The position numbers and the translations under genes were made by a program. A stretch of 64,000 nt of DNA, taken from IMG/VR virus record IMGVR_UViG_2974549561_000001, positions 1-64,000 of that record; one strand, 5' to 3'. The notes under the pieces were generated by a model. That model searched no databases, was not told where the DNA came from, and saw only the letters and a list, made by a program, of their open reading frames with translations. Every line of letters begins with the position of its first letter. Positions within the stretch are counted from its first letter, which is position 1. Positions 1-64,000 of this stretch are shown piece after piece. The stretch is from a virus. Its lineage: Duplodnaviria > Heunggongvirae > Uroviricota > Caudoviricetes.

Positions 1-244
1 TTGAATAGCTCGCTGGATAACCGGCGGGGGAAGAATTTTTGTTTCGCGCTTTGCTTCAACAAGGATAAAACCATTTCCATGCATAGCGATAACTTCGGAA
101 TTATCACCAAATGGAGATACAAAACCGAACTTGGCCATATCCTGACTACCGCATGGCGTGAAAAGGATCATTTTCTTTTTATCTTCTAAGTCGGTCAGAT
201 CCGCCTCACGAGAAAGTTTATAAATAGTAATGTTTTTCCAGTGC

Positions 245-601
245 TTAAACATGTTGTAACCCTTGAATATCAACCACAGAAAGCTCGTCTTTGTAGAAAA
301 AGGCCAGGTTGTGGCACCCCCTCGTTTGAGCGTATGAGCTGGGACCAATTTCGTTCTTCCAGACAAATGGCTTCAAATCCGTACGGCGAAGCATAAAAAC
401 GCGATTTGTTCCGCTCTGATTCCCAATGAGGCAAAAGCCTTCTTTCACCTTGATCGCCTGCAAGTTGTCGAGTTCACCGCTGGTTACACGGCTATCGAAC
501 TCCTTGCGGCTTATTAGCTCCATCTGCATCTGACGACTCCAAACAAATGCCCATTGAAGGGCGATGGCTGAATGGTACCGAAAACACGACATAAAAAACA
601 A
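245..601 (-). CDS. hypothetical protein (start uncertain)
   Basis: 118-codon minus-strand ORF, no family recognised; 5' end abuts the C1-operator-like site at 601-617. Confidence 0.3.
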   Translation of the reverse strand: MFFMSCFRYHSAIALQWAFVWSRQMQMELISRKEFDSRVTSGELDNLQAIKVKEGFCLIGNQSGTNRVFMLRRTDLKPFVWKNEIGPSSYAQTRGCHNLAFFYKDELSVVDIQGLQHV

Positions 602-617
602 TATTTATTAGAGCAAT
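601..617. promoter_or_regulatory. C1 repressor operator-like site
   Basis: ATATTTATTAGAGCAAT matches 16/17 of the reverse complement of the P1 C1 operator consensus ATTGCTCTAATAAATTT (consensus from memory). Confidence 0.5.
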
Positions 618-698
618 TTTGCAATAAGTAAACGCCACACAGACCACAAATAACCTAAGTTAAAATAACGAAAATCAGAGCAAATCATTGGTGATGAC

Positions 699-983
699 GT
701 GGCAAGTATTGCAACAAAAGACAGCATTTGTTCGGGGCACGGAGGATTCCCATCCAGGCCTCCCGTAGAGAGCGAACCACTACTTAAAGTCAACGGAGTC
801 GAAATGTTAGTTGATGGTAAGCAATATGCACAGCATACCGATGGGAACAGCACGCACGGCGGGCAAGCTATATCAACCAGGGCATGGTTTACCGTCAACG
901 GGAAAGGGATCGTATGCGTTGGTGATCCTGTTTCATGCGGCTCTACCGTTGCAGCCGGAGACGGCCTGGTTCAGGTAAGTTAG
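699..983 (+). CDS. PAAR-like small Cys/Gly-rich protein, GTG start (P1 upfC position)
   Basis: 94 aa with ICSGHGG, VNGVEMLVDGK and VNGKGIVCVGDPVSCG motifs resembling PAAR/DUF4150 spike-tip repeats. Confidence 0.45.
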   Translation: MASIATKDSICSGHGGFPSRPPVESEPLLKVNGVEMLVDGKQYAQHTDGNSTHGGQAISTRAWFTVNGKGIVCVGDPVSCGSTVAAGDGLVQVS

Positions 984-991
984 GAGATATC

Positions 992-1780
992 ATGCTGGAA
1001 AAAGACTACCAGTTATCCGCATATAAAAAATTGGCCGCCGCCGGTGGGATGAAAACACCTGGTGCCATAACATCGGCACGAAACAGTGCTAACACAGCAA
1101 AACTGCTTGCAGAAGAATTGACCGGATTAATTCTGGATACAATTGTCTATCCCGACACTATTACCAGCTATGTTTCAACGATCAGAACAACCGCAACCGG
1201 TTTAACGAATATTGGAGGGCTGGCAACTCAGCACGCGGACCTGTTGGCTGGTTATGCTGATCTGTCAATGCTCCTTCAACTCGATATTGGTTGGGATGTT
1301 TACTGTCGTGCTAATGAGCGAGAAGTTTCAGAACTGCCGATCTCTATTGCCATTGGTGATGTGACTATTACTAAATCGCTTGAGGACGCTGTAAACGCGC
1401 TTAATACATCAAGTTTAGTCGCGGCTATGGGGGAGATTAACCAGACCCTTAACACTGGCTCAGGAAGCTCGTCAGGCTCTGGTTCAGGCGGCGGCACTGC
1501 CACTCCCCCACCAGCACTAACAGAAGAGCAAATTGAATCTCTGAAAGTAGCAACTGAACAGTTTGGGGTTGTTTTCAACCAGACAACAGCACCCACAACT
1601 GCGTTACAACAGCAGTATGAACGAGCGAATGAAAGCGCCAACGTAGCCATAACTGCTTATAACCATGCTATCGGTACCGCGCTTGCGGAAGCATCAGCAA
1701 ATAAGGCCAGCACAGCCAGCGCAATCGCCGCTTTGGTTCCTGATTCTGTTCTTGATGAATTAAACAAAGCGACACAGTAA
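992..1780 (+). CDS. hypothetical protein with Gly/Ser-rich linker (P1 upfB position)
   Basis: ORF 935..1780; internal ATG at 992 preceded by TAGGAGAT; product has a GSGSSSGSGSGGG linker. Confidence 0.5.
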   Translation: MLEKDYQLSAYKKLAAAGGMKTPGAITSARNSANTAKLLAEELTGLILDTIVYPDTITSYVSTIRTTATGLTNIGGLATQHADLLAGYADLSMLLQLDIGWDVYCRANEREVSELPISIAIGDVTITKSLEDAVNALNTSSLVAAMGEINQTLNTGSGSSSGSGSGGGTATPPPALTEEQIESLKVATEQFGVVFNQTTAPTTALQQQYERANESANVAITAYNHAIGTALAEASANKASTASAIAALVPDSVLDELNKATQ

Positions 1781-1819
1781 CAAAGGACTTCATTGATAAT
1801 TTTTCTTCAGGAGGAAGAC

Positions 1820-2242
1820 ATGTCATTCTTTTCTACATTAAAAACAGCTTTGTCTTTGAAGGAGAAACTTGCTGCTACTGGTGTTCTTGTTCTGATTTGC
1901 GCACTTGTTGGTGCTGGGTTTGCGTGGGAACGTCATCAGCTAAAGCAAGCCATGGAGAAAATTGGCAGTCTTGATCAGGCTGTTAAGGAACGTGATAAGT
2001 CAATAATGGATCTTAACCAGACCATTGAGACGATGAACAAAGCAGAGCAACATTTTCACAGCCAGGAAGTGAAAAATGAATCAGAACAAGCCAAGTATGC
2101 TGACAGGCAAATGGAACGAAAAGCTGAAGTTCAGAAACAACTTGTTGCGGCGGGTAATGTTCGCCAGCGTATTCCTGCTGACACTCAGCGGTTGCTCCGG
2201 GAGTCGATCAGCGAATTTAACGCCGACGCCGACAAAGGTTAA
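1820..2242 (+). CDS. ppfA: membrane-anchored coiled-coil protein, i-spanin-like (PpfA-like)
   Basis: ATG at 1820 after AGGAGG; one N-terminal TM helix (ATGVLVLICALVGAGFAW) then a charged helical region; next gene overlaps in another frame. Confidence 0.45.
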   Translation: MSFFSTLKTALSLKEKLAATGVLVLICALVGAGFAWERHQLKQAMEKIGSLDQAVKERDKSIMDLNQTIETMNKAEQHFHSQEVKNESEQAKYADRQMERKAEVQKQLVAAGNVRQRIPADTQRLLRESISEFNADADKG

Positions 2243-2408
2243 CCACCCTGCCCCAAAAAGTGCATTTATGTGCAGGATGCCAGAGTTTAGCAGTGAATAT
2301 TTTGATGATCTGCCAGCGTATATCCTCGATACAGAAACGATGCTGATGGGGATTAACAGGAAGAATCGCAACGTTAATGATTACAACCGCGCTATCAGCG
2401 GTAACTAA
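2142..2408 (+). CDS. mlp: small lipoprotein, o-spanin-like (Mlp-like), probable TTG start
   Basis: lipobox LLTLSG|C with RR n-region if started at TTG 2142; Pro-rich mature part with one Cys; overlaps ppfA 3' end; start codon uncertain (ATG options at 2076 and 2157). Confidence 0.4.
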   Translation: MLRRVMFASVFLLTLSGCSGSRSANLTPTPTKVNHPAPKSAFMCRMPEFSSEYFDDLPAYILDTETMLMGINRKNRNVNDYNRAISGN

Positions 2409-2419
2409 AAGGGATTTTT

Positions 2420-2812
2420 ATGTCTGATAAAGTAACAGTAAAGCAAACTATCAACAAAGCGACTTCAATCTACAAAATTGAGCACATCACTGTTGGCAAG
2501 CCAGGATCTGAACAATACCGTCATGCTTTCGAGCTTGCCGATCAGCTTGGTTTAAAACACCCGGATTGCATCGAGCATGTATTTCCGACCTATGCTGATG
2601 AGCAATGTACTCATGTTCTTACCGAAGAGGATTTTTTCAGCACTGAAGAACGAGAAGGCGTTGATCGCTGCATTGGTGTGATTTGTTCTTCGGTAAGTGA
2701 TGAGTTATTCCCTAATGTGCCTGAATATGGTGGTATTGGATACCAGTTCCTGTATGAAGGCGATGAGCTTAAATGCTATGAACATGGTCTTCTTATCGAA
2801 AGCGTAGAATAA
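2420..2812 (+). CDS. hypothetical protein (P1 upfA position)
   Basis: 130-aa ORF immediately upstream of oriR; no family recognised. Confidence 0.5.
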   Translation: MSDKVTVKQTINKATSIYKIEHITVGKPGSEQYRHAFELADQLGLKHPDCIEHVFPTYADEQCTHVLTEEDFFSTEEREGVDRCIGVICSSVSDELFPNVPEYGGIGYQFLYEGDELKCYEHGLLIESVE

Positions 2813-2863
2813 TACGGCTTCCTTCCAACCGGCTTTATTGGCCGGTTTATTCAACTTATCCAC

Positions 2864-2940
2864 AGCATAGATCCAATAAACAGATCCTAAAGAGAACCTA
2901 GGAAGATCCAAAGAAGATCCCGGATCGCTGTAAGCCGCGC
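2864..2940. other. oriR core: DnaA box and five GATC-containing heptamers
   Basis: TTATCCACA at 2864-2872 then AGATCCA/AGATCCT/AGATCCA/AGATCCC/GGATCGC spaced about 10 bp apart, the architecture of P1 oriR. Confidence 0.6.
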
Positions 2941-2964
2941 CATTTCTGGCCTGAAATGGGATCA

Positions 2965-3072
2965 ACATTGACTATACGCGATTTTATGTTGACTGTGCAC
3001 GATTTATTGTTGACTGCACGCGATTTATTGTTGACTATACGCGACAGAAACATTGACTGTACGCGATTTTAG
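2965..3072. repeat. five direct iterons upstream of repA (incC-equivalent)
   Basis: five copies of about 19 bp with core TTGACTRTRCGCGAYWT at about 21-bp spacing; differ from the P1 iteron sequence as I recall it. Confidence 0.7.
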
Positions 3073-3146
3073 AGCCTGACTATTCACAGTTGTTGATAAC
3101 TGCAATCCAGATGACGCCAGGCCGCGCCACATATGGAGAAACCACG

Positions 3147-4031
3147 ATGCCGGAAGAAAATAAAGGCTTCCTTAGCGTTGAAGAAGTTGCTGGAAATACA
3201 GGAGAAATCCACAGCCTGAAACCCAATAACAATAGCACTATACAACCCATCGCTTTGTTGCGCTTAGGTGTGTTTGTGCCAACCTTAAAATCTACCAATG
3301 TGGCACTACGTCGCGGATCGTCAGTTACTACAAACACAACGAACGCAACCGAAGAACTATCAAGCCTCAAAATTGTTGAGCAGGAAGGCTATGAGGGAAT
3401 TGAAATTCATGGTCCACGCCTGGATATGGATACTGATTTTAAGGTGTGGGTGGGCATAACCTCCGCGTTGTTTGACTACGCACCTGATGATGACGGTATA
3501 ATCACCCTGCCATTCTCCGAGTTTGCCGATCGATGCGGCTATCCACGTAAGCGCCTTTCAAAGGCGTTCCGTAAAAGTATTGATGATTCTCTGACACGCA
3601 TTCAGCAGACAGTTGTCAAATTCCGCTTCCCGGCGGCAAAAGGTCATCTCAATAACATTAACGTCAACTTGTTGGCATATAGCAGCCTGAATACCGAGCT
3701 TGATGTTATCGAGATCCAGCCGCAGAAACAGCTATCTGAACTTTACTATGTTGACTATAAGCGAATCCTGAAGCTGAAGATGCTGGATAAACTAGGGCGC
3801 AAAGAGACGGCCAAGGTACTGTATACATTCTTTGAGGCTCTACCCGCCAACCCGGCACCTGTCAGCATTGAGCGCCTTAGAGCGAGGCTTAATCTCAAAT
3901 CATCCGTTAGCGTGCAAAATAGCGTTATCAGAAAAGCCATGAAAGATTTGGAAGCTATTGAATATCTTAAATTTTCAGAGATAAAAAACGGCAGGAAAAT
4001 CGGCTTCCAGATCCATAAGCGCAATCCATAA
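3147..4031 (+). CDS. repA: RepA plasmid replication initiator (P1 RepA family, divergent)
   Basis: flanked by iteron arrays; GPRLDMDTDFKVW block resembles P1 RepA; ATG 3147 after GGAGAAACC chosen over the longer 3090 ORF. Confidence 0.8.
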   Translation: MPEENKGFLSVEEVAGNTGEIHSLKPNNNSTIQPIALLRLGVFVPTLKSTNVALRRGSSVTTNTTNATEELSSLKIVEQEGYEGIEIHGPRLDMDTDFKVWVGITSALFDYAPDDDGIITLPFSEFADRCGYPRKRLSKAFRKSIDDSLTRIQQTVVKFRFPAAKGHLNNINVNLLAYSSLNTELDVIEIQPQKQLSELYYVDYKRILKLKMLDKLGRKETAKVLYTFFEALPANPAPVSIERLRARLNLKSSVSVQNSVIRKAMKDLEAIEYLKFSEIKNGRKIGFQIHKRNP

Positions 4032-4033
4032 TA

Positions 4034-4291
4034 TTGACTATATGCGATAGCGAGAAGTTGACTATAGGCGACATTCGTTGACGCTGGTGGATTTTTGCTG
4101 GCGTCAATATTCTGCAAGTCGCTATTGAGATGGCTTTTAGGGGCATTTCATCGCGTATAGTCAACGTTTCTCCCGACAATATCTTACATAGTCGATCTTT
4201 GGTGGAGTTAAATCGACTACAGTCAACTTTTGACTGTAGTCACATCGCGCATAGTCAACTATTCACATTAACCTTCGCGCATAGTCAACAT
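4034..4291. repeat. iteron array downstream of repA (incA-equivalent)
   Basis: about eight copies of the same TTGACTATA(C/G)GCGA core in both orientations. Confidence 0.65.
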
Positions 4292-4323
4292 TTGCGCGGT
4301 TCTCATCAAGCAGTGGTATTGAT

Positions 4324-5007
4324 ATGCAAGAAGAGAAACAACACTACCTCTACGTTCTGGTGCCAGAGAACGGAGATACTTTTAAAATCGGCATTTCATG
4401 TGGTCCATTGGCACGGTTTAAAGGGCTACAAGTGAGTCCCGATTTTGCGCTTTCACGGGTCTATCGTGGTACGCGTTTGGCAATGGTTAATCTTGAGCGG
4501 GCTTTACACGCAACCTTTTTCCCCTGGAATGCGCCGTGGGAGAAAAGCGTCGGTGGCGGGCATACTGAATGGTTTACACGAGAGTGTCTTGATAAGGTTT
4601 TGGCTCATATCGAATATCTAAATGATATGTGGGGAGGGATTCTCGAGCGCATTAAGTCGAATGATTTACTTCAGCGTCCAGTAGATGCTGCTTGCTCTTT
4701 CGAAAAAGAGCTGGATGTTACTTCTATCGTGACTTTCAAAGATGACGCAGGAATGAGGGACGTGGCTTATGTCTCCATATCTGGCTATGAACCGGACGCG
4801 ATCCGCGCTCAATGTGAATTGCTGAAAGCAATGTTTATGCTTCGGACTAAATATCCCTGGGATACAGGGCGGGTGTGCTTCCCTATGGAAGAGTTAACCG
4901 CCACCATTGATTCCCAGCTTTACCACGATAATCCAGAGAAGTTTTTTAGCCTTTTAGCCGGTAATGGGCTTAACTGTGTGTCCGGGCTGGGGCGAAGTAG
5001 AATCTAA
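4324..5007 (+). CDS. T5orf172/GIY-YIG-like domain protein
   Basis: N-terminal YLYVLV...FKIGIS and HTEWF motifs typical of the T5orf172 domain; sits between incA and parA where I recall no gene in P1. Confidence 0.5.
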   Translation: MQEEKQHYLYVLVPENGDTFKIGISCGPLARFKGLQVSPDFALSRVYRGTRLAMVNLERALHATFFPWNAPWEKSVGGGHTEWFTRECLDKVLAHIEYLNDMWGGILERIKSNDLLQRPVDAACSFEKELDVTSIVTFKDDAGMRDVAYVSISGYEPDAIRAQCELLKAMFMLRTKYPWDTGRVCFPMEELTATIDSQLYHDNPEKFFSLLAGNGLNCVSGLGRSRI

Positions 5008-5140
5008 CATGCCTCGCTCTTCGGTCCCTTCTTTTACGATCGACACGGGTACTTTGAGGCTGAACTTCCGGCGCTTACGCGTGCTATAGATACTATCGAT
5101 TTCGAACGATTATTCGCTGCTCTTAGCAAATAACACTGAT

Positions 5141-5161
5141 GCCCCTGAACGGGGCTTTTTT
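5141..5161 (+). terminator. rho-independent terminator
   Basis: GCCCC-tgaac-GGGGC hairpin followed by TTTTTT. Confidence 0.6.
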
Positions 5162-5250
5162 GTGCCCTCCTTGTAACTCTCAATCGTGCAAAATGAACCA
5201 AACATGCAGAGAATGCTATGTACAAGCATCTACGCATACATTATTATTTT

Positions 5251-5286
5251 ATGCAGCATTTTTAATTAAATTCAAAAATACAGCAT
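5251..5286. promoter_or_regulatory. imperfect inverted repeat upstream of parA (candidate par promoter/operator)
   Basis: ATGCAGCATTTTT ... AAAAATACAGCAT arms in an AT-rich region 16 bp before parA. Confidence 0.3.
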
Positions 5287-5301
5287 AAAGGATGACTTTC
5301 G

Positions 5302-6498
5302 ATGAGTGATTCCAGCCAGCTTCACAAGGTTGCTCAAAGAGCAAATAGAATGCTCAATGTTCTGACTGAACAAGTACAGTTGCAAAAGGATGAGCTACAC
5401 GCGAACGAGTTTTACCAGGTCTATGCGAAAGCGGCACTGGCAAAATTGCCTCTACTGACTCGTGCGAACGTTGACTATGCCGTAAGTGAAATGGAAGAAA
5501 AGGGTTATGTTTTCGATAAACGCCCTGCTGGCTCTTCAATGAAATATGCGATGTCAATTCAGAACATCATTGACATATATGAACATCGCGGAGTGCCAAA
5601 ATACCGGGATCGCTACAGCGAAGCGTATGTGATTTTCATCTCTAATCTTAAAGGCGGTGTGTCAAAAACTGTATCGACGGTTTCTCTGGCGCATGCAATG
5701 CGTGCTCACCCTCATCTTCTGATGGAAGATTTAAGGATTCTGGTTATTGACCTTGATCCGCAATCTTCAGCAACGATGTTTTTAAGCCATAAACACTCTA
5801 TTGGTATCGTAAACGCAACATCTGCACAGGCTATGTTGCAGAATGTAAGCCGTGAAGAGCTGTTAGAGGAGTTTATTGTTCCTTCTGTTGTACCTGGGGT
5901 TGACGTTATGCCTGCGTCGATTGACGATGCCTTTATTGCATCCGATTGGAGAGAGCTGTGCAATGAGCATCTACCGGGTCAGAACATCCATGCAGTCCTG
6001 AAAGAAAATGTGATTGATAAGCTGAAGAGCGATTATGACTTTATCCTCGTTGATAGTGGTCCTCACCTTGACGCCTTCCTGAAAAATGCTTTGGCCTCGG
6101 CCAATATACTGTTTACACCTCTGCCGCCTGCAACGGTTGATTTCCACTCATCGCTTAAATACGTTGCCCGCCTTCCTGAGTTGGTGAAACTCATTTCGGA
6201 TGAAGGCTGCGAGTGTCAGCTTGCAACTAACATTGGTTTTATGTCCAAGTTGAGTAACAAGGCAGACCATAAGTATTGCCATAGCCTGGCTAAAGAAGTG
6301 TTCGGTGGGGATATGCTTGATGTTGTCCTCCCTCGCCTTGACGGTTTTGAACGCTGCGGCGAGTCTTTTGACACTGTTATTTCAGCTAACCCGGCAACGT
6401 ATGTTGGTAGTGCTGATGCATTGAAGAACGCGCGAATTGCTGCGGAAGATTTTGCTAAAGCAGTTTTTGACCGTATTGAATTTATCAGATCTAACTGA
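5302..6498 (+). CDS. parA: ParA partition ATPase (P1 ParA)
   Basis: 398 aa; N-terminus MSDSSQLHKVAQRANRMLNVLTEQ and deviant Walker A KGGVSKT match P1 ParA as I remember it. Confidence 0.95.
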   Translation: MSDSSQLHKVAQRANRMLNVLTEQVQLQKDELHANEFYQVYAKAALAKLPLLTRANVDYAVSEMEEKGYVFDKRPAGSSMKYAMSIQNIIDIYEHRGVPKYRDRYSEAYVIFISNLKGGVSKTVSTVSLAHAMRAHPHLLMEDLRILVIDLDPQSSATMFLSHKHSIGIVNATSAQAMLQNVSREELLEEFIVPSVVPGVDVMPASIDDAFIASDWRELCNEHLPGQNIHAVLKENVIDKLKSDYDFILVDSGPHLDAFLKNALASANILFTPLPPATVDFHSSLKYVARLPELVKLISDEGCECQLATNIGFMSKLSNKADHKYCHSLAKEVFGGDMLDVVLPRLDGFERCGESFDTVISANPATYVGSADALKNARIAAEDFAKAVFDRIEFIRSN

Positions 6499-6514
6499 GG
6501 AGTAAGAAACCCCC

Positions 6515-7516
6515 ATGTCAAAGAAAAACAGACCAACAATTGGGCGAACCCTTAATCCTTCAATATTAAGCGGATTTGATAGTTCTTCAGCCTCTGGCGA
6601 TCGAGTCGAGCAGGTATTCAAGTTATCAACTGGTCGCCAGGCCACATTTATTGAAGAGGTAATACCTCCGAACCAGGTAGAAAGCGATACCTTTGTTGAT
6701 CAGCATAACAACGGGCGTGACCAGGCATCTCTTACGCCAAAATCATTAAAAAGTATCCGAAGCACTATTAAGCATCAGCAATTTTACCCTGCAATAGGTG
6801 TTAGACGGGCTACAGGGAAAATTGAAATTTTGGATGGTTCCCGGCGTCGAGCTTCTGCCATCTTAGAGAACGTAGGGTTGCGGGTTTTAGTCACGGACCA
6901 GGAGATCAGCGTTCAGGAAGCGCAAAATTTAGCGAAAGACGTTCAGACAGCATTGCAGCACAGCATTCGAGAAATAGGTCTGCGTTTGATGCGAATGAAA
7001 AATGATGGGATGAGTCAGAAGGATATTGCAGCCAAAGAAGGGCTGTCTCAGGCGAAGGTCACGCGTGCTCTCCAGGCAGCGAGTGCTCCGGAAGAATTAG
7101 TCGCCCTTTTCCCTGTGCAGTCGGAATTAACCTTTTCGGACTACAAAACGCTTTGTGCTGTTGGCGACGAAATGGGGAACAAGAATTTAGAGTTTGATCA
7201 GCTTATTCAAAACATATCCCCGGAAATAAACGACATCTTATCCATTGAAGAAATGGCCGAAGATGAAGTTAAAAATAAAATCCTGCGCTTGATAACAAAG
7301 GAAGCCTCACTACTCACGGATAAAGATTCTAAAGATAAGTCCGTAGTTACTGAATTATGGAAATTTGAGGACAAGGATCGCTTTGCAAGGAAGCGCGTGA
7401 AAGGCCGTGCATTTTCTTATGAGTTTAATCGACTTTCAAAAGAGCTACAGGAAGAACTCGACAGGATGATTGGGCATATCCTTAGAAAGAGCCTCGATAA
7501 AAAGCCGAAGCCTTAA
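6515..7516 (+). CDS. parB: ParB partition protein (P1 ParB)
   Basis: 333 aa immediately after parA; sequence and position match P1 ParB. Confidence 0.95.
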   Translation: MSKKNRPTIGRTLNPSILSGFDSSSASGDRVEQVFKLSTGRQATFIEEVIPPNQVESDTFVDQHNNGRDQASLTPKSLKSIRSTIKHQQFYPAIGVRRATGKIEILDGSRRRASAILENVGLRVLVTDQEISVQEAQNLAKDVQTALQHSIREIGLRLMRMKNDGMSQKDIAAKEGLSQAKVTRALQAASAPEELVALFPVQSELTFSDYKTLCAVGDEMGNKNLEFDQLIQNISPEINDILSIEEMAEDEVKNKILRLITKEASLLTDKDSKDKSVVTELWKFEDKDRFARKRVKGRAFSYEFNRLSKELQEELDRMIGHILRKSLDKKPKP

Positions 7517-7517
7517 A

Positions 7518-7605
7518 CTTTCGCCATTCAAATTTCACTATTAACCTACTGTTTTTAAAGTAAATCCCTCTAAAATTTCAAGGTGAAATCGCCACGATTC
7601 CACCT
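7518..7605. other. parS partition site
   Basis: ATTTCAC heptamer and TCGCCA hexamer boxes flanking an AT-rich IHF-like core, directly after parB. Confidence 0.75.
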
Positions 7606-7663
7606 TGGATTTTACCTTCCTCCCCTACTCCCGAAAAAAATAAAAAAATTGCTTGTCACGAGA

Positions 7664-7690
7664 AAGTCAACAAGTGACTTTCAATAAAAT
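7664..7690 (+). promoter_or_regulatory. candidate late promoter
   Basis: AAGTCAACAAGTGACTTTCAATAAAAT; the ACAAGTGAYTT motif recurs upstream of lyz, R and prt. Confidence 0.35.
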
Positions 7691-7741
7691 CTCTTCCGAA
7701 AAGGGATTCACACAAGTGCCTTGTGTTTAAGGAAGAGTAAA

Positions 7742-9448
7742 TTGAGTAACTTACGCGAATACCAGAATCGTATTGCAGATATCGCAAAACGCTCTAAAGC
7801 TGTGCTTGGCTGGGCAAGCACTGCGCAGTTCGGTACTGATAACCAATTCATTAAAGATGATGCCGCGCGTGCCGCATCTATCCTTGAAGCTGCACGTAAA
7901 GACCCGGTTTTTGCGGGTATCTCTGATAATGCCACCGCTCAAATCGCTACAGCGTGGGCAAGTGCACTGGCTGACTACGCCGCAGCACATAAATCTATGC
8001 CGCGTCCGGAAATTCTGGCCTCCTGCCACCAGACGCTGGAAAACTGCCTGATTGAGTCCACCCGCAATAGCATGGATGCCACTAATAAAGCGATGCTGGA
8101 ATCCGTCGCAGCAGAGATGATGAGCGTTTCTGACGGTGTTATGCGTCTGCCTTTATTCCTCGCGATGATCCTGCCTGTTCAGTTGGGGGCAGCTACCGCT
8201 GATGCGTGTACCTTCATTCCGGTTACGCGTGACCAGTCCGACATCTATGAAGTCTTTAACGTGGCAGGTTCCTCTTTTGGTTCTTATGCTGCTGGTGATG
8301 TTCTGGACATGCAATCCGTCGGTGTGTACAGCCAGTTACGTCGCCGCTATGTGCTGGTGGCAAGCTCCGATGGCACCAGCAAAACCGCAACCTTCAAGAT
8401 GGAAGACTTCGAAGGCCAGAATGTACCAATCCGAAAAGGTCGCACTAACATCTACGTTAACCGTATTAAGTCTGTTGTTGATAACGGTTCCGGCAGCCTA
8501 CTTCACTCGTTTACTAATGCTGCTGGTGAGCAAATCACTGTTACCTGCTCTCTGAACTACAACATTGGTCAGATTGCCCTGTCGTTCTCCAAAGCGCCGG
8601 ATAAAGGCACTGAGATCGCAATTGAGACGGAAATCAATATTGAAGCCGCTCCTGAGCTGATCCCGCTGATCAACCACGAAATGAAGAAATACACCCTGTT
8701 CCCAAGTCAGTTCGTTATCGCGGCTGAGCACACGGTACAGGCGGCGTATGAAGCACAGCGTGAATTTGGTCTGGACCTGGGGTCCCTACAGTTCCGCACC
8801 CTGAAGGAATACCTGTCTCATGAACAGGATATGCTGCGTCTTCGCATCATGATCTGGCGCACTCTTGCGACCGACACCTTTGACATCGCTCTGCCGGTTA
8901 ACCAGTCCTTTGATGTATGGGCAACCATCATTCGTGGCAAATTCCAGACTGTATATCGCGACATTATTGAGCGCGTTAAATCTTCTGGTGCGATGGGGAT
9001 GTTTGCTGGTGCTGATGCAGCATCTTTCTTCAAACAGTTGCCGAAGGATTTCTTCCAGCCAGCCGAAGACTATATCCAGACTCCGTATGTTCACTACATC
9101 GGTACCCTGTTCGGTAACGTGAAAGTGTACGAAGTACCTGCTGGTATTTGTAAGAACTTAACGACAGAGAACATTCAGTTCAGCTCGATGGATGTGCTGT
9201 GCTACGTCCGTGATGAAAATCCGGGTAAAGCAGGCTTCGTGACTGGTGATGCTGTCCCGGCCATCCCGTTCCAGCATCCGACCACTCCGGCGCTGGTCAA
9301 TCGTACCACGCTGTGGGGTTCGGCTATCAATGATATGCACCCACGCAACGGCGCTGATTACTTCACTCGTGTAACGCTGACAATGGCCAAAAAAGGCGGG
9401 CTTAACTTCATTAGCGGCGACACGATTGATGCCGGTGACTCTGAGTAA
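7742..9448 (+). CDS. major head protein precursor (gp23-like), probable TTG start
   Basis: about 570 aa, first gene after parS as in P1; AAGGAAG SD six nt before TTG 7742; function assigned by synteny and size only. Confidence 0.5.
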   Translation: MSNLREYQNRIADIAKRSKAVLGWASTAQFGTDNQFIKDDAARAASILEAARKDPVFAGISDNATAQIATAWASALADYAAAHKSMPRPEILASCHQTLENCLIESTRNSMDATNKAMLESVAAEMMSVSDGVMRLPLFLAMILPVQLGAATADACTFIPVTRDQSDIYEVFNVAGSSFGSYAAGDVLDMQSVGVYSQLRRRYVLVASSDGTSKTATFKMEDFEGQNVPIRKGRTNIYVNRIKSVVDNGSGSLLHSFTNAAGEQITVTCSLNYNIGQIALSFSKAPDKGTEIAIETEINIEAAPELIPLINHEMKKYTLFPSQFVIAAEHTVQAAYEAQREFGLDLGSLQFRTLKEYLSHEQDMLRLRIMIWRTLATDTFDIALPVNQSFDVWATIIRGKFQTVYRDIIERVKSSGAMGMFAGADAASFFKQLPKDFFQPAEDYIQTPYVHYIGTLFGNVKVYEVPAGICKNLTTENIQFSSMDVLCYVRDENPGKAGFVTGDAVPAIPFQHPTTPALVNRTTLWGSAINDMHPRNGADYFTRVTLTMAKKGGLNFISGDTIDAGDSE

Positions 9449-9508
9449 TCAGGGGAAGTTCTCCGTTTAACATAGCGCCCCCGTGCGGGGCGCATAACAG
9501 GGAAAGTT

Positions 9509-11098
9509 ATGTCTCAATATTCAATTCAACAGTCATTAGGTAATGCATCCGGCGTCGCGGTTAGCCCGATCAATGCCGATGCGACGTTATCTACCGGTGT
9601 TGCATTAAATAGCAGCTTGTGGGCTGGTATTGGCGTATTTGCGCGTGGCAAGCCGTTTACTGTTCTTGCGGTTACTGAGTCCAATTACGAAGATGTTCTC
9701 GGCGAACCGCTGAAGCCGTCTTCCGGCTCACAGTTCGAACCAATTCGCCATGTATACGAAGCTATTCAGCAAACATCTGGTTATGTTGTTCGCGCTGTTC
9801 CGGATGATGCGAAGTTCCCGATTATTATGTTCGATGAATCAGGCGAACCGGCTTACAGTGCGTTGCCATACGGTTCTGAAATTGAACTTGATAGTGGCGA
9901 AGCCTTTGCTATCTACGTTGATGATGGTGATCCGTGTATTTCACCTACCCGTGAGTTAACCATCGAAACAGCAACAGCGGACAGCGCGGGTAATGAACGC
10001 TTCCTCTTAAAACTGACCCAGACGACTTCGCTCGGCGTGGTAACGACCCTGGAGACACACACTGTGTCTTTGGCGGAAGAAGCGAAAGATGACATGGGCC
10101 GCTTGTGTTATCTGCCTACGGCTCTGGAAGCCCGTTCTAAATATCTGCGCGCGGTTGTTAATGAAGAGCTGATTTCGACAGCGAAAGTAACAAACAAAAA
10201 ATCGTTGGCGTTCACTGGCGGTACCAACGGCGATCAGTCGAAAATCTCAACCGCTGCGTACCTGCGTGCGGTGAAAGTGCTGAACAATGCGCCGTACATG
10301 TACACCGCTGTTCTCGGCCTGGGGTGCTATGACAATGCGGCGATCACTGCGTTAGGTAATATCTGTTCTGATCGCCTGATTGATGGCTTCTTTGATGTCA
10401 AACCGACATTGACGTACACGGAAGCGATCTCTGCTGTTGAAGATACCGGTTTACTTGGTACCGATTATGTAAGCTGTTCTGTCTATCACTACCCGTTCTC
10501 CTGCAAAGACAAATGGACCCAATCCCGTGTGGTCTTCGGTCTGTCTGGCGCGGCGTATGCGGCGAAAGCTCGTGGCGTCAAGAAAAACTCTGATGTCGGC
10601 GGTTGGCATTACTCACCGGCTGGTGAAGAACGTGCCGTCATTGCTCGTGCGTCAATTCAACCGCTGTATCCGGAAGATACCCCGGACGAAGAAGCAATGG
10701 TCAAGGGCCGTCTCAATAAAGTATCTGTTGGCACCTCTGGCCAGATGATCATCGACGATGCTTTAACTTGCTGCACGCAGGATAACTATCTGCACTTCCA
10801 GCACGTCCCATCCCTGATGAATGCAATCAGTCGTTTCTTTGTCCAGTTAGCCCGACAGATGAAGCATAGCCCGGACGGTATTACTGCGGCTGGCCTGACT
10901 AAAGGGATGACCAAACTTTTAGATCGCTTTGTCGCCTCCGGCGCTCTGGTGGCTCCTCGTGATCCTGATGCTGACGGTACAGAACCGTATGTGCTGAAAG
11001 TTACGCAGGCGGAATTCGATAAATGGGAAGTAGTCTGGGCCTGCTGCCCGACTGGCGTAGCCCGTCGTATCCAGGGCGTACCGCTGCTTATTAAGTAA
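9509..11098 (+). CDS. contractile tail sheath protein (gp22-like)
   Basis: 529 aa, strong SD, follows head gene; size and position fit P1 sheath. Confidence 0.5.
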   Translation: MSQYSIQQSLGNASGVAVSPINADATLSTGVALNSSLWAGIGVFARGKPFTVLAVTESNYEDVLGEPLKPSSGSQFEPIRHVYEAIQQTSGYVVRAVPDDAKFPIIMFDESGEPAYSALPYGSEIELDSGEAFAIYVDDGDPCISPTRELTIETATADSAGNERFLLKLTQTTSLGVVTTLETHTVSLAEEAKDDMGRLCYLPTALEARSKYLRAVVNEELISTAKVTNKKSLAFTGGTNGDQSKISTAAYLRAVKVLNNAPYMYTAVLGLGCYDNAAITALGNICSDRLIDGFFDVKPTLTYTEAISAVEDTGLLGTDYVSCSVYHYPFSCKDKWTQSRVVFGLSGAAYAAKARGVKKNSDVGGWHYSPAGEERAVIARASIQPLYPEDTPDEEAMVKGRLNKVSVGTSGQMIIDDALTCCTQDNYLHFQHVPSLMNAISRFFVQLARQMKHSPDGITAAGLTKGMTKLLDRFVASGALVAPRDPDADGTEPYVLKVTQAEFDKWEVVWACCPTGVARRIQGVPLLIK

Positions 11099-11107
11099 GG
11101 GAATACA

Positions 11108-11923
11108 ATGAGCAAAAACTTTTTTCAATCCGGGGCATTTTTGGGGAATGGACTGTCTCGTTTCGCTTTGAACTCTGATCCTGTGCAGCTGATGGAGTCT
11201 GCCCGAGCAAGCGCCGAACCGCCAACAGATCCGGTTATTAATAATAATCCGGAACCGGCGGCACAGACTAACGATAACATTCCATCTGCCCCGGCTCCTG
11301 AGCAAATCCTGGAAGGGAAAGACGGTAAAGAATGGACCGTCGAACAGGCGCACCAGATGATTCTGGAAGCTGCAAATCGAAGTGCTATGCAGAATGCGTT
11401 GAGTGATGCGGCCGACGCCGTTTTCGCCTGGGCTGATAGCGGTGATCTGACTTTCGACTCCCTTGATGGTTTCGTTCAGGCTATCGCTGGTATCTCTGAT
11501 GACGACGACTCCGAAGTTACAGAAGAACAGGACGATGCCTATAACGAAGCATGGGCAAATGTTGCTGACTTCCTCGCAGCATGCGGTGTAGATGATGACC
11601 TGATCGAAGCACTGGCTGACGATGAAGACGACGACGCAGCTGCTGATGTTGGTGCCTCTATCGCTGGTTTAGATAGCGACGACCGCGACGAACTGGAAGC
11701 GGCGTTTGTTGTTGCTGGCACTTCTGATGAAATGCTGACTGAAGCATTTAAGAAGGTTGTTCGTAACGGTGAGATCAAACTCATCCGTAAACGCCTGCGT
11801 AAAAAACGTCTGACTGCGGCTCAAAAATCGGCGCTGAAAAAAGCGCGTCGAAAAGCCCAGACCGGCGCGGCAAAACTTGCCCGCAAAAAGTCAATGAAAC
11901 TGCGCCGTAAGCGCCTTGGCTAA
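11108..11923 (+). CDS. acidic hypothetical virion/morphogenesis protein with basic C-terminal tail
   Basis: Asp/Glu-rich body and KR-rich C-terminus (RKRLRKKRL...RKKSMKLRRKRLG). Confidence 0.5.
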   Translation: MSKNFFQSGAFLGNGLSRFALNSDPVQLMESARASAEPPTDPVINNNPEPAAQTNDNIPSAPAPEQILEGKDGKEWTVEQAHQMILEAANRSAMQNALSDAADAVFAWADSGDLTFDSLDGFVQAIAGISDDDDSEVTEEQDDAYNEAWANVADFLAACGVDDDLIEALADDEDDDAAADVGASIAGLDSDDRDELEAAFVVAGTSDEMLTEAFKKVVRNGEIKLIRKRLRKKRLTAAQKSALKKARRKAQTGAAKLARKKSMKLRRKRLG

Positions 11924-11930
11924 AGGAGGA

Positions 11931-11948
11931 GGCCGGGGAACTCCGGCC
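11931..11948 (+). other. GC hairpin between stop of the 271-aa gene and start of the next
   Basis: GGCCGG...CCGGCC stem lying between an AGGAGGAGG SD-like run and the ATG at 11959. Confidence 0.4.
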
Positions 11949-11958
11949 TTTAACTTGA

Positions 11959-12540
11959 ATGGCTCCTATAGCTTATGGGGTTTACAGCCAGGCTGACGGT
12001 GTATCGCCATATCTGAAAGTTACTTTAACGAACTCTCAGTACCAGGTTACCGGATATATCAGCCAGGGAGCGGCAATGAACATGGCCCAGAATTGGGAAG
12101 CGCCGTTTACCGGTATGTCCATGGGATCTGTTTCTGGTGCTCTGGGTGGTTTTGTGCAAGTAGGTACTGAAACAACGTCGGTTGCCCGTTGGAATAGCTT
12201 AATGGTTTGGGAAGGGGGGACACCGCCGACGTTCACGCTGCCCGTAATTTTCATTGCTTTGAACAATCCATTCATTGAAGTTTCAGGCGCTATCGCCGCG
12301 TTGACAGCCATGATTAGCCCGGAACTAAAAGCGGCCAATGTTGGTGGTCGAATCCCGGAGCGTGTGACGCTAAACATTGGTCGCCGGATCAACATCACCG
12401 ATGTCGCTATCCAGGACTTAAGTTTTGATCTCGATGCGCCAAGGGACAGTAATGGATATTTCCTGAAAAACACCGTCAACCTCCAGTTGACCGGTTCTTC
12501 GATATATAACAGCTCCGATATTGTTCGGGCGTTCCAGTAA
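11959..12540 (+). CDS. putative tail tube or structural protein
   Basis: 193 aa (about 21 kDa), in the sheath operon; assignment by context only. Confidence 0.4.
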   Translation: MAPIAYGVYSQADGVSPYLKVTLTNSQYQVTGYISQGAAMNMAQNWEAPFTGMSMGSVSGALGGFVQVGTETTSVARWNSLMVWEGGTPPTFTLPVIFIALNNPFIEVSGAIAALTAMISPELKAANVGGRIPERVTLNIGRRINITDVAIQDLSFDLDAPRDSNGYFLKNTVNLQLTGSSIYNSSDIVRAFQ

Positions 12541-12551
12541 AAGGATTTTAT

Positions 12552-13061
12552 ATGGGGCACAATAACACTAAGGGAAACCGTAAATTTATTAAGGGCCGCT
12601 ATACTGCCAACGCGGCCAAAGGCGAACGACTGGTATCTTCTGAATTCCAGCTCACTTTTGCAGGCCATGAAGATATCAGTGTACTGGTTCGTACGTCGCA
12701 AATCCCTGAAATGACTCGCGAGGATGTGGAGGACTATGGTCCGAATGGTGTGAAGTTCAACCAGCACGGACCAATTCGAAACTCTGGGGAAATCCAGGTC
12801 CAGTGCGTGGAGACTATCGAAGGCGATATTCTTCAGTTCATTAAGGATCGCATTGCGGCGAAGGACTATGTTGATATCACGATGGCTGCTACCCCTGAAT
12901 CCAAATCTTCCGGGGTTAACGCTGTGACAAAAGCTGCTACAACAATTGAAATGTTGGACTGCAAAATCTACAGTGATGCAATCGACTTTAGTACCGAAGA
13001 TGTGACTGCCGCTGTGCGCCCGTCACTTCGTATCGTCTACAACTGGATTGAGTGGGATTAA
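12552..13061 (+). CDS. hypothetical structural protein
   Basis: 169-aa ORF 12 bp after the previous gene; operon ends at the 13083 terminator. Confidence 0.45.
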   Translation: MGHNNTKGNRKFIKGRYTANAAKGERLVSSEFQLTFAGHEDISVLVRTSQIPEMTREDVEDYGPNGVKFNQHGPIRNSGEIQVQCVETIEGDILQFIKDRIAAKDYVDITMAATPESKSSGVNAVTKAATTIEMLDCKIYSDAIDFSTEDVTAAVRPSLRIVYNWIEWD

Positions 13062-13082
13062 GAGTCATCCCTTGTATTTTAA

Positions 13083-13106
13083 AGCTCCTTCGGGAGCTTT
13101 TTTTAT
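13083..13106 (+). terminator. rho-independent terminator
   Basis: AAAGCTCC-ttcg-GGAGCTTT hairpin plus T-run. Confidence 0.6.
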
Positions 13107-13232
13107 AACCTTTTTATATAAAAATGCATCGATAACATTGTCTGGAGTTTTATGTTAGATTATTAATGTTCTAATAAACTACAATTATTGAGGTAGATGT
13201 TTGTGCCTGTACTGTTAAAGGGGGACTCTAAA

Positions 13233-13829
13233 ATGGCTGTGATTCCAATGTCGTACTCCCCGGGTACTGTCGCTCGTCGATTTTCGATCCTGGACGGAGT
13301 TACCATCCAGGGTGTGCTTTACCAGGTTATATGGGATTCCAAAACCCCATTTGCTGCCGTAATAGAGGCTGCTCCTTCTGTTATCGATGGTGATATGCGC
13401 CATAAGGTTGTCGCTACTCTTGAACTTCAACGTCGCCCACAGCTTGAAGGCGTACTGGTGAGGAAGTTCTGGGAAGATAACGATGTTGCCCAGATTGAAG
13501 GTATCGTGGTTGATGGAATCGTCCGGGATGTCGGTTTAGCCACTTTTGTTTATGAAACCGTAGCTTCAAAAGCCGGAGTTGTTTTGCTAAGTGACAATGA
13601 GCAATACGAAGGCGGAAAGGCTCTTTGGCAGCACATCGCTCGTCGTTCTTCTGAACTAAAAGTTTTTATCCTGGACACCGATACTGCTCAGTATTACCCA
13701 TTTGATGGCGAACGTGTTTGCTATGACGGGAAAAGTATTCCTGAATCCGAGATATGGAGTGAACATCCGGATCGAAGTAAGCATGGGGTTGTTCTTGTCG
13801 CAGAATCCATAACTGGAAAGGCGGCATAG
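13233..13829 (+). CDS. hypothetical protein
   Basis: ATG 13233 after AAGGGGGA SD; preceded by AT-rich region with a weak operator-like 17-mer at 13166-13182. Confidence 0.45.
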   Translation: MAVIPMSYSPGTVARRFSILDGVTIQGVLYQVIWDSKTPFAAVIEAAPSVIDGDMRHKVVATLELQRRPQLEGVLVRKFWEDNDVAQIEGIVVDGIVRDVGLATFVYETVASKAGVVLLSDNEQYEGGKALWQHIARRSSELKVFILDTDTAQYYPFDGERVCYDGKSIPESEIWSEHPDRSKHGVVLVAESITGKAA

Positions 13830-14008
13830 CAGTAAAAAATTCCTTGCTCCTTGACAGAGGAGAGGATTAATCTAAGTACGCTAAGCATAGGTATGGCCCC
13901 GGTTAATGTTAAGCGTTGTGCGGGACGCATAATGTTTACTGGGGCTTTCTTTTATCTATTTTGGGATAATCCTGAATTCCGTAGTATTTGGCATCGGCTG
14001 CGGCTACA

Positions 14009-14239
14009 TCAGCGTTTGACTCTATTTCTATAGAAATCACCTGGAAGGGTGAATATCCACATCAGAAGAAACGTTGCAGCAAACATGATCCCTAATGGCC
14101 AGAATATGCCAAAAAAAATCATTATCCAAAAACGATCCCACCAGGCCATTTCTGCATTAGCTCGCAAAATATATCGACTTAATGCGTATATCAGTCCACC
14201 AATTAGTATATAGATGGGAATAGATACCAGGATAGTCAT
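14009..14239 (-). CDS. small hydrophobic membrane protein (doubtful)
   Basis: 76-87 codons, two to three predicted TM helices; lies directly downstream of the ail terminator with no room for its own promoter. Confidence 0.25.
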   Translation of the reverse strand: MTILVSIPIYILIGGLIYALSRYILRANAEMAWWDRFWIMIFFGIFWPLGIMFAATFLLMWIFTLPGDFYRNRVKR

Positions 14240-14280
14240 AGCGTTAGTCTCAATGAACATAACGAATATCACCAGAGCAA

Positions 14281-14310
14281 AGTATAAATCCCTCTGCGTA
14301 GGGCAGAGGG
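14281..14310 (-). terminator. rho-independent terminator of the ail-like gene
   Basis: CCCTCTGC...GCAGAGGG hairpin followed by a U-rich tract on the minus strand. Confidence 0.5.
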
Positions 14311-14319
14311 ACTAAATAG

Positions 14320-14835
14320 TTAAAATCGGTAACCGACACCAAGCATCCAAATGCTATTGCTTAGATCACCTGGTTTAGAACGTTCATACGAGAGATCAAC
14401 TGCAAACTGCGGAGATGGGTTAAATTGAAGCCCAAGTCCATAAGCAAAATCGGTTCCAAAGCCAGCATATGACTGTCCATTCAGTTTTGCTGTTGCATCC
14501 GCATGGCTTAAACCCACCAAGCCGTATGCACTCATTAATTCATTGAATCTGTATGACGGACCAAAAGTAAATGAGGCATACTCAACCTTGGCTTTGGCGG
14601 CATTCCATAGGTTTGTGTTTGACTTTTCGTAAGTGACCGAAGCTAATCCACCCCACGTAGAATCCATTTCGTAGCGATATTTAATATTCACGCCTTTTGG
14701 ATCTTTTATATCTCCGCCTTTAACCGTTGCGCTTCCTTGGGCAAAGTCTAAGGAGAGTGTGTGCTGATATGCGGAGGCAGTCCCAGCAACCCCCAAGGCA
14801 CATGCCAGAAGGGCCGTTAAAACTACTTTTTTCAT
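14320..14835 (-). CDS. Ail/Lom/PagC-family outer-membrane beta-barrel protein
   Basis: 171 aa; signal peptide MKKVVLTALLACALGVAGTASA, alternating beta-strand pattern, C-terminal LGVGYRF. Confidence 0.8.
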   Translation of the reverse strand: MKKVVLTALLACALGVAGTASAYQHTLSLDFAQGSATVKGGDIKDPKGVNIKYRYEMDSTWGGLASVTYEKSNTNLWNAAKAKVEYASFTFGPSYRFNELMSAYGLVGLSHADATAKLNGQSYAGFGTDFAYGLGLQFNPSPQFAVDLSYERSKPGDLSNSIWMLGVGYRF

Positions 14836-14930
14836 GGAAAAAGTTACCTATAAAAACGTTAAAAATAATACTGGTGACAAAATAGTGTGTATTGAGCGTT
14901 AAATACACGTAAAGATTCTATCATTCGCGA

Positions 14931-15773
14931 TCATCCGCGAAAACCAGTTGGAATATAAAATTCCTTTTCTTTTCTTGTAGATAGGACCATATCCAGAGCT
15001 TCGTTTACCGTCATGCAATGCGGCAGATTATCGAAGTTTGATATCCCGCCAATATCAGGAGAACGCTTGCTCTTCAGGTAAGCATATTTCCGGGCCGCTG
15101 CCTCAACTTTCTGCTGGAACTCATGTTTTTGAGCGCGTTTTTTGGATAACCGCAGATTGTCGGCCTTTGCTTTTGCACCAGCGATCCATGAAGTCAATTT
15201 TTTGAGTTTGGTCGTTCCGGCAGCGCCGGAAACTGATCTTTTTGTTTTTTTAACTTGTGACTTCTTATTCTTTATTGCCACGTCATCCTGACAGGGGGAG
15301 GGGGTATCATTTTGACATGGGGGTGTGGATAAAAAATTAAATAAAGTCAATGTCTTAGCGAGAACAGCTTTAACCTTGGTTGCCGCTGAAGAGATCTTTA
15401 ATTTGCTTTCAATCAGCGCATTTTTGGCTTGTTGTGCGAAGGCCAAAAAGGATGGTGTAAACCGGTACAGGTTAGCGCGACGTTCACGGTGATCGCCGAT
15501 AACAATCTCTACAGACAGGATTCCTTTGTTTACAGCTTCACGGAATGCACGAACGACGGTTGATTGGCTATAACCAGTTTCTGCCGCGATCAGGCGGTGA
15601 GGCTTGTGAATGAAGTATTCACTGGTTGTTGCCGCGAGATTTGCACATTGCGACAGGATATGCCCGGCGCTACGGGATAGACCGGAGTGTGTTACAAAGC
15701 AGGCCAATTCATAGCCAGAAAAAGTAAAATCGCTCATCGTTATACAGCTCAGGAAAGTGACTTTAGCCAGCAT
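14931..15773 (-). CDS. repL: lytic replicon initiator RepL
   Basis: 280 aa directly downstream of kilA; HTH-like ETGYSQSTVVRAFREAV; size and order match P1 kilA-repL. Confidence 0.6.
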   Translation of the reverse strand: MLAKVTFLSCITMSDFTFSGYELACFVTHSGLSRSAGHILSQCANLAATTSEYFIHKPHRLIAAETGYSQSTVVRAFREAVNKGILSVEIVIGDHRERRANLYRFTPSFLAFAQQAKNALIESKLKISSAATKVKAVLAKTLTLFNFLSTPPCQNDTPSPCQDDVAIKNKKSQVKKTKRSVSGAAGTTKLKKLTSWIAGAKAKADNLRLSKKRAQKHEFQQKVEAAARKYAYLKSKRSPDIGGISNFDNLPHCMTVNEALDMVLSTRKEKEFYIPTGFRG

Positions 15774-15802
15774 TACAATGCTGGTGGTTCTTACTACGTC
15801 TG

Positions 15803-16603
15803 TTAGCGCGTTGCCGCGACAGGTACCAGCACACCAGCATCAAGCAATCGCTTCATCAGCCACTGCTGACCTTTGCCGGTTATACGAGTCGTGAAAGAAA
15901 TCCTGCTTCCGTTGCTTGTGTCGATCACGGTTTCTTTGAGGGTGAAGTACCCACGGGATATGTATTCTTGTTTGGGGACGTTCCTGCGTTCACCGGTTGC
16001 GATCAGAATTCCGTTATCACGCAACCAGGTGAAGAGATAGTTTTGGCCCAGGCCGAGCACTTTGGCATAGTTGCCGATTAGAACCCCGCTGGCGGTAGCA
16101 ACGCGTTCGGCGAATTCGACTTTAGGTGCATCCATAAGCATTTTTTGCTCCAGCCGTTGCTTTTGCTCTGCCAGGTCGGCAGCCAAACGGAGAGCTTCAG
16201 GGAGACTCTGCGGAATAGCAGGTTGTAATCTTCCGGCTCGATAGTCGATAAATGTCTGGTTTACCTTCAGCCGAAATGCGGGAGAAATCCAGCCTGCGTA
16301 CTCCACAGCGAGCAATTCATGGGCAAAAGTGCCGCCGCCACGGCCTTCGAACGAAACTATGCAATTCTGCATAGTTTCTTTTTCAAGCTCTTCGATGAGC
16401 TGTTTGGCTGACAGCGTTCTTAGCCATTGAGCTGGCGCTTTATGGGCACCGAGTCCGCTCGCTCTGTGTAGAGCATTAAGGTTGTAACGGCCAGCGCGGT
16501 CGGTCGTAATTTCAACACCACAAATAACGGGCAGAGTGGTTGAAGGATCGACATTTTGATGAAGGTTTGATATATTCATATCCGCATTGAATGTTTGTTG
16601 CAT
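15803..16603 (-). CDS. kilA: KilA
   Basis: 266 aa; C-terminal half paralogous to Ant C-terminus (PAIPQSLPEALRLAADLAEQKQRLEQ vs PSIPQTLPEALRLAAELAEQKMQLEQ). Confidence 0.7.
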   Translation of the reverse strand: MQQTFNADMNISNLHQNVDPSTTLPVICGVEITTDRAGRYNLNALHRASGLGAHKAPAQWLRTLSAKQLIEELEKETMQNCIVSFEGRGGGTFAHELLAVEYAGWISPAFRLKVNQTFIDYRAGRLQPAIPQSLPEALRLAADLAEQKQRLEQKMLMDAPKVEFAERVATASGVLIGNYAKVLGLGQNYLFTWLRDNGILIATGERRNVPKQEYISRGYFTLKETVIDTSNGSRISFTTRITGKGQQWLMKRLLDAGVLVPVAATR

Positions 16604-16673
16604 TTTTTCTCCAAATTTGCATCAACCTTCAATCACCAGCTCGAAATGGTGATTCTTTGCACTTAGAAAACGA

Positions 16674-16690
16674 AATTTATTAGAGCAAAT
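16674..16690. promoter_or_regulatory. C1 operator (Op53-equivalent) between ant and kilA
   Basis: AAATTTATTAGAGCAAA, 16/17 to reverse complement of consensus. Confidence 0.6.
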
Positions 16691-16735
16691 TTTTCTGACT
16701 CGATCCAGATCGGGTTGGTCGATCTGCTCAGAAAC

Positions 16736-16762
16736 CTGCCAGTTTGCTGGCAGGTTTTTTTC
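16736..16762 (+). terminator. rho-independent terminator on plus strand at ant 3' end
   Basis: CCTGCCAG-tttg-CTGGCAGG followed by TTTTTTT. Confidence 0.5.
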
Positions 16763-16767
16763 TTTTG

Positions 16768-28067: not shown

Positions 28068-28502
28068 ATGTCTGACGTCTCAACAAACCTCTATAAGAGT
28101 CAGTTGTTGGACTATTACTATCAGCGGCGCGCTGAATCGTCCATTAACAAAGGCTCTCGATTTTTAATCAGCAAGGCCGTTTTCGGTACCAGTTCACTGG
28201 TTACTAAGAAAGGAGATGGCACTTATGAGATTGGAGAACTGCCAAAGGCTTTCGATCTGGCAGAACTGACCAGTCAATTTTGCACCATCAACCTCGTCCC
28301 AACCTACTCAGGCGGGATAATTACTGTCCGAATGGACCTTGATCAAAGTCAGTTGCAGGAAGGGAAAAACTACCCATTCAACACTCTGGTTGTTCTGGAT
28401 AACGAGAATAAGCCAATCGCCATTATTTGTGTCCAAGAAGACTCGCTGTATGTGGGCAAAACATATACCGCAGTTATGGCCATAAACACGACAACAGCAT
28501 AA
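28068..28502 (+). CDS. R: tail-fibre-associated protein (R position)
   Basis: 144 aa immediately upstream of S. Confidence 0.5.
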   Translation: MSDVSTNLYKSQLLDYYYQRRAESSINKGSRFLISKAVFGTSSLVTKKGDGTYEIGELPKAFDLAELTSQFCTINLVPTYSGGIITVRMDLDQSQLQEGKNYPFNTLVVLDNENKPIAIICVQEDSLYVGKTYTAVMAINTTTA

Positions 28503-28513
28503 GGATATGCTTG

Positions 28514-30856
28514 ATGAATGACGTTACAGTTGTTACATCAGTTACTTACCCATCACCCGAGTCGTTGGCTCTGGTGGCTGATGTGCAATACCACGAACCA
28601 TATCTGTCAGCCGCGCTAAACCGAAAATTCAGGGGGATTGTTGACCCGGGATTTTATGCCGGTTTCTTACCTAAGCCTGGCGGTGGGATGAACCTGTTAA
28701 TCACCTCAGTGGATGGTGATAAAACCGCAGGCGCGGCGTCGGTGGATATTGGTGAATTCTACCAGGTAACTATTCAGCAACGTAAGGATATTTCTCTTGC
28801 ACTTAGTGCAGGCAAGAAATATGCAATTGTGCTGAAGGGAAGATACCTCCTTGGAGAAGATACCTATCAGGTGAATACCGCGTCACATATTCATGCGGCT
28901 GAATTTGTTGCCAGAACCTATACCGATTCATATCAGTTAGGAGATGGAGAGCTGCTTGTTTGTACGGTGAATATCCCTGCTGGCGTATCAGCCATTACCC
29001 AGGAGATGATTGATACATCCGAGCGTATTAACCGCACGATCGGCATTGATATTTCAGACTCTGTAACCAGTAGCAGAAGTGATGTTGCTGCAAGTTCGCT
29101 GGCAGTTAAAAAAGCCTACGATCTGGCGAAAAGCAAGTATACGGCGCAGGATGCAAGCACAACGCAAAAGGGATTAGTTCAGCTCAGTAGCGAAACTAAC
29201 AGCGACAGCGAAACAATGGCGGCTACCCCTAAAGCCGTTAAGTCTGTAAAAGATCTTGCTGATACCAAAGCGCCAATAGAAAGCCCGAGTCTGACAGGAA
29301 CGCCAAGCGCGCCGACGGCAGCGCAAGGTACAAACAGCACGCAGATAGCAAATACAGCCTTTGTTAAGGCAGCTATAACTGCACTTATCAACGGTGCACC
29401 TGGCACACTGGATACACTTAAAGAAATAGCTGCTGCGATCAATAACGACCCGAATTTCAGCACAACTATCAACAATGCCCTGGCTCTCAAAGCGCCTTTG
29501 GCAAGCCCTGCATTAACGGGTGTCCCTACTGCGCCGACCGCCGCACAGGGCACAAATAATACGCAGATTGCTACGACCGCTTATGTAAGAGCTGCCATAT
29601 CCGCATTGGTTGGTTCATCACCAGAAGCTCTTGATACCCTGAATGAGCTTGCCGCAGCACTTGGCAATGACCCGAACTTTGCGACAACAATGACAAATGC
29701 GCTGGCAGGCAAACAGCCTCTGGATGCAACTTTAACCGCGCTCGCTGGCCTTGCGACTGGTGCAAACAAACTGCCTTATTTCACTGGTAAGGATACGGTA
29801 GCTCAGACTGATTTAACGTCAGTCGGTCGCGATATTCTGGCTAAAACAAGCACACTGGCCGTTATCCAATACCTTGGTTTAGGCGAAACGATAAATCTGG
29901 CTGCGGGCGCAGTCCAGAAAACTGGCGATGAGATGAACGGGAAGTTAACCCTGCCACAGACATCTTCCTTCGGCGTGAATACTAATAACACACTGGGCGG
30001 TAGTTCCATCGCTATCGGTGATAACGATACCGGGCTCAAAGGGAACGGCGACGGTAATCTGGCATTTATGGCTAACAACGTGCTGGCAGGATATTTTAAT
30101 GAAAATGAATTGCAGCACAGTAAAAAGATGCTGACTAAAAATTTTCAGGCTCTTGTTGATAATAACTGGCCGGAGGGGGCGGGGGGATTTTCTGGTCAGT
30201 TAAGCAGTGAAGCACCGTTTAGTGTACCAATGGTTCACCGTCAGAATAATGATAATAATTTTTTCCCGCTCCTGAAAGGAAAGGTCTCACTGGAGTCTGG
30301 CTATCCTGTAGCCGCCTCTTTCGGAATATTAACTAGTGGGAATACTAATTTCCCACAAATTGCAATTCACGCGAAAACAGACTTTGATGTTAACGATAAA
30401 ATATGGGTATTTGATGTTGCAACCGGAGAATTTCGCGCGCCGGGCAGGATTACAGCTACAGAAATTTTATTGAGCGGTAAAAGCCGTGTTGCTCCTGATG
30501 GTAATTTATATGGTGATGTGTGGGGTGGCTGGCTGAATGACTTCCTTAATAACAATTACAACCGCAAAAATACTGCCAGTCTGGGTGATTATGGATGGGT
30601 TCGTGACGAAAGCACCGGGTTTATAATGCAATGGGGGACACTTGGTAGCTCAAACGGAACCTACAATTTCCCGCGAGAGTTTCCGGCATCCTGCTTTGCT
30701 GTATTTGTCACCAACAATAATCAGCAGGGGGGGGCGGTGGATAACGCGTTTGGATATCCGGTGAGTAAAAGCCAGTTTTTTGCCGCTACAAAAGATTCAT
30801 CGAGCAGTAATCATATAAATAACTACCCTGTAGCCTGGTTTGCGATTGGGAGATAA
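28514..30856 (+). CDS. S: tail fibre protein S (constant part plus currently expressed variable part)
   Basis: N-terminal about 450 aa ([14 protein letters not shown]...) matches P1 S as I recall it; C-terminal part after cixL is a different variable domain. Confidence 0.9.
29282..29722 (+). repeat. tandem intragenic repeat in S
   Basis: two about 220-bp units encoding [26 protein letters not shown](F/Y)V and DTLxExAAAxxNDPNF(S/A)TT. Confidence 0.6.
29862..29887. other. cixL crossover site
   Basis: TTATCCAATACC-TT-GGTTTAGGCGAA, gix/cix-like 12-2-12 structure at the constant/variable boundary of S. Confidence 0.55.
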
Positions 30857-30857
30857 A

Positions 30858-31265
30858 ATGAGCGATTATTATTACAGCTTTAAAGAGAAAGGTTTTTTCT
30901 ACAAGCCGGATACCGAATCGGGAGATTGCCCGACTGATCTAATTCCTCTGACTGATGAACACTACCATGAACTTATGCAGGGTCAGGTGGACGGAAAATA
31001 TATTGAGCACAGGAAAGGAGGCCCAGTACTGGTTGAACATCGCGAATATACGCCTGAAGAACTGGTTGCACAGGCTGAATCCAGAAAAGCGGAACTCCTT
31101 GCCGGAGCAGAGTCAGTCATTGCGCCACTGGCACGGGCAGTAAAACTAAAAATTGCCACAGATGAAGAGATTAAACGGCTGGACGCCTGGGAGCTCTACA
31201 GTGTACTGGTAAACCGGGTGGATACCTCAAATCCTGACTGGCCGGATAAGCCAGCCAGCCAGTAG
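30858..31265 (+). CDS. U: tail fibre assembly protein U
   Basis: 135 aa after S, GGGAGA SD; Tfa-like. Confidence 0.65.
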
Positions 31266-31268
31266 TCG

Positions 31269-31856
31269 TTATTGTGGTAATTCAGGCCACCTGATTTCCG
31301 TGAAGGTGGCTGAGTCTTTCACGCCGCTCAAATCCAGCGTTTTAAGCGCCCTGATATACGCCATCCATTTAGTCAGGCTGGCCTTATCGTCGTCACTTAT
31401 TTCACCCAACGCCAGTTCGGTTCGCCAGTCGGCAATGGCGCTGTTAGCGGCATCCAGTAGTTTCTGTCGGGTGGTTTCGGCCTTAGCCTGATAATCCACC
31501 GGAACGGGTAAAACCTTACCATCCCTGTACAACCATGAGCCATCACCACGGCAATCATCAGGACAGTCAGCAGCGTCTATTTCCGCAACAGACATATTAA
31601 CCGGCCACAACATTGATACAGAATATGTGTTGCCACGTTGCGGGACTGGCTTATTAACAACACCCCAGATAACCCCTTCATGGTCGTACATTATTTTTGC
31701 AGTATCATCAGAAAATAATGACTGACACTCATACCAGTCCTGTCCGTCGTCTGACTTCAGAAAATATGCACCTATATTTATTTCGGCCTGAGTTTTCCCC
31801 CTGTTTACAGGCGCGTCAGTCAGTCTGAAATTTTTGATATTCTGATATTTTTTCAT
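31269..31856 (-). CDS. alternative tail fibre assembly protein U'
   Basis: convergent with U inside the invertible segment. Confidence 0.6.
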   Translation of the reverse strand: MKKYQNIKNFRLTDAPVNRGKTQAEINIGAYFLKSDDGQDWYECQSLFSDDTAKIMYDHEGVIWGVVNKPVPQRGNTYSVSMLWPVNMSVAEIDAADCPDDCRGDGSWLYRDGKVLPVPVDYQAKAETTRQKLLDAANSAIADWRTELALGEISDDDKASLTKWMAYIRALKTLDLSGVKDSATFTEIRWPELPQ

Positions 31857-33098
31857 TATACCGTTCCCCCTTGTACGGTATACCACTGATTCCCGACTCG
31901 TTTTTGCAAAGGCGCATAATTAATACCATCAATATTTTCGCCCTGATAATCTTTCCAGACGGAGGTAACTACATATCCGGGAGTGTTAGGCCATGACCCT
32001 GCATTGTTCCAGGTAGTCACTGATGTGCCGGCCCCTAACTGAACATCTAAGACGAGATTATTATTAATCCAGGTACTTAACCAGCCATTTCCCCATAGCG
32101 AACCAAAGATATCACCGTTATTCTGATAGATGGCCCCGCCTGCACGCAGTACGTTAGCGGTGATATCGCCATTGACCGTAAACAGGACTGAACCATCAGG
32201 GTTTCGCTGGCTGTATAACTGCCATCCCTGATCATCATCCAGTTCAATTACAGTGGGCCTGTTTGCGTCGCCCCATAATTTAAACGTGGCTGTCATTGTC
32301 GAATTATTATTACTCGTTAGTGACAGTTTTTTTTCTTTGCCTGCGCGAATAGCTCCCAGAACCATCATTTCACCGGGAGCGACACGAACGGTGTGCTGGT
32401 TGTTCGCGTATGTATCCAGTATCCCGTCACCGTTCTGTTTAAAACCGGTATCGTTATCACCGAGTACAATTGAATTACCGCCCAGTGCATTGTCAGTACC
32501 AATGCTTAACGGACCGTTTAGCTGTCCCCCTGTAATCGGCAATGCACCCACATCACCGGCTGTTGGTTTCATCAGACTACTGTAAATTGTATATGTCTGA
32601 CCGCTGGTTGAGTTTCCCGGCTGTACTGATGAATATTCAGGCGTACTGTGCAACGTGACATTTGCATTACCGGTGTAGTCATATTGCGCAATTAACCAGT
32701 ACGCATACTGGCCGATATTAATATAAATATCGTAGGTGTCGCCTGATGTATTAACCCATGCGACCTCGTTAGCCGCAGCAGGCGAGCGTCTCCACAACGT
32801 GGCAGTTATTCCAACAGGTGAGCCATTACCGGCACGCAATACCAGTTCGCTGATTGCCGCCTGTTCAGGTGAACCAGCGTTAAACCCCGCCCCACCGTAC
32901 AGTTTAATCACCGCTGTTGATGTAGCCTGCGGCATTACAACCGTGGCGATTTTGAACCAGCCTGATTCACCAAGTGTAATGGTAGTCGATGTTACCGCGC
33001 CGATAGTTCTCGCAAATTGTTTTTTGTCCGGAATATCGCCGCCATTCTGCGATTTTTGCAGTGCACCCGCAGCGAGATTTATCGTTTCTCCTAAACCA
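31856..33098 (-). other. silent alternative tail-fibre variable segment Sv'
   Basis: lacks its own N-terminus; encodes ALGGNSIVLGDNDTGFKQNGDGILD... resembling the P1 S C-terminal part; would fuse to Sc after inversion. Confidence 0.7.
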
Positions 33099-33111
33099 AG
33101 GTTTTTGCGAA
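33086..33111. other. cixR crossover site
   Basis: reverse complement TTCGCAAAAACC-TT-GGTTTAGGAGAA. Confidence 0.55.
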
Positions 33112-33175
33112 TTGCCTCCGTGTCGTCTGAACGATATTTTTTCCCGCTTTTAGCAACAATCGCTGGTGATAAAGT

Positions 33176-33757
33176 ATGCAATATGGTTATGCGAGAGTGT
33201 CAACTTTTGACCAAAATTTAGAATTACAACTGGAGGCGCTCAGGAGTTCAGGATGTGACCGGATTTTTGAAGATAAAATATCCGGTGCGAAGTCAAAACG
33301 ACCAGGGCTTGATAAGCTGATAAAAGTGTTGCGGCCTGGCGATACGGTTGTTGTCTGGAAACTGGACCGAATGGGACGTTCTCTGATTCATCTTGTTGAG
33401 TTACTGAACTTTTTTTTATCAAACAACATTGAGTTTATTTCGGTTACAGAAGGGATAAAAATTAGCACATCAATTGGCCGCTTTGCTTACACGATGCTGA
33501 GTGCGGCTGCAGAGCTGGAGCGGGAAAATATTATTGAAAGAACGCGTGCAGGATTGGCTGTGGCAAGGGCTAACGGCAGGATAGGAGGACGCCGTTCAAA
33601 ACTGACACCAGAGCAATGGGAGCAGGCCGGACGTTTATTAGCGCAAGGAGTCCCCCGCAAGCAGGTCGCATTGATCTACGATGTGGCTCTGTCAACTTTG
33701 TATAAAAAACACCCCGCCAAACGAACGTGCATAGAAAGTAACGCTCAAACCAATTGA
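33176..33757 (+). CDS. serine DNA invertase (Hin/Gin/Cin/Pin family)
   Basis: 193 aa; catalytic YARVST N-terminus; C-terminus RLLAQGVPRKQVALIYDVALSTLYKKHPAKR resembles Gin/Pin; 65 bp from cixR. Confidence 0.85.
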   Translation: MQYGYARVSTFDQNLELQLEALRSSGCDRIFEDKISGAKSKRPGLDKLIKVLRPGDTVVVWKLDRMGRSLIHLVELLNFFLSNNIEFISVTEGIKISTSIGRFAYTMLSAAAELERENIIERTRAGLAVARANGRIGGRRSKLTPEQWEQAGRLLAQGVPRKQVALIYDVALSTLYKKHPAKRTCIESNAQTN

Positions 33758-33888
33758 ATCGGTCGGCAACACAGATTGATTGTGCCCCAATAGCCACACT
33801 CAACCCACGATGTTTTTTTCGATAGTGGCGAATTGATGTAAAGGAGGTGAGATGAAATCAATTCGCTGTAAGACCTCATTTTCCAACA

Positions 33889-34113
33889 TCACAACCAAGT
33901 AACGCTGCTGCCCGCAAAATGATCTAACGCCCATACGACCAGGGTGTCACCTCTGGAAAGCATACGCAAAACCTTTTTTAGCCCTGGGCGTTCAGCCTTT
34001 TTGCCGCTCGCCTTGTCCTCAAAAATCAGCTCACATCCTGCGCTTTCAAGGGCATTTCGTTGCAAAGCAGTGTTTTGTTCATTTGTTGATACGCGTACAT
34101 AGCCTATTAGCAT
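33889..34113 (-). pseudogene. cin: truncated cin invertase remnant
   Basis: first about 60 codons (MLIGYVRVSTNEQNTALQRNALESAGCELIFEDKASGKKAERPGLKKVLRMLSRGDTLVVW) match P1 Cin from memory, then diverge to a stop after 74 codons. Confidence 0.7.
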
Positions 34114-34177
34114 ATTTTCTGCTCACTATCGTTATTTATAGCAAGCTGCGGATTTTAATTAACAAAAACCAGTATGT

Positions 34178-34522
34178 ATGGAAATCACAAAGTACATACC
34201 GTTCCCCAATGACGAACAACTCAAAATTGGCAAGGTTTTTATGTCTGACTTAACAATTTTATTTTTATCTATCTTTGGCGGAGTGCATTCGTTTCTGAAT
34301 GGGGTTCGTGAAAAACGTTACGAAGCGTCATGCAGGCAATTGCTGGCCGAGTGTATTGCTGCCGTACTTGCAGGCTTTATTGGCATGTATTTCGCGGAAT
34401 ATAAGGGCATGGATGAAAGCCTTCAGCATTGCGTGACTATTATTTGCAGCATCAATAACAGGCTCATTCTTGAAAAGTCACAAAGGATTATCGATTCGTA
34501 CATCAATAGAAATGCCTCTTAA
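34178..34522 (+). CDS. small membrane protein, holin-like
   Basis: 114 aa with two hydrophobic segments; upstream of lydA. Confidence 0.4.
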   Translation: MEITKYIPFPNDEQLKIGKVFMSDLTILFLSIFGGVHSFLNGVREKRYEASCRQLLAECIAAVLAGFIGMYFAEYKGMDESLQHCVTIICSINNRLILEKSQRIIDSYINRNAS

Positions 34523-34589
34523 GCAACAAATGACCGGTTGAGAAGTTACTTTGCATACCATTACCTCCTGACAACGTAGGAGGGAACTT

Positions 34590-34919
34590 ATGCTTGACAC
34601 ACAGGAATTAGCTCCAGTTGCTATTGCGCTCCTGCTTTCAGTAATTGGTGGGATAGGCACGTTCCTGATGGATGTCCGAGACGGTCGCCAGTCTGGCAAT
34701 TTGTTGGGATTGGTTACGGAGATCTTTGTTGCAGTGACAGCTGGCGCGGTGGCGTACCTATTGGGGCAACACGAGGGCTGGGAGTTATCAATTACGTACT
34801 TAATGGTAACGATAGCCAGCAATAACGGTCATGAGGTGATTTCAGGGATGAAACGAGTGAATATCGATAGCATTCTGAATGTTCTTACAAGTTTGGTGAA
34901 AAAGGGAGGCGGGAAATGA
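34590..34919 (+). CDS. lydA: holin LydA-like
   Basis: 109 aa, TM segments, strong GGAGGGA SD; first gene of lydA-lydB-hdf-darA order. Confidence 0.55.
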   Translation: MLDTQELAPVAIALLLSVIGGIGTFLMDVRDGRQSGNLLGLVTEIFVAVTAGAVAYLLGQHEGWELSITYLMVTIASNNGHEVISGMKRVNIDSILNVLTSLVKKGGGK

Positions 34920-35359
34920 TTGGCTGGGGTGTATGCGTTCTTGCGTTAGCCTTAGCCGATCGCTATTTGCTAAAACGCAAGGACATCACGCATTTAGAAC
35001 TTGGTGATGTGGAAATTAAACCGGGTTTCATCCGGGTGCCGTTCAAATACCGGTCTAAATTCCCGTTTTTGCGCGGCGCAACGGTCAGATATTGGATCCG
35101 CGATGTTCAGAAGCCGACGACAGTGATTGAAGGCGAACAACGTTGTTTGACGTCGGCTGAACAGGGCGAAAACAGTGAATGGTTGTACATACCCACTGAA
35201 TATATGGGTAAAGGAGAGCGACTGTGGCATTTCAACGTCATGGTTACGCATGGCGACTCGTTCATTAACCCGTTGTATCGGATTTTCCCTGTTACTCAGC
35301 AAATCCGCAGAAGTTACGTAATAAATCTCGCACAGGATGTGTCAGATGACGAAAAATAA
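34916..35359 (+). CDS. lydB: LydB-like lysis regulator
   Basis: 147 aa, ATGA overlap with lydA. Confidence 0.5.
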   Translation: MIGWGVCVLALALADRYLLKRKDITHLELGDVEIKPGFIRVPFKYRSKFPFLRGATVRYWIRDVQKPTTVIEGEQRCLTSAEQGENSEWLYIPTEYMGKGERLWHFNVMVTHGDSFINPLYRIFPVTQQIRRSYVINLAQDVSDDEK

Positions 35360-35948
35360 GTATGCAACGGTCGATTTTGACCAGGTTAATGAAAAGGGGC
35401 TGAAATCCCTTATCGCGGCGATCAATAAAACCGGTGTTACGGTAATTGAGGTTGACTCCAGCAACCGCGCAACAACGAAAGATGGCGTTAAAGTTAAAAC
35501 CGCAAAGCTGGTTCTTAACGACGGACAAATTCTTGCCATACAGGTAAACGATACTGGCGATATATCGTCTGTGAGGCTGAATGGAAAAGCTATTCCTAAC
35601 GCTCAGTCGCCGGATATCAAGACGCTTGGTACCGTCATGGGGCAAGCGGCCCGCAAAAACTCCGCAAAATTCCAGAAATCACTGATCGCCAAAGCGAAGC
35701 GTGTTGCCAATCCGGTAGACAAGAAACCGGCAGTTAAATCCAACTTTCAGCGTCTGCAAGAAGCAAAACTGCGGAATGCTCAGGTGGTTGCCGCTTATAA
35801 GTCCGCGCAGAATTCGGTGTCTTTCAATCAACAGCAGATCACTGATTTGCGGGCGAAGCTGGATAAGGAGACAGGCCGACTCAATAACGAAAAGGCCCGA
35901 AATGGCGAACTCAAACGCCGTCTTAAGCAACTGAAAGCAGGAAATTAA
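35346..35948 (+). CDS. hdf: Hdf (DarA-fragment homologue)
   Basis: 200 aa; AKFQKSLIAKAKR block similar to DarA AKFQRAQKKKKAL. Confidence 0.55.
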   Translation: MTKNKYATVDFDQVNEKGLKSLIAAINKTGVTVIEVDSSNRATTKDGVKVKTAKLVLNDGQILAIQVNDTGDISSVRLNGKAIPNAQSPDIKTLGTVMGQAARKNSAKFQKSLIAKAKRVANPVDKKPAVKSNFQRLQEAKLRNAQVVAAYKSAQNSVSFNQQQITDLRAKLDKETGRLNNEKARNGELKRRLKQLKAGN

Positions 35949-35949
35949 C

Positions 35950-37869
35950 ATGGAACAGTTCAATATCAATAAAGGGGTGACGATCAAGCCTGGGCTTGAC
36001 GTGCTTCCCCCGCCAGTGACTGATGATGAATATCGCGCATTAATGGCCGGTGAGGACCGCTATCTGATGACGGAATCCAACACCCTGGAGGAAATCGAGG
36101 CTACGTTCTTCTATGACACGCCGATCCACTGGTGTGCTACGGATTTACTGGAGGCGATTAGTTCTACTCGTTTGCAGTTACACCGGACCATGCAGGCATT
36201 TGTCCGGGCATTGAACCAGAAGCTGAATGGTACCGGAATCTCTGCGGGGAGTGATAAAACGGGGGATGTGGCCCAGAGCGGCGCGCGCGCGATCGGCGGC
36301 GCTGAAATTGGCCGGGCACGTAACGTTAACGGGCTGCCGGTCTTGCCAGCCATTATTCCGCTCAGTGATGGTCAGACTATCAGCATTCTGTTTCATAGCC
36401 CGACAGCGGAAAACCGGATCACCAATAGCGATACGCTGGTTGCTTTCCAGTTCTTACTGAATAAAAAAGACGTTACTCACACCGTTGCTCCGATGAGTGG
36501 ACGTGATATGACGCTGGCGCAGGTCACCATGAAACTTGCCAACCTTGCAGAGAAAAACTCGGCAAAATTCCAGCGTGCGCAGAAGAAGAAAAAAGCCCTT
36601 GTTGATGAAATAACCCAACTACAGGCTGACAGTGACCAGAAAGAGGATGCCATGAGCGACCTCGCGGATCAGGTGGCAGCGGTAGAAGGGCAGAAGGCAG
36701 ATCTGGAGCAGAAAATTAACGCTGTTGCATCGGAAGCGGATTCTCTTTATGAAGAGAATGAGCGTTTGCAGACGGAGATTGATCAGCTCAATCGCACTGG
36801 TGGGCGCGATACCATTGCTCCAGCGGGGATGACTGGTGGGCACTCTCGCGCGCTGACGGATCGCCTTGCCAGTATCAAAAATCGTATGCATATGAACGGG
36901 GAAGTGACGCTCAGTAATGGTGCATCAATGAAGCAATTCATTGAGGACGGCGAAGGGTATATCCAGTTAAGCGATTCGGATGGCAGCGTGTACATGATCA
37001 AGGCTAAATCCATACAGGGTGTGGACATGGCAGATGCGATCGGCAAGCTGTTTAAAGCCTATAAAGCGGGTAATGTATCGGAATACCTGGTCCAACCAGA
37101 AGAACATAAACCGGAAAACGTCGAACCTGAACCAGCGGAGGATACCGGTAGCTCTTCGCCTGAACCAGAAGTCTCTGTAGGTGCATATCGATATGCCCTG
37201 CAAATGCGTCCGGCGGCCCCTGGCGCAATACCTGAAGGTAACAAAGCAATTCTGCCGCGCCCTGATGAAGGTGACCCGTATTATGAATATGCACGCTACG
37301 GCATTGCTACTTACGATACCCCGCTTTCTGATCAGCAAATGAGTGAGTACGACCTGAAGTTATTGCCTCACGAGGATTCTTTCGACTTCCTGGCGAAGAC
37401 ACTTACTAATGGTCCGTTTGGCAAATATGCACAAAAAGCTCTGGAGCTGGCCACCAGCTCACCAGACGAGTTCCGCGTAATGCTGAAAACTCAGTTTCAA
37501 AAAACTTTCCCCAATATTGCGTTTCCGGGGGGCGCTGGCACCGAGAAAATGGTGCAGAGCATGATCAATGCATTGCAGGCCGAAGTCGGTGAGATTACTC
37601 AGCCAGAACCTGCCCCGGCACAGCCTGATGAAACGGTTAGCGAAGCAGATGCAGCGGCTAATAAAGCCATTGAATATCTCAATAACGTGATGGATATGCA
37701 AAGCACTGACATGGCGGAGATCCGTAACGCCCGGGGTAATGTCCGGGAAGCGATTGCAGCCCTTCAGGCTGCCGGGCGTTTTGAGGAAAACGAAGAGCTA
37801 GTTAATGGCGCTGCTCGCCACCTGGCTGATCTGCTGGTAGCAATCCAGAAAGCGGGGGTAGCGGCATGA
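35950..37869 (+). CDS. darA: DarA antirestriction head protein precursor
   Basis: 639 aa, matching P1 DarA length; position in Dar operon. Confidence 0.7.
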   Translation: MEQFNINKGVTIKPGLDVLPPPVTDDEYRALMAGEDRYLMTESNTLEEIEATFFYDTPIHWCATDLLEAISSTRLQLHRTMQAFVRALNQKLNGTGISAGSDKTGDVAQSGARAIGGAEIGRARNVNGLPVLPAIIPLSDGQTISILFHSPTAENRITNSDTLVAFQFLLNKKDVTHTVAPMSGRDMTLAQVTMKLANLAEKNSAKFQRAQKKKKALVDEITQLQADSDQKEDAMSDLADQVAAVEGQKADLEQKINAVASEADSLYEENERLQTEIDQLNRTGGRDTIAPAGMTGGHSRALTDRLASIKNRMHMNGEVTLSNGASMKQFIEDGEGYIQLSDSDGSVYMIKAKSIQGVDMADAIGKLFKAYKAGNVSEYLVQPEEHKPENVEPEPAEDTGSSSPEPEVSVGAYRYALQMRPAAPGAIPEGNKAILPRPDEGDPYYEYARYGIATYDTPLSDQQMSEYDLKLLPHEDSFDFLAKTLTNGPFGKYAQKALELATSSPDEFRVMLKTQFQKTFPNIAFPGGAGTEKMVQSMINALQAEVGEITQPEPAPAQPDETVSEADAAANKAIEYLNNVMDMQSTDMAEIRNARGNVREAIAALQAAGRFEENEELVNGAARHLADLLVAIQKAGVAA

Positions 37870-38231
37870 CACTATCAGCTATTGAGTTAATGGATCTCAG
37901 CGATAAGTTGGATGCTCTGATGTCCAAAGCGGCTACCGCGCGTGGCATGGAGTTGCTGGATATCAGCGATGAAATTGACCAGATCATGCAACAGATGGGG
38001 TACGGTGTGTCCGGCGGCAGTAGTGGCGAGGAAAAACAACCTTCGGTACATGATGGCGTGCCAAAACTGGTTGCTGATTTCCTGGCTGATAAATTCGTCG
38101 ATCAGAGCACCGATGCATTTATCGGTACCTTGCAGGATTTGAGTCAATATGTTGGCACATACATCGACCTGGACCAGGTTAAACAGCACACGGCGGCATG
38201 GATAGCCGCCAACATTAAAGAGGCAGCGTGA
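37866..38231 (+). CDS. ddrA: DdrA
   Basis: 121 aa, ATGA overlap with darA. Confidence 0.55.
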   Translation: MTLSAIELMDLSDKLDALMSKAATARGMELLDISDEIDQIMQQMGYGVSGGSSGEEKQPSVHDGVPKLVADFLADKFVDQSTDAFIGTLQDLSQYVGTYIDLDQVKQHTAAWIAANIKEAA

Positions 38232-39569
38232 CATCCTCCACGCCCTTCGGGGTGTGGATTCCTGCTATGTTCAGGCTGTCGCCTGAATCATTTCGGAGGG
38301 TTCCTGCTTCAACGGGCGGTCTGACTGCACCATCCCTCCACAGGCAAGCACGGCGTGCCCCGCCGCTAAAATGTTACGAGCGCCGTTTACATCGGCGTTC
38401 GCTGTATATCCACAATCCCGACACACGAATTTACTTTGTGACAGGCGGTTTTCTTTCGCTGTATGGCCACAGCACGCGCAACGCTGGCTTGTGTACGCTG
38501 GCGGCACTGCCAGTACCTGACCGCCACGCCAGAGCTGCTTGTACTCAAGCTGGCGGCGCATTTCATACCAGCCCTGATCCAGTATCGAACGGTTTAAACC
38601 TGATTTTGCCCGGACATTGCGCCCCGGCTGACTTATCGTACCCGCCGCTGACTTTGACATGTATTTAACCTTCAAATCCTCAATGACAATCATTGCGTGG
38701 TTTTTGCTGATGATCGTTGTGATTTTATGAAGGTAGTCTCTGCGGATGTTTGCGATACGAAAATGCAGTCGCTGTATTTTGCGTTTCTGCATCTGCCAGT
38801 TGTTGCTGAATCTGACCTTGCGGCTTAACTGTCGCTGAAGTCTCGCCAGCTTCTTCTGGTTTTTCTGAAAACTATTTACAGGTTCAAAGACTGTGCCATC
38901 TGACAGCGTGGCGAGTTTAGCCACGCCAGCATCCAGTCCGACCATTGATGCTGAAGGGTGAACAGGAGTGGATACCTCTCTTTCTGTCTGAATACTGATG
39001 TACCACTTACCGCAGGACTGGCTGACAGTGACATTTTTCACAACACCCGTGACCTGACGGCTATTCCGGTAGCGCATCCAGCCAAGTTTCGGCAGAAAAA
39101 TACGGCTGTATTCCTGATCGAGCTTAACGCCCTGCGGGTAGCGGAATGCATCATTCTGTCCCCGCTTTTTGAATCGGGGAAAAGCAGCCCGATTCTGGAA
39201 GAAGTTTTTGTAAGCCCGCTCAAGGTCTTTCAGTGACTGTTGCAATGGCTGTGAGGGAGAATCTTTAAGCCATTCGGTTTCAGTGTCTTTTTTCCACTCA
39301 ACCAACCAGGAAGCCATTTTCGTGTAAGGGATGTATTTTTTACCGGCCTCATGATTCTCATTCTGAAGCGCCAGAGCACGATTGAAAACGAAACGACATG
39401 CGCCTGCGAAGCGCCTCATTTCACGCTCCTGTTGACCATCTGGTCTTAATCGGAATTTGAATGACACCTGTTGTTTCATGTCACTATTTTAAGCAAAAAT
39501 AGCCGGGAGGAAAACTGTGCCTTATATCCCCACTATGAGGCGCGTGGGGAGCGGCACATTGGATAAGGC
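38232..39569 (-). mobile_element. IS200/IS605-family tnpB-only insertion element
   Basis: single TnpB ORF, no tnpA; subterminal hairpins at both ends; TTAC next to the left end (minus-strand reading); occupies the ddrA-ddrB junction. Confidence 0.7.
38271..39479 (-). CDS. tnpB: TnpB (OrfB) RNA-guided nuclease family
   Basis: 402 aa; N-terminal OrfB_IS605 region and C-terminal zinc finger CACCGH...CRDCG with RuvC-like segment. Confidence 0.85.
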
Positions 39570-39578
39570 GTAACAGGG

Positions 39579-42566
39579 ATGAGCTTAAGCGATCAGGTGG
39601 TTATGGCCACCAGCATAGAAACGCTGATCGAGCTGCTAAAGAACCTGCCCGATTACGGGCGGGTTTCGTATGTGGTGACAGCGAAGGGAGACGAGGTAAA
39701 AACGGCGTTTGATATCGTCGATGCCTCAGCTCTTTTGGTATCCAATACTCTGGATGGGAAAATTAATCCAGACTATCCCCAGGAACTTCAGCCGCGCGAC
39801 CGGACCCGCGCATCCAGCCTTCTTCAGGTCAACCAGATATCCAAGGATTTGCGTCCTGCCCAGCTTACCGATTCCGGTTTATCCAGCCATGGCGCGCCGA
39901 TAATTGGTGAGGACAATGCCGTTGAGTCAGGTAATGGGCGGACCATGGGGATCATCAAAGCCTATCAGGACGGCAATGCGGATCGGTATCGTGAGTACCT
40001 GATTGAACATGCGACCGAATTCGGCATACGACCTGAAAAGGTTGAATCAATGACGGCTCCGGTACTGGTGCGCCGCCGGTTAACTAAGGTTGACCGCGTT
40101 CAGTTTGCCAAGGACTCAAATATTTCTGATCTTCAGGAAATGGCAGCCAGTGAAAAGGCTTTTGTTGATGCCGACAGCATAACACCGGCGATGATGGCGC
40201 TTTTTAACCCGTCAGAAAGCGGAGATCTGCTTAGCCGCAGTAATGACGCGTTTATTCGCGGATTTATGACGCAAGTTGGTGCCACACAGGCGGCTGGCCT
40301 TGTAACTGAAGATGGGCGACCAACACGGCAACTTGTAGACCGTATACAAAACGCGATCTTTGCCAAGGCATATAAGGATGCGCGCCTGGTAAGAATGGTT
40401 GCAGAAGAACCTGATCCGGATATGCGTAATGTTCTGACGGCGCTTAATGCGGCAGCCAATGATTTTGTCCAGATGCAGGCTTTATCAGGAGAAGCGCACA
40501 AGCAGGCTGTGACAACTATTGTTGATGGTATTGAGACAGCGGATAGTCTCGATAAAAAGGCGCTGGCGGCATTGAAAGATGCGGTAGACCTGGTAAGGCA
40601 ATCGAAGGAGTCAGGCCAACATATTACCGATGTTATTGCTCAGGGGGATATGTTCAGCGAAACAGCCCCGGAAGTGAAAGCTCTCGCGTTGTTCATCGTC
40701 GCGAATAACCGTAGCGCGAAGCGTATGGCCACCGCCTTTAAATTGATGGCTCAACGTATCAATGATGAGTTACAGCACCAGGGCCAGGCGCTGGGGGATA
40801 TGTTTGGCGGTGGTGATGTGTCGTTACAGGATATCCTTCGCCAGGTGTCTCAGGAACTGGAAAACGAAGGCATGCAAGGGATATCCGGCGGTCTTTTCGA
40901 GTCCGTTTCCGGCGGTAGTTACAACGGTGTTGCTCCATATACCAGTTTGCTATTACATCGGGCATCCGGCATCAAAGACATTATTCATCTGATCAGGCTG
41001 CTTTCCCGTACAGATCCCCAGGATGAACAGCTTGTACAAGTGCTTGCGCATTTTGTTCGAATGCCTGTTGCCGACGTGAATAAATGGTGCCGATTATTCG
41101 GTATCAGCAATTCGTTACTTCGCGGATTGTTAAATCACGCATCCTCCCTTGGGCGCGACGGCTTTGATGAGATAGCGCAGGCGATAAAAAACGGAGATAT
41201 GCCACCAGCTATTGACTGGTTTTCCATTCGCCCAACCAGGGTGAAAGCATTCCTTAGCGCGGCGCATTCGGCATCACCATTGGCAGAAATGATTCAGAGG
41301 TTGTCGCTCATATTCACAGACCATACCGCGTTGGGTGATCTGACTCTGGACGAGATGAAAGAAGCCTCCATTCAGTGGGCCGATCAACAAAATGAGGTTA
41401 ACTCAGACTTCTTGCCAGCATTCAGGAAGGCCGTTAGTAAAGCGGATGATGCCCGTGGAATTCTGAAGGCATTTAAGGCATTGCAAAGTCGGGTTAATAA
41501 ACATGTCGGTGATATCGATGGGGTAACGGCGGAAGGCAGGGATATCCTTAAAGAGCACGGCATAACGCCAGAGTTTATTGATGAGATCAGGACGGATATG
41601 CAGCGTGAGGTCGTATCGTCCCTGCAAATCGTAGCCAGAGCGTTGGCGGATGCTAATCCGAAGAGTGCGGCCATTGTTAACCGGGTTATTGGTGATATTG
41701 AAGCATCGGAGGGCATGGGGGCGCTGAAACTCTTCCTTTCGCGAGCGTTTAATCCTAACGGCAATATTCTCCCTGGCATTATTGGTGAGGCTAAAAAGTA
41801 TGTCAGTGAAGAAGAACTTGAGCAGCTTGACCAACTACTTAAGCGATTCTCATATAACCCGCAGATACGCTGGCAAATGAATCAGCGAAGTATGGGTTCG
41901 GTCCACGAGAAAGTGTTATCTGCCATGAACAGTGCGATCGCAAACTCATCCGTATCTGAAGAAAAAGCTCTTGAGTGGGCCGACTCTTTTATCACAGAAG
42001 AAGTGGAAGAAGCCCGCGCTGGACAGAATGGTGGGATAGACCTGCGCAAGGAACTTGCTGATATTTATCGCCTGACCGGCGGGAAAATATCGACCTTATC
42101 AAAGGTAGTTCACCACCAGGGAAGGGCATATGCAAATCTTAATGGTGTTGTTGCTGTCAATTTGAACGATGAAAATGCAAGTGCACTGTGGCACGAGCTG
42201 GGTCATCATCTTGAGTACAGTAACCCTGGTTTGTTAGAGAAAGCCCGGTCATTCCTGAAGGCCAATGTTGAAGGGGATAAGCCATCTTTCGTCAATATCG
42301 GTGGGCGTGGCAAGCCTGAATGGTGCTTCAGATCTCGATTGAGTAATATTTATATGGCGAAGGTATACCCGCCAGCCTCAGTAAGTAACACCGGGAAAAT
42401 TCGGCAGAAATCACCGACTATTTCCAAAACGTCAGCAACGGAAGTATTCTCTATGGCTCTTCAGTTGTATCATGACAAAGAGGCCGCTGCCGCATCACTG
42501 ATGAATGGTGACGGATTGCTGGAACTGTTATTAGGTGTGGCAAAGGAGCTAAATAATGCAGATTAA
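39579..42566 (+). CDS. ddrB: DdrB
   Basis: 995 aa following ddrA; assignment by synteny and size. Confidence 0.6.
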   Translation: MSLSDQVVMATSIETLIELLKNLPDYGRVSYVVTAKGDEVKTAFDIVDASALLVSNTLDGKINPDYPQELQPRDRTRASSLLQVNQISKDLRPAQLTDSGLSSHGAPIIGEDNAVESGNGRTMGIIKAYQDGNADRYREYLIEHATEFGIRPEKVESMTAPVLVRRRLTKVDRVQFAKDSNISDLQEMAASEKAFVDADSITPAMMALFNPSESGDLLSRSNDAFIRGFMTQVGATQAAGLVTEDGRPTRQLVDRIQNAIFAKAYKDARLVRMVAEEPDPDMRNVLTALNAAANDFVQMQALSGEAHKQAVTTIVDGIETADSLDKKALAALKDAVDLVRQSKESGQHITDVIAQGDMFSETAPEVKALALFIVANNRSAKRMATAFKLMAQRINDELQHQGQALGDMFGGGDVSLQDILRQVSQELENEGMQGISGGLFESVSGGSYNGVAPYTSLLLHRASGIKDIIHLIRLLSRTDPQDEQLVQVLAHFVRMPVADVNKWCRLFGISNSLLRGLLNHASSLGRDGFDEIAQAIKNGDMPPAIDWFSIRPTRVKAFLSAAHSASPLAEMIQRLSLIFTDHTALGDLTLDEMKEASIQWADQQNEVNSDFLPAFRKAVSKADDARGILKAFKALQSRVNKHVGDIDGVTAEGRDILKEHGITPEFIDEIRTDMQREVVSSLQIVARALADANPKSAAIVNRVIGDIEASEGMGALKLFLSRAFNPNGNILPGIIGEAKKYVSEEELEQLDQLLKRFSYNPQIRWQMNQRSMGSVHEKVLSAMNSAIANSSVSEEKALEWADSFITEEVEEARAGQNGGIDLRKELADIYRLTGGKISTLSKVVHHQGRAYANLNGVVAVNLNDENASALWHELGHHLEYSNPGLLEKARSFLKANVEGDKPSFVNIGGRGKPEWCFRSRLSNIYMAKVYPPASVSNTGKIRQKSPTISKTSATEVFSMALQLYHDKEAAAASLMNGDGLLELLLGVAKELNNAD

Positions 42567-42867
42567 AATCGCAGCGCCATTAGGTGGAGATGCCATTATC
42601 GAATTTGATGATAATGAAGAAGTTTCCGGGCGTTTAAGCATTATCTCCGGTGACATTACCGAGGACATGATCGCTGAAGCCATAGCTGGGGCAAATCCCA
42701 ATAGCTATATGGGATTCGTTAACACCCTTGATGCTCCCGCAAGTGATGTTCTCCGAACGCTGCATCTTTACGCTGGCTGGTTTGTTGATTGGCCAGCAGT
42801 AGATGGTGGCGATGAGGACGACGACGACGATGATTTTGGTGATCATGTAGACCAGATCGTATATTGA
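42556..42867 (+). CDS. small acidic protein ending the Dar operon
   Basis: 103 aa, AAGGAG SD; very acidic C-terminus DGGDEDDDDDDFGDHVD. Confidence 0.5.
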   Translation: MQIKIAAPLGGDAIIEFDDNEEVSGRLSIISGDITEDMIAEAIAGANPNSYMGFVNTLDAPASDVLRTLHLYAGWFVDWPAVDGGDEDDDDDDFGDHVDQIVY

Positions 42868-42871
42868 AGAA

Positions 42872-42898
42872 ATCCCGCCAGTCGGCGGGATTTTTTTT
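42872..42898. terminator. bidirectional rho-independent terminator
   Basis: CCCGCC-agtc-GGCGGG hairpin with TTTTTTTT; also ends the convergent minus-strand gene. Confidence 0.7.
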
Positions 42899-43679
42899 AA
42901 TCGCTTTCCACTTCTTCCGTGGTGTTTTCTTGCAGTTCTGTTAATGCAGCACGACATAGGTTCCGGGCATTGGCTATAGCCACACTTTTGACTTCATCCG
43001 TCATCGTGCAGGTAATGTACTGATCGAGTTCTTCAGCGCGGATGATGCTTTTGCCAATCAGAAACTGTATTTGCCAGAGCAGATCGGCATCCATAATCAG
43101 AATTTCTGCCGGGCCTTCAGGGCCAGCCGGGAAGGAAACATAAGACTGTTTGCCCAGGCCGACAACTCGACAACTTGCTTCAAGAATTGCGCGCTTGAGG
43201 TCTGACTTTATAACGGAAACAGGTTGATTTTCACCAGTGATTACGCCGTTGACATGGAAAGGCATGTAGCTTGAAATACGCTCCACTTTCCACACGCCAG
43301 CAAGCGATCCTTCATGCAGCACAATGGGGGTAACCGCGAGTTTCATCTCACCATATAGCTGCTGGCAGATAGCTGGATTGCTGAATACATCTAAAGGCTC
43401 ACATTCAAACAGCGGCGCAATCTGCATGAGGTCCATCATGGTCATCCCTGGGGTACGAGCAGTAATGAATCTGCGCATACCAGTATCCATTGCGCTCCAG
43501 ATTGCTACACCATGCTTTTTGCTCACTTCTTCAGTAAAGCCAAGGTGGCACATGATGGTTTTTTCGATAGCCAGATCAGAGATCGAAACCTTTTCGCCAG
43601 GCACACCATCATTATTGATGGTCACTTCGACACTCTGACCATTACGCAGGCGGTATTGAATTGCTTTAGTATTTTCCAT
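42897..43679 (-). CDS. hypothetical protein (last gene of ssb operon)
   Basis: 260-aa ORF with GGAG SD; no family recognised. Confidence 0.5.
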   Translation of the reverse strand: MENTKAIQYRLRNGQSVEVTINNDGVPGEKVSISDLAIEKTIMCHLGFTEEVSKKHGVAIWSAMDTGMRRFITARTPGMTMMDLMQIAPLFECEPLDVFSNPAICQQLYGEMKLAVTPIVLHEGSLAGVWKVERISSYMPFHVNGVITGENQPVSVIKSDLKRAILEASCRVVGLGKQSYVSFPAGPEGPAEILIMDADLLWQIQFLIGKSIIRAEELDQYITCTMTDEVKSVAIANARNLCRAALTELQENTTEEVESD

Positions 43680-43685
43680 GTTAAA

Positions 43686-44363
43686 TCACTCCACTACAAA
43701 CCAGTCACATGCCAGTAAGTCGCCTACAGAAGGAACCCACGGAACAACTACACCTTGTGCATTTTTTAAGGCGAAATAAGCACCATACGGAACGAGGTCG
43801 CCGGGGAAATATCCCTTAATGGCTTCCATTCGTGCCGGGTACTGTCCTTCAGGAACCAGCCAGCAGAATTGGTTTTCGCCGTTCCACCCGCGTCGGGCAA
43901 CTTTCTTGCCATCCTTCAGCCACATCAGCGCGTCAGAAAAGTCGGCTGCTTCAAGGTCGATTTCTTCTTGTAGAGTAGCGATACCGCCAGCAGAAATAGT
44001 TACGTCCCTGGCTGTAATGAATGTCACCCCATTGTGACCTTCAATGCTGAGCGATACCCCATTTTCGAAGAAGTCGTTAGTCCGACTAAAGCCTTCTTCA
44101 AATGTTTTTTCTGGTGAATAGGACAGAGAACCGTCCTCATAAGCGACCAGATATCCGCCAATTTCTGGTCGGTGTTTTTGCAAAAATATTTTATCAACAT
44201 GGACTTTTACCCCTTCTGGCTCAACGACTTCGATGTTGCAAAAAAGGACCACATCCATTAGGGCGATAATTTCGATATCTTTGATTTTTGAGGCGCGAAC
44301 TGTTTTATGGCTTTTGTATTTTGGAAGTGCCGTAAAAAGCTCTTTCGTTGTCATGTTATTCAT
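43686..44363 (-). CDS. DUF2829 (Tad2-like) domain protein
   Basis: C-terminal ALMWLKDGKKVARRGWNGENQF...PWVPSVGDLLACDWFVVE matches DUF2829 pattern from memory; ATG 44363 after GAGGAA chosen over 44531. Confidence 0.55.
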   Translation of the reverse strand: MNNMTTKELFTALPKYKSHKTVRASKIKDIEIIALMDVVLFCNIEVVEPEGVKVHVDKIFLQKHRPEIGGYLVAYEDGSLSYSPEKTFEEGFSRTNDFFENGVSLSIEGHNGVTFITARDVTISAGGIATLQEEIDLEAADFSDALMWLKDGKKVARRGWNGENQFCWLVPEGQYPARMEAIKGYFPGDLVPYGAYFALKNAQGVVVPWVPSVGDLLACDWFVVE

Positions 44364-44560
44364 AGTCTTTCCTCTGCTTAAAACCTGATGTATTGCGCCT
44401 TCAGGTGGGTCAGGAATGTTTTCCCACCAGCGAACGCAATATCTCGGGGTGTTCTTTTCGTGAAAAGCGCGTGCCATTGCCAACTTTGGCGTTTGTTTGC
44501 GAGTTCGTGCTTTTGTCGGCGTCTGGACCATCGCTTTTCTTTCAGTCGTTTTTTACACAT

Positions 44561-45049
44561 TCAAAACGGAATATCGTCGTCAAAGTCCATTGGAGGTTCG
44601 TTATTGGCGTTGCTCTGAGGTTTACCGCCACCACTGTATTGCTGGTGGTTTTGAGGTTGGTTTGATTGCCCCCAGCCATTTGAGGACTGTGAATCGTCAC
44701 GGCGAGCGCCGATCATTTGCATGGTGCCGCCCTGGCTGACGATAATTTCCGTCGTGTAACGTTCTACACCGGCGTCATCTGTCCACTTACGGGTTTTAAG
44801 TTTCCCTTCGATGTAGACCTGAGAACCTTTTCGTAAATACTCACTCGCAATTTCAGCAAGTTTTCCGAACAAAACGACTTTATGCCATTCTGTTTGCTCT
44901 TTCTGTTGGCCCGTTTGCTTGTCGCGCCATGATTCATTCGTTGCGATGCTGAGTCTTCCGACCGCTCCGCCATTTGGTATATACCTGATCTCCGGGTCTT
45001 GCCCCAGGGTACCAATCAGGATGACTTTGTTTACACCGCGTTGTGCCAT
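44561..45049 (-). CDS. ssb: single-stranded DNA-binding protein
   Basis: 162 aa; OB-fold N-terminus, Gly/Gln-rich tail ending acidic DFDDDIPF. Confidence 0.9.
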
Positions 45050-45068
45050 TTATCTTACCTAATAAAAT

Positions 45069-45085
45069 AAATTAATTAGAGCAAT
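45069..45085. promoter_or_regulatory. C1 operator-like site between ssb and lyz
   Basis: AAATTAATTAGAGCAAT, 16/17 to reverse complement of consensus. Confidence 0.55.
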
Positions 45086-45104
45086 AATGTATATCTTTGA
45101 AACG

Positions 45105-45135
45105 TAGCTAACAAGTGATTTGCATTATCCTATGC
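45105..45135 (+). promoter_or_regulatory. candidate late promoter upstream of lyz
   Basis: TAACAAGTGATTTGCATTAT, shared late motif. Confidence 0.35.
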
Positions 45136-45218
45136 CTTCTAAAGGGATCGAGTCAGTCGGTATTGGCTGTGAATGGGTGTTTGTCCTGGAGCGTAAAAAA
45201 TTCGCTTATGAGGTCTTT

Positions 45219-45776
45219 ATGAAGGGAAAAACAGCCGCAGGAGGCGGTGCAATTTGCGCTATCGCGGTGATGATTACCATCGTGATGGGTAATGGCAATG
45301 TGCGAACCAACCAGGCGGGGCTTGAGCTGATTGGTAACGCTGAAGGTTGCCGACGTGATCCATACATGTGCCCGGCAGGGGTATGGACTGACGGGATCGG
45401 TAATACACACGGGGTAACGCCGGGTGTGCGAAAAACAGACCAGCAAATCGCCGCTGATTGGGAAAAGAATATCCTGATCGCTGAACGCTGTATTAATCAG
45501 CACTTCCGGGGCAAAGACATGCCCGATAATGCCTTCAGTGCAATGACAAGCGCGGCATTCAATATGGGATGCAATAGTTTACGGACCTACTACAGCAAAG
45601 CGCGAGGCATGCGAGTCGAAACGTCCATCCACAAGTGGGCGCAGAAAGGGGAATGGGTGAATATGTGTAACCATCTCCCTGATTTCGTGAACAGTAACGG
45701 CGTGCCCTTGCGAGGTTTAAAGATTCGCCGTGAAAAAGAACGCCAGCTTTGCCTGACGGGGCTGGTCAATGAATAA
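45219..45776 (+). CDS. lyz: SAR endolysin Lyz
   Basis: 185 aa; Gly/Ala-rich signal-anchor-release segment AAGGGAICAIAVMITIVMG followed by lysozyme-like domain. Confidence 0.85.
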   Translation: MKGKTAAGGGAICAIAVMITIVMGNGNVRTNQAGLELIGNAEGCRRDPYMCPAGVWTDGIGNTHGVTPGVRKTDQQIAADWEKNILIAERCINQHFRGKDMPDNAFSAMTSAAFNMGCNSLRTYYSKARGMRVETSIHKWAQKGEWVNMCNHLPDFVNSNGVPLRGLKIRREKERQLCLTGLVNE

Positions 45777-46020
45777 ACTCAGGCTGCTCCGCCGACTTTC
45801 GACAATGAAGTTATCGCTGGCGGCGATAGTTTTCGACTCGATTTTCATGGCGGTATATGTGCTCAATGAGACGTGGCCACTGGAACCGCTATTGTATGCC
45901 GGGCTTCGGCTGTGCCTGACATTTTTGAGCATGGCTGCAAGATTGATGCAGCAGAAAGAAACAGCTTCAGATTGTCCAGGCCGCGCGGTGCGCAAATATA
46001 TGGCACGCAGGCGAAGGTGA
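45769..46020 (+). CDS. small membrane protein overlapping lyz 3' end
   Basis: 83 aa with hydrophobic segment and Arg-rich C-terminus; start overlaps lyz stop. Confidence 0.35.
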   Translation: MNKLRLLRRLSTMKLSLAAIVFDSIFMAVYVLNETWPLEPLLYAGLRLCLTFLSMAARLMQQKETASDCPGRAVRKYMARRRR

Positions 46021-46034
46021 TAATAGTTAACGAG

Positions 46035-46062
46035 AACCCCGGCAGCTGCCGGGGTTATTTTT
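46035..46062. terminator. bidirectional rho-independent terminator
   Basis: perfect palindrome CCCCGGCAGCTGCCGGGG then TTATTTTT. Confidence 0.65.
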
Positions 46063-46067
46063 GGTGG

Positions 46068-48798
<2,731 letters not shown>

Positions 48799-48836
48799 TT
48801 AATTAGAATAATTCGCATCGTGTTTGAACGGAATTT

Positions 48837-48858
48837 AACACTAGTCACTTGTTAAGGA
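48837..48858 (-). promoter_or_regulatory. candidate late promoter for prt-pro
   Basis: minus-strand TTAACAAGTGACTAGTGTT, shared late motif. Confidence 0.35.
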
Positions 48859-48864
48859 TTACCA

Positions 48865-51800
48865 ATGAACAAGCTATCTATGGGTGTGTTTCGCTGTTCA
48901 AGTGTCAGCGAAATATTGAAATACATTAGGACAATAACATCTCACCGAGCGCCGATTAAATACGGCGTGGAAAAGGTGGAAGGCAAAAGCTATGACCGAC
49001 TGCGCCGGGAGGCGAATCAGAAGGCGATAGATTTGCTTAATTCGCTGGTGGACGGCGCGACACTGACAGATGAACAGCGCCAGATCCTGGCCGGGTACAC
49101 TGGTGAAGGCGGCATTGGCGGGTCCGTCTCCGAATATTACACACCAAAGCCTATCGCTGAAGGTGTCTGGGAGATCATGAAGCTCTACGGCGCGGACGTA
49201 GGTAACACTCTGGAACCATCGGCGGGAACCGGCGTTTTTAATGAGACAAAACCGGTTGGTACGGTGATGACCGCGACTGAGATCAGCAGTGTTTCCGGTC
49301 GTATAAACCAGTTGTTACACCCGGAAGACAGCGTACAGATTTCCCCGTTCGAACAGCTGGCTGTAAGCACGCCTAACGATTCATTCGACCATGTTGTGGG
49401 TAACGTTCCGTTCGGCGGTCGTGATAACACACGCAACATCGATAAGCCTTACGCAGAAGAAACGGACATGGGTTCTTACTTCATGCTCCGCATGCTGGAC
49501 AAGATAAAGCCTGGCGGATTCATGTGTGTGATTGTGCCGCCGTCCATTGTTTCAGGTTCAAACATGAAGCGGTTACGCCTGCGCCTATCACGGAAAGCTG
49601 AATTTCTTGGCGCTCACCGCTTGCCTACCGGTACTTTTGACGCAAACGGGACCAGTACAGTCGTTGATGTGGTGCTGATGCGCAAACATCCGGCAGAGAT
49701 GGCTGAGAAAATCCCCTTGGTGGATGAAAGCACTCTTGAATCGGCAAATGTGCTTTGGCCAACGTTTATTTATGGCAAGTGGTTTGAAAAGGATGGCCGC
49801 CGGTTTGTTCATGGTACCCAGGAAAAGGGCTTCCAGGGGCGTATTGAGGTTCGTGCCGACGGGCAGATTGATAACCAGGCTCTTAAAGCGAAGCTGATTC
49901 ATCGTTTCGAAAGTCGTATCGACTGGTCTTTGCTCAATATGGCTGAACCGTCACCGACCGCAGACGTTGTTGATGAAGGGGAAATGCGCCTGATTAATGG
50001 CGTATGGCAAAAATATGCTGGTGGTCGCTGGATTGAATCTGATGCAGGGAAGGAGCTGAAGATTGATGTTGCCAGTTATGGCGCGGACAGCTGGGAGGCT
50101 CTTCAGCGTAACCTGACTACAACAGAAGGCCGTCTCGGTATGACATTTACCCAGATGGCAAATGTCCGCGATAAATACACCACATCAATCAGCGACGATA
50201 TGGTGCAGCTGGTGGACTGGATTAACAGCCAGCCTGAAAAATACCGTGAACGCTTGTATCGCGGGGCGATGATTGGCCGGATGTTAATTGAATATCAGGA
50301 CATGAAGGCCGCCGGGCATAGTGCTGAACAAATCGAACAGCAGCGCCTTTCTCTGGTATCCCGTTTGCAGGCAGAGATTGACCGTTTTGGTAACCCCGGT
50401 CGCGGTCCGATAGCGAAATTATCGGGGAGCGGTGCGCGCGCCTGGTTTGCTTTCCGTGGTGCAATTAAGCTGGATGGCACTATTTCTGACGAGCTGACAG
50501 GAAAACTGGTTACGCATGATTCCAGCGCCAGTTATGACTCCACCAGCTATCAGGACACCCTGCGTTATCTCTACAGTGATCTCACTCGCGATCCAATCCA
50601 GCTCGATGATTTCCGCCTTGCGTTTACCGGCGAACTGCCAGCCAGTGATGACGAGTTGCTTAATTTATTGGCCAGCACCCCTGGCATTGCGGTTTCACCG
50701 TATGGCGGGATTGTTCCGTTCGCCCGCGCCACCAGCGGCGACATTAACGAGATAGTGGCACCAAAACAGGAATTCCTTGCCACACTCCCCGACGGTCCAG
50801 TAAAGAACAACGTCCTTAATCAGCTGGCAGCGATCGAAGAGAAGCGCATCAAGACGCCAGCAGAGAATATCCGCTTTAAGCTCAATAGCCGTTGGTTCGA
50901 CCGTTCCGTCATTCTGGAATTTTTGCAGGAAAACGGCTATCCGGATCTTCGCTATGTGCAGTCAGTGCAGCTGGAAGGCGACGAAATGGTTTCTGACACC
51001 TATCACGGTGGTGATGGTCTGTTCGTCGGGCACCGATACGGTGTCGTCCAGCGCAAGGATAAAGAAACAGGCGAGATCCGCTACGAGTGGGACCGTAAAT
51101 CAGGTGAAAACGCGACCGGGTTCCCGGCACAGCTGGAAAAGTATCTCAATGGTGCGCGTATCGGTGGCAAAGATAGCGCGACGGCGAACGGCTACCGCGA
51201 GCAGATGGCACTGCTTGAGGACCAGTTCAATAAGTGGATCAAGACGCACGATCGCTACGATGAGCTGGTTGCCAAATACAACGATGTGTTCAATAGCAAT
51301 ATCCCGTATGAACACTCTGGCGATCCGCTTGGGTTGAAGGGATTAAGCGGTAAGCGCCAGCCATTTGATTACCAGAATAGCGAGGTGCGCCGACTGTCCG
51401 AAGATGGGCGCGGCATCCTGGGCTTCGGCACCGGGCTGGGTAAAACCACGACCGCGCTGGCGCTTGAGGCGTTCAACTATGAGAACGGTCGCTCCACCCG
51501 TACTGCGTATGTAGTGCCTAAATCAGTGCTGGAAAACTGGTATTACGAAGCAAAAGAATTCCTGAGTGAAGAGGCATTCAGTAACTACCTGTTCGTCGGT
51601 CTTGATGTGCTGATGGATGGCGATCAGATTCGCCAGGTGCAGGTGCTCGATGAGAACGGTAAACCTGTTCTTGGTACTGATGGCACTCCAGTTATGCGCG
51701 ATGCTCTTAAGCTGGCAGATGAAGCCACTATCACGGCGCGGATGAACGCGATCCCGCACTCAAATTACCGTGCAGTCGTGTTTACCAAAGAACAATACGC

Positions 51801-54800
51801 CCGCATTCCGCTACGTGATGACACCGTAGATGAGCATGCACAGGATATGCTTTATGACTTCGTTGCCGCCGGACGCGTAGCCAGCGCAATGGACTCCGAC
51901 TCCCACCGCAAAGAGGCCGCGCGTCGCCGGGTATTGTCGGAGTATTCAGATACCGGCACCGAAAAAGCAGAGAAGTATCCGTACTTTGAGGATATGGGCT
52001 TCGATAGTGTGATCGCTGACGAAGGTCACAACTACCGCAATAGCTATAAAAATGGTCGCGAAGCGTCACAACTGGCCTATCTGCCCACCAGCGCGGTGGC
52101 GCAATCGGCGCGAGATATGGCAATTAAAAACGCGTACCTGATGAAAAAGAATGGTGGGCGCGGGCCGGTTCTCCTGACTGCAACGCCAGTCGTTAACACC
52201 CCGATCGATGCATACAACATGCTTTCTCATGTTCTGCCGAAGGAATACTGGCAGAACATGGGGATCTACGGTCCTGATGACTTCGTTAAATTCTTCGGCA
52301 AGACCAGGCTGGAAACGGTACAGAAAATTAGCGGTGAAGTTGAAGAAAAAATGGCGCTGGTGGGCTTTGAAAACCTTGATGCGCTGCGCGGTATATTCCA
52401 TCGCTGGGTAACGCTTAAAACGGCGGAAGACGTTAAGGATACCGTGGAGATCCCGGAGCTGGACGAACACCAGCAGGATGCACCACTTACTGAAGAACAA
52501 CTGGCGGCGTATGAAGAATTGCGTCAGCAGGCGGAAGCGGCGGCCAAAGCCAACAATGGCGTAACGACCTCGGTCAATGAAGACGGCGTGATTGAGCACG
52601 AGAAAGCCCGTCCGATCTTCTCAATAATCAGGGATATGGACCGCGTATGTACTGACATGGACCTGTACTATCGCCGGATCACCTATCGTTTCCTGCCGGA
52701 GTACGCCGATGCGGTGCAGCAGCTGGCGGACAGTTTGCCTAAACAAGCCACCAGCGAAGACGACGACAGTGATGATTCAATCACGCAGCAATCGCAATAC
52801 TCCCTGATAGATAAGGGCGAGTTTATTCAGTTGCAGGTTCCGGAAGCGTTCGAGCAGGAAGTGAATAAGCGCCTGGCCAGGTTTGGCATTGACGAACAGA
52901 CCGTAACTCACCCCGTTACGCCCAAATACGCGAAGCTGATTGCCACGCTGAAGGAGTTTTTCCCGGAAGGTAAGCAAATCATCTTCACCGATGAAAAAAC
53001 GCAGCACCAGAAGCTCAAGCGCATTATCTGCAATGCTCTTAACCTTGAACCTTCAAAGGTGGGGATACTGAATGCTCAGACGGTTGCCGAGGCAGGTAAA
53101 ACCGGTAAGAAACTGAAAGCGGTTAAACCGCCGAAAGAGTTACCGGATGAACCAACAGATGCACAGATAGCGAAATACAACGAGCAAATGGCTCTGTATG
53201 ACGCCTATATCGCGCAGCAAAATGAAATGTCGCTGGGCGGGCTGGAAAAGATTGCTGCCGACTTCCAGGAGGGACGGACTCCGATCATCATCTGCAACAA
53301 AAAGGCAGAGGTGGGTATCAACCTGCATCGAGGAACGACTGACATCCATCATCTGACGTAGCCATGGACACCAGCCAGTATCGCACAGCGTAACGGTCGC
53401 GGTGCCCGAGTTGGCTCCAACCGTGCAAGCGTTCGCGTTCACTACTACTGCGGCAAGGGTTCTTTCGATGAATACCGACTGAAGACGCTGAAGCGTAAAG
53501 CAGGCTGGATCTCCGATATCCTCCGTTCAGATAAGTCAGAAATGGAGAACGCCGACGCCAACGATATGATCGAAATGCAGATGTATACCGCTAAGGATGA
53601 TGGCGAACGTCTGGCAATGATGCAGGTTCAAATGGATAAGGCGAAAGCCGCGCAACGCGCTCGCCAGAAAGAACAGGCTACTATCGACCTTCAGAACTAC
53701 ATCAAGGCGCAGCACGCAGCTGGCGAGGATGTGGAGGTACTTACCGCTGAATTAGAGCGAAGCAAAGCGGAACTTGAAAAGACCACCGCCGAGGTAGCTA
53801 AATTCAAACAGGCGGTAATGGCCAAAGCAGCTGATAACGCAGACTGGAAAGCCCGCTGGGGTAGCGTCCATCACACAGACCGTATGTTGTTAGCACAGTA
53901 TCGCGCGTCGTTGAAAAGCGCCATTCAACGCAAGGCTAATATCTCTCAAGCCATCTCCCGCTATGAGAAATTATTGAACCGTACTCAGAAGGCCGCGACG
54001 GATATCAAACGCCTGCGCCCGCTGGTGGAGGATGCAATAAATAAAGGCATTCTGGATGTAGATCCTGACCTGGTTAACCATGCGAGTGAGTTCCTTGTTA
54101 TCGGCGATCGCTCATGGCGTGTAGGCCAATACTACGATTGTGCCGGTGATATCGTTCGCATTAAGTCGCTGGACTTCGACAGCCAGCGCGCAGACGTGGA
54201 GATTATCTTTACCTTCAAAGGTACCAAATCGGGTAACTGGGATGTGAAGACGCTGGATAAACAGGTTGATGTAACTCCCGATGAAGATGCTGTTATGCAG
54301 AAAATCAGTGGCGGCGTCTCCATCGCCGGGATTAACGACATCATTTCCTGTGACGATTTCTACCGTTTCCAGCAGCGCGGCATGATCAAAATCACTGACT
54401 CATACGGCGTTCAGACTACAGAGTCAGGCTATAGCATTGATTTTGTTGGTACCTATACGGACCCACTGAAGCATGCGGTTTACCCGGATCGCCGTGACGG
54501 CGCGCTGAAGTCGTCAATTGCAAAATGGGTGCTTGGTATGATGTCGGAAGGGAATAACCGCCAGATCCGTTCGGCAGAAACATTCCTGGTTGAATTGTTT
54601 GGCTCCAATTATGGCGATGTAATCGCGTCATACGGAGATACGCTATCCCCTGAAGCAATTCAGGAGAAAATAGCGGATGCGATCGCCAGAATGCCGGAAA
54701 AAACAAGCCAGGGGGCTACTCGTAACGGGGATTCTGAACTTGAAGTCACCAATGCCATTTTCGGTACCAATGAGTTCCGGGCGTCAGATTATGAGATCAC

Positions 54801-55632
54801 CACAGCACAGTTTGGCACCATTGGCATTTACAGCAATAAAGCCGAGATCAAGCAGGCAATGGACTCAGCAAGCGCGCGCATCGCAGCAGAACGGGAAGCC
54901 AATCTGAATCATGCAGTCGCCGCGCTGACTCAATCGTGGGTAACAGCAATCAGGGAGGCCGCCACCACAGGGAAAATCACACCTGCAATAGCGGATGTCG
55001 TAAACGACGGCTCTAAATTTATGGATGCCTATCAAATGGATGCGGTGAAGTTGCCATCAGCCTATGGTCAACTCAGCTATCGCATGACCTACAACCTGGT
55101 ATCAATGTTTTCCGACCTTGCCATCCTTGGGCTGGTGGATCTTAACGAGGTTACGCCGGAATTGCTCAGCATGCGCAAGAATCATGTGGAGATATTGCAG
55201 AGAATTAACACGGTTCTTGCTGGGCGCACCGATGAAGAGAAACAGGCCGACGCTGATCGGATAAACCTAGCCCTTGGCAACATCACGGAGGAAGAGATTG
55301 CCGCCAGAAACGAGAAACAAGAAGAGTTATCATCAATACAGGGTGATGCCACCAGCATAGCTCAGTCTCTTGGTCTGAATTATCGCGTATCCACCGCCGA
55401 CCTGAAGATGATGTACGCACCAAAATTCGCCGCTGGCGAGGTATTTGGGCTTCAGGAAGCCTCAGGCATGAAAGGCGTTCTTTTCCGTGCGAAAGACGCA
55501 ATCAAGGCGAAATTCGGCGCTCGCTGGCTGCCAGCGAAGGCGAAGAACAGCGATTTCCCGGGTAACTGGTGGATTATCGAGACAAAACACAACGTGGCGG
55601 ACGTTCTGGCCGTCATCCAACAATACGCATAA
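48865..55632 (+). pseudogene. darB: darB (methyltransferase-helicase antirestriction protein) with one in-frame TAG at 53359-53361
   Basis: ORFs 48865..53361 and 53542..55632 are in the same frame; total 2255 codons equals P1 DarB length; N-terminal MTase motif VVGNVPFGG, helicase motif HHLT*PWTPASIAQRNGRGAR spans the stop. Confidence 0.8.
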
Positions 55633-55665
55633 CAGGAGCGCCCGGTTCGCCGGGCGTCGCATAAT

Positions 55666-56106
55666 ATGGCCACACTATCTGATACAATAAAACCGAATAA
55701 AACATATCTTGAGGCGGTACTCCGTACAGCGTTGTTAGGAAAGACAGAAGACGAATACGTTGATTTCTTCCTGTCAGGGCTACGCGGGCGATTACTGAAA
55801 AATCCCCGCCTGTACCGCAGCTATGGTCCATACTGGCCGGAAATTAAAAAATTATTACTGGAGCGCGGTTATGGTAATTTCGGTCGTCTCGTTGACCGTG
55901 ACGTTCGCAAAATTTACCGTTATGACCGCCCGGCGCTAACACTCATAGCCGCGACGCTCTACAGCCAGGAGCGTTTTGATAATGGTCAGATATACTCAGC
56001 CTGGCATTTACTGCCAGTGCCTGAAGAAGTTGACGACCAGGACTATGAGTTTGAGTCTTACGATTTGGAAGTTGAAGCCTTGGCACAGGCTGGAGAGAAA
56101 ACTTGA
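55666..56106 (+). CDS. ulx: Ulx-like hypothetical protein
   Basis: 146 aa after darB; synteny only. Confidence 0.45.
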   Translation: MATLSDTIKPNKTYLEAVLRTALLGKTEDEYVDFFLSGLRGRLLKNPRLYRSYGPYWPEIKKLLLERGYGNFGRLVDRDVRKIYRYDRPALTLIAATLYSQERFDNGQIYSAWHLLPVPEEVDDQDYEFESYDLEVEALAQAGEKT

Positions 56107-56351
56107 AAAAGCGATACTACACAGTAAAGCATGGGACGCTACGAGCATTACAAGAGTTTGCTGATAAGCATAACGTTGAGGTGCGCAGGGAAGGGGGAAG
56201 TAAAGCTCTGCGCATGTACCGTCCGGACGGGAAATGGCGTACGGTCGTCGATTTCAAAACTAACAGCGTTCCCCAGGGCGTCCGCGACCGGGCATTCGAA
56301 GAATGGGAGCAGATCATCATAGATAACGCATTGCTCCTGAATGCTGATTAA
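56103..56351 (+). CDS. lxc: Lxc/Bof-like C1 co-repressor modulator, TTG start
   Basis: 82 codons with GGAGAG SD; size, TTG start and position match P1 lxc as I recall. Confidence 0.5.
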   Translation: MKKRYYTVKHGTLRALQEFADKHNVEVRREGGSKALRMYRPDGKWRTVVDFKTNSVPQGVRDRAFEEWEQIIIDNALLLNAD

Positions 56352-56388
56352 ATCTTTGGCTATGCCTGGCTAAGCCAGGCATAGGAAT

Positions 56389-57519
56389 TTACACAGTATC
56401 AATGTGTCTGCTAAGGAATCTCCCGAACTGATTTGTTGACCCAAAATAGTTAGGATAAGCCTTTTTAAGAGATTTAATGTTGTTAGTGGCAAGCAGCACC
56501 GCAATTAATACTTCAGGATCCGCATCATCCTTATTAAGTTCCTGGAGGGCTTGTTCCGATTCTTTTTTCCTAAAAGGTTTCACAGAAACAAGAAACTTTC
56601 CAGTATCCTTGCCATTTTTTGTTATGGCGTTTCTCATCCTCACCAAAAAGAATCCATTATGGTTTTTGGGCAGGCTTTTCTTTAGGTTTGCATCTGATGT
56701 CAGCTTCATTGCAAATGTATATGTACTTAATTTTGAGCGAACAGATAAAGCCTCCTCCAATGTTTTAAGCTCTGTTTGATAATTTTTGATGGTTTCATCA
56801 TCAAGAATACAGGCACCTTCATCATGAGCAACTAGGCATCCAGAAAGATAAAAAAATCTTCTCCACTCAGGGTGACCTTCATTAGAAGTTTTCAGCTTAA
56901 TATTTTCAAGTGTATCTATTATCTCCAGACTTGTTGCCCAAGCATGTTGGAGTTCTGTTCTTAGTTGTACTTCGATTTTAGTTTTACTCCACGGATTGTT
57001 ACCGTTTTCTTCATCAAAACAACTATATGCAAGGTGAATGCCACTATATCCGCTTGGCTTTGGAGTTAAATAGTCATATTCCTTTAAGATTTTATGCTTG
57101 GAGCGACTTTTAACTAGTCGGTCTTTTAGTTTCTTTAGTTGTTCGATGTTTCTAACTATAGCTCTACATCCGCCAATATCCTGCATTCTAGTAAGGGCTA
57201 TTGCATTATTTGTTGCGCCGCCGTCAAGACTTGGACGCTCCAGTTTATCAATTATTGTGCTAAGTCTTTTTAGGCGTCTTGCAACAATAATCTTATTCTC
57301 TTTATCAACTTTTTTTGCAGCCCTATCAAGATGATTTTTCATTAGCATCAATGGATATAAATGAAGCTCGCGGAAATTTTGAATCATTTTAATTGCTTCT
57401 TCTCGCTCTGCGCCCTCACAACCATGTCTAATTTTTCTGGCTGCTTTTTCTATTTGAGATTTCGAATATTTAAGCTCGCATTTTTGGCTTTGATATACTT
57501 CACTGCCCATTACTAACAT
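56389..57519 (-). CDS. CapRel-like fused toxin-antitoxin (RelA/SpoT toxSAS domain plus C-terminal regulatory domain)
   Basis: DIGGCRAIV, YSGIHLAY and EVQLRTELQHAWA motifs of the RelA/SpoT synthetase fold in the N-terminal two-thirds; about 130-aa C-terminal extension; start codon ambiguous (TTG 57528, ATG 57519/57510). Confidence 0.6.
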   Translation of the reverse strand: MLVMGSEVYQSQKCELKYSKSQIEKAARKIRHGCEGAEREEAIKMIQNFRELHLYPLMLMKNHLDRAAKKVDKENKIIVARRLKRLSTIIDKLERPSLDGGATNNAIALTRMQDIGGCRAIVRNIEQLKKLKDRLVKSRSKHKILKEYDYLTPKPSGYSGIHLAYSCFDEENGNNPWSKTKIEVQLRTELQHAWATSLEIIDTLENIKLKTSNEGHPEWRRFFYLSGCLVAHDEGACILDDETIKNYQTELKTLEEALSVRSKLSTYTFAMKLTSDANLKKSLPKNHNGFFLVRMRNAITKNGKDTGKFLVSVKPFRKKESEQALQELNKDDADPEVLIAVLLATNNIKSLKKAYPNYFGSTNQFGRFLSRHIDTV

Positions 57520-57622
57520 CCAGTTCAAATGATTAATGTGTTGTTACATATAATAACAAATCAAGCTAGAAATCAATGGGTATGAAAATGAAACATACCC
57601 ATAATGTTACCTAACGTAACTA

Positions 57623-58264
57623 TTATAAATAGTTCTGTTTACCTGTTAATTCTCCTTGCGGCACTTGTTTTTGCGTTAGTGTTTGAGTTCCGCGAATTAT
57701 GTTAATCAGGGGACTTAGTAATGATGGTTCCTGATGGGCCTCAACTTCTCCAGCCATTGCCCTGATGTAGTCGGCGCTGGCAACGTTGTTGTATTCCGTC
57801 GCAAAGCAACATAGTAACGTCAGAACATGTTCTGTCGTTATTTCGCTCCAGTTGATGTTGAAAAATTCATCGCCTTTTTTATCGTGTTCGGAATCGAAGA
57901 TGCTTTGGTGAAGGATGTATTTGCCGGATTCCTTGCGCGGTAACTTGATCGCTTTCTGGCGTTCCAATTCCTTGTAAATCTGCATTGCTTCAATCAGTAC
58001 CGGTCTGCCGTTCATGAAGGGATCACGCAACCTTACACGCTGGCCAACTCGACCGGTAATAAAGCTGTTTTCCTCTTCCACCAGCACGATAAAACCCTTT
58101 TCCTCTTTTTCTCGCAATTCGCGCAGCAGCTGGAGTTCCATATCGCGGCGGCGTTCAGGGTAGCTGGTCCGCTCAGCCATTATCAGCTCATTGTTGATCC
58201 ATGCAGCAGTCATTGACGCCGGTTTGCCGACGCTCATTGAAACAACGCATATTTTCTTATCCAT
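57623..58264 (-). CDS. ref: Ref-like protein (recombination enhancement function position)
   Basis: 213 aa from ATG 58264 (185 aa from a later ATG); charged N-terminus, His-rich HQSIFDSEHD...NINWSEITTEH segment; operator-like site upstream. Confidence 0.4.
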   Translation of the reverse strand: MDKKICVVSMSVGKPASMTAAWINNELIMAERTSYPERRRDMELQLLRELREKEEKGFIVLVEEENSFITGRVGQRVRLRDPFMNGRPVLIEAMQIYKELERQKAIKLPRKESGKYILHQSIFDSEHDKKGDEFFNINWSEITTEHVLTLLCCFATEYNNVASADYIRAMAGEVEAHQEPSLLSPLINIIRGTQTLTQKQVPQGELTGKQNYL

Positions 58265-58445
58265 AGCGCCCCTACAAAAAAGAAAAGCCACCAGCGGCGG
58301 CTTAGCAATACAACTGAAGGTAGCGCCCGGTACTCAGACTGTGCCGTCCATGGAATATTTGAAAAGGGATCCATCCGTACCGGGCGTGTGATGATTCTGA
58401 CTCAAGTCACTTGTCAGTTGTCAATCATTTAAGATTAAAAATAAT

Positions 58446-58462
58446 ATATTTATTAGTGCATG
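58446..58462. promoter_or_regulatory. weak C1 operator-like site (Op2 position)
   Basis: ATATTTATTAGTGCATG, 13/17 to reverse complement of consensus. Confidence 0.35.
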
Positions 58463-58479
58463 ATGTTTGCCATTTCATA

Positions 58480-58517
58480 GGGGAGCCCGCAGAATTCGGA
58501 AAAAATCGTACGCTAAG
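58480..58517. repeat. Tn1721-type 38-bp terminal inverted repeat
   Basis: GGGGAGCCCGCAGAATTCGGAAAAAATCGTACGCTAAG read directly; tnpA stop lies inside it. Confidence 0.85.
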
Positions 58518-61479
58518 GTTTTCCGGGCATCCGTAAGGGCCGAAACTTCCCGTCTTCCAGTCTGCGGCTCTGCCGCCAGACGTAATCGCCGGTTAGGTTG
58601 ATGTGCTCCCAGCCCAGCGGCGACAGGAATTGCAGCAGCTCGCCGTCCACCGGCTTGCCGGCCTCGACCAACCCCTGGGTGGCGCGTTCCAGGTACACCG
58701 TGTTCCACAGCACGATAGCCGCCGTCACCAGGTTGAGGCCGCTGGCCCGGTAGCGCTGCTGCTCGAAGCTCCGATCCCTGATTTCCCCAAGGCGGTTGAA
58801 GAACACCGCCCTGGCCAGCGAGTTGCGCGCCTCACCTTTGTTCAGGCCGGCATGCACGCGGCGGCGCAGTTCAACACTTTGCAGCCAGTCCAGGATGAAC
58901 AGCGTGCGCTCGATCCGGCCCAGCTCGCGCAGGGCCACGGCCAGTCCGTTCTGGCGCGGGTAGCTGCCGAGCTTGCGCAGCATCAGCGAGGCGGTGACGG
59001 TGCCCTGCTTGATCGAGCTGGCCAGGCGCAGGATGTCGTCCCAGTGGGCACGCACGTGCTTGATGTTCAGGGTGCCGCCGATCAGCGGGCGCAACGTCGG
59101 GTAGGCTTGCACGCCCTGCGGCACGTACAGCTTGGTTTCGCCGAGGTCGCGGATGCGCGGCGCGAAGCGGAAGCCTAGCAGGTGCATCAGGGCAAAGACG
59201 TGATCGGTGAAGCCGGCCGTGTCGGTGTAGTGCTCCTCGATCCGCAGGTCGGACTCGTGGTACAGCAGGCCGTCGAGCACATAGGTGGAATCGCGGACGC
59301 CGACATTCACCACGCGGGTGCTGAACGGCGCGTACTGGTCGGAGATATGGGTATAGAACAGCCGTCCCGGCTCGCTACCGTACTTCGGGTTGACGTGCCC
59401 GGTGCTCTCGCCCCGGCCACCCGCGCGGAAGCGCTGGCCATCGGAGGATGAGGTCGTGCCGTCGCCCCAGTGGGCGGCAAAGGCGTGGCGATACTGGTGG
59501 TTGACCAGCTCGGCCAAGGCCGCCGAATAGGTTTCGTCGCGGATGTGCCAGGCTTGCAGCCAGGACAGCTTGGCGTAGGTCAGGCCGGGGCTCGACTCGG
59601 CCATCTTGGTCAGCCCGAGGTTGATCGCATCACCGAGGATTGCGGACAGCAGCAACGTCCTGTCTTTGGCCTCGGCCCCGTCCTTCAAGTGGGTGAAGTG
59701 GCGGCTGAAGCCCGTCCAGTCGTCCACGTCCATCAGCAGTTCGGTGATCTTGATGCGCGGCAGTAACTGGCTGGTTTGGTCGATCAGCGCCTGCGCCCGA
59801 TCCGGCACCGCCGCATCCAGCGGGGTGATTTTCAGCCCTGACTCGGTGAGGATGGCATCGGGCAGCTCGTTGTCCTTGGCCAGGCGGGTGACGGTGGCCA
59901 ACTGCTCGTCCAGCAGCTGCAAACGCTCTTCCAGGTACTGGTCGCTGTTCGGGTTGATCGCCAGGGGCAGGGCCTGCTCGCGCTTGAGTGCGGCGAACTT
60001 CTCGGCCGGCAGCAGGTAGTCGTCGAAGTCGCGGAACTGCCGCGAGCCCTTGACCCAGATGTCGCCGGAGCGCAGGGCGTTCTTCAGCTCGGACAGGGCG
60101 CAGATTTCGTAGAATTTCCGGTCGAGGCCTTCCGGGGTGATCACCAGCGGCTTCCAGCGCGGCTTGATGAAGGCCGTGGGTGCATCGGCCGGCACCTTGC
60201 GCAGGTTGTCGGCGTTCATCTCACGCAGGGTCTGCACGGCTGCCAGCACGCCTTGCGCGGCCGGCGCGGCGCGCAGTTCCAGCACCTCCAGCAAGGCCGG
60301 CGTGTAACGGCGCAGGGTGGCGAAGTTCTCGCCGACCAGGTGCAGGTGGTCGAAGCCTTCCGGCCGGGCCAGCAGCTCGGCCTCGCTGACGCTCTCGGTG
60401 AACTCGTCCCAGGGAATCACCGCCTCGATGGCGGCATAGGGGTCGCTGCCGCTTTCCTTCGCTTCCAGCAGCGCCTGGCCGATCCTGGAGTACAGGCGCA
60501 CCTTGTCGTTGATCGCCTTGCCCTGCTTCTGGAACTGCTGCTGATGCTTGTGCTTCGCGCCGCTGAACAGCTTGACCAGGATGCGGTCATGCAGATCGAC
60601 CAGCTCATCGATCACGGTCGCGGTGCTCTCCAGCACCACGGCGGCCAGGGTCGCGTAGCGGCGCTGCGGCTCGAACTTACCGAGGTCTTTGGGCGTCATC
60701 TGCCCACCCTCGCGGGCCAGCTTGAGCAGGCGGTTCTGGTGGATGTGCCGGCCCAGGCCTTCGGGCAAGTCCACCAACTGAAATGTCTTCAGCCGCTCGA
60801 TGTGTTCCAGCATGTGCCGAGAGTTGGGTTTCAGCGGTGCCTGGCGCAGCCAGGTCAACCAGGTGATGCTGCTGCCGGCCTTGAGCTTCAACAGCTCGTC
60901 CAGCTTGGCCCGATGCGAGTCCGTGAGTGGTTCGACCAGGGCGCGGTAGACCCGCCGATTGGCTCGCGCAATGGCTTCCGAGCAGGCCCGGTCAATCACG
61001 CTCAGCGCCGGCAGGATGCGTCGTTTCTGCCGTAGGCTCTCCAGGGCCTGACCGGCCAGCAGCAAGCCTTTGTCGGTCTGCTGGGCCAGCTCGGTTAGCT
61101 CGCGCACCAGGGCGCGGAAGTCGGACAGGCCGAACGGGGCCAGTTGCAGGTAGGTGCGCAGTTCCTGGGCATGCTCGCGACGGGTCACGTCGCGCTCGCC
61201 GTACTTTGCCCAGCTCGCCGGCTCGGCCTGGACTTGCTTCGCCACCCACAGGATGACCGGCTCGGGCAGCTCGCTGTCGGTTCCCAGCGCGTAACCGGGG
61301 TAGCGCAGCAGGCAGAGCTGCACGGCGAAGCCGAGGCGGTTGGCGTCGCCGCGTCGCTGGCGGATCAGCGACAGGTCGGAGTCGTTGAAGGTGTAGTAGC
61401 GGATCAGGTCATCCTGGCTTTCCGGCAGCGCAAGCAGGGTGTCCCGCTCCGTGGCCGAGAGGATCAAGCGACGCGGCAT
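58513..61479 (-). CDS. tnpA: Tn3-family transposase TnpA
   Basis: 988 aa; closely resembles Tn21/Tn1721 TnpA from memory. Confidence 0.95.
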
Positions 61480-61482
61480 GTG

Positions 61483-62043
61483 TCAGTCGTCCGTGCGGAG
61501 GTACTGGTAGAGGGTTTCCCGGCTGATGTTGAACTCGCGGGCAAGCTGCGCCTTGGGCTCGCCGGCCGTCGCTCGCTGCCGCAGGGTAGCAGCCTGCTCA
61601 TCGGACAGGGCTTTCTTGCGGCCCCGGTACGCGCCACGCTGCTTGGCCAAGGCGATGCCCTCACGCTGCCGCTCGCGGATCAGGGCGCGCTCGAACTCAG
61701 CGAAGGCCCCCATCACCGACAGCATCAGGTTGGCCATCGGCGAGTCCTCGCCAGTGAACACCAGGCCCTCCTTCAGGAACTCGATGCGCACGCCGCGCTG
61801 AGTCAGCTTCTGTACCAAGCGACGCAGGTCATCGAGGTTGCGGGCCAGCCGATCCATGCTATGCACCACCACTGTATCGCCTTCGCGGACGAAGCTCAGC
61901 AGCGCTTCGAGCTGGGGGCGCTGGGTGTCCTTGCCCGATGCCTTGTCGGTGAACACCTTGCTCACCTGGGTTTGTTCCAGCTGGCGTTCCGGGTTCTGGT
62001 CAAAGCTGCTGACCCGGACGTAGCCGATGCGGTGCCCCTGCAC
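61483..62043 (-). CDS. tnpR: serine resolvase TnpR
   Basis: 186 aa; MQGHRIGYVRVSSFDQNPERQ N-terminus typical of Tn1721/Tn21 resolvases. Confidence 0.95.
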   Translation of the reverse strand: MQGHRIGYVRVSSFDQNPERQLEQTQVSKVFTDKASGKDTQRPQLEALLSFVREGDTVVVHSMDRLARNLDDLRRLVQKLTQRGVRIEFLKEGLVFTGEDSPMANLMLSVMGAFAEFERALIRERQREGIALAKQRGAYRGRKKALSDEQAATLRQRATAGEPKAQLAREFNISRETLYQYLRTDD

Positions 62044-62200
62044 GATGTCTCCTTGGTTGAAGGCGGCTTAAGTGCACTTTCTGTTCCGTTGTGCCTCAAA
62101 GCCCATTTCTGTCAGGCTGAAATCTATAACCTTCGCGGGCATGTGTCAAAAAATGGGAAAGCAGACTCTATTCTGACGAAGCGGCGCGGCCCTGCCTGAC
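62044..62200. other. res (resolution) site region
   Basis: intergenic region between divergent tnpR and mcp, where res lies in Tn21-subgroup elements; subsites not mapped. Confidence 0.45.
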
Positions 62201-62352
62201 ATCAAGTTAGGGTATAGCCTAGATTGACATGCGCGATGCAACCCTTAACTTGCTTGCACCTATCGTTTCCATGCTAGCTTTATCGTAACGCTCAAGAAAT
62301 TGGGCTTAATGCCGAAAACAATAAAATAAAACAGCCAACCCTTGAGGTTCTT

Positions 62353-62982
62353 ATGCGCCAGAATTTACCAGTGACGGGTCGAAACTTAGAACTCCCAAAA
62401 GATGCCAATATTCTTTCGACTACCTCCCCTCAAAGCCATATCACGTACGTTAATCCTGACTTCATTAAAATCAGTGGTTTCACTGAGGAAGAACTATTAG
62501 GCCAGCCTCACAACATCGTAAGACACCCAGATATGCCGCCTGCTGCATTTGAGCATATGTGGAGTACATTAAAATCTGGCCGCTCATGGATGGGGCTAGT
62601 AAAAAATCGCTGTAAAAATGGCGACCACTATTGGGTAAGTGCTTATGTAACGCCAATAGCTAAGAATGGTTCGATTGTTGAATACCAGTCTGTAAGGACC
62701 AAGCCTGAACCTGAGCAGGTTTTGGCTGCGGAAAAATTATATGCTCAATTGAGAAGCGGGAAGGCCGCGAGGCCGAAATTGGCTGCTAGCTTTTCCGTGA
62801 AAATACTCTTGCTCATGTGGGGTAGTATTATATCAAGCGCAATGGCTGCCGGCATGCTTACTGATACATCAATAAGCAGCTTATTGTTACCAGGAATCAA
62901 CGCCTTTACCCGCTGCCGGAGCCTCACCTCAATAGCACTCTCCGGCAGCCGTATTGTTACAGCGAATCAAACTGATAGCTGA
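62353..62982 (+). pseudogene. 5' fragment of the Tn1721 methyl-accepting chemotaxis protein gene
   Basis: PAS-like N-terminal domain; ORF stops after 209 codons where composition changes and a convergent receptor gene begins. Confidence 0.65.

Positions 62983-64000: not shown

What the first reader, a model, noticed from the sequence alone, without database searches (positions are those of the whole stretch)
33176..34113. Intact Pin/Gin-like invertase next to the C segment plus a truncated cin in opposite orientation
The functional invertase at 33176..33757 has a Gin/Pin-type C-terminus and a divergent N-terminal half. 130 bp beyond it, on the other strand, lie the first about 60 codons of a canonical Cin that then run into a stop. 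This suggests replacement of the ancestral cin by recombination, possibly at a cix-like site, leaving a 5' remnant. The new invertase may differ in crossover or enhancer specificity.
Basis: partly seen in the sequence, partly recalled or inferred. Interest (0 to 1): 0.55.

Follow-up and report, generated by a model that had tools for sequence, protein, structure and literature searches.

The report
Swapped tail-fibre invertase beside dead cin
A P1-like phage-plasmid has swapped its own tail-fibre "flip switch" enzyme (Cin) for a foreign Mu-style invertase, leaving a dead stub of the old gene; this is real and tidy, but it is ordinary phage mosaicism with a precedent in plasmid p15B.

Summary
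At 33176-33757 (+) there is an intact 193-aa Din-family serine invertase. At 34113-33889 (-), 131 bp away, is a 74-codon ORF whose first 61 residues are identical to P1 Cin.

A 785-bp module has replaced the outer half of cixL and cin nt 235-561. It comprises an outer half of a crossover site, a leader, the invertase, and a Mu gin-com intergenic remnant with the first 7 com codons. Its left junction lies in the 26-bp crossover site. Its right junction (33874-33881) is illegitimate and has no cix-like site.

The invertase has the position and orientation of Mu gin and e14 pin, a Gin-type DNA-binding domain, and a divergent catalytic domain shared with Citrobacter prophages and ~48-kb phage-plasmids. 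A 99.8%-identical Salmonella plasmid carries the 3.2-kb segment inverted exactly at the predicted sites, so the switch works.

Both proteins are exact matches to adjacent proteins of Salmonella phage SJ46. Of 80 P1-like loci, 19 have a Min/Pin-like invertase plus a cin stub (the p15B arrangement), and the stubs have at least five different endpoints.

Verdict: a new member of a known kind; low-to-moderate interest.

The parts
29862..29887 (.). Left 26-bp crossover (dix) site. It reads TTCGCCTAAACC AA GGTATTGGATAA on the minus strand, with the core at 29874-29875. Its outer half is identical to the P1 cixR outer half.
   Evidence: Site table in PMC3241671. P1 homology from the S gene ends here (window 29887 = P1 locus 1426).
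29876..33097 (.). Invertible 3.2-kb segment. It carries Sv and U (+; S ORF to 30856, U 30840-31265) and U' and Sv' (-; 31269-31886 and 31856-33097). Both Sv and Sv' join Sc in frame at codon CTT of the LGLGET motif.
   Evidence: (Caudo_TAP in U and U'). Found inverted in plasmid CP031191.
33086..33111 (+). Right 26-bp crossover site, TTCTCCTAAACC AA GGTTTTTGCGAA, with the core at 33098-33099. The outer half belongs to the imported module.
   Evidence: score 16 of 17, the top score in the window. In L001, L089 and L004 the same outer half is joined to the P1 cix inner half TTCTCTTAAACC.
33112..33175 (+). 64-bp leader of the invertase gene. A weak sigma-70-like pair is seen by eye (TTGCCT, 17 nt, TATTTT at 33112-33140).
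   Evidence: Read from the sequence. It falls below the threshold of the promoter scan. Inference only.
33176..33757 (+). Intact Din-family serine DNA invertase, 193 aa. Identical to Salmonella phage SJ46 AMR59954.1 / WP_001749380.1.
   Evidence: Under purifying selection against the E. marmotae copy: 9 synonymous and 2 non-synonymous differing codons.
33197..33260 (+). Candidate recombinational enhancer inside the invertase gene. Fis-like 15-mers lie at gene nt 22-36 (GTGTCAACTTTTGAC) and nt 71-85 (GTTCAGGATGTGACC).
   Evidence: The positions match the annotated cin enhancer, nt 19-90. Sequence-level evidence only.
33758..33873 (+). Remnant of the Mu gin-com intergenic region, including the com ribosome-binding site, its ATG (33852) and its first 7 codons. 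The upstream GATC motifs of Mu are mutated here.
   Evidence: Window 33516-33871 is 82% identical to Mu 4933-5288 of locus L005.
33874..33881 (.). Right junction of the imported module, an illegitimate join of com' to cin nt ~234.
   Evidence: No dix-like site and no clear microhomology.
33882..34113 (-). psi-cin, covering cin nt 1 to ~234. The ORF is 34113-33889 (74 aa). Codons 1-61 are intact. The tail has 10 substitutions and a 1-bp deletion, including R65H and R68G.
   Evidence: Identical to SJ46 AMR59955.1.
34024..34095 (-). Relic cin recombinational enhancer (cin nt 19-90), 68 of 72 nt identical to the enhancer annotated in P1.
34152..34235 (-). Retained cin promoter region, equivalent to the predicted P1cin and P2cin. 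It overlaps the start of lydC (+).
   Evidence: Near-identity to P1. Promoter coordinates are taken from the P1 record. Activity was not tested.

Best explanation
The window is an SJ46-type P1-like phage-plasmid. Its tail-fibre host-range switch is driven by an imported Din-family invertase rather than by Cin.

A 785-bp module (window about 33100-33881) replaced the outer half of cixL and cin nt 235-561. The module consists of the outer half of a dix site, a 64-bp leader, the invertase gene with its internal Fis-type enhancer, and a Mu-type gin-com spacer with 7 codons of com. Its layout is that of Mu gin: the gene starts about 65 bp outside the segment and points away from it.

The most likely origin has two steps, both inferred. 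First, an invertase-mediated exchange at the 2-bp core between cixL and a gix-like site of a Mu-tail-type element. Second, an illegitimate deletion or join that fused com' to the middle of cin.

The invertase binds the two inverted 26-bp sites (29862-29887 and 33086-33111, AA core). With Fis bound to the enhancer in its own 5' coding region (inferred), it inverts the 3.2-kb segment. This fuses the constant part of S to either Sv with U or Sv' with U'.

The 5' cin stub is a pseudogene. It keeps its promoter, start codon and relic enhancer but lacks the rest of the catalytic domain, helix E and the DNA-binding domain.
For: Domain content and conserved catalytic residues.

Sites: two dix-consensus sites in inverted orientation are the only two in the 64 kb, and they fit the published Din site table.

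Inversion in nature: in plasmid CP031191 (99.8% identical), window 29868-33105 is inverted with collinear flanks. One IMG/VR contig (L054) breaks at 33090, inside the right site.

Reading frame: both Sv and Sv' are in frame with Sc across the core.

Left junction at the core: P1 homology in S ends at cixR. L001 and L089 carry a P1-type C segment joined at the site to the new outer half-site and invertase.

Right junction: Mu gin 3' end, intergenic region and com codons 1-7 are fused to cin nt ~234.

Selection: the invertase shows dN/dS of about 0.07 against the E. marmotae copy.

Stub: 61 of 61 residues match Cin, followed by a decayed tail with a frameshift.

Precedent: 19 of 80 P1-like loci have a Min/Pin-like invertase (+) with p15B mix sites plus a cin stub (-) cut at nt 177. 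The P1 GenBank record notes two cin-5'-like regions in p15B.
Against: No experiment here shows that this protein, rather than a chromosomal Din invertase of the host, performed the inversion seen between plasmids. Din invertases are known to cross-complement.

Fis dependence and enhancer function rest on sequence similarity alone.

The two-step origin is an inference. Homologous exchange within the shared AAACCAAGGTTT stretch cannot be distinguished from true site-specific exchange.

No donor was found that carries exactly this invertase followed by intact com and mom.
Confidence: 0.85

Rival explanations
1. The cin stub is retained because it still works. Its intact enhancer (two Fis sites) could serve as a second enhancer for the new invertase. 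Alternatively its promoter could drive antisense transcription into the 3' end of the convergent invertase gene and so set the switching rate.
For: The enhancer is 68 of 72 nt identical to P1's, and Fis-like site 2 is unchanged in all 7 stub lineages examined. The cin promoter region is almost identical to P1's. No terminator-like site was found on the minus strand between the stub and the invertase. All six or seven stub endpoints within cin fall in its first 240 of 561 nt.
Against: Stubs with a perfectly kept enhancer region also occur in loci with no invertase within 7 kb, such as L013, L051 and L081. Seventeen loci lack cin and lydC altogether, and two stubs stop at nt 48-52, inside the enhancer. 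In the window-versus-E. marmotae comparison, the 5' part of the stub has about 4 times the synonymous divergence of the adjacent invertase. It therefore has a different history, best explained by repeated homologous replacement from intact cin alleles entering from the lydC side. The new gene carries its own enhancer-like elements.
Confidence: 0.1
2. There was a single ancient truncation of cin, already present in the common ancestor of the p15B type and the SJ46 type. Invertase cassettes to its left were then swapped later.
For: Both types share the order segment, invertase (+), about 125-160 bp of spacer, stub (-), lydC.
Against: The endpoints differ: nt 177 with a stop at codon 9 in the Min type, against nt ~234 with 61 intact codons here. 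The sequences beyond the endpoints are unrelated. Other endpoints (48-52, 139, 212-217, 236) show that truncation recurred.
Confidence: 0.08
3. The arrangement is an assembly or annotation artefact caused by mis-joining across an invertible repeat.
For: Short-read assemblies often break at these sites; many IMG/VR contigs end there.
Against: The identical junctions occur in at least 9 complete circular plasmids from Salmonella, E. coli, E. fergusonii and E. marmotae, and on tens to hundreds of independent contigs.
Confidence: 0.01

Closest known systems
Min inversion system of plasmid p15B (min plus a truncated cin next to lydC)
   Same: Both are P1-like backbones. In both, a non-Cin Din invertase sits just outside the invertible tail-fibre region and points away from it. 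About 125-160 bp further on, a 5' cin stub lies on the other strand next to the lyd genes. This was seen in 19 of 80 loci that carry p15B-type mix sites, and it agrees with the p15B coordinates given in the P1 record. From memory, and not verifiable here, Sandmeier, Iida and Arber (J Bacteriol 1992) described this truncated cin.
   Different: The invertase here is only about 57% identical to the Min-like protein. There is one simple segment with 2 sites rather than a multi-site shufflon. The stub ends at nt ~234 with 61 intact codons, rather than nt 177 with an early stop. The spacer is Mu gin-com DNA. This was therefore an independent replacement event.
Gin / G-segment system of phage Mu
   Same: The layout is the same: S, U, U', S', crossover site, about 55-65 bp, then a 193-aa invertase pointing away from the segment, followed by com. 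The DNA-binding domain is nearly identical. Fis-like elements lie at the same gene positions.
   Different: The catalytic domain is only 53% identical to Gin's. The site core is AA as in cix, not GA as in gix. com is cut after 7 codons and mom is absent. The host backbone is P1-like rather than Mu.
Cin / C-segment system of phage P1 and P7
   Same: The backbone is the same, as are the constant part of S, the cixR outer half-site and the AA core. The promoter, start codon, first 61 codons and enhancer of cin are still present.
   Different: cin is truncated and frameshifted. The working invertase is a different gene in the opposite orientation on the segment side. In this window the segment itself carries fibre genes related to those of Salmonella phages ST64B and Fels-2 rather than the P1/Mu type.
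Invertases of ~48-kb enterobacterial phage-plasmids and Citrobacter prophages (possibly the PinB lineage of Shigella)
   Same: They share the distinctive catalytic domain (MQYGYARVSTFDQNLELQLEAL ... GRFAYTMLSAAAE), at 80-88% identity.
   Different: Those proteins are 183-188 aa with Pin- or Cin-like C-termini. The window protein has a Gin-type C-terminal domain and tail. The link to PinB rests on memory and on one hit named after Shigella boydii; it was not verified.

Membership tests
Din family of serine DNA invertases (Hin/Gin/Cin/Pin/Min) | An N-terminal resolvase-type catalytic domain with the serine nucleophile and conserved Arg/Asp residues, plus a C-terminal HTH_7 DNA-binding domain, in about 185-195 aa | tested here: met
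   Pfam Resolvase 7.8e-44 and HTH_7 4.4e-15; 193 aa. R7, S9, D64, R65 and R68 are invariant in the alignment. The best solved-structure match is Gin, E = 1.3e-71.
Din family of serine DNA invertases (Hin/Gin/Cin/Pin/Min) | Two 26-bp recombination sites (12 + 2 + 12, dix consensus) in inverted orientation with identical 2-bp cores, flanking the segment | tested here: met
   Sites at 29862-29887 and 33086-33111, both with an AA core. They score 15 and 16 of 17, against a next-best of 12 in the 64 kb. They agree with the site table in PMC3241671.
Din family of serine DNA invertases (Hin/Gin/Cin/Pin/Min) | The segment actually inverts at those sites | tested here: met
   Plasmid CP031191, 99.8% identical, has window 29868-33105 in reverse orientation with collinear flanks. 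Which invertase catalysed the inversion was not tested.
Din family of serine DNA invertases (Hin/Gin/Cin/Pin/Min) | A Fis-dependent recombinational enhancer in the 5' part of the invertase gene | tested here: inconclusive
   Fis-like 15-mers lie at gene nt 22-36 and 71-85, the same positions as in cin, gin and pin. However, only 45 of 72 nt match the cin enhancer. Fis binding and enhancer dependence cannot be tested with these tools.
P1/P7 Cin (the stub at 34113-33889) | A full-length 186-aa ORF with catalytic domain, helix E and DNA-binding domain, ending at cixL | tested here: not met
   Only cin nt 1 to ~234 are present. There are 61 intact codons, then substitutions at R65 and R68, a 1-bp deletion and a stop. 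It is a 5' fragment of cin, not a Cin protein.
p15B Min | A Min/Pin-type invertase (>80% identical to Pin) acting on multiple mix sites (TTCCCCYAAACC AA CGTTTT...) | tested here: not met
   The invertase is 57% identical to the Min-like protein of L008 and 61% to Pin. There are only two sites, and they are not of mix type.

The most novel reading that the evidence does not exclude
The cin stub may not be inert. Its promoter and relic Fis enhancer could have been co-opted to tune the imported switch, either as a second enhancer or through convergent antisense transcription into the invertase gene. That would explain why independent replacements in P1-like plasmids keep leaving the first 140-240 nt of cin.
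Probability: 0.1. Interest if true: 0.5.

Novelty: new member of a known kind. Interest (0 to 1): 0.25.

Why it matters
The region lydC-cin-Sv'-U'-U-S is a recognised hot spot of variation in P1-like phage-plasmids (PMC9603915, PMC6906374). These elements are of practical concern because they carry ESBL and mcr genes.

This case shows at base-pair resolution how the switch is rebuilt. Segments are exchanged at the crossover core, and the invertase gene comes as its own small module, here taken from a Mu-type gin-com unit.

It also corrects annotation. 'cin' in SJ46-type elements is not Cin, and the neighbouring 74-aa 'recombinase family protein' is a pseudogene.

It does not reveal a new mechanism.

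Tried and rejected
- **Original p15B and PinB papers.** I tried to read Sandmeier et al. 1992, Lobocka et al. 2004 and Tominaga et al. 1991. None is held. The p15B record X62121 is not in the collections. A search for 'pseudo-cin' found nothing relevant. The p15B precedent therefore rests on three things: the P1 GenBank notes, the mix-site table and my survey of p15B-type loci.
- **A cix-like site at the right junction (33700-33960).** None was found.
- **A promoter for the invertase and a terminator between the convergent genes.** The consensus scan gave nothing above shuffle expectation.
- **Known RNA families in 32500-40500.** None was found.
- **An NCBIfam equivalog for the invertase.** None reached its cut-off.
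- **Selection on the relic enhancer as the reason stubs are kept.** I considered this and rejected it as the main explanation. See the rival explanation for the counter-evidence.
- **A dominant-negative risk from longer cin fragments that retain helix E, as the reason endpoints cluster before nt 240.** This is plausible but untested.

Full report
**What the window is**

The region around the finding has the gene order of phage P1. The ORFs are S (28427-30856, +), U (30840-31265, +), U' (31269-31886, -) and Sv' (31856-33181, -). They are followed by an invertase (33176-33757, +), a short resolvase-like ORF (34113-33889, -), and then lydC, lydA, lydB, hdf and darA. From 33882 rightwards the DNA is 96% identical to P1. 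The 193-aa invertase and the 74-aa ORF are exact matches to two adjacent proteins of Salmonella phage SJ46, AMR59954.1 and AMR59955.1. The element is therefore an SJ46-type P1-like phage-plasmid.

**Check of the observation**

The 193-aa protein has a complete resolvase catalytic domain and an HTH_7 domain. All conserved catalytic residues are present.
- It is about 60% identical overall to Gin, Cin and Pin.
- Residues 1-135 are 53-58% identical to them.
- The C-terminal domain is 78% identical to Gin, and residues 148-187 are almost identical.

The 74-aa ORF matches P1 Cin at all of its first 61 residues. It then has 13 aberrant codons and a stop. The gap between the two ORFs is 131 bp. Every descriptive element of the finding is correct.

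**Anatomy of the switch**

Two 26-bp sites fit the Din consensus.
- 29862-29887 reads TTCGCCTAAACC AA GGTATTGGATAA on the minus strand.
- 33086-33111 reads TTCTCCTAAACC AA GGTTTTTGCGAA.

They are inverted relative to each other and share the AA core of cix. They are by far the best matches to the consensus in the 64 kb (site table from PMC3241671). In both S and Sv' the core falls in codon CTT of a conserved LGLGET motif, so either variable part joins the constant part of S in frame.

The invertase gene starts 64 bp outside the right site and points away from the segment. This is the layout of Mu gin and e14 pin. P1 cin is the exception: it points toward the segment and ends at cixL. Inside the new gene, Fis-like 15-mers lie at nt 22-36 and 71-85. 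These are the positions of the enhancer annotated in cin, nt 19-90.

**Evidence that the switch works**

A Salmonella Indiana plasmid, CP031191, is 99.8% identical to the window. It carries window 29868-33105 in reverse orientation, with both flanks collinear. One IMG/VR contig (L054) begins at 33090, inside the right site, which is the usual mark of mixed orientations in a sample. The invertase gene differs from its copy in an E. marmotae plasmid by 9 synonymous and 2 non-synonymous codons, giving dN/dS of about 0.07.

These data show inversion at the predicted sites and selection on the gene. They do not prove that this protein, rather than a host Din invertase, is the catalyst.

**What was replaced, and where the junctions are**

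On the left, P1 homology in S runs to the crossover site and stops there. Window 28462-29887 matches P1 locus 1-1426 at 95% identity, and the outer half-site is identical to that of cixR.

The E. coli and E. fergusonii plasmids L089 and L001 are the most informative relatives. They have a P1-type C segment (87-89% identical to P1) that runs up to the cix inner half-site TTCTCTTAAACC. This is joined at the core to the new outer half-site GGTTTTTGCGAA, the same invertase, the same spacer and the same stub.

Relative to P1, the imported DNA is therefore only about 785 bp (window about 33100-33881). It displaced the outer half of cixL and cin nt 235-561.

On the right, window 33516-33871 is 82% identical to Mu. 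The match covers the last 240 nt of gin, the gin-com intergenic region, the com ribosome-binding site and the first seven com codons. The sequence then switches within 33874-33881 to antisense cin at nt ~234. No dix-like site exists there.

My inference is a site-specific exchange at the core on the left and an illegitimate join on the right. A cointegrate followed by a deletion is one possible route.

**The invertase is itself a mosaic**

Its catalytic domain belongs to a distinct clade, marked by the motifs MQYGYARVSTFDQNLELQLEAL and GRFAYTMLSAAAE. This clade is found at 80-88% identity in ~48-kb enterobacterial phage-plasmids, Citrobacter prophages and Shigella. Those proteins carry Pin- or Cin-like C-termini, whereas this one has a Gin-type DNA-binding domain and tail.

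**The stub**
- cin nt 1-183 differ from P1 at 11 positions, all synonymous.
- nt 184-234 carry 10 substitutions and a 1-bp deletion, including changes at the catalytic R65 and R68 codons.
- The promoter region and the 72-nt enhancer are retained; the enhancer is 68 of 72 nt identical to P1's.
- The fragment lacks most of the catalytic domain, helix E and the DNA-binding domain, so it cannot be a recombinase.

**How common is this?**

I anchored 80 P1-like loci from IMG/VR on lydA and classified them.

| Class | Loci |
|---|---|
| Intact cin | 32 |
| Min/Pin-like invertase (+) with p15B-type mix sites, plus a cin stub (-) cut at nt 177 | 19 |
| Window type (stub ending at nt 234) | 1 |
| Stub but no invertase within 7 kb (endpoints nt 48-52, 139, 212-217, 236) | 8 |
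| Neither cin nor lydC | 17 |
| Cut by contig ends | 3 |

The P1 GenBank record itself notes two cin-5'-like regions in p15B. One lies just after the last mix site. The other, 89% identical, covers the cin start and promoter next to lydC. 'Foreign invertase plus dead cin stub' is therefore a recurrent state with a precedent in p15B.

The window type differs from the p15B type in three respects: the invertase, the stub endpoint and the spacer. It is therefore an independent event. It is also older than it looks. An E. marmotae plasmid with unrelated lysis genes shares the same junction, with 1.9% divergence in the invertase.

**Published context**

Published surveys list lydC-cin-Sv'-U'-U-S as a hypervariable region of P1-like phage-plasmids. 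They mention truncated or reversed 'cin-related' genes (PMC9603915; PMC6906374). The SJ46 paper simply lists 'cin' (PMC5241659). I found no description of this particular module in the held library.

**Is the stub kept for a reason?**

Several stub lineages show a gradient. There is almost no change in nt 19-90 and heavy decay further 3'. Three observations argue against selection on the relic enhancer.
- The same gradient appears in loci with no invertase nearby.
- Two stubs end inside the enhancer, and 17 loci lack the region altogether.
- Between the window and the E. marmotae copy, the 5' part of the stub has about four times the synonymous divergence of the adjacent invertase.

The simplest reading is that homologous recombination with intact cin alleles keeps overwriting the part of the stub nearest the conserved lydC flank. 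A regulatory role, either as a second enhancer or through antisense transcription from the retained cin promoter, is not excluded. I give it about 10%.

**Verdict**

The system is an ordinary Din-family tail-fibre switch assembled by modular exchange. It is a new member of a known kind and of low-to-moderate interest.

Noticed in passing
window 38271-39479 (-): A 402-aa TnpB / IS605 OrfB-type protein (Pfam OrfB_IS605, Cas12f1-like TNB, HTH_OrfB_IS605) is inserted between ddrA and ddrB. P1 has no gene at this position, but the SJ46-type plasmids L088 and L006 do.
   Followed up: partly
window 31000-33100: The U'/Sv' half of the invertible segment is 89-93% identical to tail-fibre and assembly genes of Salmonella phages ST64B, 118970_sal3 and Fels-2, not to P1 or Mu. 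E. coli and E. fergusonii plasmids with the same invertase module carry a P1/Mu-type segment instead. The fibre cargo therefore appears to track the host genus.
   Followed up: partly
window 33852-33902 (+): The com remnant forms a 16-codon ORF (MKSIRCKTSFSNITTK) with a strong Shine-Dalgarno sequence (AAGGAGGTGAG). It reads into the antisense strand of the cin stub. The GATC motifs that lie upstream of com in Mu are mutated here.
   Followed up: no
window 33476-33535 (invertase residues about 101-119): The helix E region reads GRFAYTMLSAAAELERENI where Gin, Cin and Pin have GRFFFHVMGALAEMERELI. From memory, enhancer-independent mutants of Gin and Hin map at positions 106/107 and 114. The whole clade shares most of these changes, but L114 is specific to the window protein (relatives keep M). 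Whether the clade depends less on Fis is unknown.
   Followed up: no
L006 (Salmonella plasmid pTB502, CP034821) 5539-9090: In this plasmid the invertase, cin stub and lyd-dar block of this phage-plasmid type lie inside a 146-kb IncHI1B mobilizable plasmid. The block is cut on the left by IS26 within Sv', so the switch is broken there.
   Followed up: no
IMG/VR loci L013, L022, L051, L081, L026, L078, L087: These P1-like loci have a cin stub but no invertase within 7 kb upstream. A further 17 loci lack both cin and lydC. What replaced the switch in these loci was not examined.
   Followed up: no
L090 (phage P7) 2739-2755, equivalent to window about 34118-34134: The P7 record annotates a C1 repressor operator, Op(lydC), immediately upstream of the cin start codon. 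The window is P1-like rather than P7-like in this stretch. Control of lydC could still constrain how far deletions into cin can extend.
   Followed up: no

Follow-up and report, generated by a model that had tools for sequence, protein, structure and literature searches.

A tnpB-only, probably stranded IS609-like insertion at the ddrA–ddrB junction of a P1-like phage-plasmid

The window analysed here is a 64,000-nucleotide stretch of viral DNA (IMGVR_UViG_2974549561_000001:1-64000) from a P1-like phage-plasmid in which about 1.3 kb of DNA encoding a TnpB protein separates ddrA from ddrB, two genes of the Dar operon. The locus raises the question of whether this segment belongs to the P1 backbone or is an inserted element and, in the latter case, to which family it belongs, how it arrived, and whether it still moves or acts. 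With good confidence we identify it as a non-autonomous, tnpB-only insertion of the IS200/IS605 family, nearest to IS609 of E. coli, which carries a predicted TnpB–omega RNA module and is probably stranded at its present site. The coordinates of its features are collected in Table 1.

Table 1. Features of the element and its flanks, in window coordinates.
Feature	Position	Strand	Basis
Whole element, 1335 bp; tnpB-only, IS609-like IS200/IS605 member	38228..39562	-	Alignment with P1 empty site and filled sites; length check
ddrA, 121 aa; protein unaltered by the insertion	37866..38231	+	
ddrB, 995 aa; intact, split from ddrA by the element	39579..42566	+	
tnpB, 402 aa; intact, RuvC D-E-D and CxxC...CxxC zinc ribbon conserved	38271..39479	-	
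Left end, 83 nt	39480..39562	-	DNA fold; alignment with chromosomal IS609 left ends; left-end survey
TTAT, target tetranucleotide 5' of left end and predicted TAM; flank, outside the element	39563..39566	-	Same bases in P1 empty site
Right-end subterminal hairpin (imperfect palindrome, IPR), one A.C mismatch	38237..38258	-	Fold; 28-sequence alignment
Right terminus TCAC (family consensus TCAA); plus strand completes last ddrA codon and stop TGA	38228..38231	-	
Predicted omega RNA scaffold (last ~150 nt of tnpB plus right end)	~38228..38374	-	Alignment; RNAalifold
Scaffold helices	38366-38350; 38344-38303; 38285-38271; 38258-38237; long-range 38374-38369/38236-38231	-	
RAGATH-18-like stem-loop within tnpB coding region	38301..38344	-	Rfam RF03064, sub-threshold
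Predicted 16-nt guide GCTGCCTCTTTAATGT; flank, antisense of ddrA 3' end	38212..38227	-	Directly 3' of right end
Target of predicted guide at empty P1 junction, CGCCTTAT-GCTGCCTCTTTAATGTTGGC			
Terminator-like hairpin and T-rich tail, starting exactly 16 nt beyond right end	38191..38211	-	Consensus scan

When phage records were searched by megablast, P1, P7, and most of their relatives matched only the flanks of the segment, in two pieces amounting to 49% of the query; RCS47 and vB_EcoM-813R1 matched from end to end, the element included. Since P1, P7, and most relatives match the flanks only, the segment is an insertion relative to P1. The borders were set by alignment with the P1 empty site, GAGGCAGC/ATAAGGCGTAAC (the slash marks the insertion point), and with the filled sites of RCS47 and 813R1. 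The insertion involves zero duplicated bases, and the element has no terminal inverted repeats, as befits the IS200/IS605 family. Excising it in silico restores the exact P1 site, GAGGCAGC/ATAAGG, and on the minus strand its junctions read ...GTTACGCCTTAT/CCAATGTGCC... and ...GGAGGATGTCAC/GCTGCCTCTTTAATG.... The window holds one copy. A reading made earlier from the sequence alone (below, the sequence-only reading) had placed an insertion at this junction, which the alignment with the P1 empty site bears out, and had given it a span of 38232-39569; the true span is 38228-39562, with one border shifted by 4 nt and the other by 7 nt.

The corrected borders alter the anatomy of the ddrA end. The element had been described as lying between the ddrA stop and the ddrB ribosome-binding site, but the insertion point is inside the ddrA end, between the second and third bases of the final sense codon, and the element itself supplies the stop. 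That is, the end of ddrA reads GCA GCA TAA in P1 and GCA GCG TGA in the window, where the G of GCG and the stop TGA (38229-38231) are right-end sequence of the element. Because this right end provides both the third base of the codon and a new stop, the DdrA protein is unaltered. The original P1 stop, TAA, is still found on the far side of the element, within the plus-strand ATAA at 39563-39566.

The tnpB gene is antisense to darA, ddrA, and ddrB, as had been proposed; the flanking plus-strand reading frames encode DarA (DarA_N/DarA_C), DdrA, and DdrB (ddrB-ParB domain). The TnpB protein has the Pfam domains HTH_OrfB_IS605 (PF12323), OrfB_IS605 (PF01385), and Cas12f1-like_TNB (PF07282), all above their gathering scores, and it matches the NCBIfam model guided_TnpB with 383.8 bits against a cut-off of 100. 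A phmmer search of PDB sequences aligned residues 5-377 with ISDra2 TnpB (8EXA/8BF8/8H1J, E = 1.4e-50), and there is full-length protein homology to ISDra2 TnpB, whose complex with omega RNA has solved structures (8EXA, 8H1J). The catalytic Asp (VGLDAGV), Glu (VIEDLK), and Asp (NADVNGA) and both CxxC pairs of the zinc ribbon align. The element thus encodes a TnpB (OrfB) with a RuvC-like domain and a zinc ribbon, and the description of a 402-residue protein with these two features holds on all three counts of Pfam, NCBIfam, and the ISDra2 alignment. An RNA-guided nuclease activity is predicted. No tnpA lies between the left end and tnpB, and a tblastn search with IS609 TnpA as query found none that is convincing anywhere in the 64-kb window. 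One match at 48319-48450 (36% over 44 aa, E = 0.001) lies antisense inside a 569-aa reading frame and was dismissed as chance. As no Y1 (HUH) transposase TnpA is encoded in cis, the element is non-autonomous, with an organisation of the IS1341 type.

Matches to the element are found in 5,025 of 5,426 complete E. coli genomes. The typical chromosomal match, in a copy annotated insQ or TnpB, has about 94% identity and extends from 16 nt inside the reading frame to the right terminus, and the segment from tnpB to the right end is 92.9–94.3% identical in DNA sequence to E. coli/Escherichia chromosomal copies flanked by TTAT...TCAA. In three such copies, at the loci ydcL/ydcO, ybcM/yedK, and gltX/yfeD, a divergent tnpA with a pseudogene annotation stands between the left end and tnpB, and the right end follows tnpB; TTAT precedes all three, and all three terminate in GGATGTCAA. 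The P1-borne copy and IS609 agree in the sequence and hairpin of the right end, in their TTAT target, and in having 10 nt between hairpin and terminus; the annotation of phage 813R1 names the P1-borne copy IS609. This copy differs from the chromosomal copies as follows. They carry tnpA between the left end and tnpB, and they end in TCAA rather than TCAC. Differences are also seen in the left end and in the opening 16 nt of the reading frame, the N-terminus of TnpB being MKQQVSFKF in the window and V/MKRLQAFKF in chromosomal IS609.

The tnpB-only layout is also found in Citrobacter amalonaticus, in Kluyvera cryocrescens, and on IncI2 plasmids (pM-132-4972), at unrelated sites, which argues for a genuine mobile lineage and not a local deletion. 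Either TTAT or TTAC flanks these relatives, their terminus is TCAA, and their parts come in the same order as in the window element: after a left end of about 80 nt comes the conserved motif TTTAAAAT, some 10 nt ahead of the ATG, and tnpB is followed by a right end of about 43 nt. They keep a canonical left end, with GTAAAA or GTAAAG before a CCCCGTCC-TTCA-GGGCGGGG hairpin, and the terminus TCAA, whereas the P1-borne copy has neither. A simple tnpA-deletion derivative of chromosomal IS609 was considered and rejected, as the left end, the TnpB N-terminus, and the spacer from left end to ATG match the tnpB-only lineage. Judged by its TnpB domains, its ends, and its homology to IS609, the element belongs with E. 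coli IS609 as a tnpB-only relative, and the assignment to a tnpB-only IS200/IS605 element made in the sequence-only reading is upheld on the same evidence.

What the ends can do is best judged against IS608 of Helicobacter pylori, in which guide tetranucleotides located 5' of the two hairpins recognise the cleavage tetranucleotides by base pairing (AAAG recognises TTAC) and the foot of the right hairpin is followed, at a distance of 10 nt on its 3' side, by the cleavage site TCAA (PMC3201880). The element is like IS608 in its subterminal imperfect palindromes, in making no target duplication, and in inserting 3' of a tetranucleotide; it differs in its TTAT target, in having no tnpA, and in the missing left guide tetranucleotide. 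Both the right-end geometry and the matching of guide to target in IS608 are paralleled in the IS609-type family, where canonical relatives pair AAAA with a TTAT target and AAAG with a TTAC target. Ahead of the left hairpin, GTAAAA is present in the elements that follow TTAT and GTAAAG in four of the six that follow TTAC. Among independent copies, the left end directly follows TTAT in the window and at 13 other distinct sites and TTAC at 6; the TTAT count is of 14 records, with L004 and L009 representing a single E. coli locus, plus an IncI2 plasmid. For the window, TTAC had been reported to abut the left end, but TTAT occupies that position (39566-39563), and TTAC is found 7 nt farther out (39573-39570), as ordinary flank that P1 has too; its presence there is coincidental.

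At the left end of the window copy, GC-TCCCC (GC-TCCCCAC) stands where relatives have their guide tetranucleotide, and no AAAA precedes the hairpin, so that the complementarity to the target called for by the IS608 rule is lacking. The left hairpin is shifted and has a larger loop than in the canonical family left end. DNA folding (z = -2.05) places it at 39527-39550, with arms 39550-39544/39533-39527 and an outer stem 39558-39553/39521-39516; a hairpin had rightly been seen at this end, although the position given for it, 39536-39560, overlaps the folded one only in part. The right-end fold is the more stable, with z = -3.51, and its hairpin covaries across the 28 sequences aligned (see below). 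This hairpin had likewise been recognised, at 38238-38257, one base short on either side. Its loop is inverted relative to the RCS47-type allele described below. The distance from hairpin foot to terminus is 10 nt, as in IS608, and across the family GAAT or GGAT precedes the right hairpin. All 27 of 27 relatives end GGAGGATGTCAA, with unrelated flanks beyond, which fixes the family terminus. The ten P1-borne copies, the window included, end GTCAC, with TCAC in place of the family cleavage tetranucleotide TCAA, and this TCAC mismatches the GAAT guide. From the alignment, we read TCAC as a point change in a family member and not as an argument against membership of IS200/IS605.

How the element is distributed among P1-like plasmids bears on its mobility. 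Complete E. coli genomes yielded 64 records of the filled left-end/ddrB junction and 399 of the uninterrupted junction, and about 14% are thus carriers. Ten P1-borne copies were compared: those of the window, p1_025985, RCS47, 813R1, two Salmonella plasmids, one E. albertii plasmid, and three more E. coli plasmids. All ten agree exactly in their junctions, and they have in common the TCAC terminus and the aberrant left end. A search with the first 33 nt of the left-end variant found them only in plasmids of P1-like size, and every examined copy with this variant sits between ddrB and ddrA. Two alleles can be told apart among the copies, a window type and an RCS47 type; they are 96.2% identical over the element and 98.3–98.7% identical in the flanks. 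The differences come in blocks alternately matching chromosomal IS609 copies, a pattern that suggests gene conversion with other IS609 copies. Two independent insertions, one for each allele, were ruled out, since both alleles share the junctions, the terminus, and the aberrant left end. The tnpB alleles differ at 38 codons, 22 synonymously and 16 nonsynonymously. The gene is intact in eight of the ten copies, and the remaining two share a frameshift; given a dN/dS that is only moderately low and these two frameshifted copies, TnpB may be drifting.

The shared junctions and aberrant ends point to one old insertion that is probably immobile now. By analogy with the rules established for IS608, TnpA would be expected to act poorly on either end. 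Three features make it probable that the copy is stranded: the window has no tnpA, the left guide tetranucleotide has been lost, and the right site is TCAC instead of TCAA. The insertion as such is already known, both at the level of annotation (insQ between DdrA and DdrB in RCS47) and in the literature, and it is mechanistically ordinary. Venturini et al. (2019; PMC6906374) reported IS609 in the antirestriction region of the P1-like plasmids pJIE250-3 and pSvP1, the pJIE250-3 copy being 1340 bp with the cleavage sites TTAT (left) and TCAA. The TCAA right site of pJIE250-3, which is outside the ten copies compared here, contrasts with TCAC in all of those. Our literature search found no paper giving a functional treatment of the TnpB of P1-like elements.

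We next consider the RNA that TnpB would use. From bacterial genomes, 51 related loci with protein identities of 28–92% were collected, and the last 220 nt up to the right terminus were aligned for 27 relatives (61–92% identity) and the window. RNAalifold returned a multi-helix structure for these 28 sequences. In it, 97% of the cells are paired, against 42–53% when the partners are slid by 1–3 columns, and 11 pairs show compensatory change, against 2–6 in the slid controls; none of 500 shuffles reached the observed values of pairing and covariation. The fold of the window sequence alone (38228-38440) is modestly more stable than its shuffles (z = -2.5). Some of the covariation comes from the right-end hairpin, a structure that TnpA requires at the DNA level as well. 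Of the covarying helices, however, those at 38366-38350 and 38344-38303 lie within the tnpB reading frame, and that at 38285-38271 includes the stop codon. The presence of several covarying helices inside the frame argues for constraint beyond the DNA hairpin of the transposase. The tnpB 3' end and the right end form a conserved structure, running up to the right-end boundary, that is consistent with a predicted omega RNA. The sequence-only reading had located the omega RNA in just this part of the minus strand, and the covarying structure at ~38374-38228 agrees with it.

A search with Rfam covariance models, which had been suggested as a check, gave a match to RF03064 (RAGATH-18) at 38301-38344. 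With 28.1 bits (E = 0.014) this match stays under the gathering score, 44.9; the helix concerned is the one in alignment columns 105-147. Over 37800-40000, even a permissive threshold brought up neither IS605-orfB nor any other guide-RNA family besides this sub-threshold match. RAGATH-18 RNAs are the guide RNAs (reRNAs) of IS607 TnpBs (PMC11061315). Any likeness of the scaffold to them lies in this sub-threshold stem-loop match; the IS607 RNA is wholly downstream of tnpB, whereas the scaffold in the window overlaps the coding region.

In that overlap with the tnpB 3' end and right end, the scaffold is like that of ISDra2, and so would be the derivation of its guide from the 3' flank. TnpB systems take as guide the sequence that directly adjoins the right end on its 3' side; the TAM of ISDra2 is TTGAT. 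Here the predicted TAM is TTAT, and the omega RNA sequences of the two elements are unrelated at the Rfam level. The predicted guide is the antisense of the ddrA 3' end. The P1 empty site carries TTAT+GCTGCCTCTTTAATGT, that is, TAM and guide together rebuild the empty donor site, at the level of sequence, and not the filled one. The only match to TTAT plus guide in the window is the filled junction, in which TCAC stands in the TAM position. The terminator-like hairpin that begins where the guide ends is a possible 3' end of a read-out transcript; it may also be chance, four terminator-like sites having been found in the region against 2.9 expected.

As to the Dar operon, the gap between ddrA and ddrB is now filled by 1.3 kb of antisense element. 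The ddrB gene has the length of P1 ddrB (2988 bp by the coordinates of the P1 record) and differs from RCS47 ddrB by 30 synonymous and 6 nonsynonymous codons over 707 codons. A polar effect of the element on ddrB is possible, as had been suggested. A scan of the plus strand for intrinsic terminators yielded no strong site and a single weak one, at 38845-38860, and we therefore make no strong claim of intrinsic polarity. A ddrB promoter within the element was also considered. The one outward match, at 39461-39490 on the plus strand, is weak (9/12, with 2.0 expected by chance) and by eye is not conserved in the tnpB-only relatives; it was discarded. DdrB is one of the Dar proteins packaged in the P1 head (PMC12810830).

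Several other explanations of the locus deserve to be weighed. We give next to no credence to a conserved gene of the P1 backbone. Its sole support is the presence of the segment in several P1-like genomes. The sequence-only reading had named such a backbone gene as a finding that would refute it, but the complete E. coli genomes, with 399 sites empty and 64 filled, and the uninterrupted junction in P1 and P7 refute the backbone gene instead; the IS ends and the close chromosomal IS609 relatives also speak against it. It is very improbable, too, that TnpB has been domesticated into a nuclease-dead, RNA-guided repressor of the TldR type that regulates the Dar operon. The gene is inside the operon, and the guide would be complementary to the ddrA 3' end; but a full-length protein with an intact RuvC D-E-D triad and zinc ribbon does not fit a nuclease-dead TnpB, the filled site is without a TAM, and the architecture is that of a plain IS with ends.

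Continued mobility, with chromosomal IS609 TnpA acting in trans and the P1 copies stemming from repeated or ongoing transposition, strikes us as quite unlikely. A source of transposase would be at hand, since tnpA-bearing IS609 copies are present in about 93% of complete E. coli genomes; moreover, the tnpB-only lineage occupies different sites elsewhere, and the 10-nt spacing at the right end agrees with that of IS608 (PMC3201880). Yet the chromosomal tnpA copies are annotated as pseudogenes, both the missing AAAA guide at the left end and the mismatch of TCAC with the GAAT guide would hinder transposition, and all the P1-borne copies share their junctions, with the left-end variant confined to plasmids of P1-like size. 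A weightier possibility, although we put it below an even chance, is that the element is an inert relic, a neutral passenger whose TnpB and omega RNA are silent or inactive and which does no harm at a non-essential locus. It would account for the two degenerate ends, the lack of tnpA, the frameshift in two of ten copies, and the absence of the element from 86% of P1-like plasmids, and ddrB is indeed non-essential for P1 plaque formation (PMC10695390). It accounts less well for a TnpB that is intact, with all catalytic residues, in eight of ten copies and across two alleles differing at 38 codons, or for the preservation of the RNA scaffold.

For the stranded, tnpB-only IS609-like insertion that we favour, the following course of events is proposed. 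The element would have entered the ancestor of one P1-like phage-plasmid lineage a single time, by single-strand "peel and paste" transposition, 3' of the TTAT that overlaps the ddrA stop codon, and would later have been inherited or spread by recombination among the P1-like plasmids of E. coli, E. albertii, and Salmonella. If the omega RNA scaffold is expressed, transcription reading out into the flank would extend it by a guide antisense to the ddrA 3' end. The TnpB complex would then recognise TTAT+GCTGCCTCTTTAATGT, which is the unoccupied ddrA/ddrB junction of other P1-like genomes, and the element's own filled site would escape recognition by having TCAC in place of the TAM.

It is tempting to extend this proposal and to suggest that the module is a homing or exclusion device among P1-like phage-plasmids, a reading that follows from the sequence logic but that we consider unlikely. 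If it were true, a resident carrier could cut an incoming or co-replicating P1 relative at the uninterrupted, TTAT-adjacent junction that about 86% of P1-like genomes possess. The outcome would be either interference with the relative or its conversion to a carrier through repair from the filled copy, and the persistence of an element with crippled ends on diverged backbones in Escherichia and Salmonella would be explained.

The corrected anatomy of the locus shows that the right end of an IS200/IS605 element can rebuild a host stop codon, and the relatives of the element furnish a natural enterobacterial example of the IS608 guide/target rule, with AAAA for TTAT and AAAG for TTAC. The insertion may alter the supply of DdrB to the virion and, in that event, may matter to users of P1-like vectors. 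Should TnpB cut the empty P1 junction, P1-like phage-plasmids would be a tractable system for TnpB-driven homing and phage competition.

The copies of the element carried by P1-like phage-plasmids fall into two alleles, that of the window and that of RCS47. At 38246–38253 of the window, the right-end hairpin has a loop that is inverted between them, with CGAA for the window type and TTCG for the RCS47 type. The stem in the window carries one A·C mismatch. The inversion resembles the flip that a template switch produces in a quasi-palindrome. The alleles otherwise differ in blocks, at 38415–38426, 38505–38514, 38711–38812 and 39030–39445, and in every block the chromosomal IS609 copies match either the window or the RCS47 allele. 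This block pattern suggests gene conversion between chromosomal and plasmid-borne copies. Two RCS47-type copies, in phage vB_EcoM-813R1 and plasmid p1493-4, share a frameshift that cuts TnpB at residue 82, showing that tnpB decays in part of the P1-borne lineage.

At the end of ddrA, P1 has GCA TAA, versus GCG TGA in the window. The G and the TGA (38228–38231) are element sequence, contributed by the right terminus, and the length and sequence of DdrA are unaltered by the insertion. An alanine codon followed by a stop (GCT TGA) is also expected with the canonical TCAA terminus. The stop overlaps, as GTGA, the start of a predicted 146-aa ORF, so that reinitiation by ribosomes leaving ddrA could in principle occur.

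Inside ddrA, on the antisense strand, a terminator-like hairpin starts exactly 16 nt past the right end of the element, which is where the predicted 16-nt guide of the omega RNA would be expected to end. This position may be a coincidence, since four such terminator-like sites were found in the region versus 2.9 expected.

Features of the ddrA–tnpB region and of related elements
Feature	Sequence	Position or extent	Strand	Remarks
Terminator-like hairpin with T-rich tail	Window	38191–38211	−	Inside ddrA, antisense strand
Predicted 146-aa ORF	Window	38228–38668	+	Antisense to tnpB; GTG start
tnpA	L004–L006, chromosomal IS609 copies	2052–2477 of locus
Canonical tnpB-only IS609-like copy	L059, IncI2 plasmid pM-132-4972	2460–3802		TTAT flank; TCAA end
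IS609-like tnpB	Filamentous phage If1, U02303.1/NC_001954.1	647 bp		'ORF348'
IS609-like tnpB	Morganella phage IME1369_01, KY653118.1	Near full length		Annotated as a virulence protein
IS609-like tnpB	Aeromonas phage AP1, MT713136.1	291 bp

A tnpB-only IS609-like copy is also found in IncI2 conjugative plasmids, between a hok/gef gene and repA. The 80–90% identity band holds 53 plasmid records, and the many of about 60 kb are presumably of the IncI2 type. IS609-like tnpB sequence at 90–94% identity occurs, too, in phages If1, IME1369_01 and AP1.

In the three chromosomal copies the tnpA reading frame has no stop codon where its annotation ends and stays open across the left end; PGAP labels all three as incomplete pseudogenes, and the BL21 tnpA has an internal stop.

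Across the left-end flanks of the enterobacterial IS609-like family (the related loci L008–L039, the chromosomal copies L004–L006 and the IncI2 copy L059), the target tetranucleotide and the one 5′ of the left hairpin vary together. TTAT is paired with AAAA, and TTAC with AAAG in four of six cases; AAAG precedes the hairpin in none of the TTAT-flanked elements in this set. The covariation in this family repeats, in a natural setting, the guide/target rule of IS608.

Follow-up and report, generated by a model that had tools for sequence, protein, structure and literature searches.

Hxr, a late, highly acidic protein encoded at the end of the Dar operon, as a possible partner of the DdrB metallopeptidase module

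The small, highly acidic open reading frame that follows ddrB in the window (the whole 64,000-nt stretch of Caudoviricetes DNA analysed here) is the phage P1 gene hxr (P1_gp021, YP_006490.1), which is already catalogued and is uncharacterised. Its product has, in our estimate, about an even chance of serving DdrB as a dedicated partner for its C-terminal zincin-like metallopeptidase (MPTase) module, acting as a latency inhibitor or as a chaperone. Most likely, Hxr neither regulates transcription nor serves primarily as a free DNA mimic directed against host restriction enzymes. The features of the gene and of its immediate surroundings are as follows:

34543..34561, + strand: late promoter LPdar (AAGTTACTTTGCATACCAT), whose -22/-10 sequence equals that of the annotated P1 LPdar
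39579..42566, + strand: ddrB, encoding a 995-aa polyvalent virion protein 98.7% identical to P1 DdrB
42543..42548, + strand: Shine-Dalgarno sequence of hxr (AAGGAG), inside the conserved Lys-Glu-Leu codons of ddrB
42556..42867, + strand: hxr coding sequence, ATG start, 103 aa plus stop
42556..42566, + strand: 11-nt overlap between the start of hxr and the stop of ddrB (ddrB TAA at 42564-42566)
42866..42898, no strand assigned: intrinsic-terminator hairpin, GAAGAAAUCCCGCC AGUC GGCGGGAUUUUUUUU, from RNA folding, with a T-run

The window protein is identical to the "putative repressor protein Hxr" of RCS47 and 98% identical to P1 Hxr (YP_006490.1). More generally, the Hxr proteins of P1, RCS47, P7, JL22 and phi456 share 98-100% identity with it, and their genes occupy the same place after ddrB with the same overlap. 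The PHROG 2292 profile, which describes a family of unknown function, matches Hxr over residues 1-103 (E 3.2e-60), and carriers of Hxr comprise 504 PLSDB plasmids and 18 phage records. Since homologues at down to ~30% identity all retain the frame, the length and the architecture, hxr is a real gene. According to a database record citing Piya 2017, it is non-essential for plaque formation.

An acidic 103-aa frame after ddrB, with a C-terminus of consecutive Asp and Glu residues, had been noticed in the preliminary description, and it is indeed present: Hxr contains 24 acidic residues (18 Asp, 6 Glu) for only 3 basic ones (1 Lys, 2 Arg), giving a net charge of -21 and a pI of about 4.05. The window contains 85 ORFs of 90 aa or more, and Hxr stands well apart from the others by its negative charge per residue (-0.204; the runner-up is at -0.115); its Asp/Glu run is also the longest (8 residues, versus 6 for the runner-up). 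Several weak matches were discarded when relatives were sought. The proteins P0022 (2602 aa), P0024 and P0026 each gave 4-9 matched stretches in an exhaustive HMMER search, but were taken as spurious because they are repetitive, adhesin-like or coiled-coil proteins in which weak per-repeat scores add up. The C-terminus of RapA (PDB, E 0.2), Pfam JetA (E 0.012, with 4 of 24 Hxr family members) and TIGR00718 all fell far below threshold.

The proposal that hxr ends the Dar operon is borne out by the LPdar transcript, the overlap with ddrB and the terminator hairpin. The operon is ordered lydA-lydB-hdf-darA-ddrA-(IS)-ddrB-hxr downstream of LPdar, and the LPdar pattern is matched four times in the window, versus 0.09 matches expected. 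No promoter of its own was found for hxr, with no match to the LPdar pattern near the gene and no internal promoter in the operon. In published RNA-seq data, the logFC of hxr is 4.98 at 10 min and has increased to 10.2 by 30 min, a profile that resembles those of the late genes ddrB, ddrA and darA and differs from those of early genes. The gene is thus under LPdar control and is co-expressed with darA, ddrA and ddrB.

The start of hxr overlaps the end of ddrB in 106 of 106 loci, by 11 nt in 101 of them and by 14 nt in the other 5, with a Shine-Dalgarno sequence placed within conserved codons of ddrB, while overlaps of 17, 4 and 1 nt are seen in more distant loci. The arrangement of AAGGAG within Lys-Glu-Leu (KEL) codons also recurs in a Citrobacter locus (L085, 43% identical). 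This overlap, together with a Shine-Dalgarno sequence lying within ddrB, suggests that hxr is translationally coupled to ddrB. At the other end, the hairpin at 42866-42898 has a predicted folding energy of -21 kcal/mol (z = -5.45), and no shuffled sequence folds equally well; it was missed by a consensus scan and revealed by direct folding. Because this strong hairpin with its T-run follows hxr, hxr is the last gene of the operon, and a hairpin of comparable kind follows the Hxr homologue of the Citrobacter locus. An isaA-like gene, convergent to hxr, stops at 42897. The downstream region is isaB-IS1-isaA in P1, whereas in the window it consists of the isaA-like gene and a Tad2-like gene; hxr adjoins a cargo hotspot, whose variable cargo begins beyond the hxr terminator and not ahead of it.

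Structure prediction (AF2, with a 24-sequence alignment) divides Hxr into two parts, the second of which includes the longest acidic run:

42556..42801, + strand: globular core, aa 1-82, net charge -10 (AF2 prediction)
42802..42864, + strand: acidic tail, aa 83-103, net charge -11, predicted to be disordered (pLDDT 40-50)
42811..42834, + strand: DEDDDDDD tract, codons 86-93, written GAT GAG (GAC)4 (GAT)2

The predicted fold is beta-beta-beta-alpha-alpha-beta followed by the disordered acidic tail, with a pLDDT of about 83 in the core and agreement between all five models. The family alignment shows P8, G53, V65-L66-R67, W75 and W79-P80 to be invariant in the core. The last 21 residues of the window protein are DGGDEDDDDDDFGDHVDQIVY. 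All 35 distinct family members have such a tail, 19-23 aa long and with a net charge of -7 to -13; its sequence is not conserved, and its tip is conserved as aliphatic-polar (IVY in the window; IVN, VVN or PIH elsewhere). About half of the charge of -21 thus lies in the tail. No fold match to the Hxr model was found among known chaperones, immunity proteins and protease inhibitors.

The partner gene, ddrB, encodes a DdrB-ParB domain at the N-terminus of its product (aa 36-167; Pfam PF18763, E 1.9e-39). The reading of its C-terminus as a zincin-like metallopeptidase follows PMC5512222, peptidase activity being predicted only, and the corresponding features are:

41856..42563, + strand: C-terminal metallopeptidase module, about aa 760-995 (HExxH position, charge profile and motif conservation)
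42192-42206, + strand: HELGH motif, aa 872-876, at the HExxH position
42441-42443, + strand: Glu955, in the conserved TEVFSMALQ helix (motif conservation)

As judged from the sequence, the catalytic motifs of this module are intact and conserved: the WHExGHHxExSNP and TE..SM.LQ motifs do not vary among divergent DdrB proteins or in a protein of Vibrio phage VAP7 that is described below. The charge profile additionally reveals a basic patch near the HExxH site (aa 901-950, net +9).

Several lines of evidence connect Hxr with this C-terminal part of DdrB. Loci retrieved via the DdrB C-terminus have an intact hxr in 80 cases out of 80. In the phage collection, DdrB is covered to 80% or more in 18 records, and precisely these 18 carry Hxr. 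Phage D6 retains lydA, lydB, hdf, darA, ddrA and the first 454 aa of DdrB, whereas the C-terminal half of DdrB and Hxr are both missing; because D6 keeps them without Hxr, the other Dar proteins and the ParB module do not need it. In two distant Dar operons (L271 and L273), the gene for a DdrB homologue, with ParB and MPTase parts, is followed by an overlapping gene for an acidic Hxr homologue of 100-103 aa (HMM E-values of 1e-4 and 1e-10), ending in EIN or IVN. Hxr and DdrB also diverge at similar rates, the Hxr core showing 42-51% identity where DdrB shows 47-61%. All sequence-proven Hxr homologues belong to Dar operons of a single phage lineage; the co-occurrence with DdrB could stem from shared descent, and the D6 pattern could stem from a single deletion. 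A small ORF located downstream of a larger gene is in itself unsurprising in a phage, given the tight packing of genes.

If Hxr is a partner of the MPTase module, the following sequence of events can be envisaged. The LPdar transcript would arise late in infection, as indicated by the promoter match and the published RNA-seq, and ribosomes ending ddrB would re-initiate 11 nt before the stop, such that Hxr would be made beside the new DdrB C-terminus and in step with it. The small core may then dock on the MPTase module, a step suggested by co-occurrence and co-divergence. More speculatively, the flexible Asp/Glu tail and its tip could mask a basic or zinc-containing surface of DdrB, candidate targets being the +9 patch of aa 901-950 by HExxH or the active-site cleft, and in the producer cell this might hold the peptidase in a latent state or preserve the competence of DdrB for assembly. 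Hxr would finally stay behind as DdrB, processed from 109 to 76 kDa, enters the procapsid, in line with its absence from the virion proteome. Such a mode would recall immunity proteins, secretion chaperones or a pro-peptide provided in trans.

The evidence from virions bears on this last step as well as on the alternatives. Six Dar proteins are packaged in P1 heads and enter the host together with the DNA, and Dar protection has been reported in cis only, on packaged DNA. The published P1 virion proteome (LC-MS/MS and its supplement) lists DdrB, DdrA, DarA, Hdf, DarB and Ulx, and Hxr is absent from it; this absence is weak evidence, as Hxr has a single convenient tryptic peptide and the study required two. 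Of note, the equally small DdrA and Ulx were detected in virions, with 2 and 3 peptides, respectively. The peptide of Hxr that is suited to targeted MS is IAAPLGGDAIIEFDDNEEVSGR.

The preliminary description attributed an antirestriction role to the acidic protein, by DNA mimicry. The first part of this claim stands in a modified form: a role in the antirestriction apparatus is likely because hxr belongs to the darA operon, is coupled to ddrB and is inherited with full-length ddrB. Mimicry of the Ocr/ArdA type, in contrast, is unsupported. Ocr (T7 gp0.3) and ArdA are, like Hxr, small, strongly acidic, encoded by mobile elements and found in an antirestriction context, and one could imagine Hxr as a packaged seventh Dar component that fills the groove of type I restriction enzymes as they do. 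Its net charge of -21, the retention of an acidic core and tail across the family, and a location in the Dar operon with late expression like that of the packaged Dar proteins would all fit, and a protein with one convenient tryptic peptide could have escaped detection. However, Ocr and ArdA act in trans and are produced early or upon entry, while Hxr is made late; because its RNA-seq profile is that of late genes, a mimic would help only if packaged, and Hxr was not detected in virions although small DdrA and Ulx were, nor is it part of the Dar system in the published accounts consulted, which describe six proteins. Structure prediction, one of the checks that had been suggested, gave no match to solved DNA mimics: Hxr shows neither sequence nor fold similarity to Ocr, ArdA or any other solved mimic, and about half of its charge is concentrated in a tail that is unconserved in sequence and predicted to be disordered rather than in a rigid phosphate-like array, the split being -10 in the core and -11 in the tail. 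In addition, its probable remote relative in VAP7 is basic, and mimicry leaves unexplained why Hxr tracks the DdrB C-terminal half. Hxr is therefore quite unlikely to be a packaged mimic.

Equally improbable in our view is that Hxr is a free, late cytoplasmic decoy acting on some factor of the host or the phage that has no relation to DdrB, carried as a passenger at the end of the operon, whether its tail imitates ssDNA or the acidic SSB tip, or whether it blocks a nuclease or a defence protein while replication and packaging proceed late in infection. Acidic, flexible C-terminal tails are also present in E. coli SSB and T7 gp2.5, and the Hxr tail with its conserved aliphatic tip recalls them; late expression, dispensability for plaques and the adjacent cargo hotspot are compatible with such a passenger. 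Nevertheless, the Hxr tip (IVY, IVN or PIH) is unlike the DDIPF tip encoded by the ssb gene of the window itself, the overlap with the ddrB stop is conserved down to ~30% identity, the variable cargo begins only after the hxr terminator, and an unrelated passenger would hardly be expected to co-occur one-to-one with full-length DdrB. As for the label "possible repressor; homolog of Xre", it goes back to a 2004 annotation based on a match of 28% identity to an Xre repressor, extending over about 58 residues, and has been copied into later records. A repressor function of this type is almost certainly wrong: 24 of 24 family members have no match to HTH_3 or any other HTH Pfam family at E <= 10, no NCBIfam match was obtained, and PDB profile searches returned no HTH protein at E <= 10. 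Moreover, Xre repressors have an all-alpha, five-helix fold, while the fold predicted for Hxr is rich in strands and has no helix-turn-helix, its two helices being separated by 17 residues; with a net charge of -21 and only 3 basic residues, Hxr is poorly suited to DNA binding, and its gene is a late one that closes a virion-protein operon. Xre/HTH_3 repressors and Hxr thus share only a historical annotation, and differ in fold, charge and timing. Neutralisation of the basic Hdf protein (net +21) by Hxr was also considered and ruled out, D6 keeping hdf without hxr.

The partnership of Hxr with the MPTase module finds its closest parallels in other delivered effectors. Immunity proteins of polymorphic toxins and colicins, as well as class I type III secretion chaperones, are small, usually acidic and coupled to an effector. 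Hxr may be compared with them: its gene directly follows that of a delivered effector and is coupled to it, it appears to be gained or lost with the C-terminal module of that effector (as in 18 of 18 records, D6 and the distant Dar operons), and it would itself not be delivered. They differ in that Hxr has no homology or fold match to these proteins and that DdrB travels by the phage head and tail. Another parallel is offered by inhibitors of zinc metallopeptidases, such as the tail-inserting carboxypeptidase inhibitors and the "aspartate-switch" pro-peptides of astacins. Hxr has no structural or sequence relation to them; the likeness, to be taken as a lead only, lies in a flexible Asp-rich segment, a hydrophobic tip and a neighbouring gene for an HExxH...E peptidase.

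Possible relatives of Hxr were also found outside Dar operons. A 1207-aa protein of Vibrio phage VAP7 (Ackermannviridae) shares with DdrB only the C-terminal MPTase module, with 24-26% identity reaching the last residue, and a 90-aa ORF lies 2 nt downstream of its gene. When viral structures are compared with the Hxr model, the BFVD model of this ORF has the top TM-score (0.40/0.44), with a Foldseek E of 2.3, and hhalign aligns the Hxr and VAP7-ORF families in one register (E 0.007-0.03, probability 1.5-5.5%). In an independent locus (L194), the same position is taken by an ORF homologous to that of VAP7 (blastp E 1.4e-5), whose product has a net charge of -17 and an acidic tail of its own. 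HMMER searches with the Hxr profile gave no link to the small ORFs of VAP7, L194, L195 or L197, and no small ORF is adjacent to the gene of the MPTase-ending protein of L196. Taken together, the small ORFs of VAP7 and L194 are probable remote relatives of Hxr, with weak statistics from hhalign, blastp and fold similarity, and VAP7 may retain a pair of the Hxr-DdrB type. The VAP7 small protein has a net charge of +4, so that acidity is not shared by all of these probable relatives at the corresponding genomic site. A broader proposal, which is rather unlikely, would make Hxr the prototype of a hitherto unrecognised family of trans-acting latency factors for zincin modules that end many injected polyvalent proteins, extending to the Ackermannviridae through VAP7. 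The core would then bind the peptidase and the Asp-rich tail with its tip would plug or cap the zinc site, as an aspartate switch acting in trans. The protease would thereby stay silent in the producer cell up to the entry of DdrB into the procapsid, with Hxr remaining outside.

P1 is a much-used tool in bacterial genetics, and its Dar system serves as the model for injected proteins that defeat restriction and BREX. Should Hxr prove to be the partner of the DdrB MPTase module, Dar would gain a seventh, non-virion component and the predicted autoprocessing of DdrB a testable handle. An effector-plus-antidote logic would then cover polyvalent phage proteins generally, which could be useful for engineering protein delivery by P1 heads. 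Independently of this, the "putative repressor, Xre homolog" label is unsupported and should be replaced in phage and plasmid records.

Among close relatives, polymorphism in hxr comprises 12 codons with synonymous changes only and 10 codons with amino-acid changes, numbers that say little about selection. The acidic run in the tail varies in length between these close relatives, the Asp tract of the window protein being longer than that of P1 Hxr by one residue, and the frame is always kept.

The 103-codon ORF with an ATG start at window positions 42556-42867 (+) is the named P1 gene hxr (P1_gp021, YP_006490.1), in a genome that is P1-like (Punavirus) and nearest to phage RCS47. The preliminary description of a 103-aa acidic protein with an Asp/Glu C-terminus, encoded after ddrB, was right in every detail, as was its placement of the gene in the Dar antirestriction operon. 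Hxr contains 18 Asp and 6 Glu versus 1 Lys and 2 Arg (net charge -21, pI ~4.05), and its C-terminal 21 residues are DGGDEDDDDDDFGDHVDQIVY. Among the 85 window ORFs of at least 90 aa, it is both the most acidic (-0.204 charge per residue, the next being -0.115) and the one with the longest Asp/Glu run (8). Since hxr is already catalogued, no new element is discovered; what is new here is the demonstration that its standing annotation is wrong, together with comparative evidence for Hxr as a cognate partner of the metallopeptidase module of DdrB, and possibly as the first of a wider family.

The operon reads lydA-lydB-hdf-darA-ddrA-ddrB-hxr, and its relevant features are as follows:

34543-34561: recognisable P1 late promoter LPdar
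38271-39479 (-): IS605-family TnpB/InsQ gene, 402 aa, antisense, between ddrA and ddrB
Gene upstream of hxr: ddrB (Pfam ddrB-ParB, E 1.9e-39)
42564-42566 (+): stop codon of the 995-codon ddrB, with the hxr ATG lying 11 nt inside ddrB
Directly 3' of the hxr stop codon: terminator hairpin, 14 bp, GC-rich, with a T-run (-21 kcal/mol, z = -5.45)

A Shine-Dalgarno sequence, AAGGAG, lies 7 nt upstream of the hxr ATG, and a promoter search found no further late or sigma-70-like promoter near the gene. In published P1vir RNA-seq data, the log fold change of hxr climbs from 4.98 (10 min) to 10.2 (30 min), a profile that matches those of ddrB (4.65 and 11.1), ddrA, darA and the capsid gene and is unlike that of early genes, for example ant1 (10.0 and 12.7); hxr is co-transcribed late with the operon. 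A CRISPRi survey scored it as non-essential. The tnpB insertion, also present in RCS47, widens the ddrA-ddrB gap to ~1.35 kb, versus 12 nt in P1, and a weak sigma-70-like site directed at ddrB is found at the end of this IS605-type element (39461-39490, +).

Neither the single protein nor family profiles gave a Pfam, NCBIfam or PDB sequence match, and Hxr falls in PHROG 2292, of "unknown function". Five concordant AlphaFold2 models, built from a 24-sequence alignment (mean pLDDT 70.7-74.8, core ~83) and identical in topology to an earlier 6-sequence model, predict strands at residues 2-6, 12-16, 28-32 and 76-78 and helices at 36-44 and 62-71, i.e., three strands, a helix, a second helix and a strand, with residues 83-103 disordered. 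As modelled, Hxr is a small folded core followed by a disordered acidic tail. The "Xre homolog" label is unsupported, since the protein has no helix-turn-helix and its fold class, charge and expression class are all wrong; the probability that it is an Xre-type repressor is negligible, this reading being refuted as far as computation allows.

The family is narrow. Only 18 matches came out of an exhaustive HMMER search covering 1.84 billion representatives, and a profile search of 5.8 billion clusters returned 32. Every one of the 32 is labelled "hypothetical protein", lies on a contig 80-96 kb long and comes from Escherichia, Citrobacter, Enterobacter, Klebsiella, Hafnia or Rosenbergiella; the gene is also carried by 504 PLSDB plasmids. 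Members diverge down to ~30% identity while keeping a length of 96-105 aa and the invariant residues P8, G53, V65-L66-R67, W75 and W79-P80 (motif VLRSLE..GW.V.WPEV). The core is acidic throughout (net -4 to -11); the tail, of 19-23 residues (net -7 to -13), is free in sequence and finishes in an aliphatic-polar tip (IVY, IVN, VVN or PIH). Close relatives show in-frame length differences in the Asp tract, as expected of a GAC/GAT repeat. On one metagenomic P1-like contig (L188, 6001-6555), the Hxr domain is duplicated in tandem in a 184-aa protein, P0015, with the long acidic tail on the second copy only and a 17-nt overlap between gene and ddrB.

Hxr is strictly co-inherited with the C-terminal module of DdrB. 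In 106 of 106 loci, a long ORF precedes hxr and its 3' end overlaps the hxr start (11 nt in 101 loci, 14 nt in 5). On every contig of sufficient length, this ORF is a DdrB of ~1000 aa. The hxr Shine-Dalgarno sequence is made of conserved codons for Lys-Glu-Leu close to the C-terminus of DdrB. In the reverse direction, 80 loci were retrieved with the DdrB C-terminal region and each has an intact hxr; in the phage collection, Hxr is present in 18 records, exactly those in which at least 80% of DdrB is covered. The two proteins diverge at similar rates (42-51% identity for Hxr, 47-61% for DdrB). By domain assignment (PMC5512222), a zincin-like metallopeptidase forms the end of the C-terminal half of DdrB, and its motifs WHExGHHxExSNP and TE..SM.LQ are intact and invariant. 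In one viral contig (L059, IMGVR_UViG_2645727673_000011), the ORF upstream of hxr has ~1340 codons and 46% global identity to DdrB, while Hxr is 99% identical; this DdrB may be chimeric or N-terminally replaced. In phage P7 (AF503408.1 / NC_050152.1, ~27.4-30.7 kb), the ddrB and hxr matches carry the labels 'prt' and 'odaA', which misfit the sequence, and the annotation table appears to be shifted.

Phage D6 retains lydA, lydB, hdf, darA and ddrA, together with a DdrB of 454 aa, which ends at the Gly/Ser-rich linker that follows its ParB-containing half. Both the C-terminal half of DdrB and Hxr are lost, with no Hxr-like ORF at the locus (E <= 0.7) or genome-wide (tblastn, E <= 1):

D6 locus L186, 5992-8416: DdrB region, in which two unrelated ORFs (185 aa and 110 aa) replace the DdrB C-terminal half and hxr

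The 110-aa ORF has a hydrophobic segment at its start. Because D6 lost Hxr and this half of DdrB together and kept the rest, Hxr is not needed by Hdf, DarA, DdrA or the ParB-containing half of DdrB, and it is the C-terminal half that Hxr tracks.

Viral contigs were then scanned with a peptidase-module alignment led by its most distant match. The pair is established in two further, more remote Dar operons, L271 and L273. Each has DarA_N/C and ddrB-ParB, and in each an acidic Hxr homologue of 100-103 aa (HMM E 1e-4 and 1e-10; net -14 and -10; ends EIN or IVN) overlaps the stop codon of ddrB by 1 or 4 nt. Outside Dar operons, a 1207-aa protein of the Vibrio phage VAP7 (Ackermannviridae), in which no Pfam domain is recognised, has only the C-terminal peptidase module in common with DdrB (24-26% identity, the alignment reaching the last residue), and a small gene follows:

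VAP7 locus L190, 3732-4004: 90-aa ORF, 2 nt after the stop of the 1207-aa gene, annotated "tetraspanin-15"

This name is almost certainly wrong for a small phage protein encoded after a gene ending in a DdrB-type metallopeptidase, and the protein may be a remote Hxr relative. Its BFVD model (A0A4Y5TVF7) has the top TM-score against the Hxr model among all viral structures (0.40/0.44), and in profile-profile comparisons the two families align over their whole length in a single register (E 0.033 and 0.007, with a probability of only 1.5-5.5%); HMMER alone gave no link between them. In another contig, L194, the VAP7 ORF has a homologue (blastp E 1.4e-5; net -17) that overlaps the stop of that contig's own peptidase-ending gene and has an acidic tail after the conserved "G-x-T-V-T-G" strand. 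Extension of the pair to VAP7 and L194 is probable. Coupled small ORFs with undetectable similarity are present in L195 and L197; in L196 there is none beside the peptidase-ending gene.

We give about an even chance to Hxr being a dedicated partner of the DdrB C-terminal module. It would be made in stoichiometric step with DdrB and bind the peptidase module, where its acidic tail could mask a basic or metal-containing surface; DdrB residues 901-950, right after the HExxH helix, have a net charge of +9. The likely purpose would be to hold the peptidase, or DdrB as a whole, latent or assembly-competent inside the producing cell. DdrB is reportedly cut from 109 to ~76 kDa before packaging, presumably by its C-terminal peptidase (PMC5512222). 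Hxr would stay outside the head: the published virion protein list includes all six recognised Dar proteins, down to the 17-kDa Ulx and the 13-kDa DdrA, and Hxr is absent from it. The specific form in which Hxr is a trans-acting latency factor for the peptidase is doubtful. The proposed logic would be analogous to that of toxin-immunity pairs, secretion chaperones and the pro-peptides of zinc proteases. Hxr lends itself to clear, cheap experiments in this classic model phage; only if the latency-factor model held would it bring a surprise of principle.

The preliminary description had taken the protein for an antirestriction DNA mimic; the Dar context stands, and the mimic mechanism is left without positive support. 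The structure prediction that it had suggested as a check was run and gave no fold similarity in favour of a mimic. A packaged DNA mimic would account for the charge of Hxr and the location of its gene, but is improbable: no fold similarity to solved DNA mimics was found, half of the charge sits in a disordered, unconserved tail, the probable VAP7 relative is basic, and the tie to the C-terminal half of DdrB would go unexplained. That Hxr went undetected in virions is a further but soft argument against it, because trypsin yields one peptide of 2.3 kDa and two above 4 kDa, one of these with 12 acidic residues, and the virion study required two. An unrelated late decoy, such as an SSB-tail or ssDNA mimic, likewise has a low probability, being hard to square with the conserved ddrB overlap and the one-to-one co-occurrence with DdrB.

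In the darA operon of the window, DarA (-33), DdrA (-12), DdrB (-24) and Hxr (-21) are all acidic, which is unexpected for proteins packed beside DNA; the sole strongly basic product is Hdf (35337-35948, +; net +21, pI 10.3).

Downstream of hxr, the segment between its terminator and ssb is a cargo hotspot with variable content among relatives (L002, L188, L189, L091; PMC5786510): IS1 with isaA/isaB in P1; ISSod13, IS26 and SHV-2 in RCS47; and an OmpD-type porin, an MqsA/RelE-like toxin-antitoxin pair or nothing in others. In the window, hxr is followed by:

42897-43679 (-): isaA-like gene, 260 aa, PHROG 2326, in convergent orientation to hxr, with which it shares the terminator hairpin
43686-44531 (-): Tad2-like ORF, 281 aa, Pfam PF11195 (E 2.6e-22) at aa 196-279 (C-terminal, Thoeris anti-defence)

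The stretch 42897-43679 lacks the IS1 and isaB of P1, and the 260-aa protein shows no similarity to P1 IsaB; it has the motif ENQPVSV.KSDLKRAILEA in common with P1 IsaA residues ~207-227. The first 56 residues of the Tad2-like ORF match the N-terminal leader of P1 IsaA and its PHROG match begins at residue 56, so that its real start is probably the internal Met. Relative to P1, a further gene, a candidate anti-Thoeris one, seems to have been inserted between the leader and the body of isaA.

Follow-up and report, generated by a model that had tools for sequence, protein, structure and literature searches.

Results

A Tad2-domain gene and isaA follow ssb in a P1-like phage-plasmid

The window, by which we mean the whole stretch of 64,000 nt of viral DNA that was analysed (IMGVR_UViG_2974549561_000001), carries two minus-strand open reading frames downstream of ssb, encoding proteins of 225 and 260 amino acids, and both lie where the original prediction had placed them (Table 1). 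The region is 99% identical to the Escherichia phage vB_EcoM-Ro157c2YLVW. As it also shows piecewise identity of 96–98% to phage P1 and its relatives, the window is, judged by nucleotide identity, a P1-like phage-plasmid of the genus Punavirus. The gene hxr, which converges on the two open reading frames from the opposite strand, lies outside the ssb operon.

Table 1. Features of the ssb–hxr interval, with positions counted from the first nucleotide of the window
Feature	Position	Strand	Remarks
C1 repressor operator-like site	45069-45085	-	1 mismatch to ATTGCTCTAATAAATTT; equivalent to P1 Ossb/Op21
ssb	44561-45049	-	Pfam SSB, E = 7e-40; annotated ssb in P1
Spacer/leader between ssb and the 225-aa gene, 197 nt	44364-44560	-	3' end is the GAGG ribosome-binding site
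Gene for the 225-aa protein	43686-44363	-	ATG at 44363
N-terminal OB-fold domain, aa 13-97	44073-44327	-	Phage L Dec type
Variable linker, aa 98-134	43962-44072	-	Beta-strand-rich sequence; low model confidence
Tad2 domain, aa 135-225, and stop codon	43686-43961	-	Pfam PF11195
isaA homologue, 260 aa	42897-43679	-	ATG 6 nt past the stop codon of the Tad2-domain gene
Hairpin, 10 bp, G+C-rich	42870-42893	both	Separates the stop codon of hxr from that of the 260-aa ORF
hxr, 103 aa	42556-42867	+	P1 annotation; phrog_2292; last gene of the ddrB-hxr unit

The operon had been predicted to lie behind a C1-operator-like site, and such a site is indeed present, coinciding with the position of the annotated Ossb/Op21 operator of P1 in a stretch with 98.7% identity to P1. 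Across the whole window, four such C1-operator matches were found, compared with 0.39 expected by chance. The operator overlaps the P1-annotated ssb promoters P1ssb and P2ssb, which map to ~45052–45114 in the window; a consensus scan found no promoters upstream of ssb, and the regulatory reading of this stretch relies on the P1 annotation. The 197-nt leader that separates ssb from the gene for the 225-aa protein is also found upstream of isaA in P1 and has a fold energy of −52.3 kcal/mol (z −2.35). As nothing terminator-like was returned by a consensus scan of the minus strand in the interval from ssb to this gene, it is plausible that the 225-aa and 260-aa genes are co-transcribed with ssb; against this, the structured leader could attenuate read-through from ssb.

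A bidirectional terminator had been proposed for the end of the operon. Between the convergent isaA and hxr genes, a strong hairpin is shared by both strands (−17.1 kcal/mol, z −4.0 on the minus strand; −21.6 kcal/mol, z −4.9 on the plus strand). Its U-run is good on the plus strand but poorer (UUUCUUC) on the minus strand, the hairpin is absent from the output of the consensus terminator scan, and terminator-like Rfam matches at this position were all sub-threshold. The hairpin, whose reading relies on fold energy, is likely a bidirectional terminator.

The Tad2-domain gene is an optional cassette between a common start site and isaA

The stop-to-stop reading frame of the 225-aa gene would permit a protein of 281 amino acids. 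We favour the ATG at 44363 as the start codon, because GAGG lies 7 nt 5' of it, because homologues in databases begin with MNNM, and because in related loci the stretch upstream of the ATG is broken by stop codons, at differing places. In P1, the same leader, ribosome-binding site and ATG are present, and the frame then runs straight on as MTAQNTKTIQYRLRNG..., which is isaA. P1 thus has no Tad2-domain gene, and the junction falls precisely at the common ribosome-binding site and ATG. As the P1 frame passes from the common ATG directly into isaA, the Tad2-domain gene is, on this comparison, a presence/absence cassette, placed exactly between the common ribosome-binding site and ATG and isaA.

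The same comparison indicates that the true start of P1 isaA is the ATG used here by the Tad2-domain gene, which would give a protein of 264 amino acids, the length of many IsaA entries in databases. The P1 record gives IsaA as 320 amino acids, counted from an upstream GTG, and this annotation is probably too long. In P1, isaA is followed by IS1 and isaB, both of which are missing here, and in P7 the porin gene nmpC sits between ssb and the hxr-equivalent gene. The isaA-IS1-isaB segment has been described as one of eight regions that vary strongly in P1-like elements, a published description with which the P7 and P1 differences at this locus agree.

The C-terminal domain resembles ModTad2

Both DUF2829 motifs quoted in the original prediction, DGKKVARRGWNGEN and PWVPSVGDLLACDWFVVE, were found in the 225-aa protein, and a profile search recovered the family, with Pfam PF11195 ('Tad2-like', formerly DUF2829) matching at E = 2.6e-22 and 79.6 bits against a cut-off of 25 bits, over profile positions 2–73 of 73. 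The domain has the Tad2 fold, with helix α1, an antiparallel sheet, and α2 and α3 within loops. The Tad2 reading is correct and was already known. RefSeq names the gene DUF2829, and as a 2025 preprint reports that 56% of P1 phage-plasmids, and 93% of those of the D6 group, have DefenseFinder hits to 'Tad2 AcrIIA7 (anti-Thoeris)', this core finding is not new.

Comparison of the C-terminal 91 amino acids with solved structures by phmmer gave E-values of about 6e-21 to 6e-20 for ModTad2 (9EIB, 8V3E), about 1e-11 for HgmTad2/AcrIIA7 and about 1e-9 for SPO1 Tad2. Pairwise identity was 45% to ModTad2, with a single gap of one residue, 44% to HgmTad2, with 17 gap positions, and 37% to SPO1 Tad2. The central loop has the length of that of ModTad2 to within one residue. 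By E-values and loop length, ModTad2 is therefore a closer match to the domain than are the Tad2 proteins specific for type I, and the loop length agrees with an extended β2 region, which forms the second pocket.

The main ligand and water contacts described in the SPO1 Tad2 paper, W25, N26, W73, S76 and D79, align with W160, N161, W209, S212 and D215 of the 225-aa protein. In an alignment of 37 homologues, W160, W209 and D215 were invariant and S212 was at least 90% conserved; in one clade of homologues, the WN pair is replaced by WK. Peripheral contacts on the adenine side of the SPO1 pocket are changed (T78→G, H71→V, D67→Q, T65→N); a different ligand preference would lead one to expect this. 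The central loop, which builds the second pocket in ModTad2 and HgmTad2, occurred in at least four length or sequence variants in the 37-sequence alignment.

ModTad2 sequesters His-ADPR, the type II Thoeris signal, and inhibits type II Thoeris and leaves type I uninhibited; its second pocket binds the Pycsar signals cUMP and cCMP, and it inhibits Pycsar. N7-cADPR, the type IV signal, is bound by other Tad2 proteins. Because ModTad2 is the nearest relative and its central loop is of equal length, the most likely ligands of the domain would be His-ADPR and, as a further possibility, the cyclic mononucleotides of Pycsar, with 3'cADPR less likely to be the sole ligand. ModTad2, from a Myroides odoratus prophage, is a single domain of 89 amino acids with demonstrated binding of His-ADPR and cUMP/cCMP, whereas the domain described here forms the C-terminal part of a larger protein with an OB fold and a linker, and its binding is putative, by similarity. 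SPO1 Tad2 (Gp34.65; 8SME) and HgmTad2/AcrIIA7 (8KBI) belong to the same PF11195 family and share the core pocket residues, but their similarity to the domain is lower and their central loop differs. Both follow the principle of a tetrameric sponge, which is presumed, by analogy, for the domain here as well. Unlike the 225-aa protein, all characterized Tad2 members are without the OB module and linker.

The N-terminal OB module occurs alone and in fusions with counter-defence domains

The N-terminal 140 amino acids, left unassigned in the original prediction, can now be placed as an OB fold of the Dec type (phage L), behind which comes a variable linker. In the predicted structure, amino acids 13–97 form a small beta barrel with a pLDDT of 83–93, and amino acids 98–137 have a pLDDT below 50. 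Profile and fold similarity to Dec (phage L, 6E3C) extends over the entire OB domain, and the two homologous folds have the motif PE(I/V)GGYL...F(E)xxY in common. Dec, a capsid decoration protein, is the sole solved relative of the OB module. Beyond the OB domain no significant similarity was found, and a comparison of the linker with the Dec spike gave none either, the C-terminal part of the Dec query being approximate. Among homologues, the linker exists in several unrelated versions, which are beta-strand-rich, helical or of low complexity. Whereas the OB fold of Dec leads into a trimeric spike and serves late capsid binding, that of the 225-aa protein leads into a Tad2 domain and is encoded in an early operon.

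Most matches in a profile search with the N-terminal domain were stand-alone proteins of 85–100 amino acids, which share a sharply conserved signature (LPxYxCHKVVRAxKI ... GGYYVxYxDGYxSYSPxxAFExGY) and matched no Pfam family. Longer matches with a Pfam domain carried only Tad2, Sequestin (PF21825), the Acb2/Tad1 hairpin (PF24729) or T7 Gp5.9 (PF25708), the last of these being the RecBCD inhibitor of T7. Sequestin is a 3'cADPR sponge that was discovered via its fusion to Tad2 and Acb4, and OB-Tad2-Sequestin triple fusions occur among the relatives of the 225-aa protein (P0064). In six contigs, a small sample obtained with a word-indexed homology search that is biased to closer relatives, the OB module, stand-alone or fused to Sequestin, was found amid small early, replication or nin-type genes, and in one contig a stand-alone copy has a Tad2 gene on one side and an Acb4 gene on the other. 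In D6, an in-frame deletion has removed the OB core, and what is left consists of the initial 20 residues, joined to the linker and the Tad2 domain. The OB module is therefore not required to keep the Tad2 gene, which fits an independent or dispensable module.

Fused double sponges, such as Acb4-Tad2 of Pasteurella phage Pm86 and Tad2-Sequestin, are an established pattern, in which Tad2 is joined by a linker to a small phage module that is also found alone; the partner here differs in being a Dec-type OB fold without a Pfam family. According to the Methods of Hadary et al. 2025, sponge homologues with 'PF21825 or PDB 6E3C' were removed before testing, and the architecture was thus seen but deliberately left unassayed there. 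The motifs of the 225-aa protein's domain are found in none of the 84 tested proteins in Table S2 of that study, and the literature searched contained no paper uniting OB-fold, sponge, Thoeris and phage.

Two known families were considered for the OB module and rejected: Lockin is reported missing from sequenced phages and is hexameric and cog-shaped, and Acb4 (PF13876) is not supported by any Pfam match even at E≤1. Likewise, a protein with a tail-fibre repeat, the OB fold and Tad2 (P0023) was not accepted as a true architecture, as its junction lies inside the OB domain and makes it look like a recombinant chimera.

Within this small sample, the stand-alone copies, fusion partners, early gene contexts and the D6 deletion speak for a module that stands on its own and is tied to counter-defence, more than for one that binds capsids. 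The OB module is probably a separate unit with a second counter-defence or ligand-binding function.

The 260-aa protein is the orthologue of P1 IsaA

The downstream 260-aa protein had also been left without an assignment. Its open reading frame is 93.6% identical in nucleotide sequence to P1 isaA (P1_gp017) over the whole ORF, and phrog_2326 matches amino acids 1–260 with E = 1.5e-149, by which the protein is an orthologue of P1 IsaA. Searches for a family assignment of IsaA gave no match in Pfam (with the protein and 20 family members), NCBIfam, PADLOC or the PDB (sequence and profile searches). An AlphaFold2 model of good confidence (pLDDT 86.8, pTM 0.83) offered no functional clue; its sole match in BFVD was a fragment of this very protein from P1, and the literature on 1R7L was uninformative on IsaA function. 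The IsaA alignment contains no catalytic-looking invariant set of residues and ends in an acidic C-terminal tail that varies between members. By CRISPRi screening, both isaA and ssb of P1 score as non-essential.

The IsaA family is small. A word-indexed search gave 20 matches, and 36 came from a profile search run exhaustively against 1.84 billion representatives; of these, ~15 are full-length at 20–30% identity. The distant homologues lie on contigs of ~90 kb, on which a C1 repressor of the P1/P7 type and a Cre-like recombinase are also encoded, and IsaA closes the operon that follows the recombinase. There, the gene before IsaA encodes either a ~170-aa protein, in which we see two winged-helix repeats, or a dUTPase, but not Tad2; a functional pairing is therefore unsupported in those phage-plasmids. 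IsaA is, in our view, an accessory protein of P1/D6-type phage-plasmids, conserved yet non-essential, and the Tad2 cassette was inserted beside its gene. That IsaA and Tad2 work as partners is possible, but we do not favour it.

The cassette shows signs of exchange between lineages and occurs in rearranged forms

With an IsaA alignment, 80 IMG/VR loci were retrieved. Among the P1-type loci, in which ssb lies upstream (n = 57), the Tad2-domain gene was present in 23 and absent from 34, and all 23 carriers had the OB module. Every one of the 22 D6-type loci carried the Tad2-domain gene, with the OB module in 16 and without it in 6. The locus frequencies in IMG/VR agree with the published 56% (P1) and 93% (D6).

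The 3' half of the gene together with the first ~13 isaA codons is 96.8% identical in nucleotide sequence to D6, whereas the IsaA proteins of the two are only ~50% identical. This indicates a recent transfer of the Tad2-coding segment between lineages. Rearranged forms included a dUTPase-linker-Tad2 fusion (P0056), the tail-fibre/OB chimera mentioned above and a gene copy split by an insertion (L032). The 99%-identity cluster to which the 225-aa protein belongs comprises 453 member sequences.

Discussion

By analogy with characterized members of the family, we consider it likely that the 225-aa gene encodes an early, C1-repressed counter-defence protein that acts as a signalling-nucleotide sponge. 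The Tad2 domain would assemble as a tetramer, as do its solved relatives, and the tetramer would sequester TIR-made (Thoeris) signalling nucleotides, so that the immune effector would never be switched on; of the conceivable mechanisms, such signal sequestration is the best-supported by analogy. The C1 operator ahead of the ssb operon would permit expression at once upon infection or induction, and IsaA would be translated from the same transcript as the Tad2-domain protein. The OB fold may constitute a second counter-defence or ligand-binding unit. We also put forward, as a tentative and still doubtful proposal, that the OB module represents a new and widespread phage counter-defence family, possibly a sponge or inhibitor itself, because it has four unrelated counter-defence partners and is mostly stand-alone in early regions. 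The argument uses the same 'fusion partner' logic that uncovered Sequestin.

A sponge with an independent OB module has to be weighed against a Dec-like role, in which the OB module would bind the capsid or another part of the virion and the protein would be a virion-associated or decoration protein with a Tad2 domain. The homology to Dec is what suggests it, but the gene lies in an early, C1-controlled operon with no late promoter position, OB genes on the six other contigs keep company with early, replication or nin-type genes and not with capsid modules, the linker has no significant similarity to the (approximate) Dec spike sequence, and P1 and D6 variants lacking the OB core exist. Tad2 tetramers would, moreover, clash with the trimeric symmetry of Dec, and a sponge outside the capsid would have no obvious use, all of which makes this role very improbable. 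The sponge activity itself would be called into question if the gene were a drifting accessory cassette without a current role, its domain inactive or binding an unrelated metabolite. The frequent lack of the gene (34 of the 57 P1-type loci), its interruption in L032, the truncated or rearranged forms in D6, P0023 and P0056, and the non-essential isaA and ssb in the CRISPRi screen would fit such drift. However, the gene has an unbroken reading frame, its core residues do not vary across 37 diverse homologues, the exact or near-exact protein is common, as the 453 sequences of its cluster attest, and the diversified loop variants resemble selection and not decay, so that we hold drift to be improbable. 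Still harder to credit is an AcrIIA7-type anti-CRISPR activity of the DUF2829 domain against Cas9, in place of nucleotide sequestration. The domain is nearer to ModTad2 than to AcrIIA7, and the hosts named in database matches are Escherichia, Shigella and Salmonella. These hosts are not known to carry type II CRISPR-Cas. The authors of the Tad2 work have argued for an anti-Thoeris role of the family and point out that binding to Cas9 was never shown.

The relation to IsaA leaves more room for an alternative. The Tad2-domain protein and IsaA could form a two-part system, with IsaA, for example, as a second inhibitor or as a helper acting on the captured signal. Their genes are only 6 nt apart, the adjacency is kept in two lineages with ~50% identical IsaA proteins and in two genomic settings (P1-type loci have the pair behind ssb, and 22 of 22 D6-type loci have it in the cre-side operon), and the first isaA codons travel along with the Tad2 segment. 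More distant phage-plasmids, in contrast, have IsaA apart from Tad2, and on balance we think a two-part system unlikely and prefer to see the sponge gene as a cassette beside an accessory gene.

For the Tad2 part, our analysis adds little, as the family is characterized and DefenseFinder matches in P1 and D6 are on record. The novelty lies in the OB module, which is a candidate for a role in counter-defence, and with it a candidate for a further inhibitor family that is invisible to Pfam-based fusion searches. If the OB module is indeed a counter-defence family, the 225-aa protein would be a two-in-one inhibitor. In terms of annotation, the start of P1 isaA is likely corrected and IsaA is placed as a conserved gene of P1/D6-type phage-plasmids. 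Nature provides the relevant variants, namely P1 without the gene and with a clean junction, close relatives with the gene, and D6, whose version has lost the OB core. With them, one can ask directly by which immune signals of E. coli, such as those of type II Thoeris and Pycsar, P1-type phage-plasmids are held in check, elements that spread resistance and toxin genes in Enterobacteriaceae.

Variant and rearranged forms of the Tad2-domain protein

The 225-aa protein joins a Dec-type OB module through a variable linker to a C-terminal Tad2 domain. In the alignment of its 37 homologues, the Tad2 central loop (columns ∼236–290; aa 160–200 of the 225-aa protein) occurs in at least four variants of length and sequence, although the homologues are otherwise close. 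One variant clade carries WK (REWKGEKQ) instead of the conserved WN pair. These variants suggest alleles differing in ligand preference.

In phage D6, orf114 (locus L004, 3548–3988) carries an in-frame deletion that leaves only the initial 20 residues of the OB module, joined straight to the linker and Tad2 domain, and the gene lies in the cre-side operon after a dUTPase gene, not after ssb. Two rearranged relatives seem to have arisen by recombination between genes that are neighbours or homologues: P0056 (241 aa), a dUTPase joined to the end of the linker and Tad2, and P0023 (306 aa), which begins with the N-terminus of the P1 tail fibre (Phage_fiber_2 repeat) and has its joint inside the OB domain. 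At one P1-type locus from IMG/VR (L032, 1815–3991), an insertion of ∼1.1 kb splits the Tad2-domain gene; the domain is broken after profile position ∼50 and picks up again just ahead of isaA, the gene downstream.

Leader, putative operators and probable isaA start

The 197-nt leader between ssb and the Tad2-domain gene has a predicted folding energy of −52.3 kcal/mol, lower than that of shuffled sequences (z −2.35). Its fold holds two long hairpins, with GGUUUUAAG after the second, just ahead of the ribosome-binding site, and the leader could be an attenuator or processing site. The leader is kept in P1, whose sequence is too similar to allow a covariation test. Besides the site upstream of ssb, three matches to the consensus operator of the P1-type repressor C1 are presumably other C1-controlled operators of the P1-like genome.

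For IsaA, the P1 annotation (L001, NC_005856; locus 4362–4540) gives 320 aa from an upstream GTG. Sequence comparison points to an ATG behind a GAGA/GAGG site, opening a 264-aa protein (MTAQNTK...), as the true start, in which case the 56 extra codons would be untranslated ssb–isaA leader. In distant C1/Cre-type phage-plasmids (L086–L089), the gene before isaA encodes a conserved ∼170-aa protein; a Pfam search of this protein gave no match, and we read it as two winged-helix repeats.

Further features of the window
Feature	Position	Strand	Remarks
C1 operator match	601–617	−	one mismatch
C1 operator match	16673–16689	−	one mismatch
C1 operator match	18345–18361	−	one mismatch
ssb–Tad2 leader	44364–44560	−	
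ORF, 379 aa	56389–57528	−	RelA/SpoT synthetase domain (Pfam, E=3e-13)
ORF, 222 aa	57623–58291	−	adjoins 379-aa ORF; no match found
Tn3-family transposon	58513–62043, running on to 64000	−	988-aa transposase, resolvase
PAS-domain ORF	62353–62982		past transposase/resolvase
TonB-dependent receptor fragment	62957–63982		after PAS-domain ORF

Foreign cargo, probable defence gene and possible counter-defence island

The Tn3-family region, with a GC content of 0.61–0.66, is foreign cargo inserted into the phage-plasmid. The 379-aa ORF, next to the 222-aa ORF, lies in a patch of low GC (0.40). It matches PDC-S33, a candidate defence family of PADLOC (E=5e-87), and is probably a CapRel-type fused toxin–antitoxin defence gene, like that of the P1-like phage SJ46.

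A stand-alone OB module is encoded by an 85-aa gene on a 66-kb metagenomic phage contig (L091, 3319–5445). A 91-aa Tad2 gene lies two genes before it and an Acb4 (PF13876) gene four genes after; all three belong to a single array of small genes, with the terminase gene downstream. This array looks like a counter-defence gene island.

What the first reader, a model, noticed from the sequence alone, without database searches (positions are those of the whole stretch)
53350..53370. darB is interrupted by a single in-frame amber codon inside a helicase motif
ORFs 48865..53361 and 53542..55632 are in the same frame and separated only by TAG at 53359-53361. Together they make 2255 codons, exactly the length I recall for P1 DarB. 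The stop sits in HHLT*PWTPASIAQRNGRGAR, a conserved helicase motif, so a truncated product should lack helicase function. This is either a recent nonsense mutation inactivating antirestriction, an amber allele suppressed in the host, or a sequencing error.
Basis: seen in the sequence. Interest (0 to 1): 0.6.

Follow-up and report, generated by a model that had tools for sequence, protein, structure and literature searches.

The report
Inherited amber stop truncating phage darB
The anti-restriction gene darB of this P1-like Salmonella phage-plasmid (SJ46) carries a real, inherited single-base nonsense mutation that cuts off the last third of the protein; it is an ordinary loss-of-function allele, not a sequencing error and not a recoding signal.

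Summary
TAG at 53359-53361 is the only internal stop in a 6768-nt frame (48865..55632). That frame is colinear with P1 darB (2255 codons, 98.5% nt identity). P1 and four close intact alleles have TTG (Leu1499), so the change is T>A at 53360.

The stop lies in the Pfam Helicase_C match, 9 codons before motif VI (QRNGRGAR). It removes motif VI and 756 C-terminal residues.

The window is Salmonella phage SJ46 (KU760857), bases 1-64000. Its published Table S1 already lists the two halves as separate CDSs, without comment.

Sequencing error is excluded. The same allele occurs in three complete Salmonella plasmids, one IMG/VR contig and at least 24 other assembled contigs.

It is lineage-specific: 63 other natural loci have TTG, and none of 384 E. 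coli records matches exactly.

Suppression is unlikely. The whole element encodes only tRNA-Asn, -Thr and -Met, and no readthrough-type structure or restart signal follows the stop.

All other Dar genes are intact.

Best reading: a recent, tolerated knockout of a non-essential accessory gene. SJ46 still plaques and lysogenises.

Low interest; already known kind.

The parts
48865..53361 (+). darB 5' part: codons 1-1498 plus the premature TAG. The predicted product is 1498 aa, 167.7 kDa.
   Evidence: ORF list; translation; 98.5% nt identity and colinear with P1 darB; mass. Listed as CDS 54 (48880..53361) in SJ46 Table S1.
48865..48954 (+). Codons 1-30, corresponding to the DarB capsid-targeting sequence defined in P1. 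Retained in the truncated product.
   Evidence: 29 of 30 residues identical to P1; the one change, A23T, is shared with the intact pTB502 allele. The N-terminal 30 residues suffice for capsid targeting in P1 (PMC9024508).
49297..49737 (+). N6-adenine DNA methyltransferase domain (residues 145-291), upstream of the stop.
   Evidence: Pfam N6_Mtase E 1.1e-8 and Eco57I E 1.1e-7.
51361..51594 (+). SF2/SNF2 helicase N-terminal lobe, best-matching stretch (residues ~833-910, includes GLGKT motif I), upstream of the stop.
   Evidence: Pfam SNF2-rel_dom E 1.7e-11 and ResIII E 7.6e-6; alignments to SNF2 ATPases.
53224..53415 (+). Helicase_C domain match (residues 1454-1517), interrupted by the stop.
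   Evidence: Pfam PF00271, E 1.6e-7 with Leu restored.
53359..53361 (+). Premature amber codon TAG, L1499* (TTG>TAG, T>A at 53360).
   Evidence: Sequence. TTG in P1 and four intact alleles. 63 TTG against 1 TAG in IMG/VR plus metagenomes.
53386..53409 (+). Helicase motif VI (QRNGRGAR, residues 1508-1515), now downstream of the stop and untranslated.
   Evidence: Translation; aligned to QAxDRxxRIGQ of SNF2 ATPases.
53362..55632 (+). darB 3' remnant: codons 1500-2255 plus the natural TAA. The frame is still open and shows no Pfam match.
   Evidence: The first in-frame start is ATG 53542, with no Shine-Dalgarno-like sequence. Listed as CDS 55 (53542..55632) in SJ46 Table S1.
55666..56106 (+). ulx, a Dar component that aids DarB localisation. 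Intact, 146 aa. Downstream of darB on the same strand, so it may suffer polarity.
   Evidence: 144/146 identical to P1 Ulx; P1 map; role from PMC9024508.
35337..38231 (+). hdf (35337..35948), darA (35950..37869) and ddrA (37866..38231). All are intact and the same length as in P1.
39579..42566 (+). ddrB, intact (995 aa). Separated from ddrA by an inserted tnpB gene.

Best explanation
A single T>A transversion at 53360 changed Leu1499 (TTG) of darB to amber (TAG) in the ancestor of the SJ46 lineage. These are P1-like phage-plasmids of about 103.4 kb that carry blaCTX-M-27 and circulate in Salmonella. The mutation is real, has been inherited, and is carried by many isolates.

Translation stops inside the C-terminal helicase lobe. 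The product is 167.7 kDa instead of 251.6 kDa. It keeps the N-terminal capsid-targeting sequence, the N6-adenine methyltransferase domain and helicase motifs I-V. It lacks motif VI and the C-terminal 756 residues.

Inferred steps: without motif VI the SF2/SNF2 motor cannot hydrolyse ATP productively, so the DarB arm of the Dar system is lost or crippled. That arm protects incoming DNA in cis against EcoK/EcoB-type type I restriction. The DarA arm (hdf, darA, ddrA, ddrB) is untouched.

The loss is tolerated for two reasons. darB is dispensable for growth. The element also spends most of its time as a vertically inherited plasmid kept by antibiotic selection.
For: Shown here:
- TAG is the only internal stop in a frame colinear with P1 darB.
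- The ancestral codon is TTG in P1 and four close intact alleles.
- The allele is identical in three complete Salmonella plasmids (12.2 kb identical), one IMG/VR contig and 24 contigs read (listed in 25 blocks of the collection) that carry exactly the 1498-aa product.
- One of those contigs has two further SNPs, so the allele has persisted through some divergence.
- The allele is rare overall. The count is 63 TTG against 1 TAG in IMG/VR plus metagenomes. No exact match occurs in 384 E. coli records. Only 3 of 555 plasmid records match at 100%.
- The stop lies within Helicase_C, before motif VI.
- The methyltransferase and helicase N-lobe lie upstream of the stop.
- There is no suppressor tRNA in the window or the whole sibling element.
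- The RNA downstream of the stop folds no better than shuffled controls (z +0.87).
- There is no SD-preceded in-frame restart and no excess of promoter-like sites.
- All other Dar genes are intact.

From the literature:
- Deleting darB makes P1 sensitive to EcoB and EcoK (PMC11109961).
- SJ46 (also called P1-CTX) is inducible, forms plaques, and lysogenises three E. coli strains and seven Salmonella serovars (PMC11117986).
Against: No experiment shows that helicase motif VI or the C-terminal third is needed for DarB antirestriction. The mechanism is explicitly described as undefined (PMC11109961). The truncated protein could therefore keep some activity.

The host chromosomes were not available, so a host amber suppressor cannot be formally excluded.

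The age of the mutation is only loosely bounded. The closest intact allele differs at 50 of 6768 nt, so the immediate ancestor has not been sampled.
Confidence: 0.85

Rival explanations
1. Sequencing or assembly error in the deposited record; the true codon would be a sense codon.
For: The SJ46 record does show signs of sequence editing elsewhere. Eight of nine single-base differences from a sibling plasmid are ATG start codons where the sibling has GTG. P1 also has GTG at the two of these starts that were checked, ssb and lydA.
Against: The TAG is present in three independently deposited complete plasmids from different strains and places. It is also in an IMG/VR contig and in at least 24 NCBI and Logan contigs that encode exactly the 1498-aa product. 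A T>A substitution in non-repetitive sequence is not a typical platform error.
Confidence: 0.01
2. The amber codon is read through, by a host or phage suppressor tRNA or by programmed readthrough, so that functional full-length DarB is still made.
For: The 756 codons downstream are still open, and most private changes are synonymous. From general knowledge, not tested here: a C after UAG is a comparatively weak termination context in E. coli.
Against: There is no tRNA in the window. The whole element has only Asn(GTT), Thr(TGT) and Met(CAT) (the SJ46 paper likewise reports asparagine, threonine and methionine tRNAs). The stop is not conserved: 63 TTG against 1 TAG. No stable structure lies downstream (z +0.87). 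The allele occurs in several hosts. The open downstream frame is equally expected from a recent mutation. One sublineage has already gained a non-synonymous change there, S1857G. Basal readthrough would give far fewer than the ~40 copies per virion reported for P1.
Confidence: 0.03
3. The truncated 1498-aa protein is still packaged and keeps a useful activity, for example methyltransferase-based activity. Alternatively the truncation is adaptive. It could escape a host defence that senses DarB, or free capsid volume for a genome enlarged by the 8.6-kb transposon.
For: The capsid-targeting N-terminus and the methyltransferase domain are retained (PMC9024508). The allele has spread to many isolates. 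The DarB mechanism is undefined. SJ46 is 103.4 kb against 94.8 kb for P1.
Against: Spread can be explained by hitch-hiking with blaCTX-M-27 on a clonal element. Larger P1-like elements keep darB intact: P7 at 101.7 kb and RCS47 at 115 kb (annotated full-length). There is no recurrence of truncation at this site. Other darB disruptions lie at scattered positions. All carriers share one allele, so there is no independent evidence of selection.
Confidence: 0.1
4. darB has become a two-gene system, with the C-terminal 696 aa translated separately from ATG 53542, as the published annotation implies.
For: SJ46 Table S1 and GenBank list 53542..55632 as a separate CDS (AMR59973.1).
Against: No Shine-Dalgarno-like sequence precedes ATG 53542, or any of the next in-frame starts. 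Promoter-like sites are not in excess: 1 found against 3.5 expected. The fragment has no Pfam domain. It would lack the N-terminal capsid-targeting signal and motif VI (53386-53409 lies upstream of 53542). The CDS call is simply the output of an ORF finder.
Confidence: 0.02

Closest known systems
DarB of Escherichia phage P1 (AAQ13985.1; 2255 aa; capsid-packaged methyltransferase-helicase protecting against EcoK/EcoB type I restriction)
   Same: Same locus and synteny (prt - darB - ulx - lxc). Same length, with no indels. 98.5% nt identity, with 80 synonymous and 20 missense differences. Same domain order.
   Different: Codon 1499 is TAG instead of TTG. The predicted product ends before helicase motif VI and lacks the C-terminal 756 residues.
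Intact darB of Salmonella plasmid pTB502 (NZ_CP034821.1, WP_127836228.1), the closest sampled intact allele
   Same: 99.3% nt identity. Shares the A23T change in the capsid-targeting region. Its element also carries the tnpB insertion between ddrA and ddrB.
   Different: TTG at codon 1499. There are 50 nt differences, clustered in the 3' half, so it is not the direct ancestor.
Laboratory P1 delta-darB and darB- mutants (Iida et al. 1987; Piya et al. 2017; Gonzales et al. 2022)
   Same: Expected to share the phenotype: viable phage whose DNA is sensitive to EcoK/EcoB-type restriction on entering a new host (PMC9024508; PMC11109961).
   Different: This is a natural point-nonsense allele that leaves a 1498-aa N-terminal product with the packaging signal. 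It is not a deletion. Its phenotype has not been measured.
Other naturally disrupted darB copies in P1-like elements
   Same: Five of 63 other IMG/VR and metagenome loci show a stop or a frameshift in darB. The protein cluster holds shorter members of 1278 and 1830 aa.
   Different: The lesions are different and at different positions. Some are probably assembly errors, for example L069 at 0.85x coverage.

Membership tests
P1 DarB orthologue (Punavirus antirestriction methyltransferase-helicase) | Position between prt (divergent) and ulx-lxc, colinear with P1 darB | tested here: met
   P1 map. Window ORFs prt 47080..48789(-), ulx 55666..56106 and lxc 56103..56351 are 563/569, 144/146 and 82/82 identical to P1.
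P1 DarB orthologue (Punavirus antirestriction methyltransferase-helicase) | Sequence identity over the full 2255 codons | tested here: met
   6768 nt in both, no indels, 104 nt differences, 98.5% identity.
P1 DarB orthologue (Punavirus antirestriction methyltransferase-helicase) | N6-adenine methyltransferase domain | tested here: met
   Pfam N6_Mtase E 1.1e-8, above the cut-off.
P1 DarB orthologue (Punavirus antirestriction methyltransferase-helicase) | Complete SF2/SNF2 helicase core (motifs I-VI) in one uninterrupted polypeptide | tested here: not met
   The N-lobe is present (SNF2-rel_dom E 1.7e-11). The stop at codon 1499 falls inside Helicase_C and removes motif VI.
P1 DarB orthologue (Punavirus antirestriction methyltransferase-helicase) | N-terminal capsid-targeting sequence (first 30 residues) | tested here: met
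   29/30 identical to P1. Actual packaging cannot be tested here.
P1 DarB orthologue (Punavirus antirestriction methyltransferase-helicase) | Antirestriction activity against EcoK/EcoB-type systems | not testable with these tools
   Needs plating-efficiency assays.
Pseudogene by recent nonsense mutation | Sense codon at the site in close relatives | tested here: met
   TTG in P1 and four intact alleles. TTG in 63 of 64 natural loci.
Pseudogene by recent nonsense mutation | The stop is reproducible in independent assemblies | tested here: met
   Three complete plasmids, one IMG/VR contig and at least 24 further contigs.
Pseudogene by recent nonsense mutation | Signs of relaxed constraint downstream of the stop | tested here: inconclusive
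   There are no further stops or frameshifts. Private changes downstream of the stop are six synonymous and one missense. One sublineage has a derived missense change, S1857G. There is too little divergence to test.
Programmed stop-codon readthrough or suppressor-dependent gene | Stop codon conserved among relatives | tested here: not met
   63 TTG against 1 TAG. No exact match in 384 E. coli records.
Programmed stop-codon readthrough or suppressor-dependent gene | Cognate suppressor tRNA encoded by the element | tested here: not met
   No tRNA in the window. Only Asn(GTT), Thr(TGT) and Met(CAT) in the complete sibling element.
Programmed stop-codon readthrough or suppressor-dependent gene | Stimulatory RNA structure 3' of the stop | tested here: not met
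   MFE -29.3 kcal/mol against a shuffle mean of -32.0, z +0.87.

The most novel reading that the evidence does not exclude
The truncation is not neutral. The 168-kDa N-terminal fragment keeps the capsid-targeting signal and the methyltransferase, so it may still be packaged and injected. Shedding the helicase C-lobe and tail might have been selected in Salmonella. Possible reasons are avoiding a host defence triggered by full-length DarB, or freeing head volume for a genome enlarged to 103.4 kb by the blaCTX-M-27 transposon.
Probability: 0.07. Interest if true: 0.5.

Novelty: already known. Interest (0 to 1): 0.12.

Why it matters
The significance is modest.

First, it predicts that SJ46 (also called P1-CTX) and its relatives are naturally DarB-deficient. 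These elements spread blaCTX-M-27 among Salmonella and E. coli. If the prediction holds, type I restriction of the EcoK/EcoB family should limit their transfer into new hosts more than it limits P1. This is relevant to reading the published transduction host-range data and to using SJ46 as a model.

Second, it gives a ready-made natural allele for asking whether the helicase C-lobe and the C-terminal third of DarB are needed for antirestriction. The mechanism of DarB is still undefined.

Third, it corrects the public annotation. AMR59972.1 and AMR59973.1 are two halves of one disrupted gene, not two genes.

Tried and rejected
- A scan of genome contigs (one genome per species) for the 37-mer containing TAG found nothing. 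The allele is not in the species-representative genomes, which is uninformative about its frequency.
- SJ46 accessions KU760857 and NC_031129 are not in the annotated collections. I established identity instead from the coordinates in Table S1 and from exact protein matches.
- Piya et al. 2017 (PMC6011833; PubMed 28509398) and Lobocka et al. 2004 (PMC523184) are not held. Statements about the DarB phenotype rest on papers that cite them.
- I looked for an independent promoter, an SD sequence or a restart for the 3' fragment. None was convincing.
- I looked for a readthrough-type RNA structure. None was found.
- I asked whether the tnpB insertion between ddrA and ddrB was a second lineage-specific lesion in the Dar system. 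It is not. Many P1-like plasmids with intact darB share it.
- I asked whether the start-codon editing pattern in the SJ46 record could explain the TAG. It cannot, because the TAG is in independent assemblies.

Full report
**Observation**

The + strand reads ...CAT CAT CTG ACG TAG CCA TGG ACA..., with TAG at 53359-53361. The ORF finder lists 48865..53361 (1498 aa) and 53542..55632 (696 aa) in the same frame. Translating 48865..55632 gives 2256 codons with one internal stop, at codon 1499. The 60 codons between the TAG and the first ATG of the second ORF are open. The description is therefore accurate.

**What the gene is**

A 1-kb query around the stop matches 16 phage records at 97.5-99.1% identity. 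Fourteen are annotated as darB, DarB or a DNA methylase (some as methyltransferase and helicase), and four as hypothetical protein.

P1 darB is 6768 nt. It lies between prt (divergent) and ulx-lxc. The window has the same neighbours. Prt is 563/569 identical, Ulx 144/146 and Lxc 82/82.

Against P1, the window's darB has no indels and 104 nt differences (98.5% identity). These fall in 80 codons with synonymous changes, 20 with missense changes and one nonsense change, TTG>TAG at codon 1499. Four close intact alleles from plasmids also have TTG. The mutation is thus T>A at 53360, Leu1499>amber.

**Where it falls in the protein**

The N-terminal 1498 residues carry N6_Mtase and Eco57I methyltransferase matches at residues 145-291. 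They also carry SNF2-rel_dom and ResIII matches around residues 833-910. The C-terminal 756 residues match no Pfam family.

With Leu restored, residues 1454-1517 match Helicase_C (E 1.6e-7). Alignments to solved SNF2-family ATPases (1z63, INO80, SMARCAD1) are weak, with E about 3e-4. They are nevertheless consistent with each other. They pair DarB GINL...IHHLTLPWTPASIAQRNGRGARVG with GINL...[24 protein letters not shown]. The stop therefore sits between motif V and motif VI.

The product is 167.7 kDa instead of 251.6 kDa. It lacks motif VI (53386-53409) and everything after it.

**Source of the window**

The coordinates in Table S1 of Yang et al. 2017 (PMC5241659) for phage SJ46 (KU760857, 103,445 bp) coincide exactly with the window:

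- CDS 53, prt, 47080..48789
- CDS 54, 'helicase, DarB', 48880..53361
- CDS 55, 53542..55632
- CDS 56, ulx, 55666..56106
- CDS 57, lxc, 56103..56351

The 1493-aa and 696-aa products are exact matches to AMR59972.1 and AMR59973.1 of Salmonella phage SJ46. The window is therefore SJ46 bases 1-64000.

The public annotation already shows the split as two CDSs. The paper's main text mentions neither darB, nor a pseudogene, nor a stop codon.

**Is it an error?**

No. Three complete Salmonella plasmids are identical to the window over the 12.2 kb fetched, including the TAG. They are CP031191 (S. Indiana 222), CP064676 (SJTUF14076, Shandong) and CP064673 (SJTUF14146, Guangxi). No CDS is listed across darB in any of them, which fits a pseudogene call.

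An IMG/VR contig is identical over 2825 nt. The exact 1498-aa product is recorded on further contigs from NCBI and Logan assemblies. 24 contigs were read, and the index lists the product in 25 blocks of the collection. One contig (SRR14477285) carries the TAG plus two extra SNPs, showing persistence through some divergence.

**How common is it?**

It is lineage-specific.

- Only 3 of 555 plasmid records match a 201-nt query at 100%.
- None of 384 records from complete E. coli genomes matches a 61-nt query exactly.
- 64 IMG/VR and metagenome loci matching the flanks give 63 TTG and 1 TAG.

darB as a whole is usually intact. Among those 64 loci, five others show a stop or frameshift at other positions, and some of these are probably assembly errors.

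**Suppression, readthrough or a two-piece gene?**

- The window has no tRNA genes.
- The complete sibling element is 99.96-99.98% identical to the window, with the C-segment inverted. It has only tRNA-Asn(GTT), -Thr(TGT) and -Met(CAT). The SJ46 paper likewise reports tRNAs for asparagine, threonine and methionine.
- The 100 nt from the stop onwards fold no better than shuffles (z +0.87).
- The first in-frame start after the stop is ATG 53542. Neither it nor the next fifteen in-frame starts has a Shine-Dalgarno-like sequence.
- Promoter-like sites are not in excess.
- A separately made C-terminal fragment would lack both motif VI and the N-terminal capsid-targeting signal.

**Mechanism and consequences**

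From the literature:

- DarB is the last Dar component loaded into the P1 head, at about 40 copies.
- Its first 30 residues suffice for capsid targeting.
- P1 delta-darB lysogens yield virions on induction (PMC9024508).
- Deleting darB makes P1 sensitive to EcoB and EcoK.
- The molecular mechanism is undefined (PMC11109961; PMC12810830).

The truncated product keeps the targeting sequence, 29/30 identical to P1, and the methyltransferase. It may therefore still be packaged. By general knowledge of SF2 ATPases, loss of motif VI should abolish the motor. This last step is inferred, not shown.

hdf, darA, ddrA, ddrB and ulx are all intact and the same length as in P1. Only the DarB arm is hit. 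ulx lies downstream on the same strand and might suffer polarity, which is also an inference.

SJ46 (also called P1-CTX) is still inducible. It forms plaques and lysogenises three E. coli strains and seven Salmonella serovars (PMC11117986). This fits the loss of a non-essential accessory function.

**Age of the mutation**

There is no second disabling change. Nine positions are private to this allele relative to five intact alleles. Seven are synonymous, one is missense (A2001S) and one is the nonsense change. The closest intact allele (pTB502) differs at 50 nt, so the direct ancestor has not been sampled. There is too little variation within the lineage to test for relaxed constraint.

**Verdict**

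This is an ordinary, inherited loss-of-function nonsense allele of a well-known gene in a published phage genome. The split is already visible in the public annotation, but it has not been discussed in the papers I read.

Noticed in passing
window 804, 34178, 34590, 43679, 44531, 45049, 45132, 61861: Outside the C-segment junctions, the window differs from sibling plasmid p14076B at nine single bases. Eight of these are the first base of an ATG that opens an ORF in the window, where the sibling has GTG. P1 also has GTG for ssb and lydA. This looks like annotation-aware editing of the deposited SJ46 sequence (GTG>ATG at start codons) and not like biology.
   Followed up: partly
window 56389..57510 (-): A 373-aa ORF with a RelA/SpoT domain sits immediately beyond lxc, where P1 has its res/mod genes. 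By source phage and length it corresponds to CapRel^SJ46, the fused toxin-antitoxin anti-phage system studied by Zhang et al. 2022 (PMC9712102).
   Followed up: partly
window 38271..39479 (-): A tnpB gene (402 aa, RNA-guided endonuclease TnpB family) is inserted between ddrA and ddrB in the darA operon. In P1 these genes are 12 nt apart. The insertion is shared with many P1-like plasmids of E. coli, E. albertii and Salmonella, including ones with intact darB, so it is not specific to this lineage.
   Followed up: yes
window 29868..33102: This segment is inverted relative to p14076B, and the mismatches cluster at the two junctions. It is the Cin-invertible tail-fibre C-segment typical of P1.
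   Followed up: partly
window 58514..62044 (approx.): A Tn3-family (TnAs1-type) transposase and a resolvase form part of the Tn1721-like blaCTX-M-27 region described for SJ46. By mapping to p14076B, the bla gene itself lies just beyond the window end.
   Followed up: no
L067 (TAA at darB codon 1268); L057, L063, L071 (frameshifting indels); L069: Other natural P1-like contigs carry different darB disruptions. Five of 63 loci are affected. Some are from low-coverage metagenome contigs and may be errors. The protein cluster also holds shorter members of 1278 and 1830 aa.
   Followed up: partly
L080 (Logan SRR14477285), equivalent to window 46541 and 54433: This sublineage carries the TAG and has two further SNPs. 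One is a derived missense change (S1857G) in the untranslated 3' remnant of darB.
   Followed up: partly
protein P0002 / P0001: The longest contig carrying the truncated allele is 288,965 bp, far larger than the 103-kb element. This suggests a cointegrate with a larger plasmid or a misassembly in one sample.
   Followed up: no

Follow-up and report, generated by a model that had tools for sequence, protein, structure and literature searches.

[quoted passage not shown]

We analysed a stretch of viral DNA of 64,000 nucleotides (hereafter the window) and found that, judged by its sequence, the gene at 56389..57510 on the minus strand is CapRel-SJ46 itself, the type member of the CapRel family, and not a relative of it. 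We regard it as nearly certain that the window carries capRel-SJ46 at its native position, either on the P1-like phage-plasmid SJ46 itself or on a sibling indistinguishable from it, and that the whole explanation, including the mechanism proposed below, holds. CapRel-SJ46 is among the best-characterised bacterial immune sensors, with two Nature papers, two crystal structures and two triggers. Compared with the published system (Zhang et al., Nature 2022, PMC9712102; Nature 2024, PMC11578894), the 373-residue sequence, the phage-plasmid background and the upstream region are all the same. None of this is new, as earlier publications describe the gene and its variable slot as well as the structure and the triggers of the protein. 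The recovery and correct placement of the gene from raw sequence alone serve as a positive control and bring no new biology. Meanwhile, a modest added value lies in the exact stop-to-stop boundaries of the cassette and in a sampled catalogue of the occupants of the slot.

The six-frame ORF list contains a single minus-strand ORF of 379 codons at 56389..57528 with a TTG start, as the initial annotation had reported, and its start needs correcting. The likely start of capRel is the ATG at 57510, 6 codons (18 nt) inside the listed ORF, which gives a product of 373 aa followed by the stop codon TAA at 56389-56391. The six additional upstream codons are all that the listed ORF adds, and at the protein level there is no difference from CapRel-SJ46. 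The ATG start is common to the protein deposited in the PDB and to the RefSeq CDS of an identical plasmid (WP_001749390.1, a 1,122-nt CDS with the same coordinates). Furthermore, the residue numbers used in the literature fit only when they are counted from this ATG, and all ten published functional residues (A77, R79, R116, Y155, V338, L339, A341, A351, Y352, and Y355) are present. In the PDB sequence search, the product was identical to 7ZTB_A over 373 of 373 residues (E 1.6e-250) and to 9ERV_A over 372 of 372 residues (E about 1e-250). The former structure is unbound CapRel-SJ46, and the latter is the complex of CapRel-SJ46 with Gp54 of phage Bas11 (PMC11578894). In addition, a PADLOC candidate family, PDC-S33, was matched along the whole of the product (E 5.1e-87, profile positions 4-342 of 349). 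The initial annotation had called the gene a CapRel-like fused toxSAS defence gene and had suggested a comparison with RelA/SpoT and CapRel structures and an alignment with CapRel-SJ46; the complete identity to both deposited chains supports that description and makes it an understatement.

The N-terminal toxSYNTH toxin region covers aa 1-272 (56695..57510, minus strand), as delimited by the Pfam match, the functional residues and published work (PMC9712102). It includes the Pfam RelA_SpoT core (PF04607) at aa 79-193 (56932-57276, minus strand), which was matched at E 3e-13 and 50 bits, above the gathering cut-off of 27. The RelA/SpoT synthetase motifs that had been read in the raw sequence are all there (GGCRAIV, YSGIH, and EVQLRTELQHAW). 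The ATP-coordinating residues R79 and R116 are located in this region as well, and together with the G-loop residue Y155, whose codon is at 57046-57048, they stand at the published positions. The C-terminal antitoxin/sensor region covers aa 273-373 (56392..56694, minus strand) and consists of anchor helices, a pseudo-zinc-finger domain and the YXXY motif. The autoinhibitory YXXY motif is Y352-P-N-Y355, at 56446-56457. The presence of this YPNY motif, of V338, L339, A341, A351, and A77, and of a C-terminus identical to that of 7ZTB identifies the region as the fused antitoxin of CapRel. Its length had been put at about 130 aa and is about 100 aa instead when counted from the published 1-272 toxin fragment. 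In the published complex, residues 270-279 of helix alpha-9 contact Gp54 (PMC11578894).

CapRel-SJ46 is a single-gene system, and capRel is the sole gene of its 1,271-bp cassette, where the other ORFs are antisense overlaps. The unfused toxSAS pairs PhRel/ATphRel (of mycobacteriophage Phrann) and FaRel2/aTfaRel2 resemble it in the RelA/SpoT-type toxin, in tRNA pyrophosphorylation and in being prophage-borne defence. However, these pairs consist of two genes, whereas toxin and antitoxin are fused in CapRel-SJ46 and the antitoxin doubles as the sensor.

Each step of the mechanism has been published for the identical protein. The fragment 1-272 is toxic, the C-terminal fragment neutralises this toxicity in trans, and the full-length wild-type protein is non-toxic without a phage trigger (PMC9712102). 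When CapRel-SJ46 was expressed from its native promoter, plaquing of T2, T4, T6, RB69, and SECphi27 was reduced 10- to 1,000-fold, and 100-200 bp of native upstream DNA sufficed for protective expression in a promoter-less vector (PMC9712102). The setting of these assays was pBR322 or an insertion in the E. coli chromosome. The substitution Y155A removes the defence (PMC9712102). Thus, the native-promoter plaque assays and the active-site mutant that the initial annotation had suggested are already in the literature. Protection was seen only at low multiplicity of infection (PMC9712102), which indicates abortive infection. The C-terminal YXXY motif occludes the ATP site between R79 and R116 (PMC9712102). 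Furthermore, the major capsid protein Gp57 of SECphi27 is necessary and sufficient for activation, and it boosts tRNA pyrophosphorylation in vitro (PMC9712102). Gp57 binds the pseudo-zinc-finger domain (PMC9712102), in support of the earlier proposal that the C-terminal sensor sets the trigger specificity. A second and unrelated trigger is Bas11 Gp54, which has an overlapping binding surface and for which a crystal structure of the complex exists (PMC11578894).

We propose that the copy in the window would act in its native context as published for the identical protein. One polypeptide would combine an N-terminal toxin of the RelA/SpoT type (toxSYNTH) with a C-terminal pseudo-zinc-finger antitoxin, and the latter would autoinhibit the former. 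On infection, newly made major capsid protein (Gp57 of SECphi27 or the capsid proteins of Bas phages) would bind the C-terminal domain and keep the enzyme open, and the small protein Gp54 of Bas11 would open CapRel likewise. The freed toxin would then pyrophosphorylate tRNA, translation would halt and the infection would be aborted. The promoter of the gene would be located in the roughly 140 bp before it, and read-through from the C1-repressed late mat promoter might also contribute. In this way capRel could help the lysogen by excluding other phages. In addition, lxc-mat cassettes are probably exchanged through homologous recombination in the conserved flanks.

Three other readings of the gene were weighed against this one. 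It could be an ordinary small alarmone synthetase of the RelQ/RelP/YjbM type, which would make (p)ppGpp for the host or the phage and would have no role as a toxin or in defence. Residues 72-200 are indeed weakly similar to RelQ, RelP, and YjbM structures (E 2e-7 to 2e-4), and RefSeq and GenBank give the protein names such as 'GTP pyrophosphokinase'. However, against the YjbM/RelQ equivalog of NCBIfam (NF053588) the capRel product reached 39.4 bits and thus missed the cut-off of 320, and the identical protein pyrophosphorylates tRNA and is toxic once its autoinhibition is relieved (PMC9712102). Furthermore, housekeeping small alarmone synthetases are without the fused antitoxin domain of CapRel. 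We rejected the housekeeping enzyme on the missed NCBIfam cut-off and the published tRNA-directed biochemistry, and we give this reading almost no chance.

The fused antitoxin bears also on a role mainly in plasmid addiction, in which capRel would have replaced the stabilising role of res-mod by post-segregational killing and phage defence would be secondary. CapRel is a toxin-antitoxin system, and it sits in place of res-mod, which has itself been called a plasmid addiction system of P1 (PMC6906374). However, toxin and antitoxin are on one chain and the wild type is harmless without a phage trigger; because the two parts form a single polypeptide, differential decay after plasmid loss cannot release the toxin. 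The slot is also empty in some otherwise intact P1-like plasmids, and we consider a main role in addiction highly improbable. Finally, capRel might be silent cargo in its native context, unexpressed or masked, so that the plasmid-based phenotype would not apply to SJ46 lysogens. Our literature search turned up no report on the expression of capRel in its native context, the promoter is a prediction, and other functions of SJ46 have decayed, for example by an amber codon in darB. Against this, 21 plasmid records from three genera share the intact ORF with 100% conservation, the exact CapRel-SJ46 protein is found on 1,000 or more public contigs, and the native upstream 100-200 bp is enough for protection. 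Silent cargo therefore seems very unlikely to us.

The genomic background of the gene is that of SJ46. Over its last 25 kb (39001-64000), the window shares 100% identity with three plasmids, namely two Salmonella SJTUF plasmids (103,445 bp each) and an S. Indiana plasmid (103,441 bp); the published genome of SJ46 is 103,445 bp long (PMC5241659). In SJ46, a Tn1721-blaCTX-M-27 region of 8,644 bp with TATGA repeats on either side is inserted between mat and ref (PMC5241659), and the same TATGA-flanked junction beside mat is present in the window. Taken together, the identical sibling plasmids and the published descriptions strongly suggest that the window is indistinguishable from phage SJ46.

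The junction between the Tn1721-like (TnAs1-family) transposon and the phage DNA was located at 58453..58480 (minus strand) by comparison with P1 2600-2720. The last position of the transposon's terminal inverted repeat is 58480; next come the target duplication TATGA (58475-58479) and then P1-homologous sequence. What the window holds of ref is a 27-nt remnant of its 3' end at 58453-58479 (the last 8 codons and the stop); the rest of ref is separated from it by the 8.6-kb transposon and falls outside the window, near what would be position 67,000 in window coordinates. The TATGA target is 22 nt before the ref stop codon, and the transposon thus replaces the last ref codons and is not placed cleanly between ref and mat. 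The transposase gene tnpA of the TnAs1/Tn1721 family (58513-61479) and then tnpR follow, according to the ORF list and the annotation of the identical plasmid. Past the end of the window, the transposon carries blaCTX-M-27 and IS903B, as seen in the identical plasmid NZ_CP031191.1.

The gene order in the window is darB, ulx, lxc, capRel (minus), mat (minus), and transposase, which is inverted relative to the order ref, mat, res, mod, lxc, ulx, and darB of P1 (the reference used has an IS5 insertion in mod). The anti-restriction methylase/helicase gene darB (48865-55632, plus strand) is followed by ulx (55666-56106, from the ORF list and the annotation of the identical plasmid). The left conserved flank is lxc, which encodes the C1 repressor modulator (56103..56351, plus strand) and has 96-98% nucleotide identity to lxc of P1; related records name its product Lxc or a modulator protein. 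The right conserved flank is mat, which encodes the maturation control protein (57623..58264, minus strand; the ORF extends to 58291). Its product is 93% identical to aa 31-250 of P1 Mat, and it is annotated as a 642-nt CDS in the identical plasmid. The initial annotation had placed capRel between lxc and ref; the lxc side of this placement is right, and the neighbour on the other side (57623-58291) is mat. We rejected ref as this neighbour on its 93% identity to Mat and its lack of similarity to Ref. The mat gene is immediately upstream of capRel and in the same direction, and capRel is opposite in direction to res-mod of P1. At capRel the GC content dips sharply to 34-41%, whereas it is about 50% towards darB and 65% in the transposon.

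The exchangeable cassette takes up everything between the stop codon of lxc and that of mat (56352..57622). Its 1,271 bp have a GC content of 36.7%, compared with 51.7% in the darB-lxc flank. To map the boundaries, 56103-58400 was compared by BLAST with P1 and a further seven P1-like plasmids. Homology to those plasmids is lost at 56347-56373; it returns at 57611-57638 or, with two of the occupants, at 57741 and 57755. In the comparison with P1, the unmatched stretch begins at the lxc stop and ends at the mat stop. This is the interval that res-mod occupies in P1, and neither res nor mod sequence of the EcoP1I type III restriction-modification system is present in the slot of the window. This agrees with the earlier reading that the gene stands in the place of res-mod. 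The capRel cassette and EcoP1I res-mod share the mat-lxc interval and the low GC content. However, EcoP1I acts by DNA restriction and comprises two genes in the opposite orientation over about 5-6 kb, whereas the capRel cassette is 1.27 kb and would act by tRNA modification with abortive infection.

The proposal of a swappable slot also stood up, and this variability has been published before. The res-mod interval, P1 3,469-9,749, was named RD-1 and called a hot-spot of variation in P1-like plasmids, and a 'putative phosphokinase' of pTZ20_1P was reported within it (Venturini et al. 2019, PMC6906374). In addition, CapRel is named in a 2025 preprint as one of the most frequent defence systems in P1-like phage-plasmids. 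To estimate the occupancy, we took 60 evenly spaced records out of 813 matching ones, and the slot was readable in 43, in which the occupants were tallied from the annotated features. There were 10 records with SIR2, 7 with DUF2971, 7 with an EAL domain, 6 with a YaaC-family protein, 5 with RelA/SpoT (CapRel), 3 with type III restriction-modification, 3 with PIN, and 2 with an empty slot. Some of the EAL records include a PAS-MCP gene or IS elements and are possibly transposon remnants. When PADLOC was run on representative loci, SIR2 was assigned to PDC-S25/ThsA-like, PIN to PDC-S34, and DUF2971 to PDC-S31, and the YaaC protein, its 169-aa partner and the EAL protein had no PADLOC match.

The YaaC occupant consists of two genes (9012-10561 of locus L005, from NZ_CP041960.1), one coding for a YaaC-family protein of 346 aa (Pfam E 6e-46) and the other, overlapping, for a protein of 169 aa. 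The smaller protein has a weak, sub-threshold Pfam match to nucleoside 2-deoxyribosyltransferase (E 2e-4), and neither protein was matched in NCBIfam. A literature search on YaaC as an anti-phage protein found nothing specific. By its position, the pair is a candidate new defence system. The occupants include uncharacterised ones that would lend themselves to a screen for defence activity. It is conceivable, though in our view less likely than not, that the lxc-mat interval is a one-cassette defence hot-spot like those of P2 and P4, and that the uncharacterised occupants (YaaC with its 169-aa partner, DUF2971, and PIN) would be new anti-phage systems.

With the DUF2971 and EAL occupants (loci L007 and L008), the 3'-terminal 120-130 nt or so of mat (57623-57755 in the window) diverge as well, which indicates that these two cassettes bring their own Mat C-terminus. 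Between SJ46 and P1, the last 40 or so residues are the most variable part of Mat, and this is consistent with cassette-borne Mat C-termini. The empty slot (8958-9006 of locus L003, from NZ_CP135665.1) is about 49 bp long and has its own GC-rich hairpin, GCCCGG-TCTGTCG-CCGGGC, unlike that of capRel. Each state of the slot thus seems to supply its own terminator between convergent genes.

In the capRel cassette, the hairpin consists of two perfectly matching 11-bp arms around a 3-nt loop, CTATGCCTGGC-TTA-GCCAGGCATAG, and was read from the sequence at 56360..56384. It sits between the convergent lxc and capRel stop codons and probably serves as a terminator in both directions. It has no T-run and for this reason was not called in the terminator scan. 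On the other side of the gene, a sigma-70-like promoter was predicted at 57622..57649 (minus strand; TTAACA-16 nt-TATAAT, 11/12), which is the best match upstream of capRel. It overlaps the mat stop codon, and its -35 element is within the conserved mat coding sequence. The prediction agrees with the published construct driven by 100-200 bp of native upstream DNA. However, the divergent capRel allele described below does not conserve the -10 hexamer, and the promoter thus stays a prediction. Another candidate element in the 5' leader of capRel, an inverted repeat of 9 bp (57602-57594 / 57584-57576), was dropped, since it is absent from the same allele. An Rfam search of both strands of 56250-58520 gave no RNA element at E<=1. 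Upstream of mat, the C1 operator Omat (58445-58462) and Pmat/LPmat (58394-58424) were placed by homology to P1.

The slot holds two CapRel alleles among P1-like plasmids. The 2.8-kb region was matched by 707 plasmid records, 68 of them with a coverage of at least 80%. Among these 68, as read from the matches listed, 21 have the SJ46 allele (identity of 99.8% or higher) and the remaining 47 have an allele of about 88% nucleotide identity. By this count of listed matches (47 versus 21 records), the second allele outnumbers the SJ46 allele in PLSDB by about two to one. It is exemplified by WP_000526244.1 of NZ_CP134391.1 (8990-10117 of locus L009), a protein of 375 aa in the same lxc-mat slot. 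This protein is 74% identical to CapRel-SJ46, matches PDC-S33 (E 8e-86) and keeps the YPNY motif. The substitutions run along its whole length, including the sensor region at 270-330 (alpha-9 and the pseudo-zinc-finger domain), and the range of triggers of the second allele is for this reason probably different from that of CapRel-SJ46. Among the known homologues, CapRel-Ebc, CapRel-Kp, and CapRel-EcHT have the same architecture as CapRel-SJ46, but their phage specificities are unlike it, namely T7 (Ebc), SECphi18 (Kp), and Bas8 (EcHT).

Two further differences from P1 were seen in the neighbouring genes. At the 5' end of mat (58264-58300, minus strand), a G-run reads GGGG in the window and GGGGG in P1. 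With one G fewer, the start of mat annotated in P1 (MDPFSNIPWT...) is out of frame in SJ46, and mat can therefore begin only at the internal ATG at 58264, which gives 213 aa. The 642-nt mat is annotated in other P1-like plasmids too, and this suggests that the 250-aa annotation of mat in P1 may be too long.

In darB, codon 1499 (53359-53361) is changed from TTG to the amber codon TAG, and the gene for 2,255 aa is split into ORFs of 1,498 and 696 aa. This codon is TTG in P1 and in four other P1-like plasmids. The TAG is common to the identical S. Indiana plasmid, whose gene table has no darB CDS. The Dar system of the SJ46 lineage may have lost some of its anti-restriction function.
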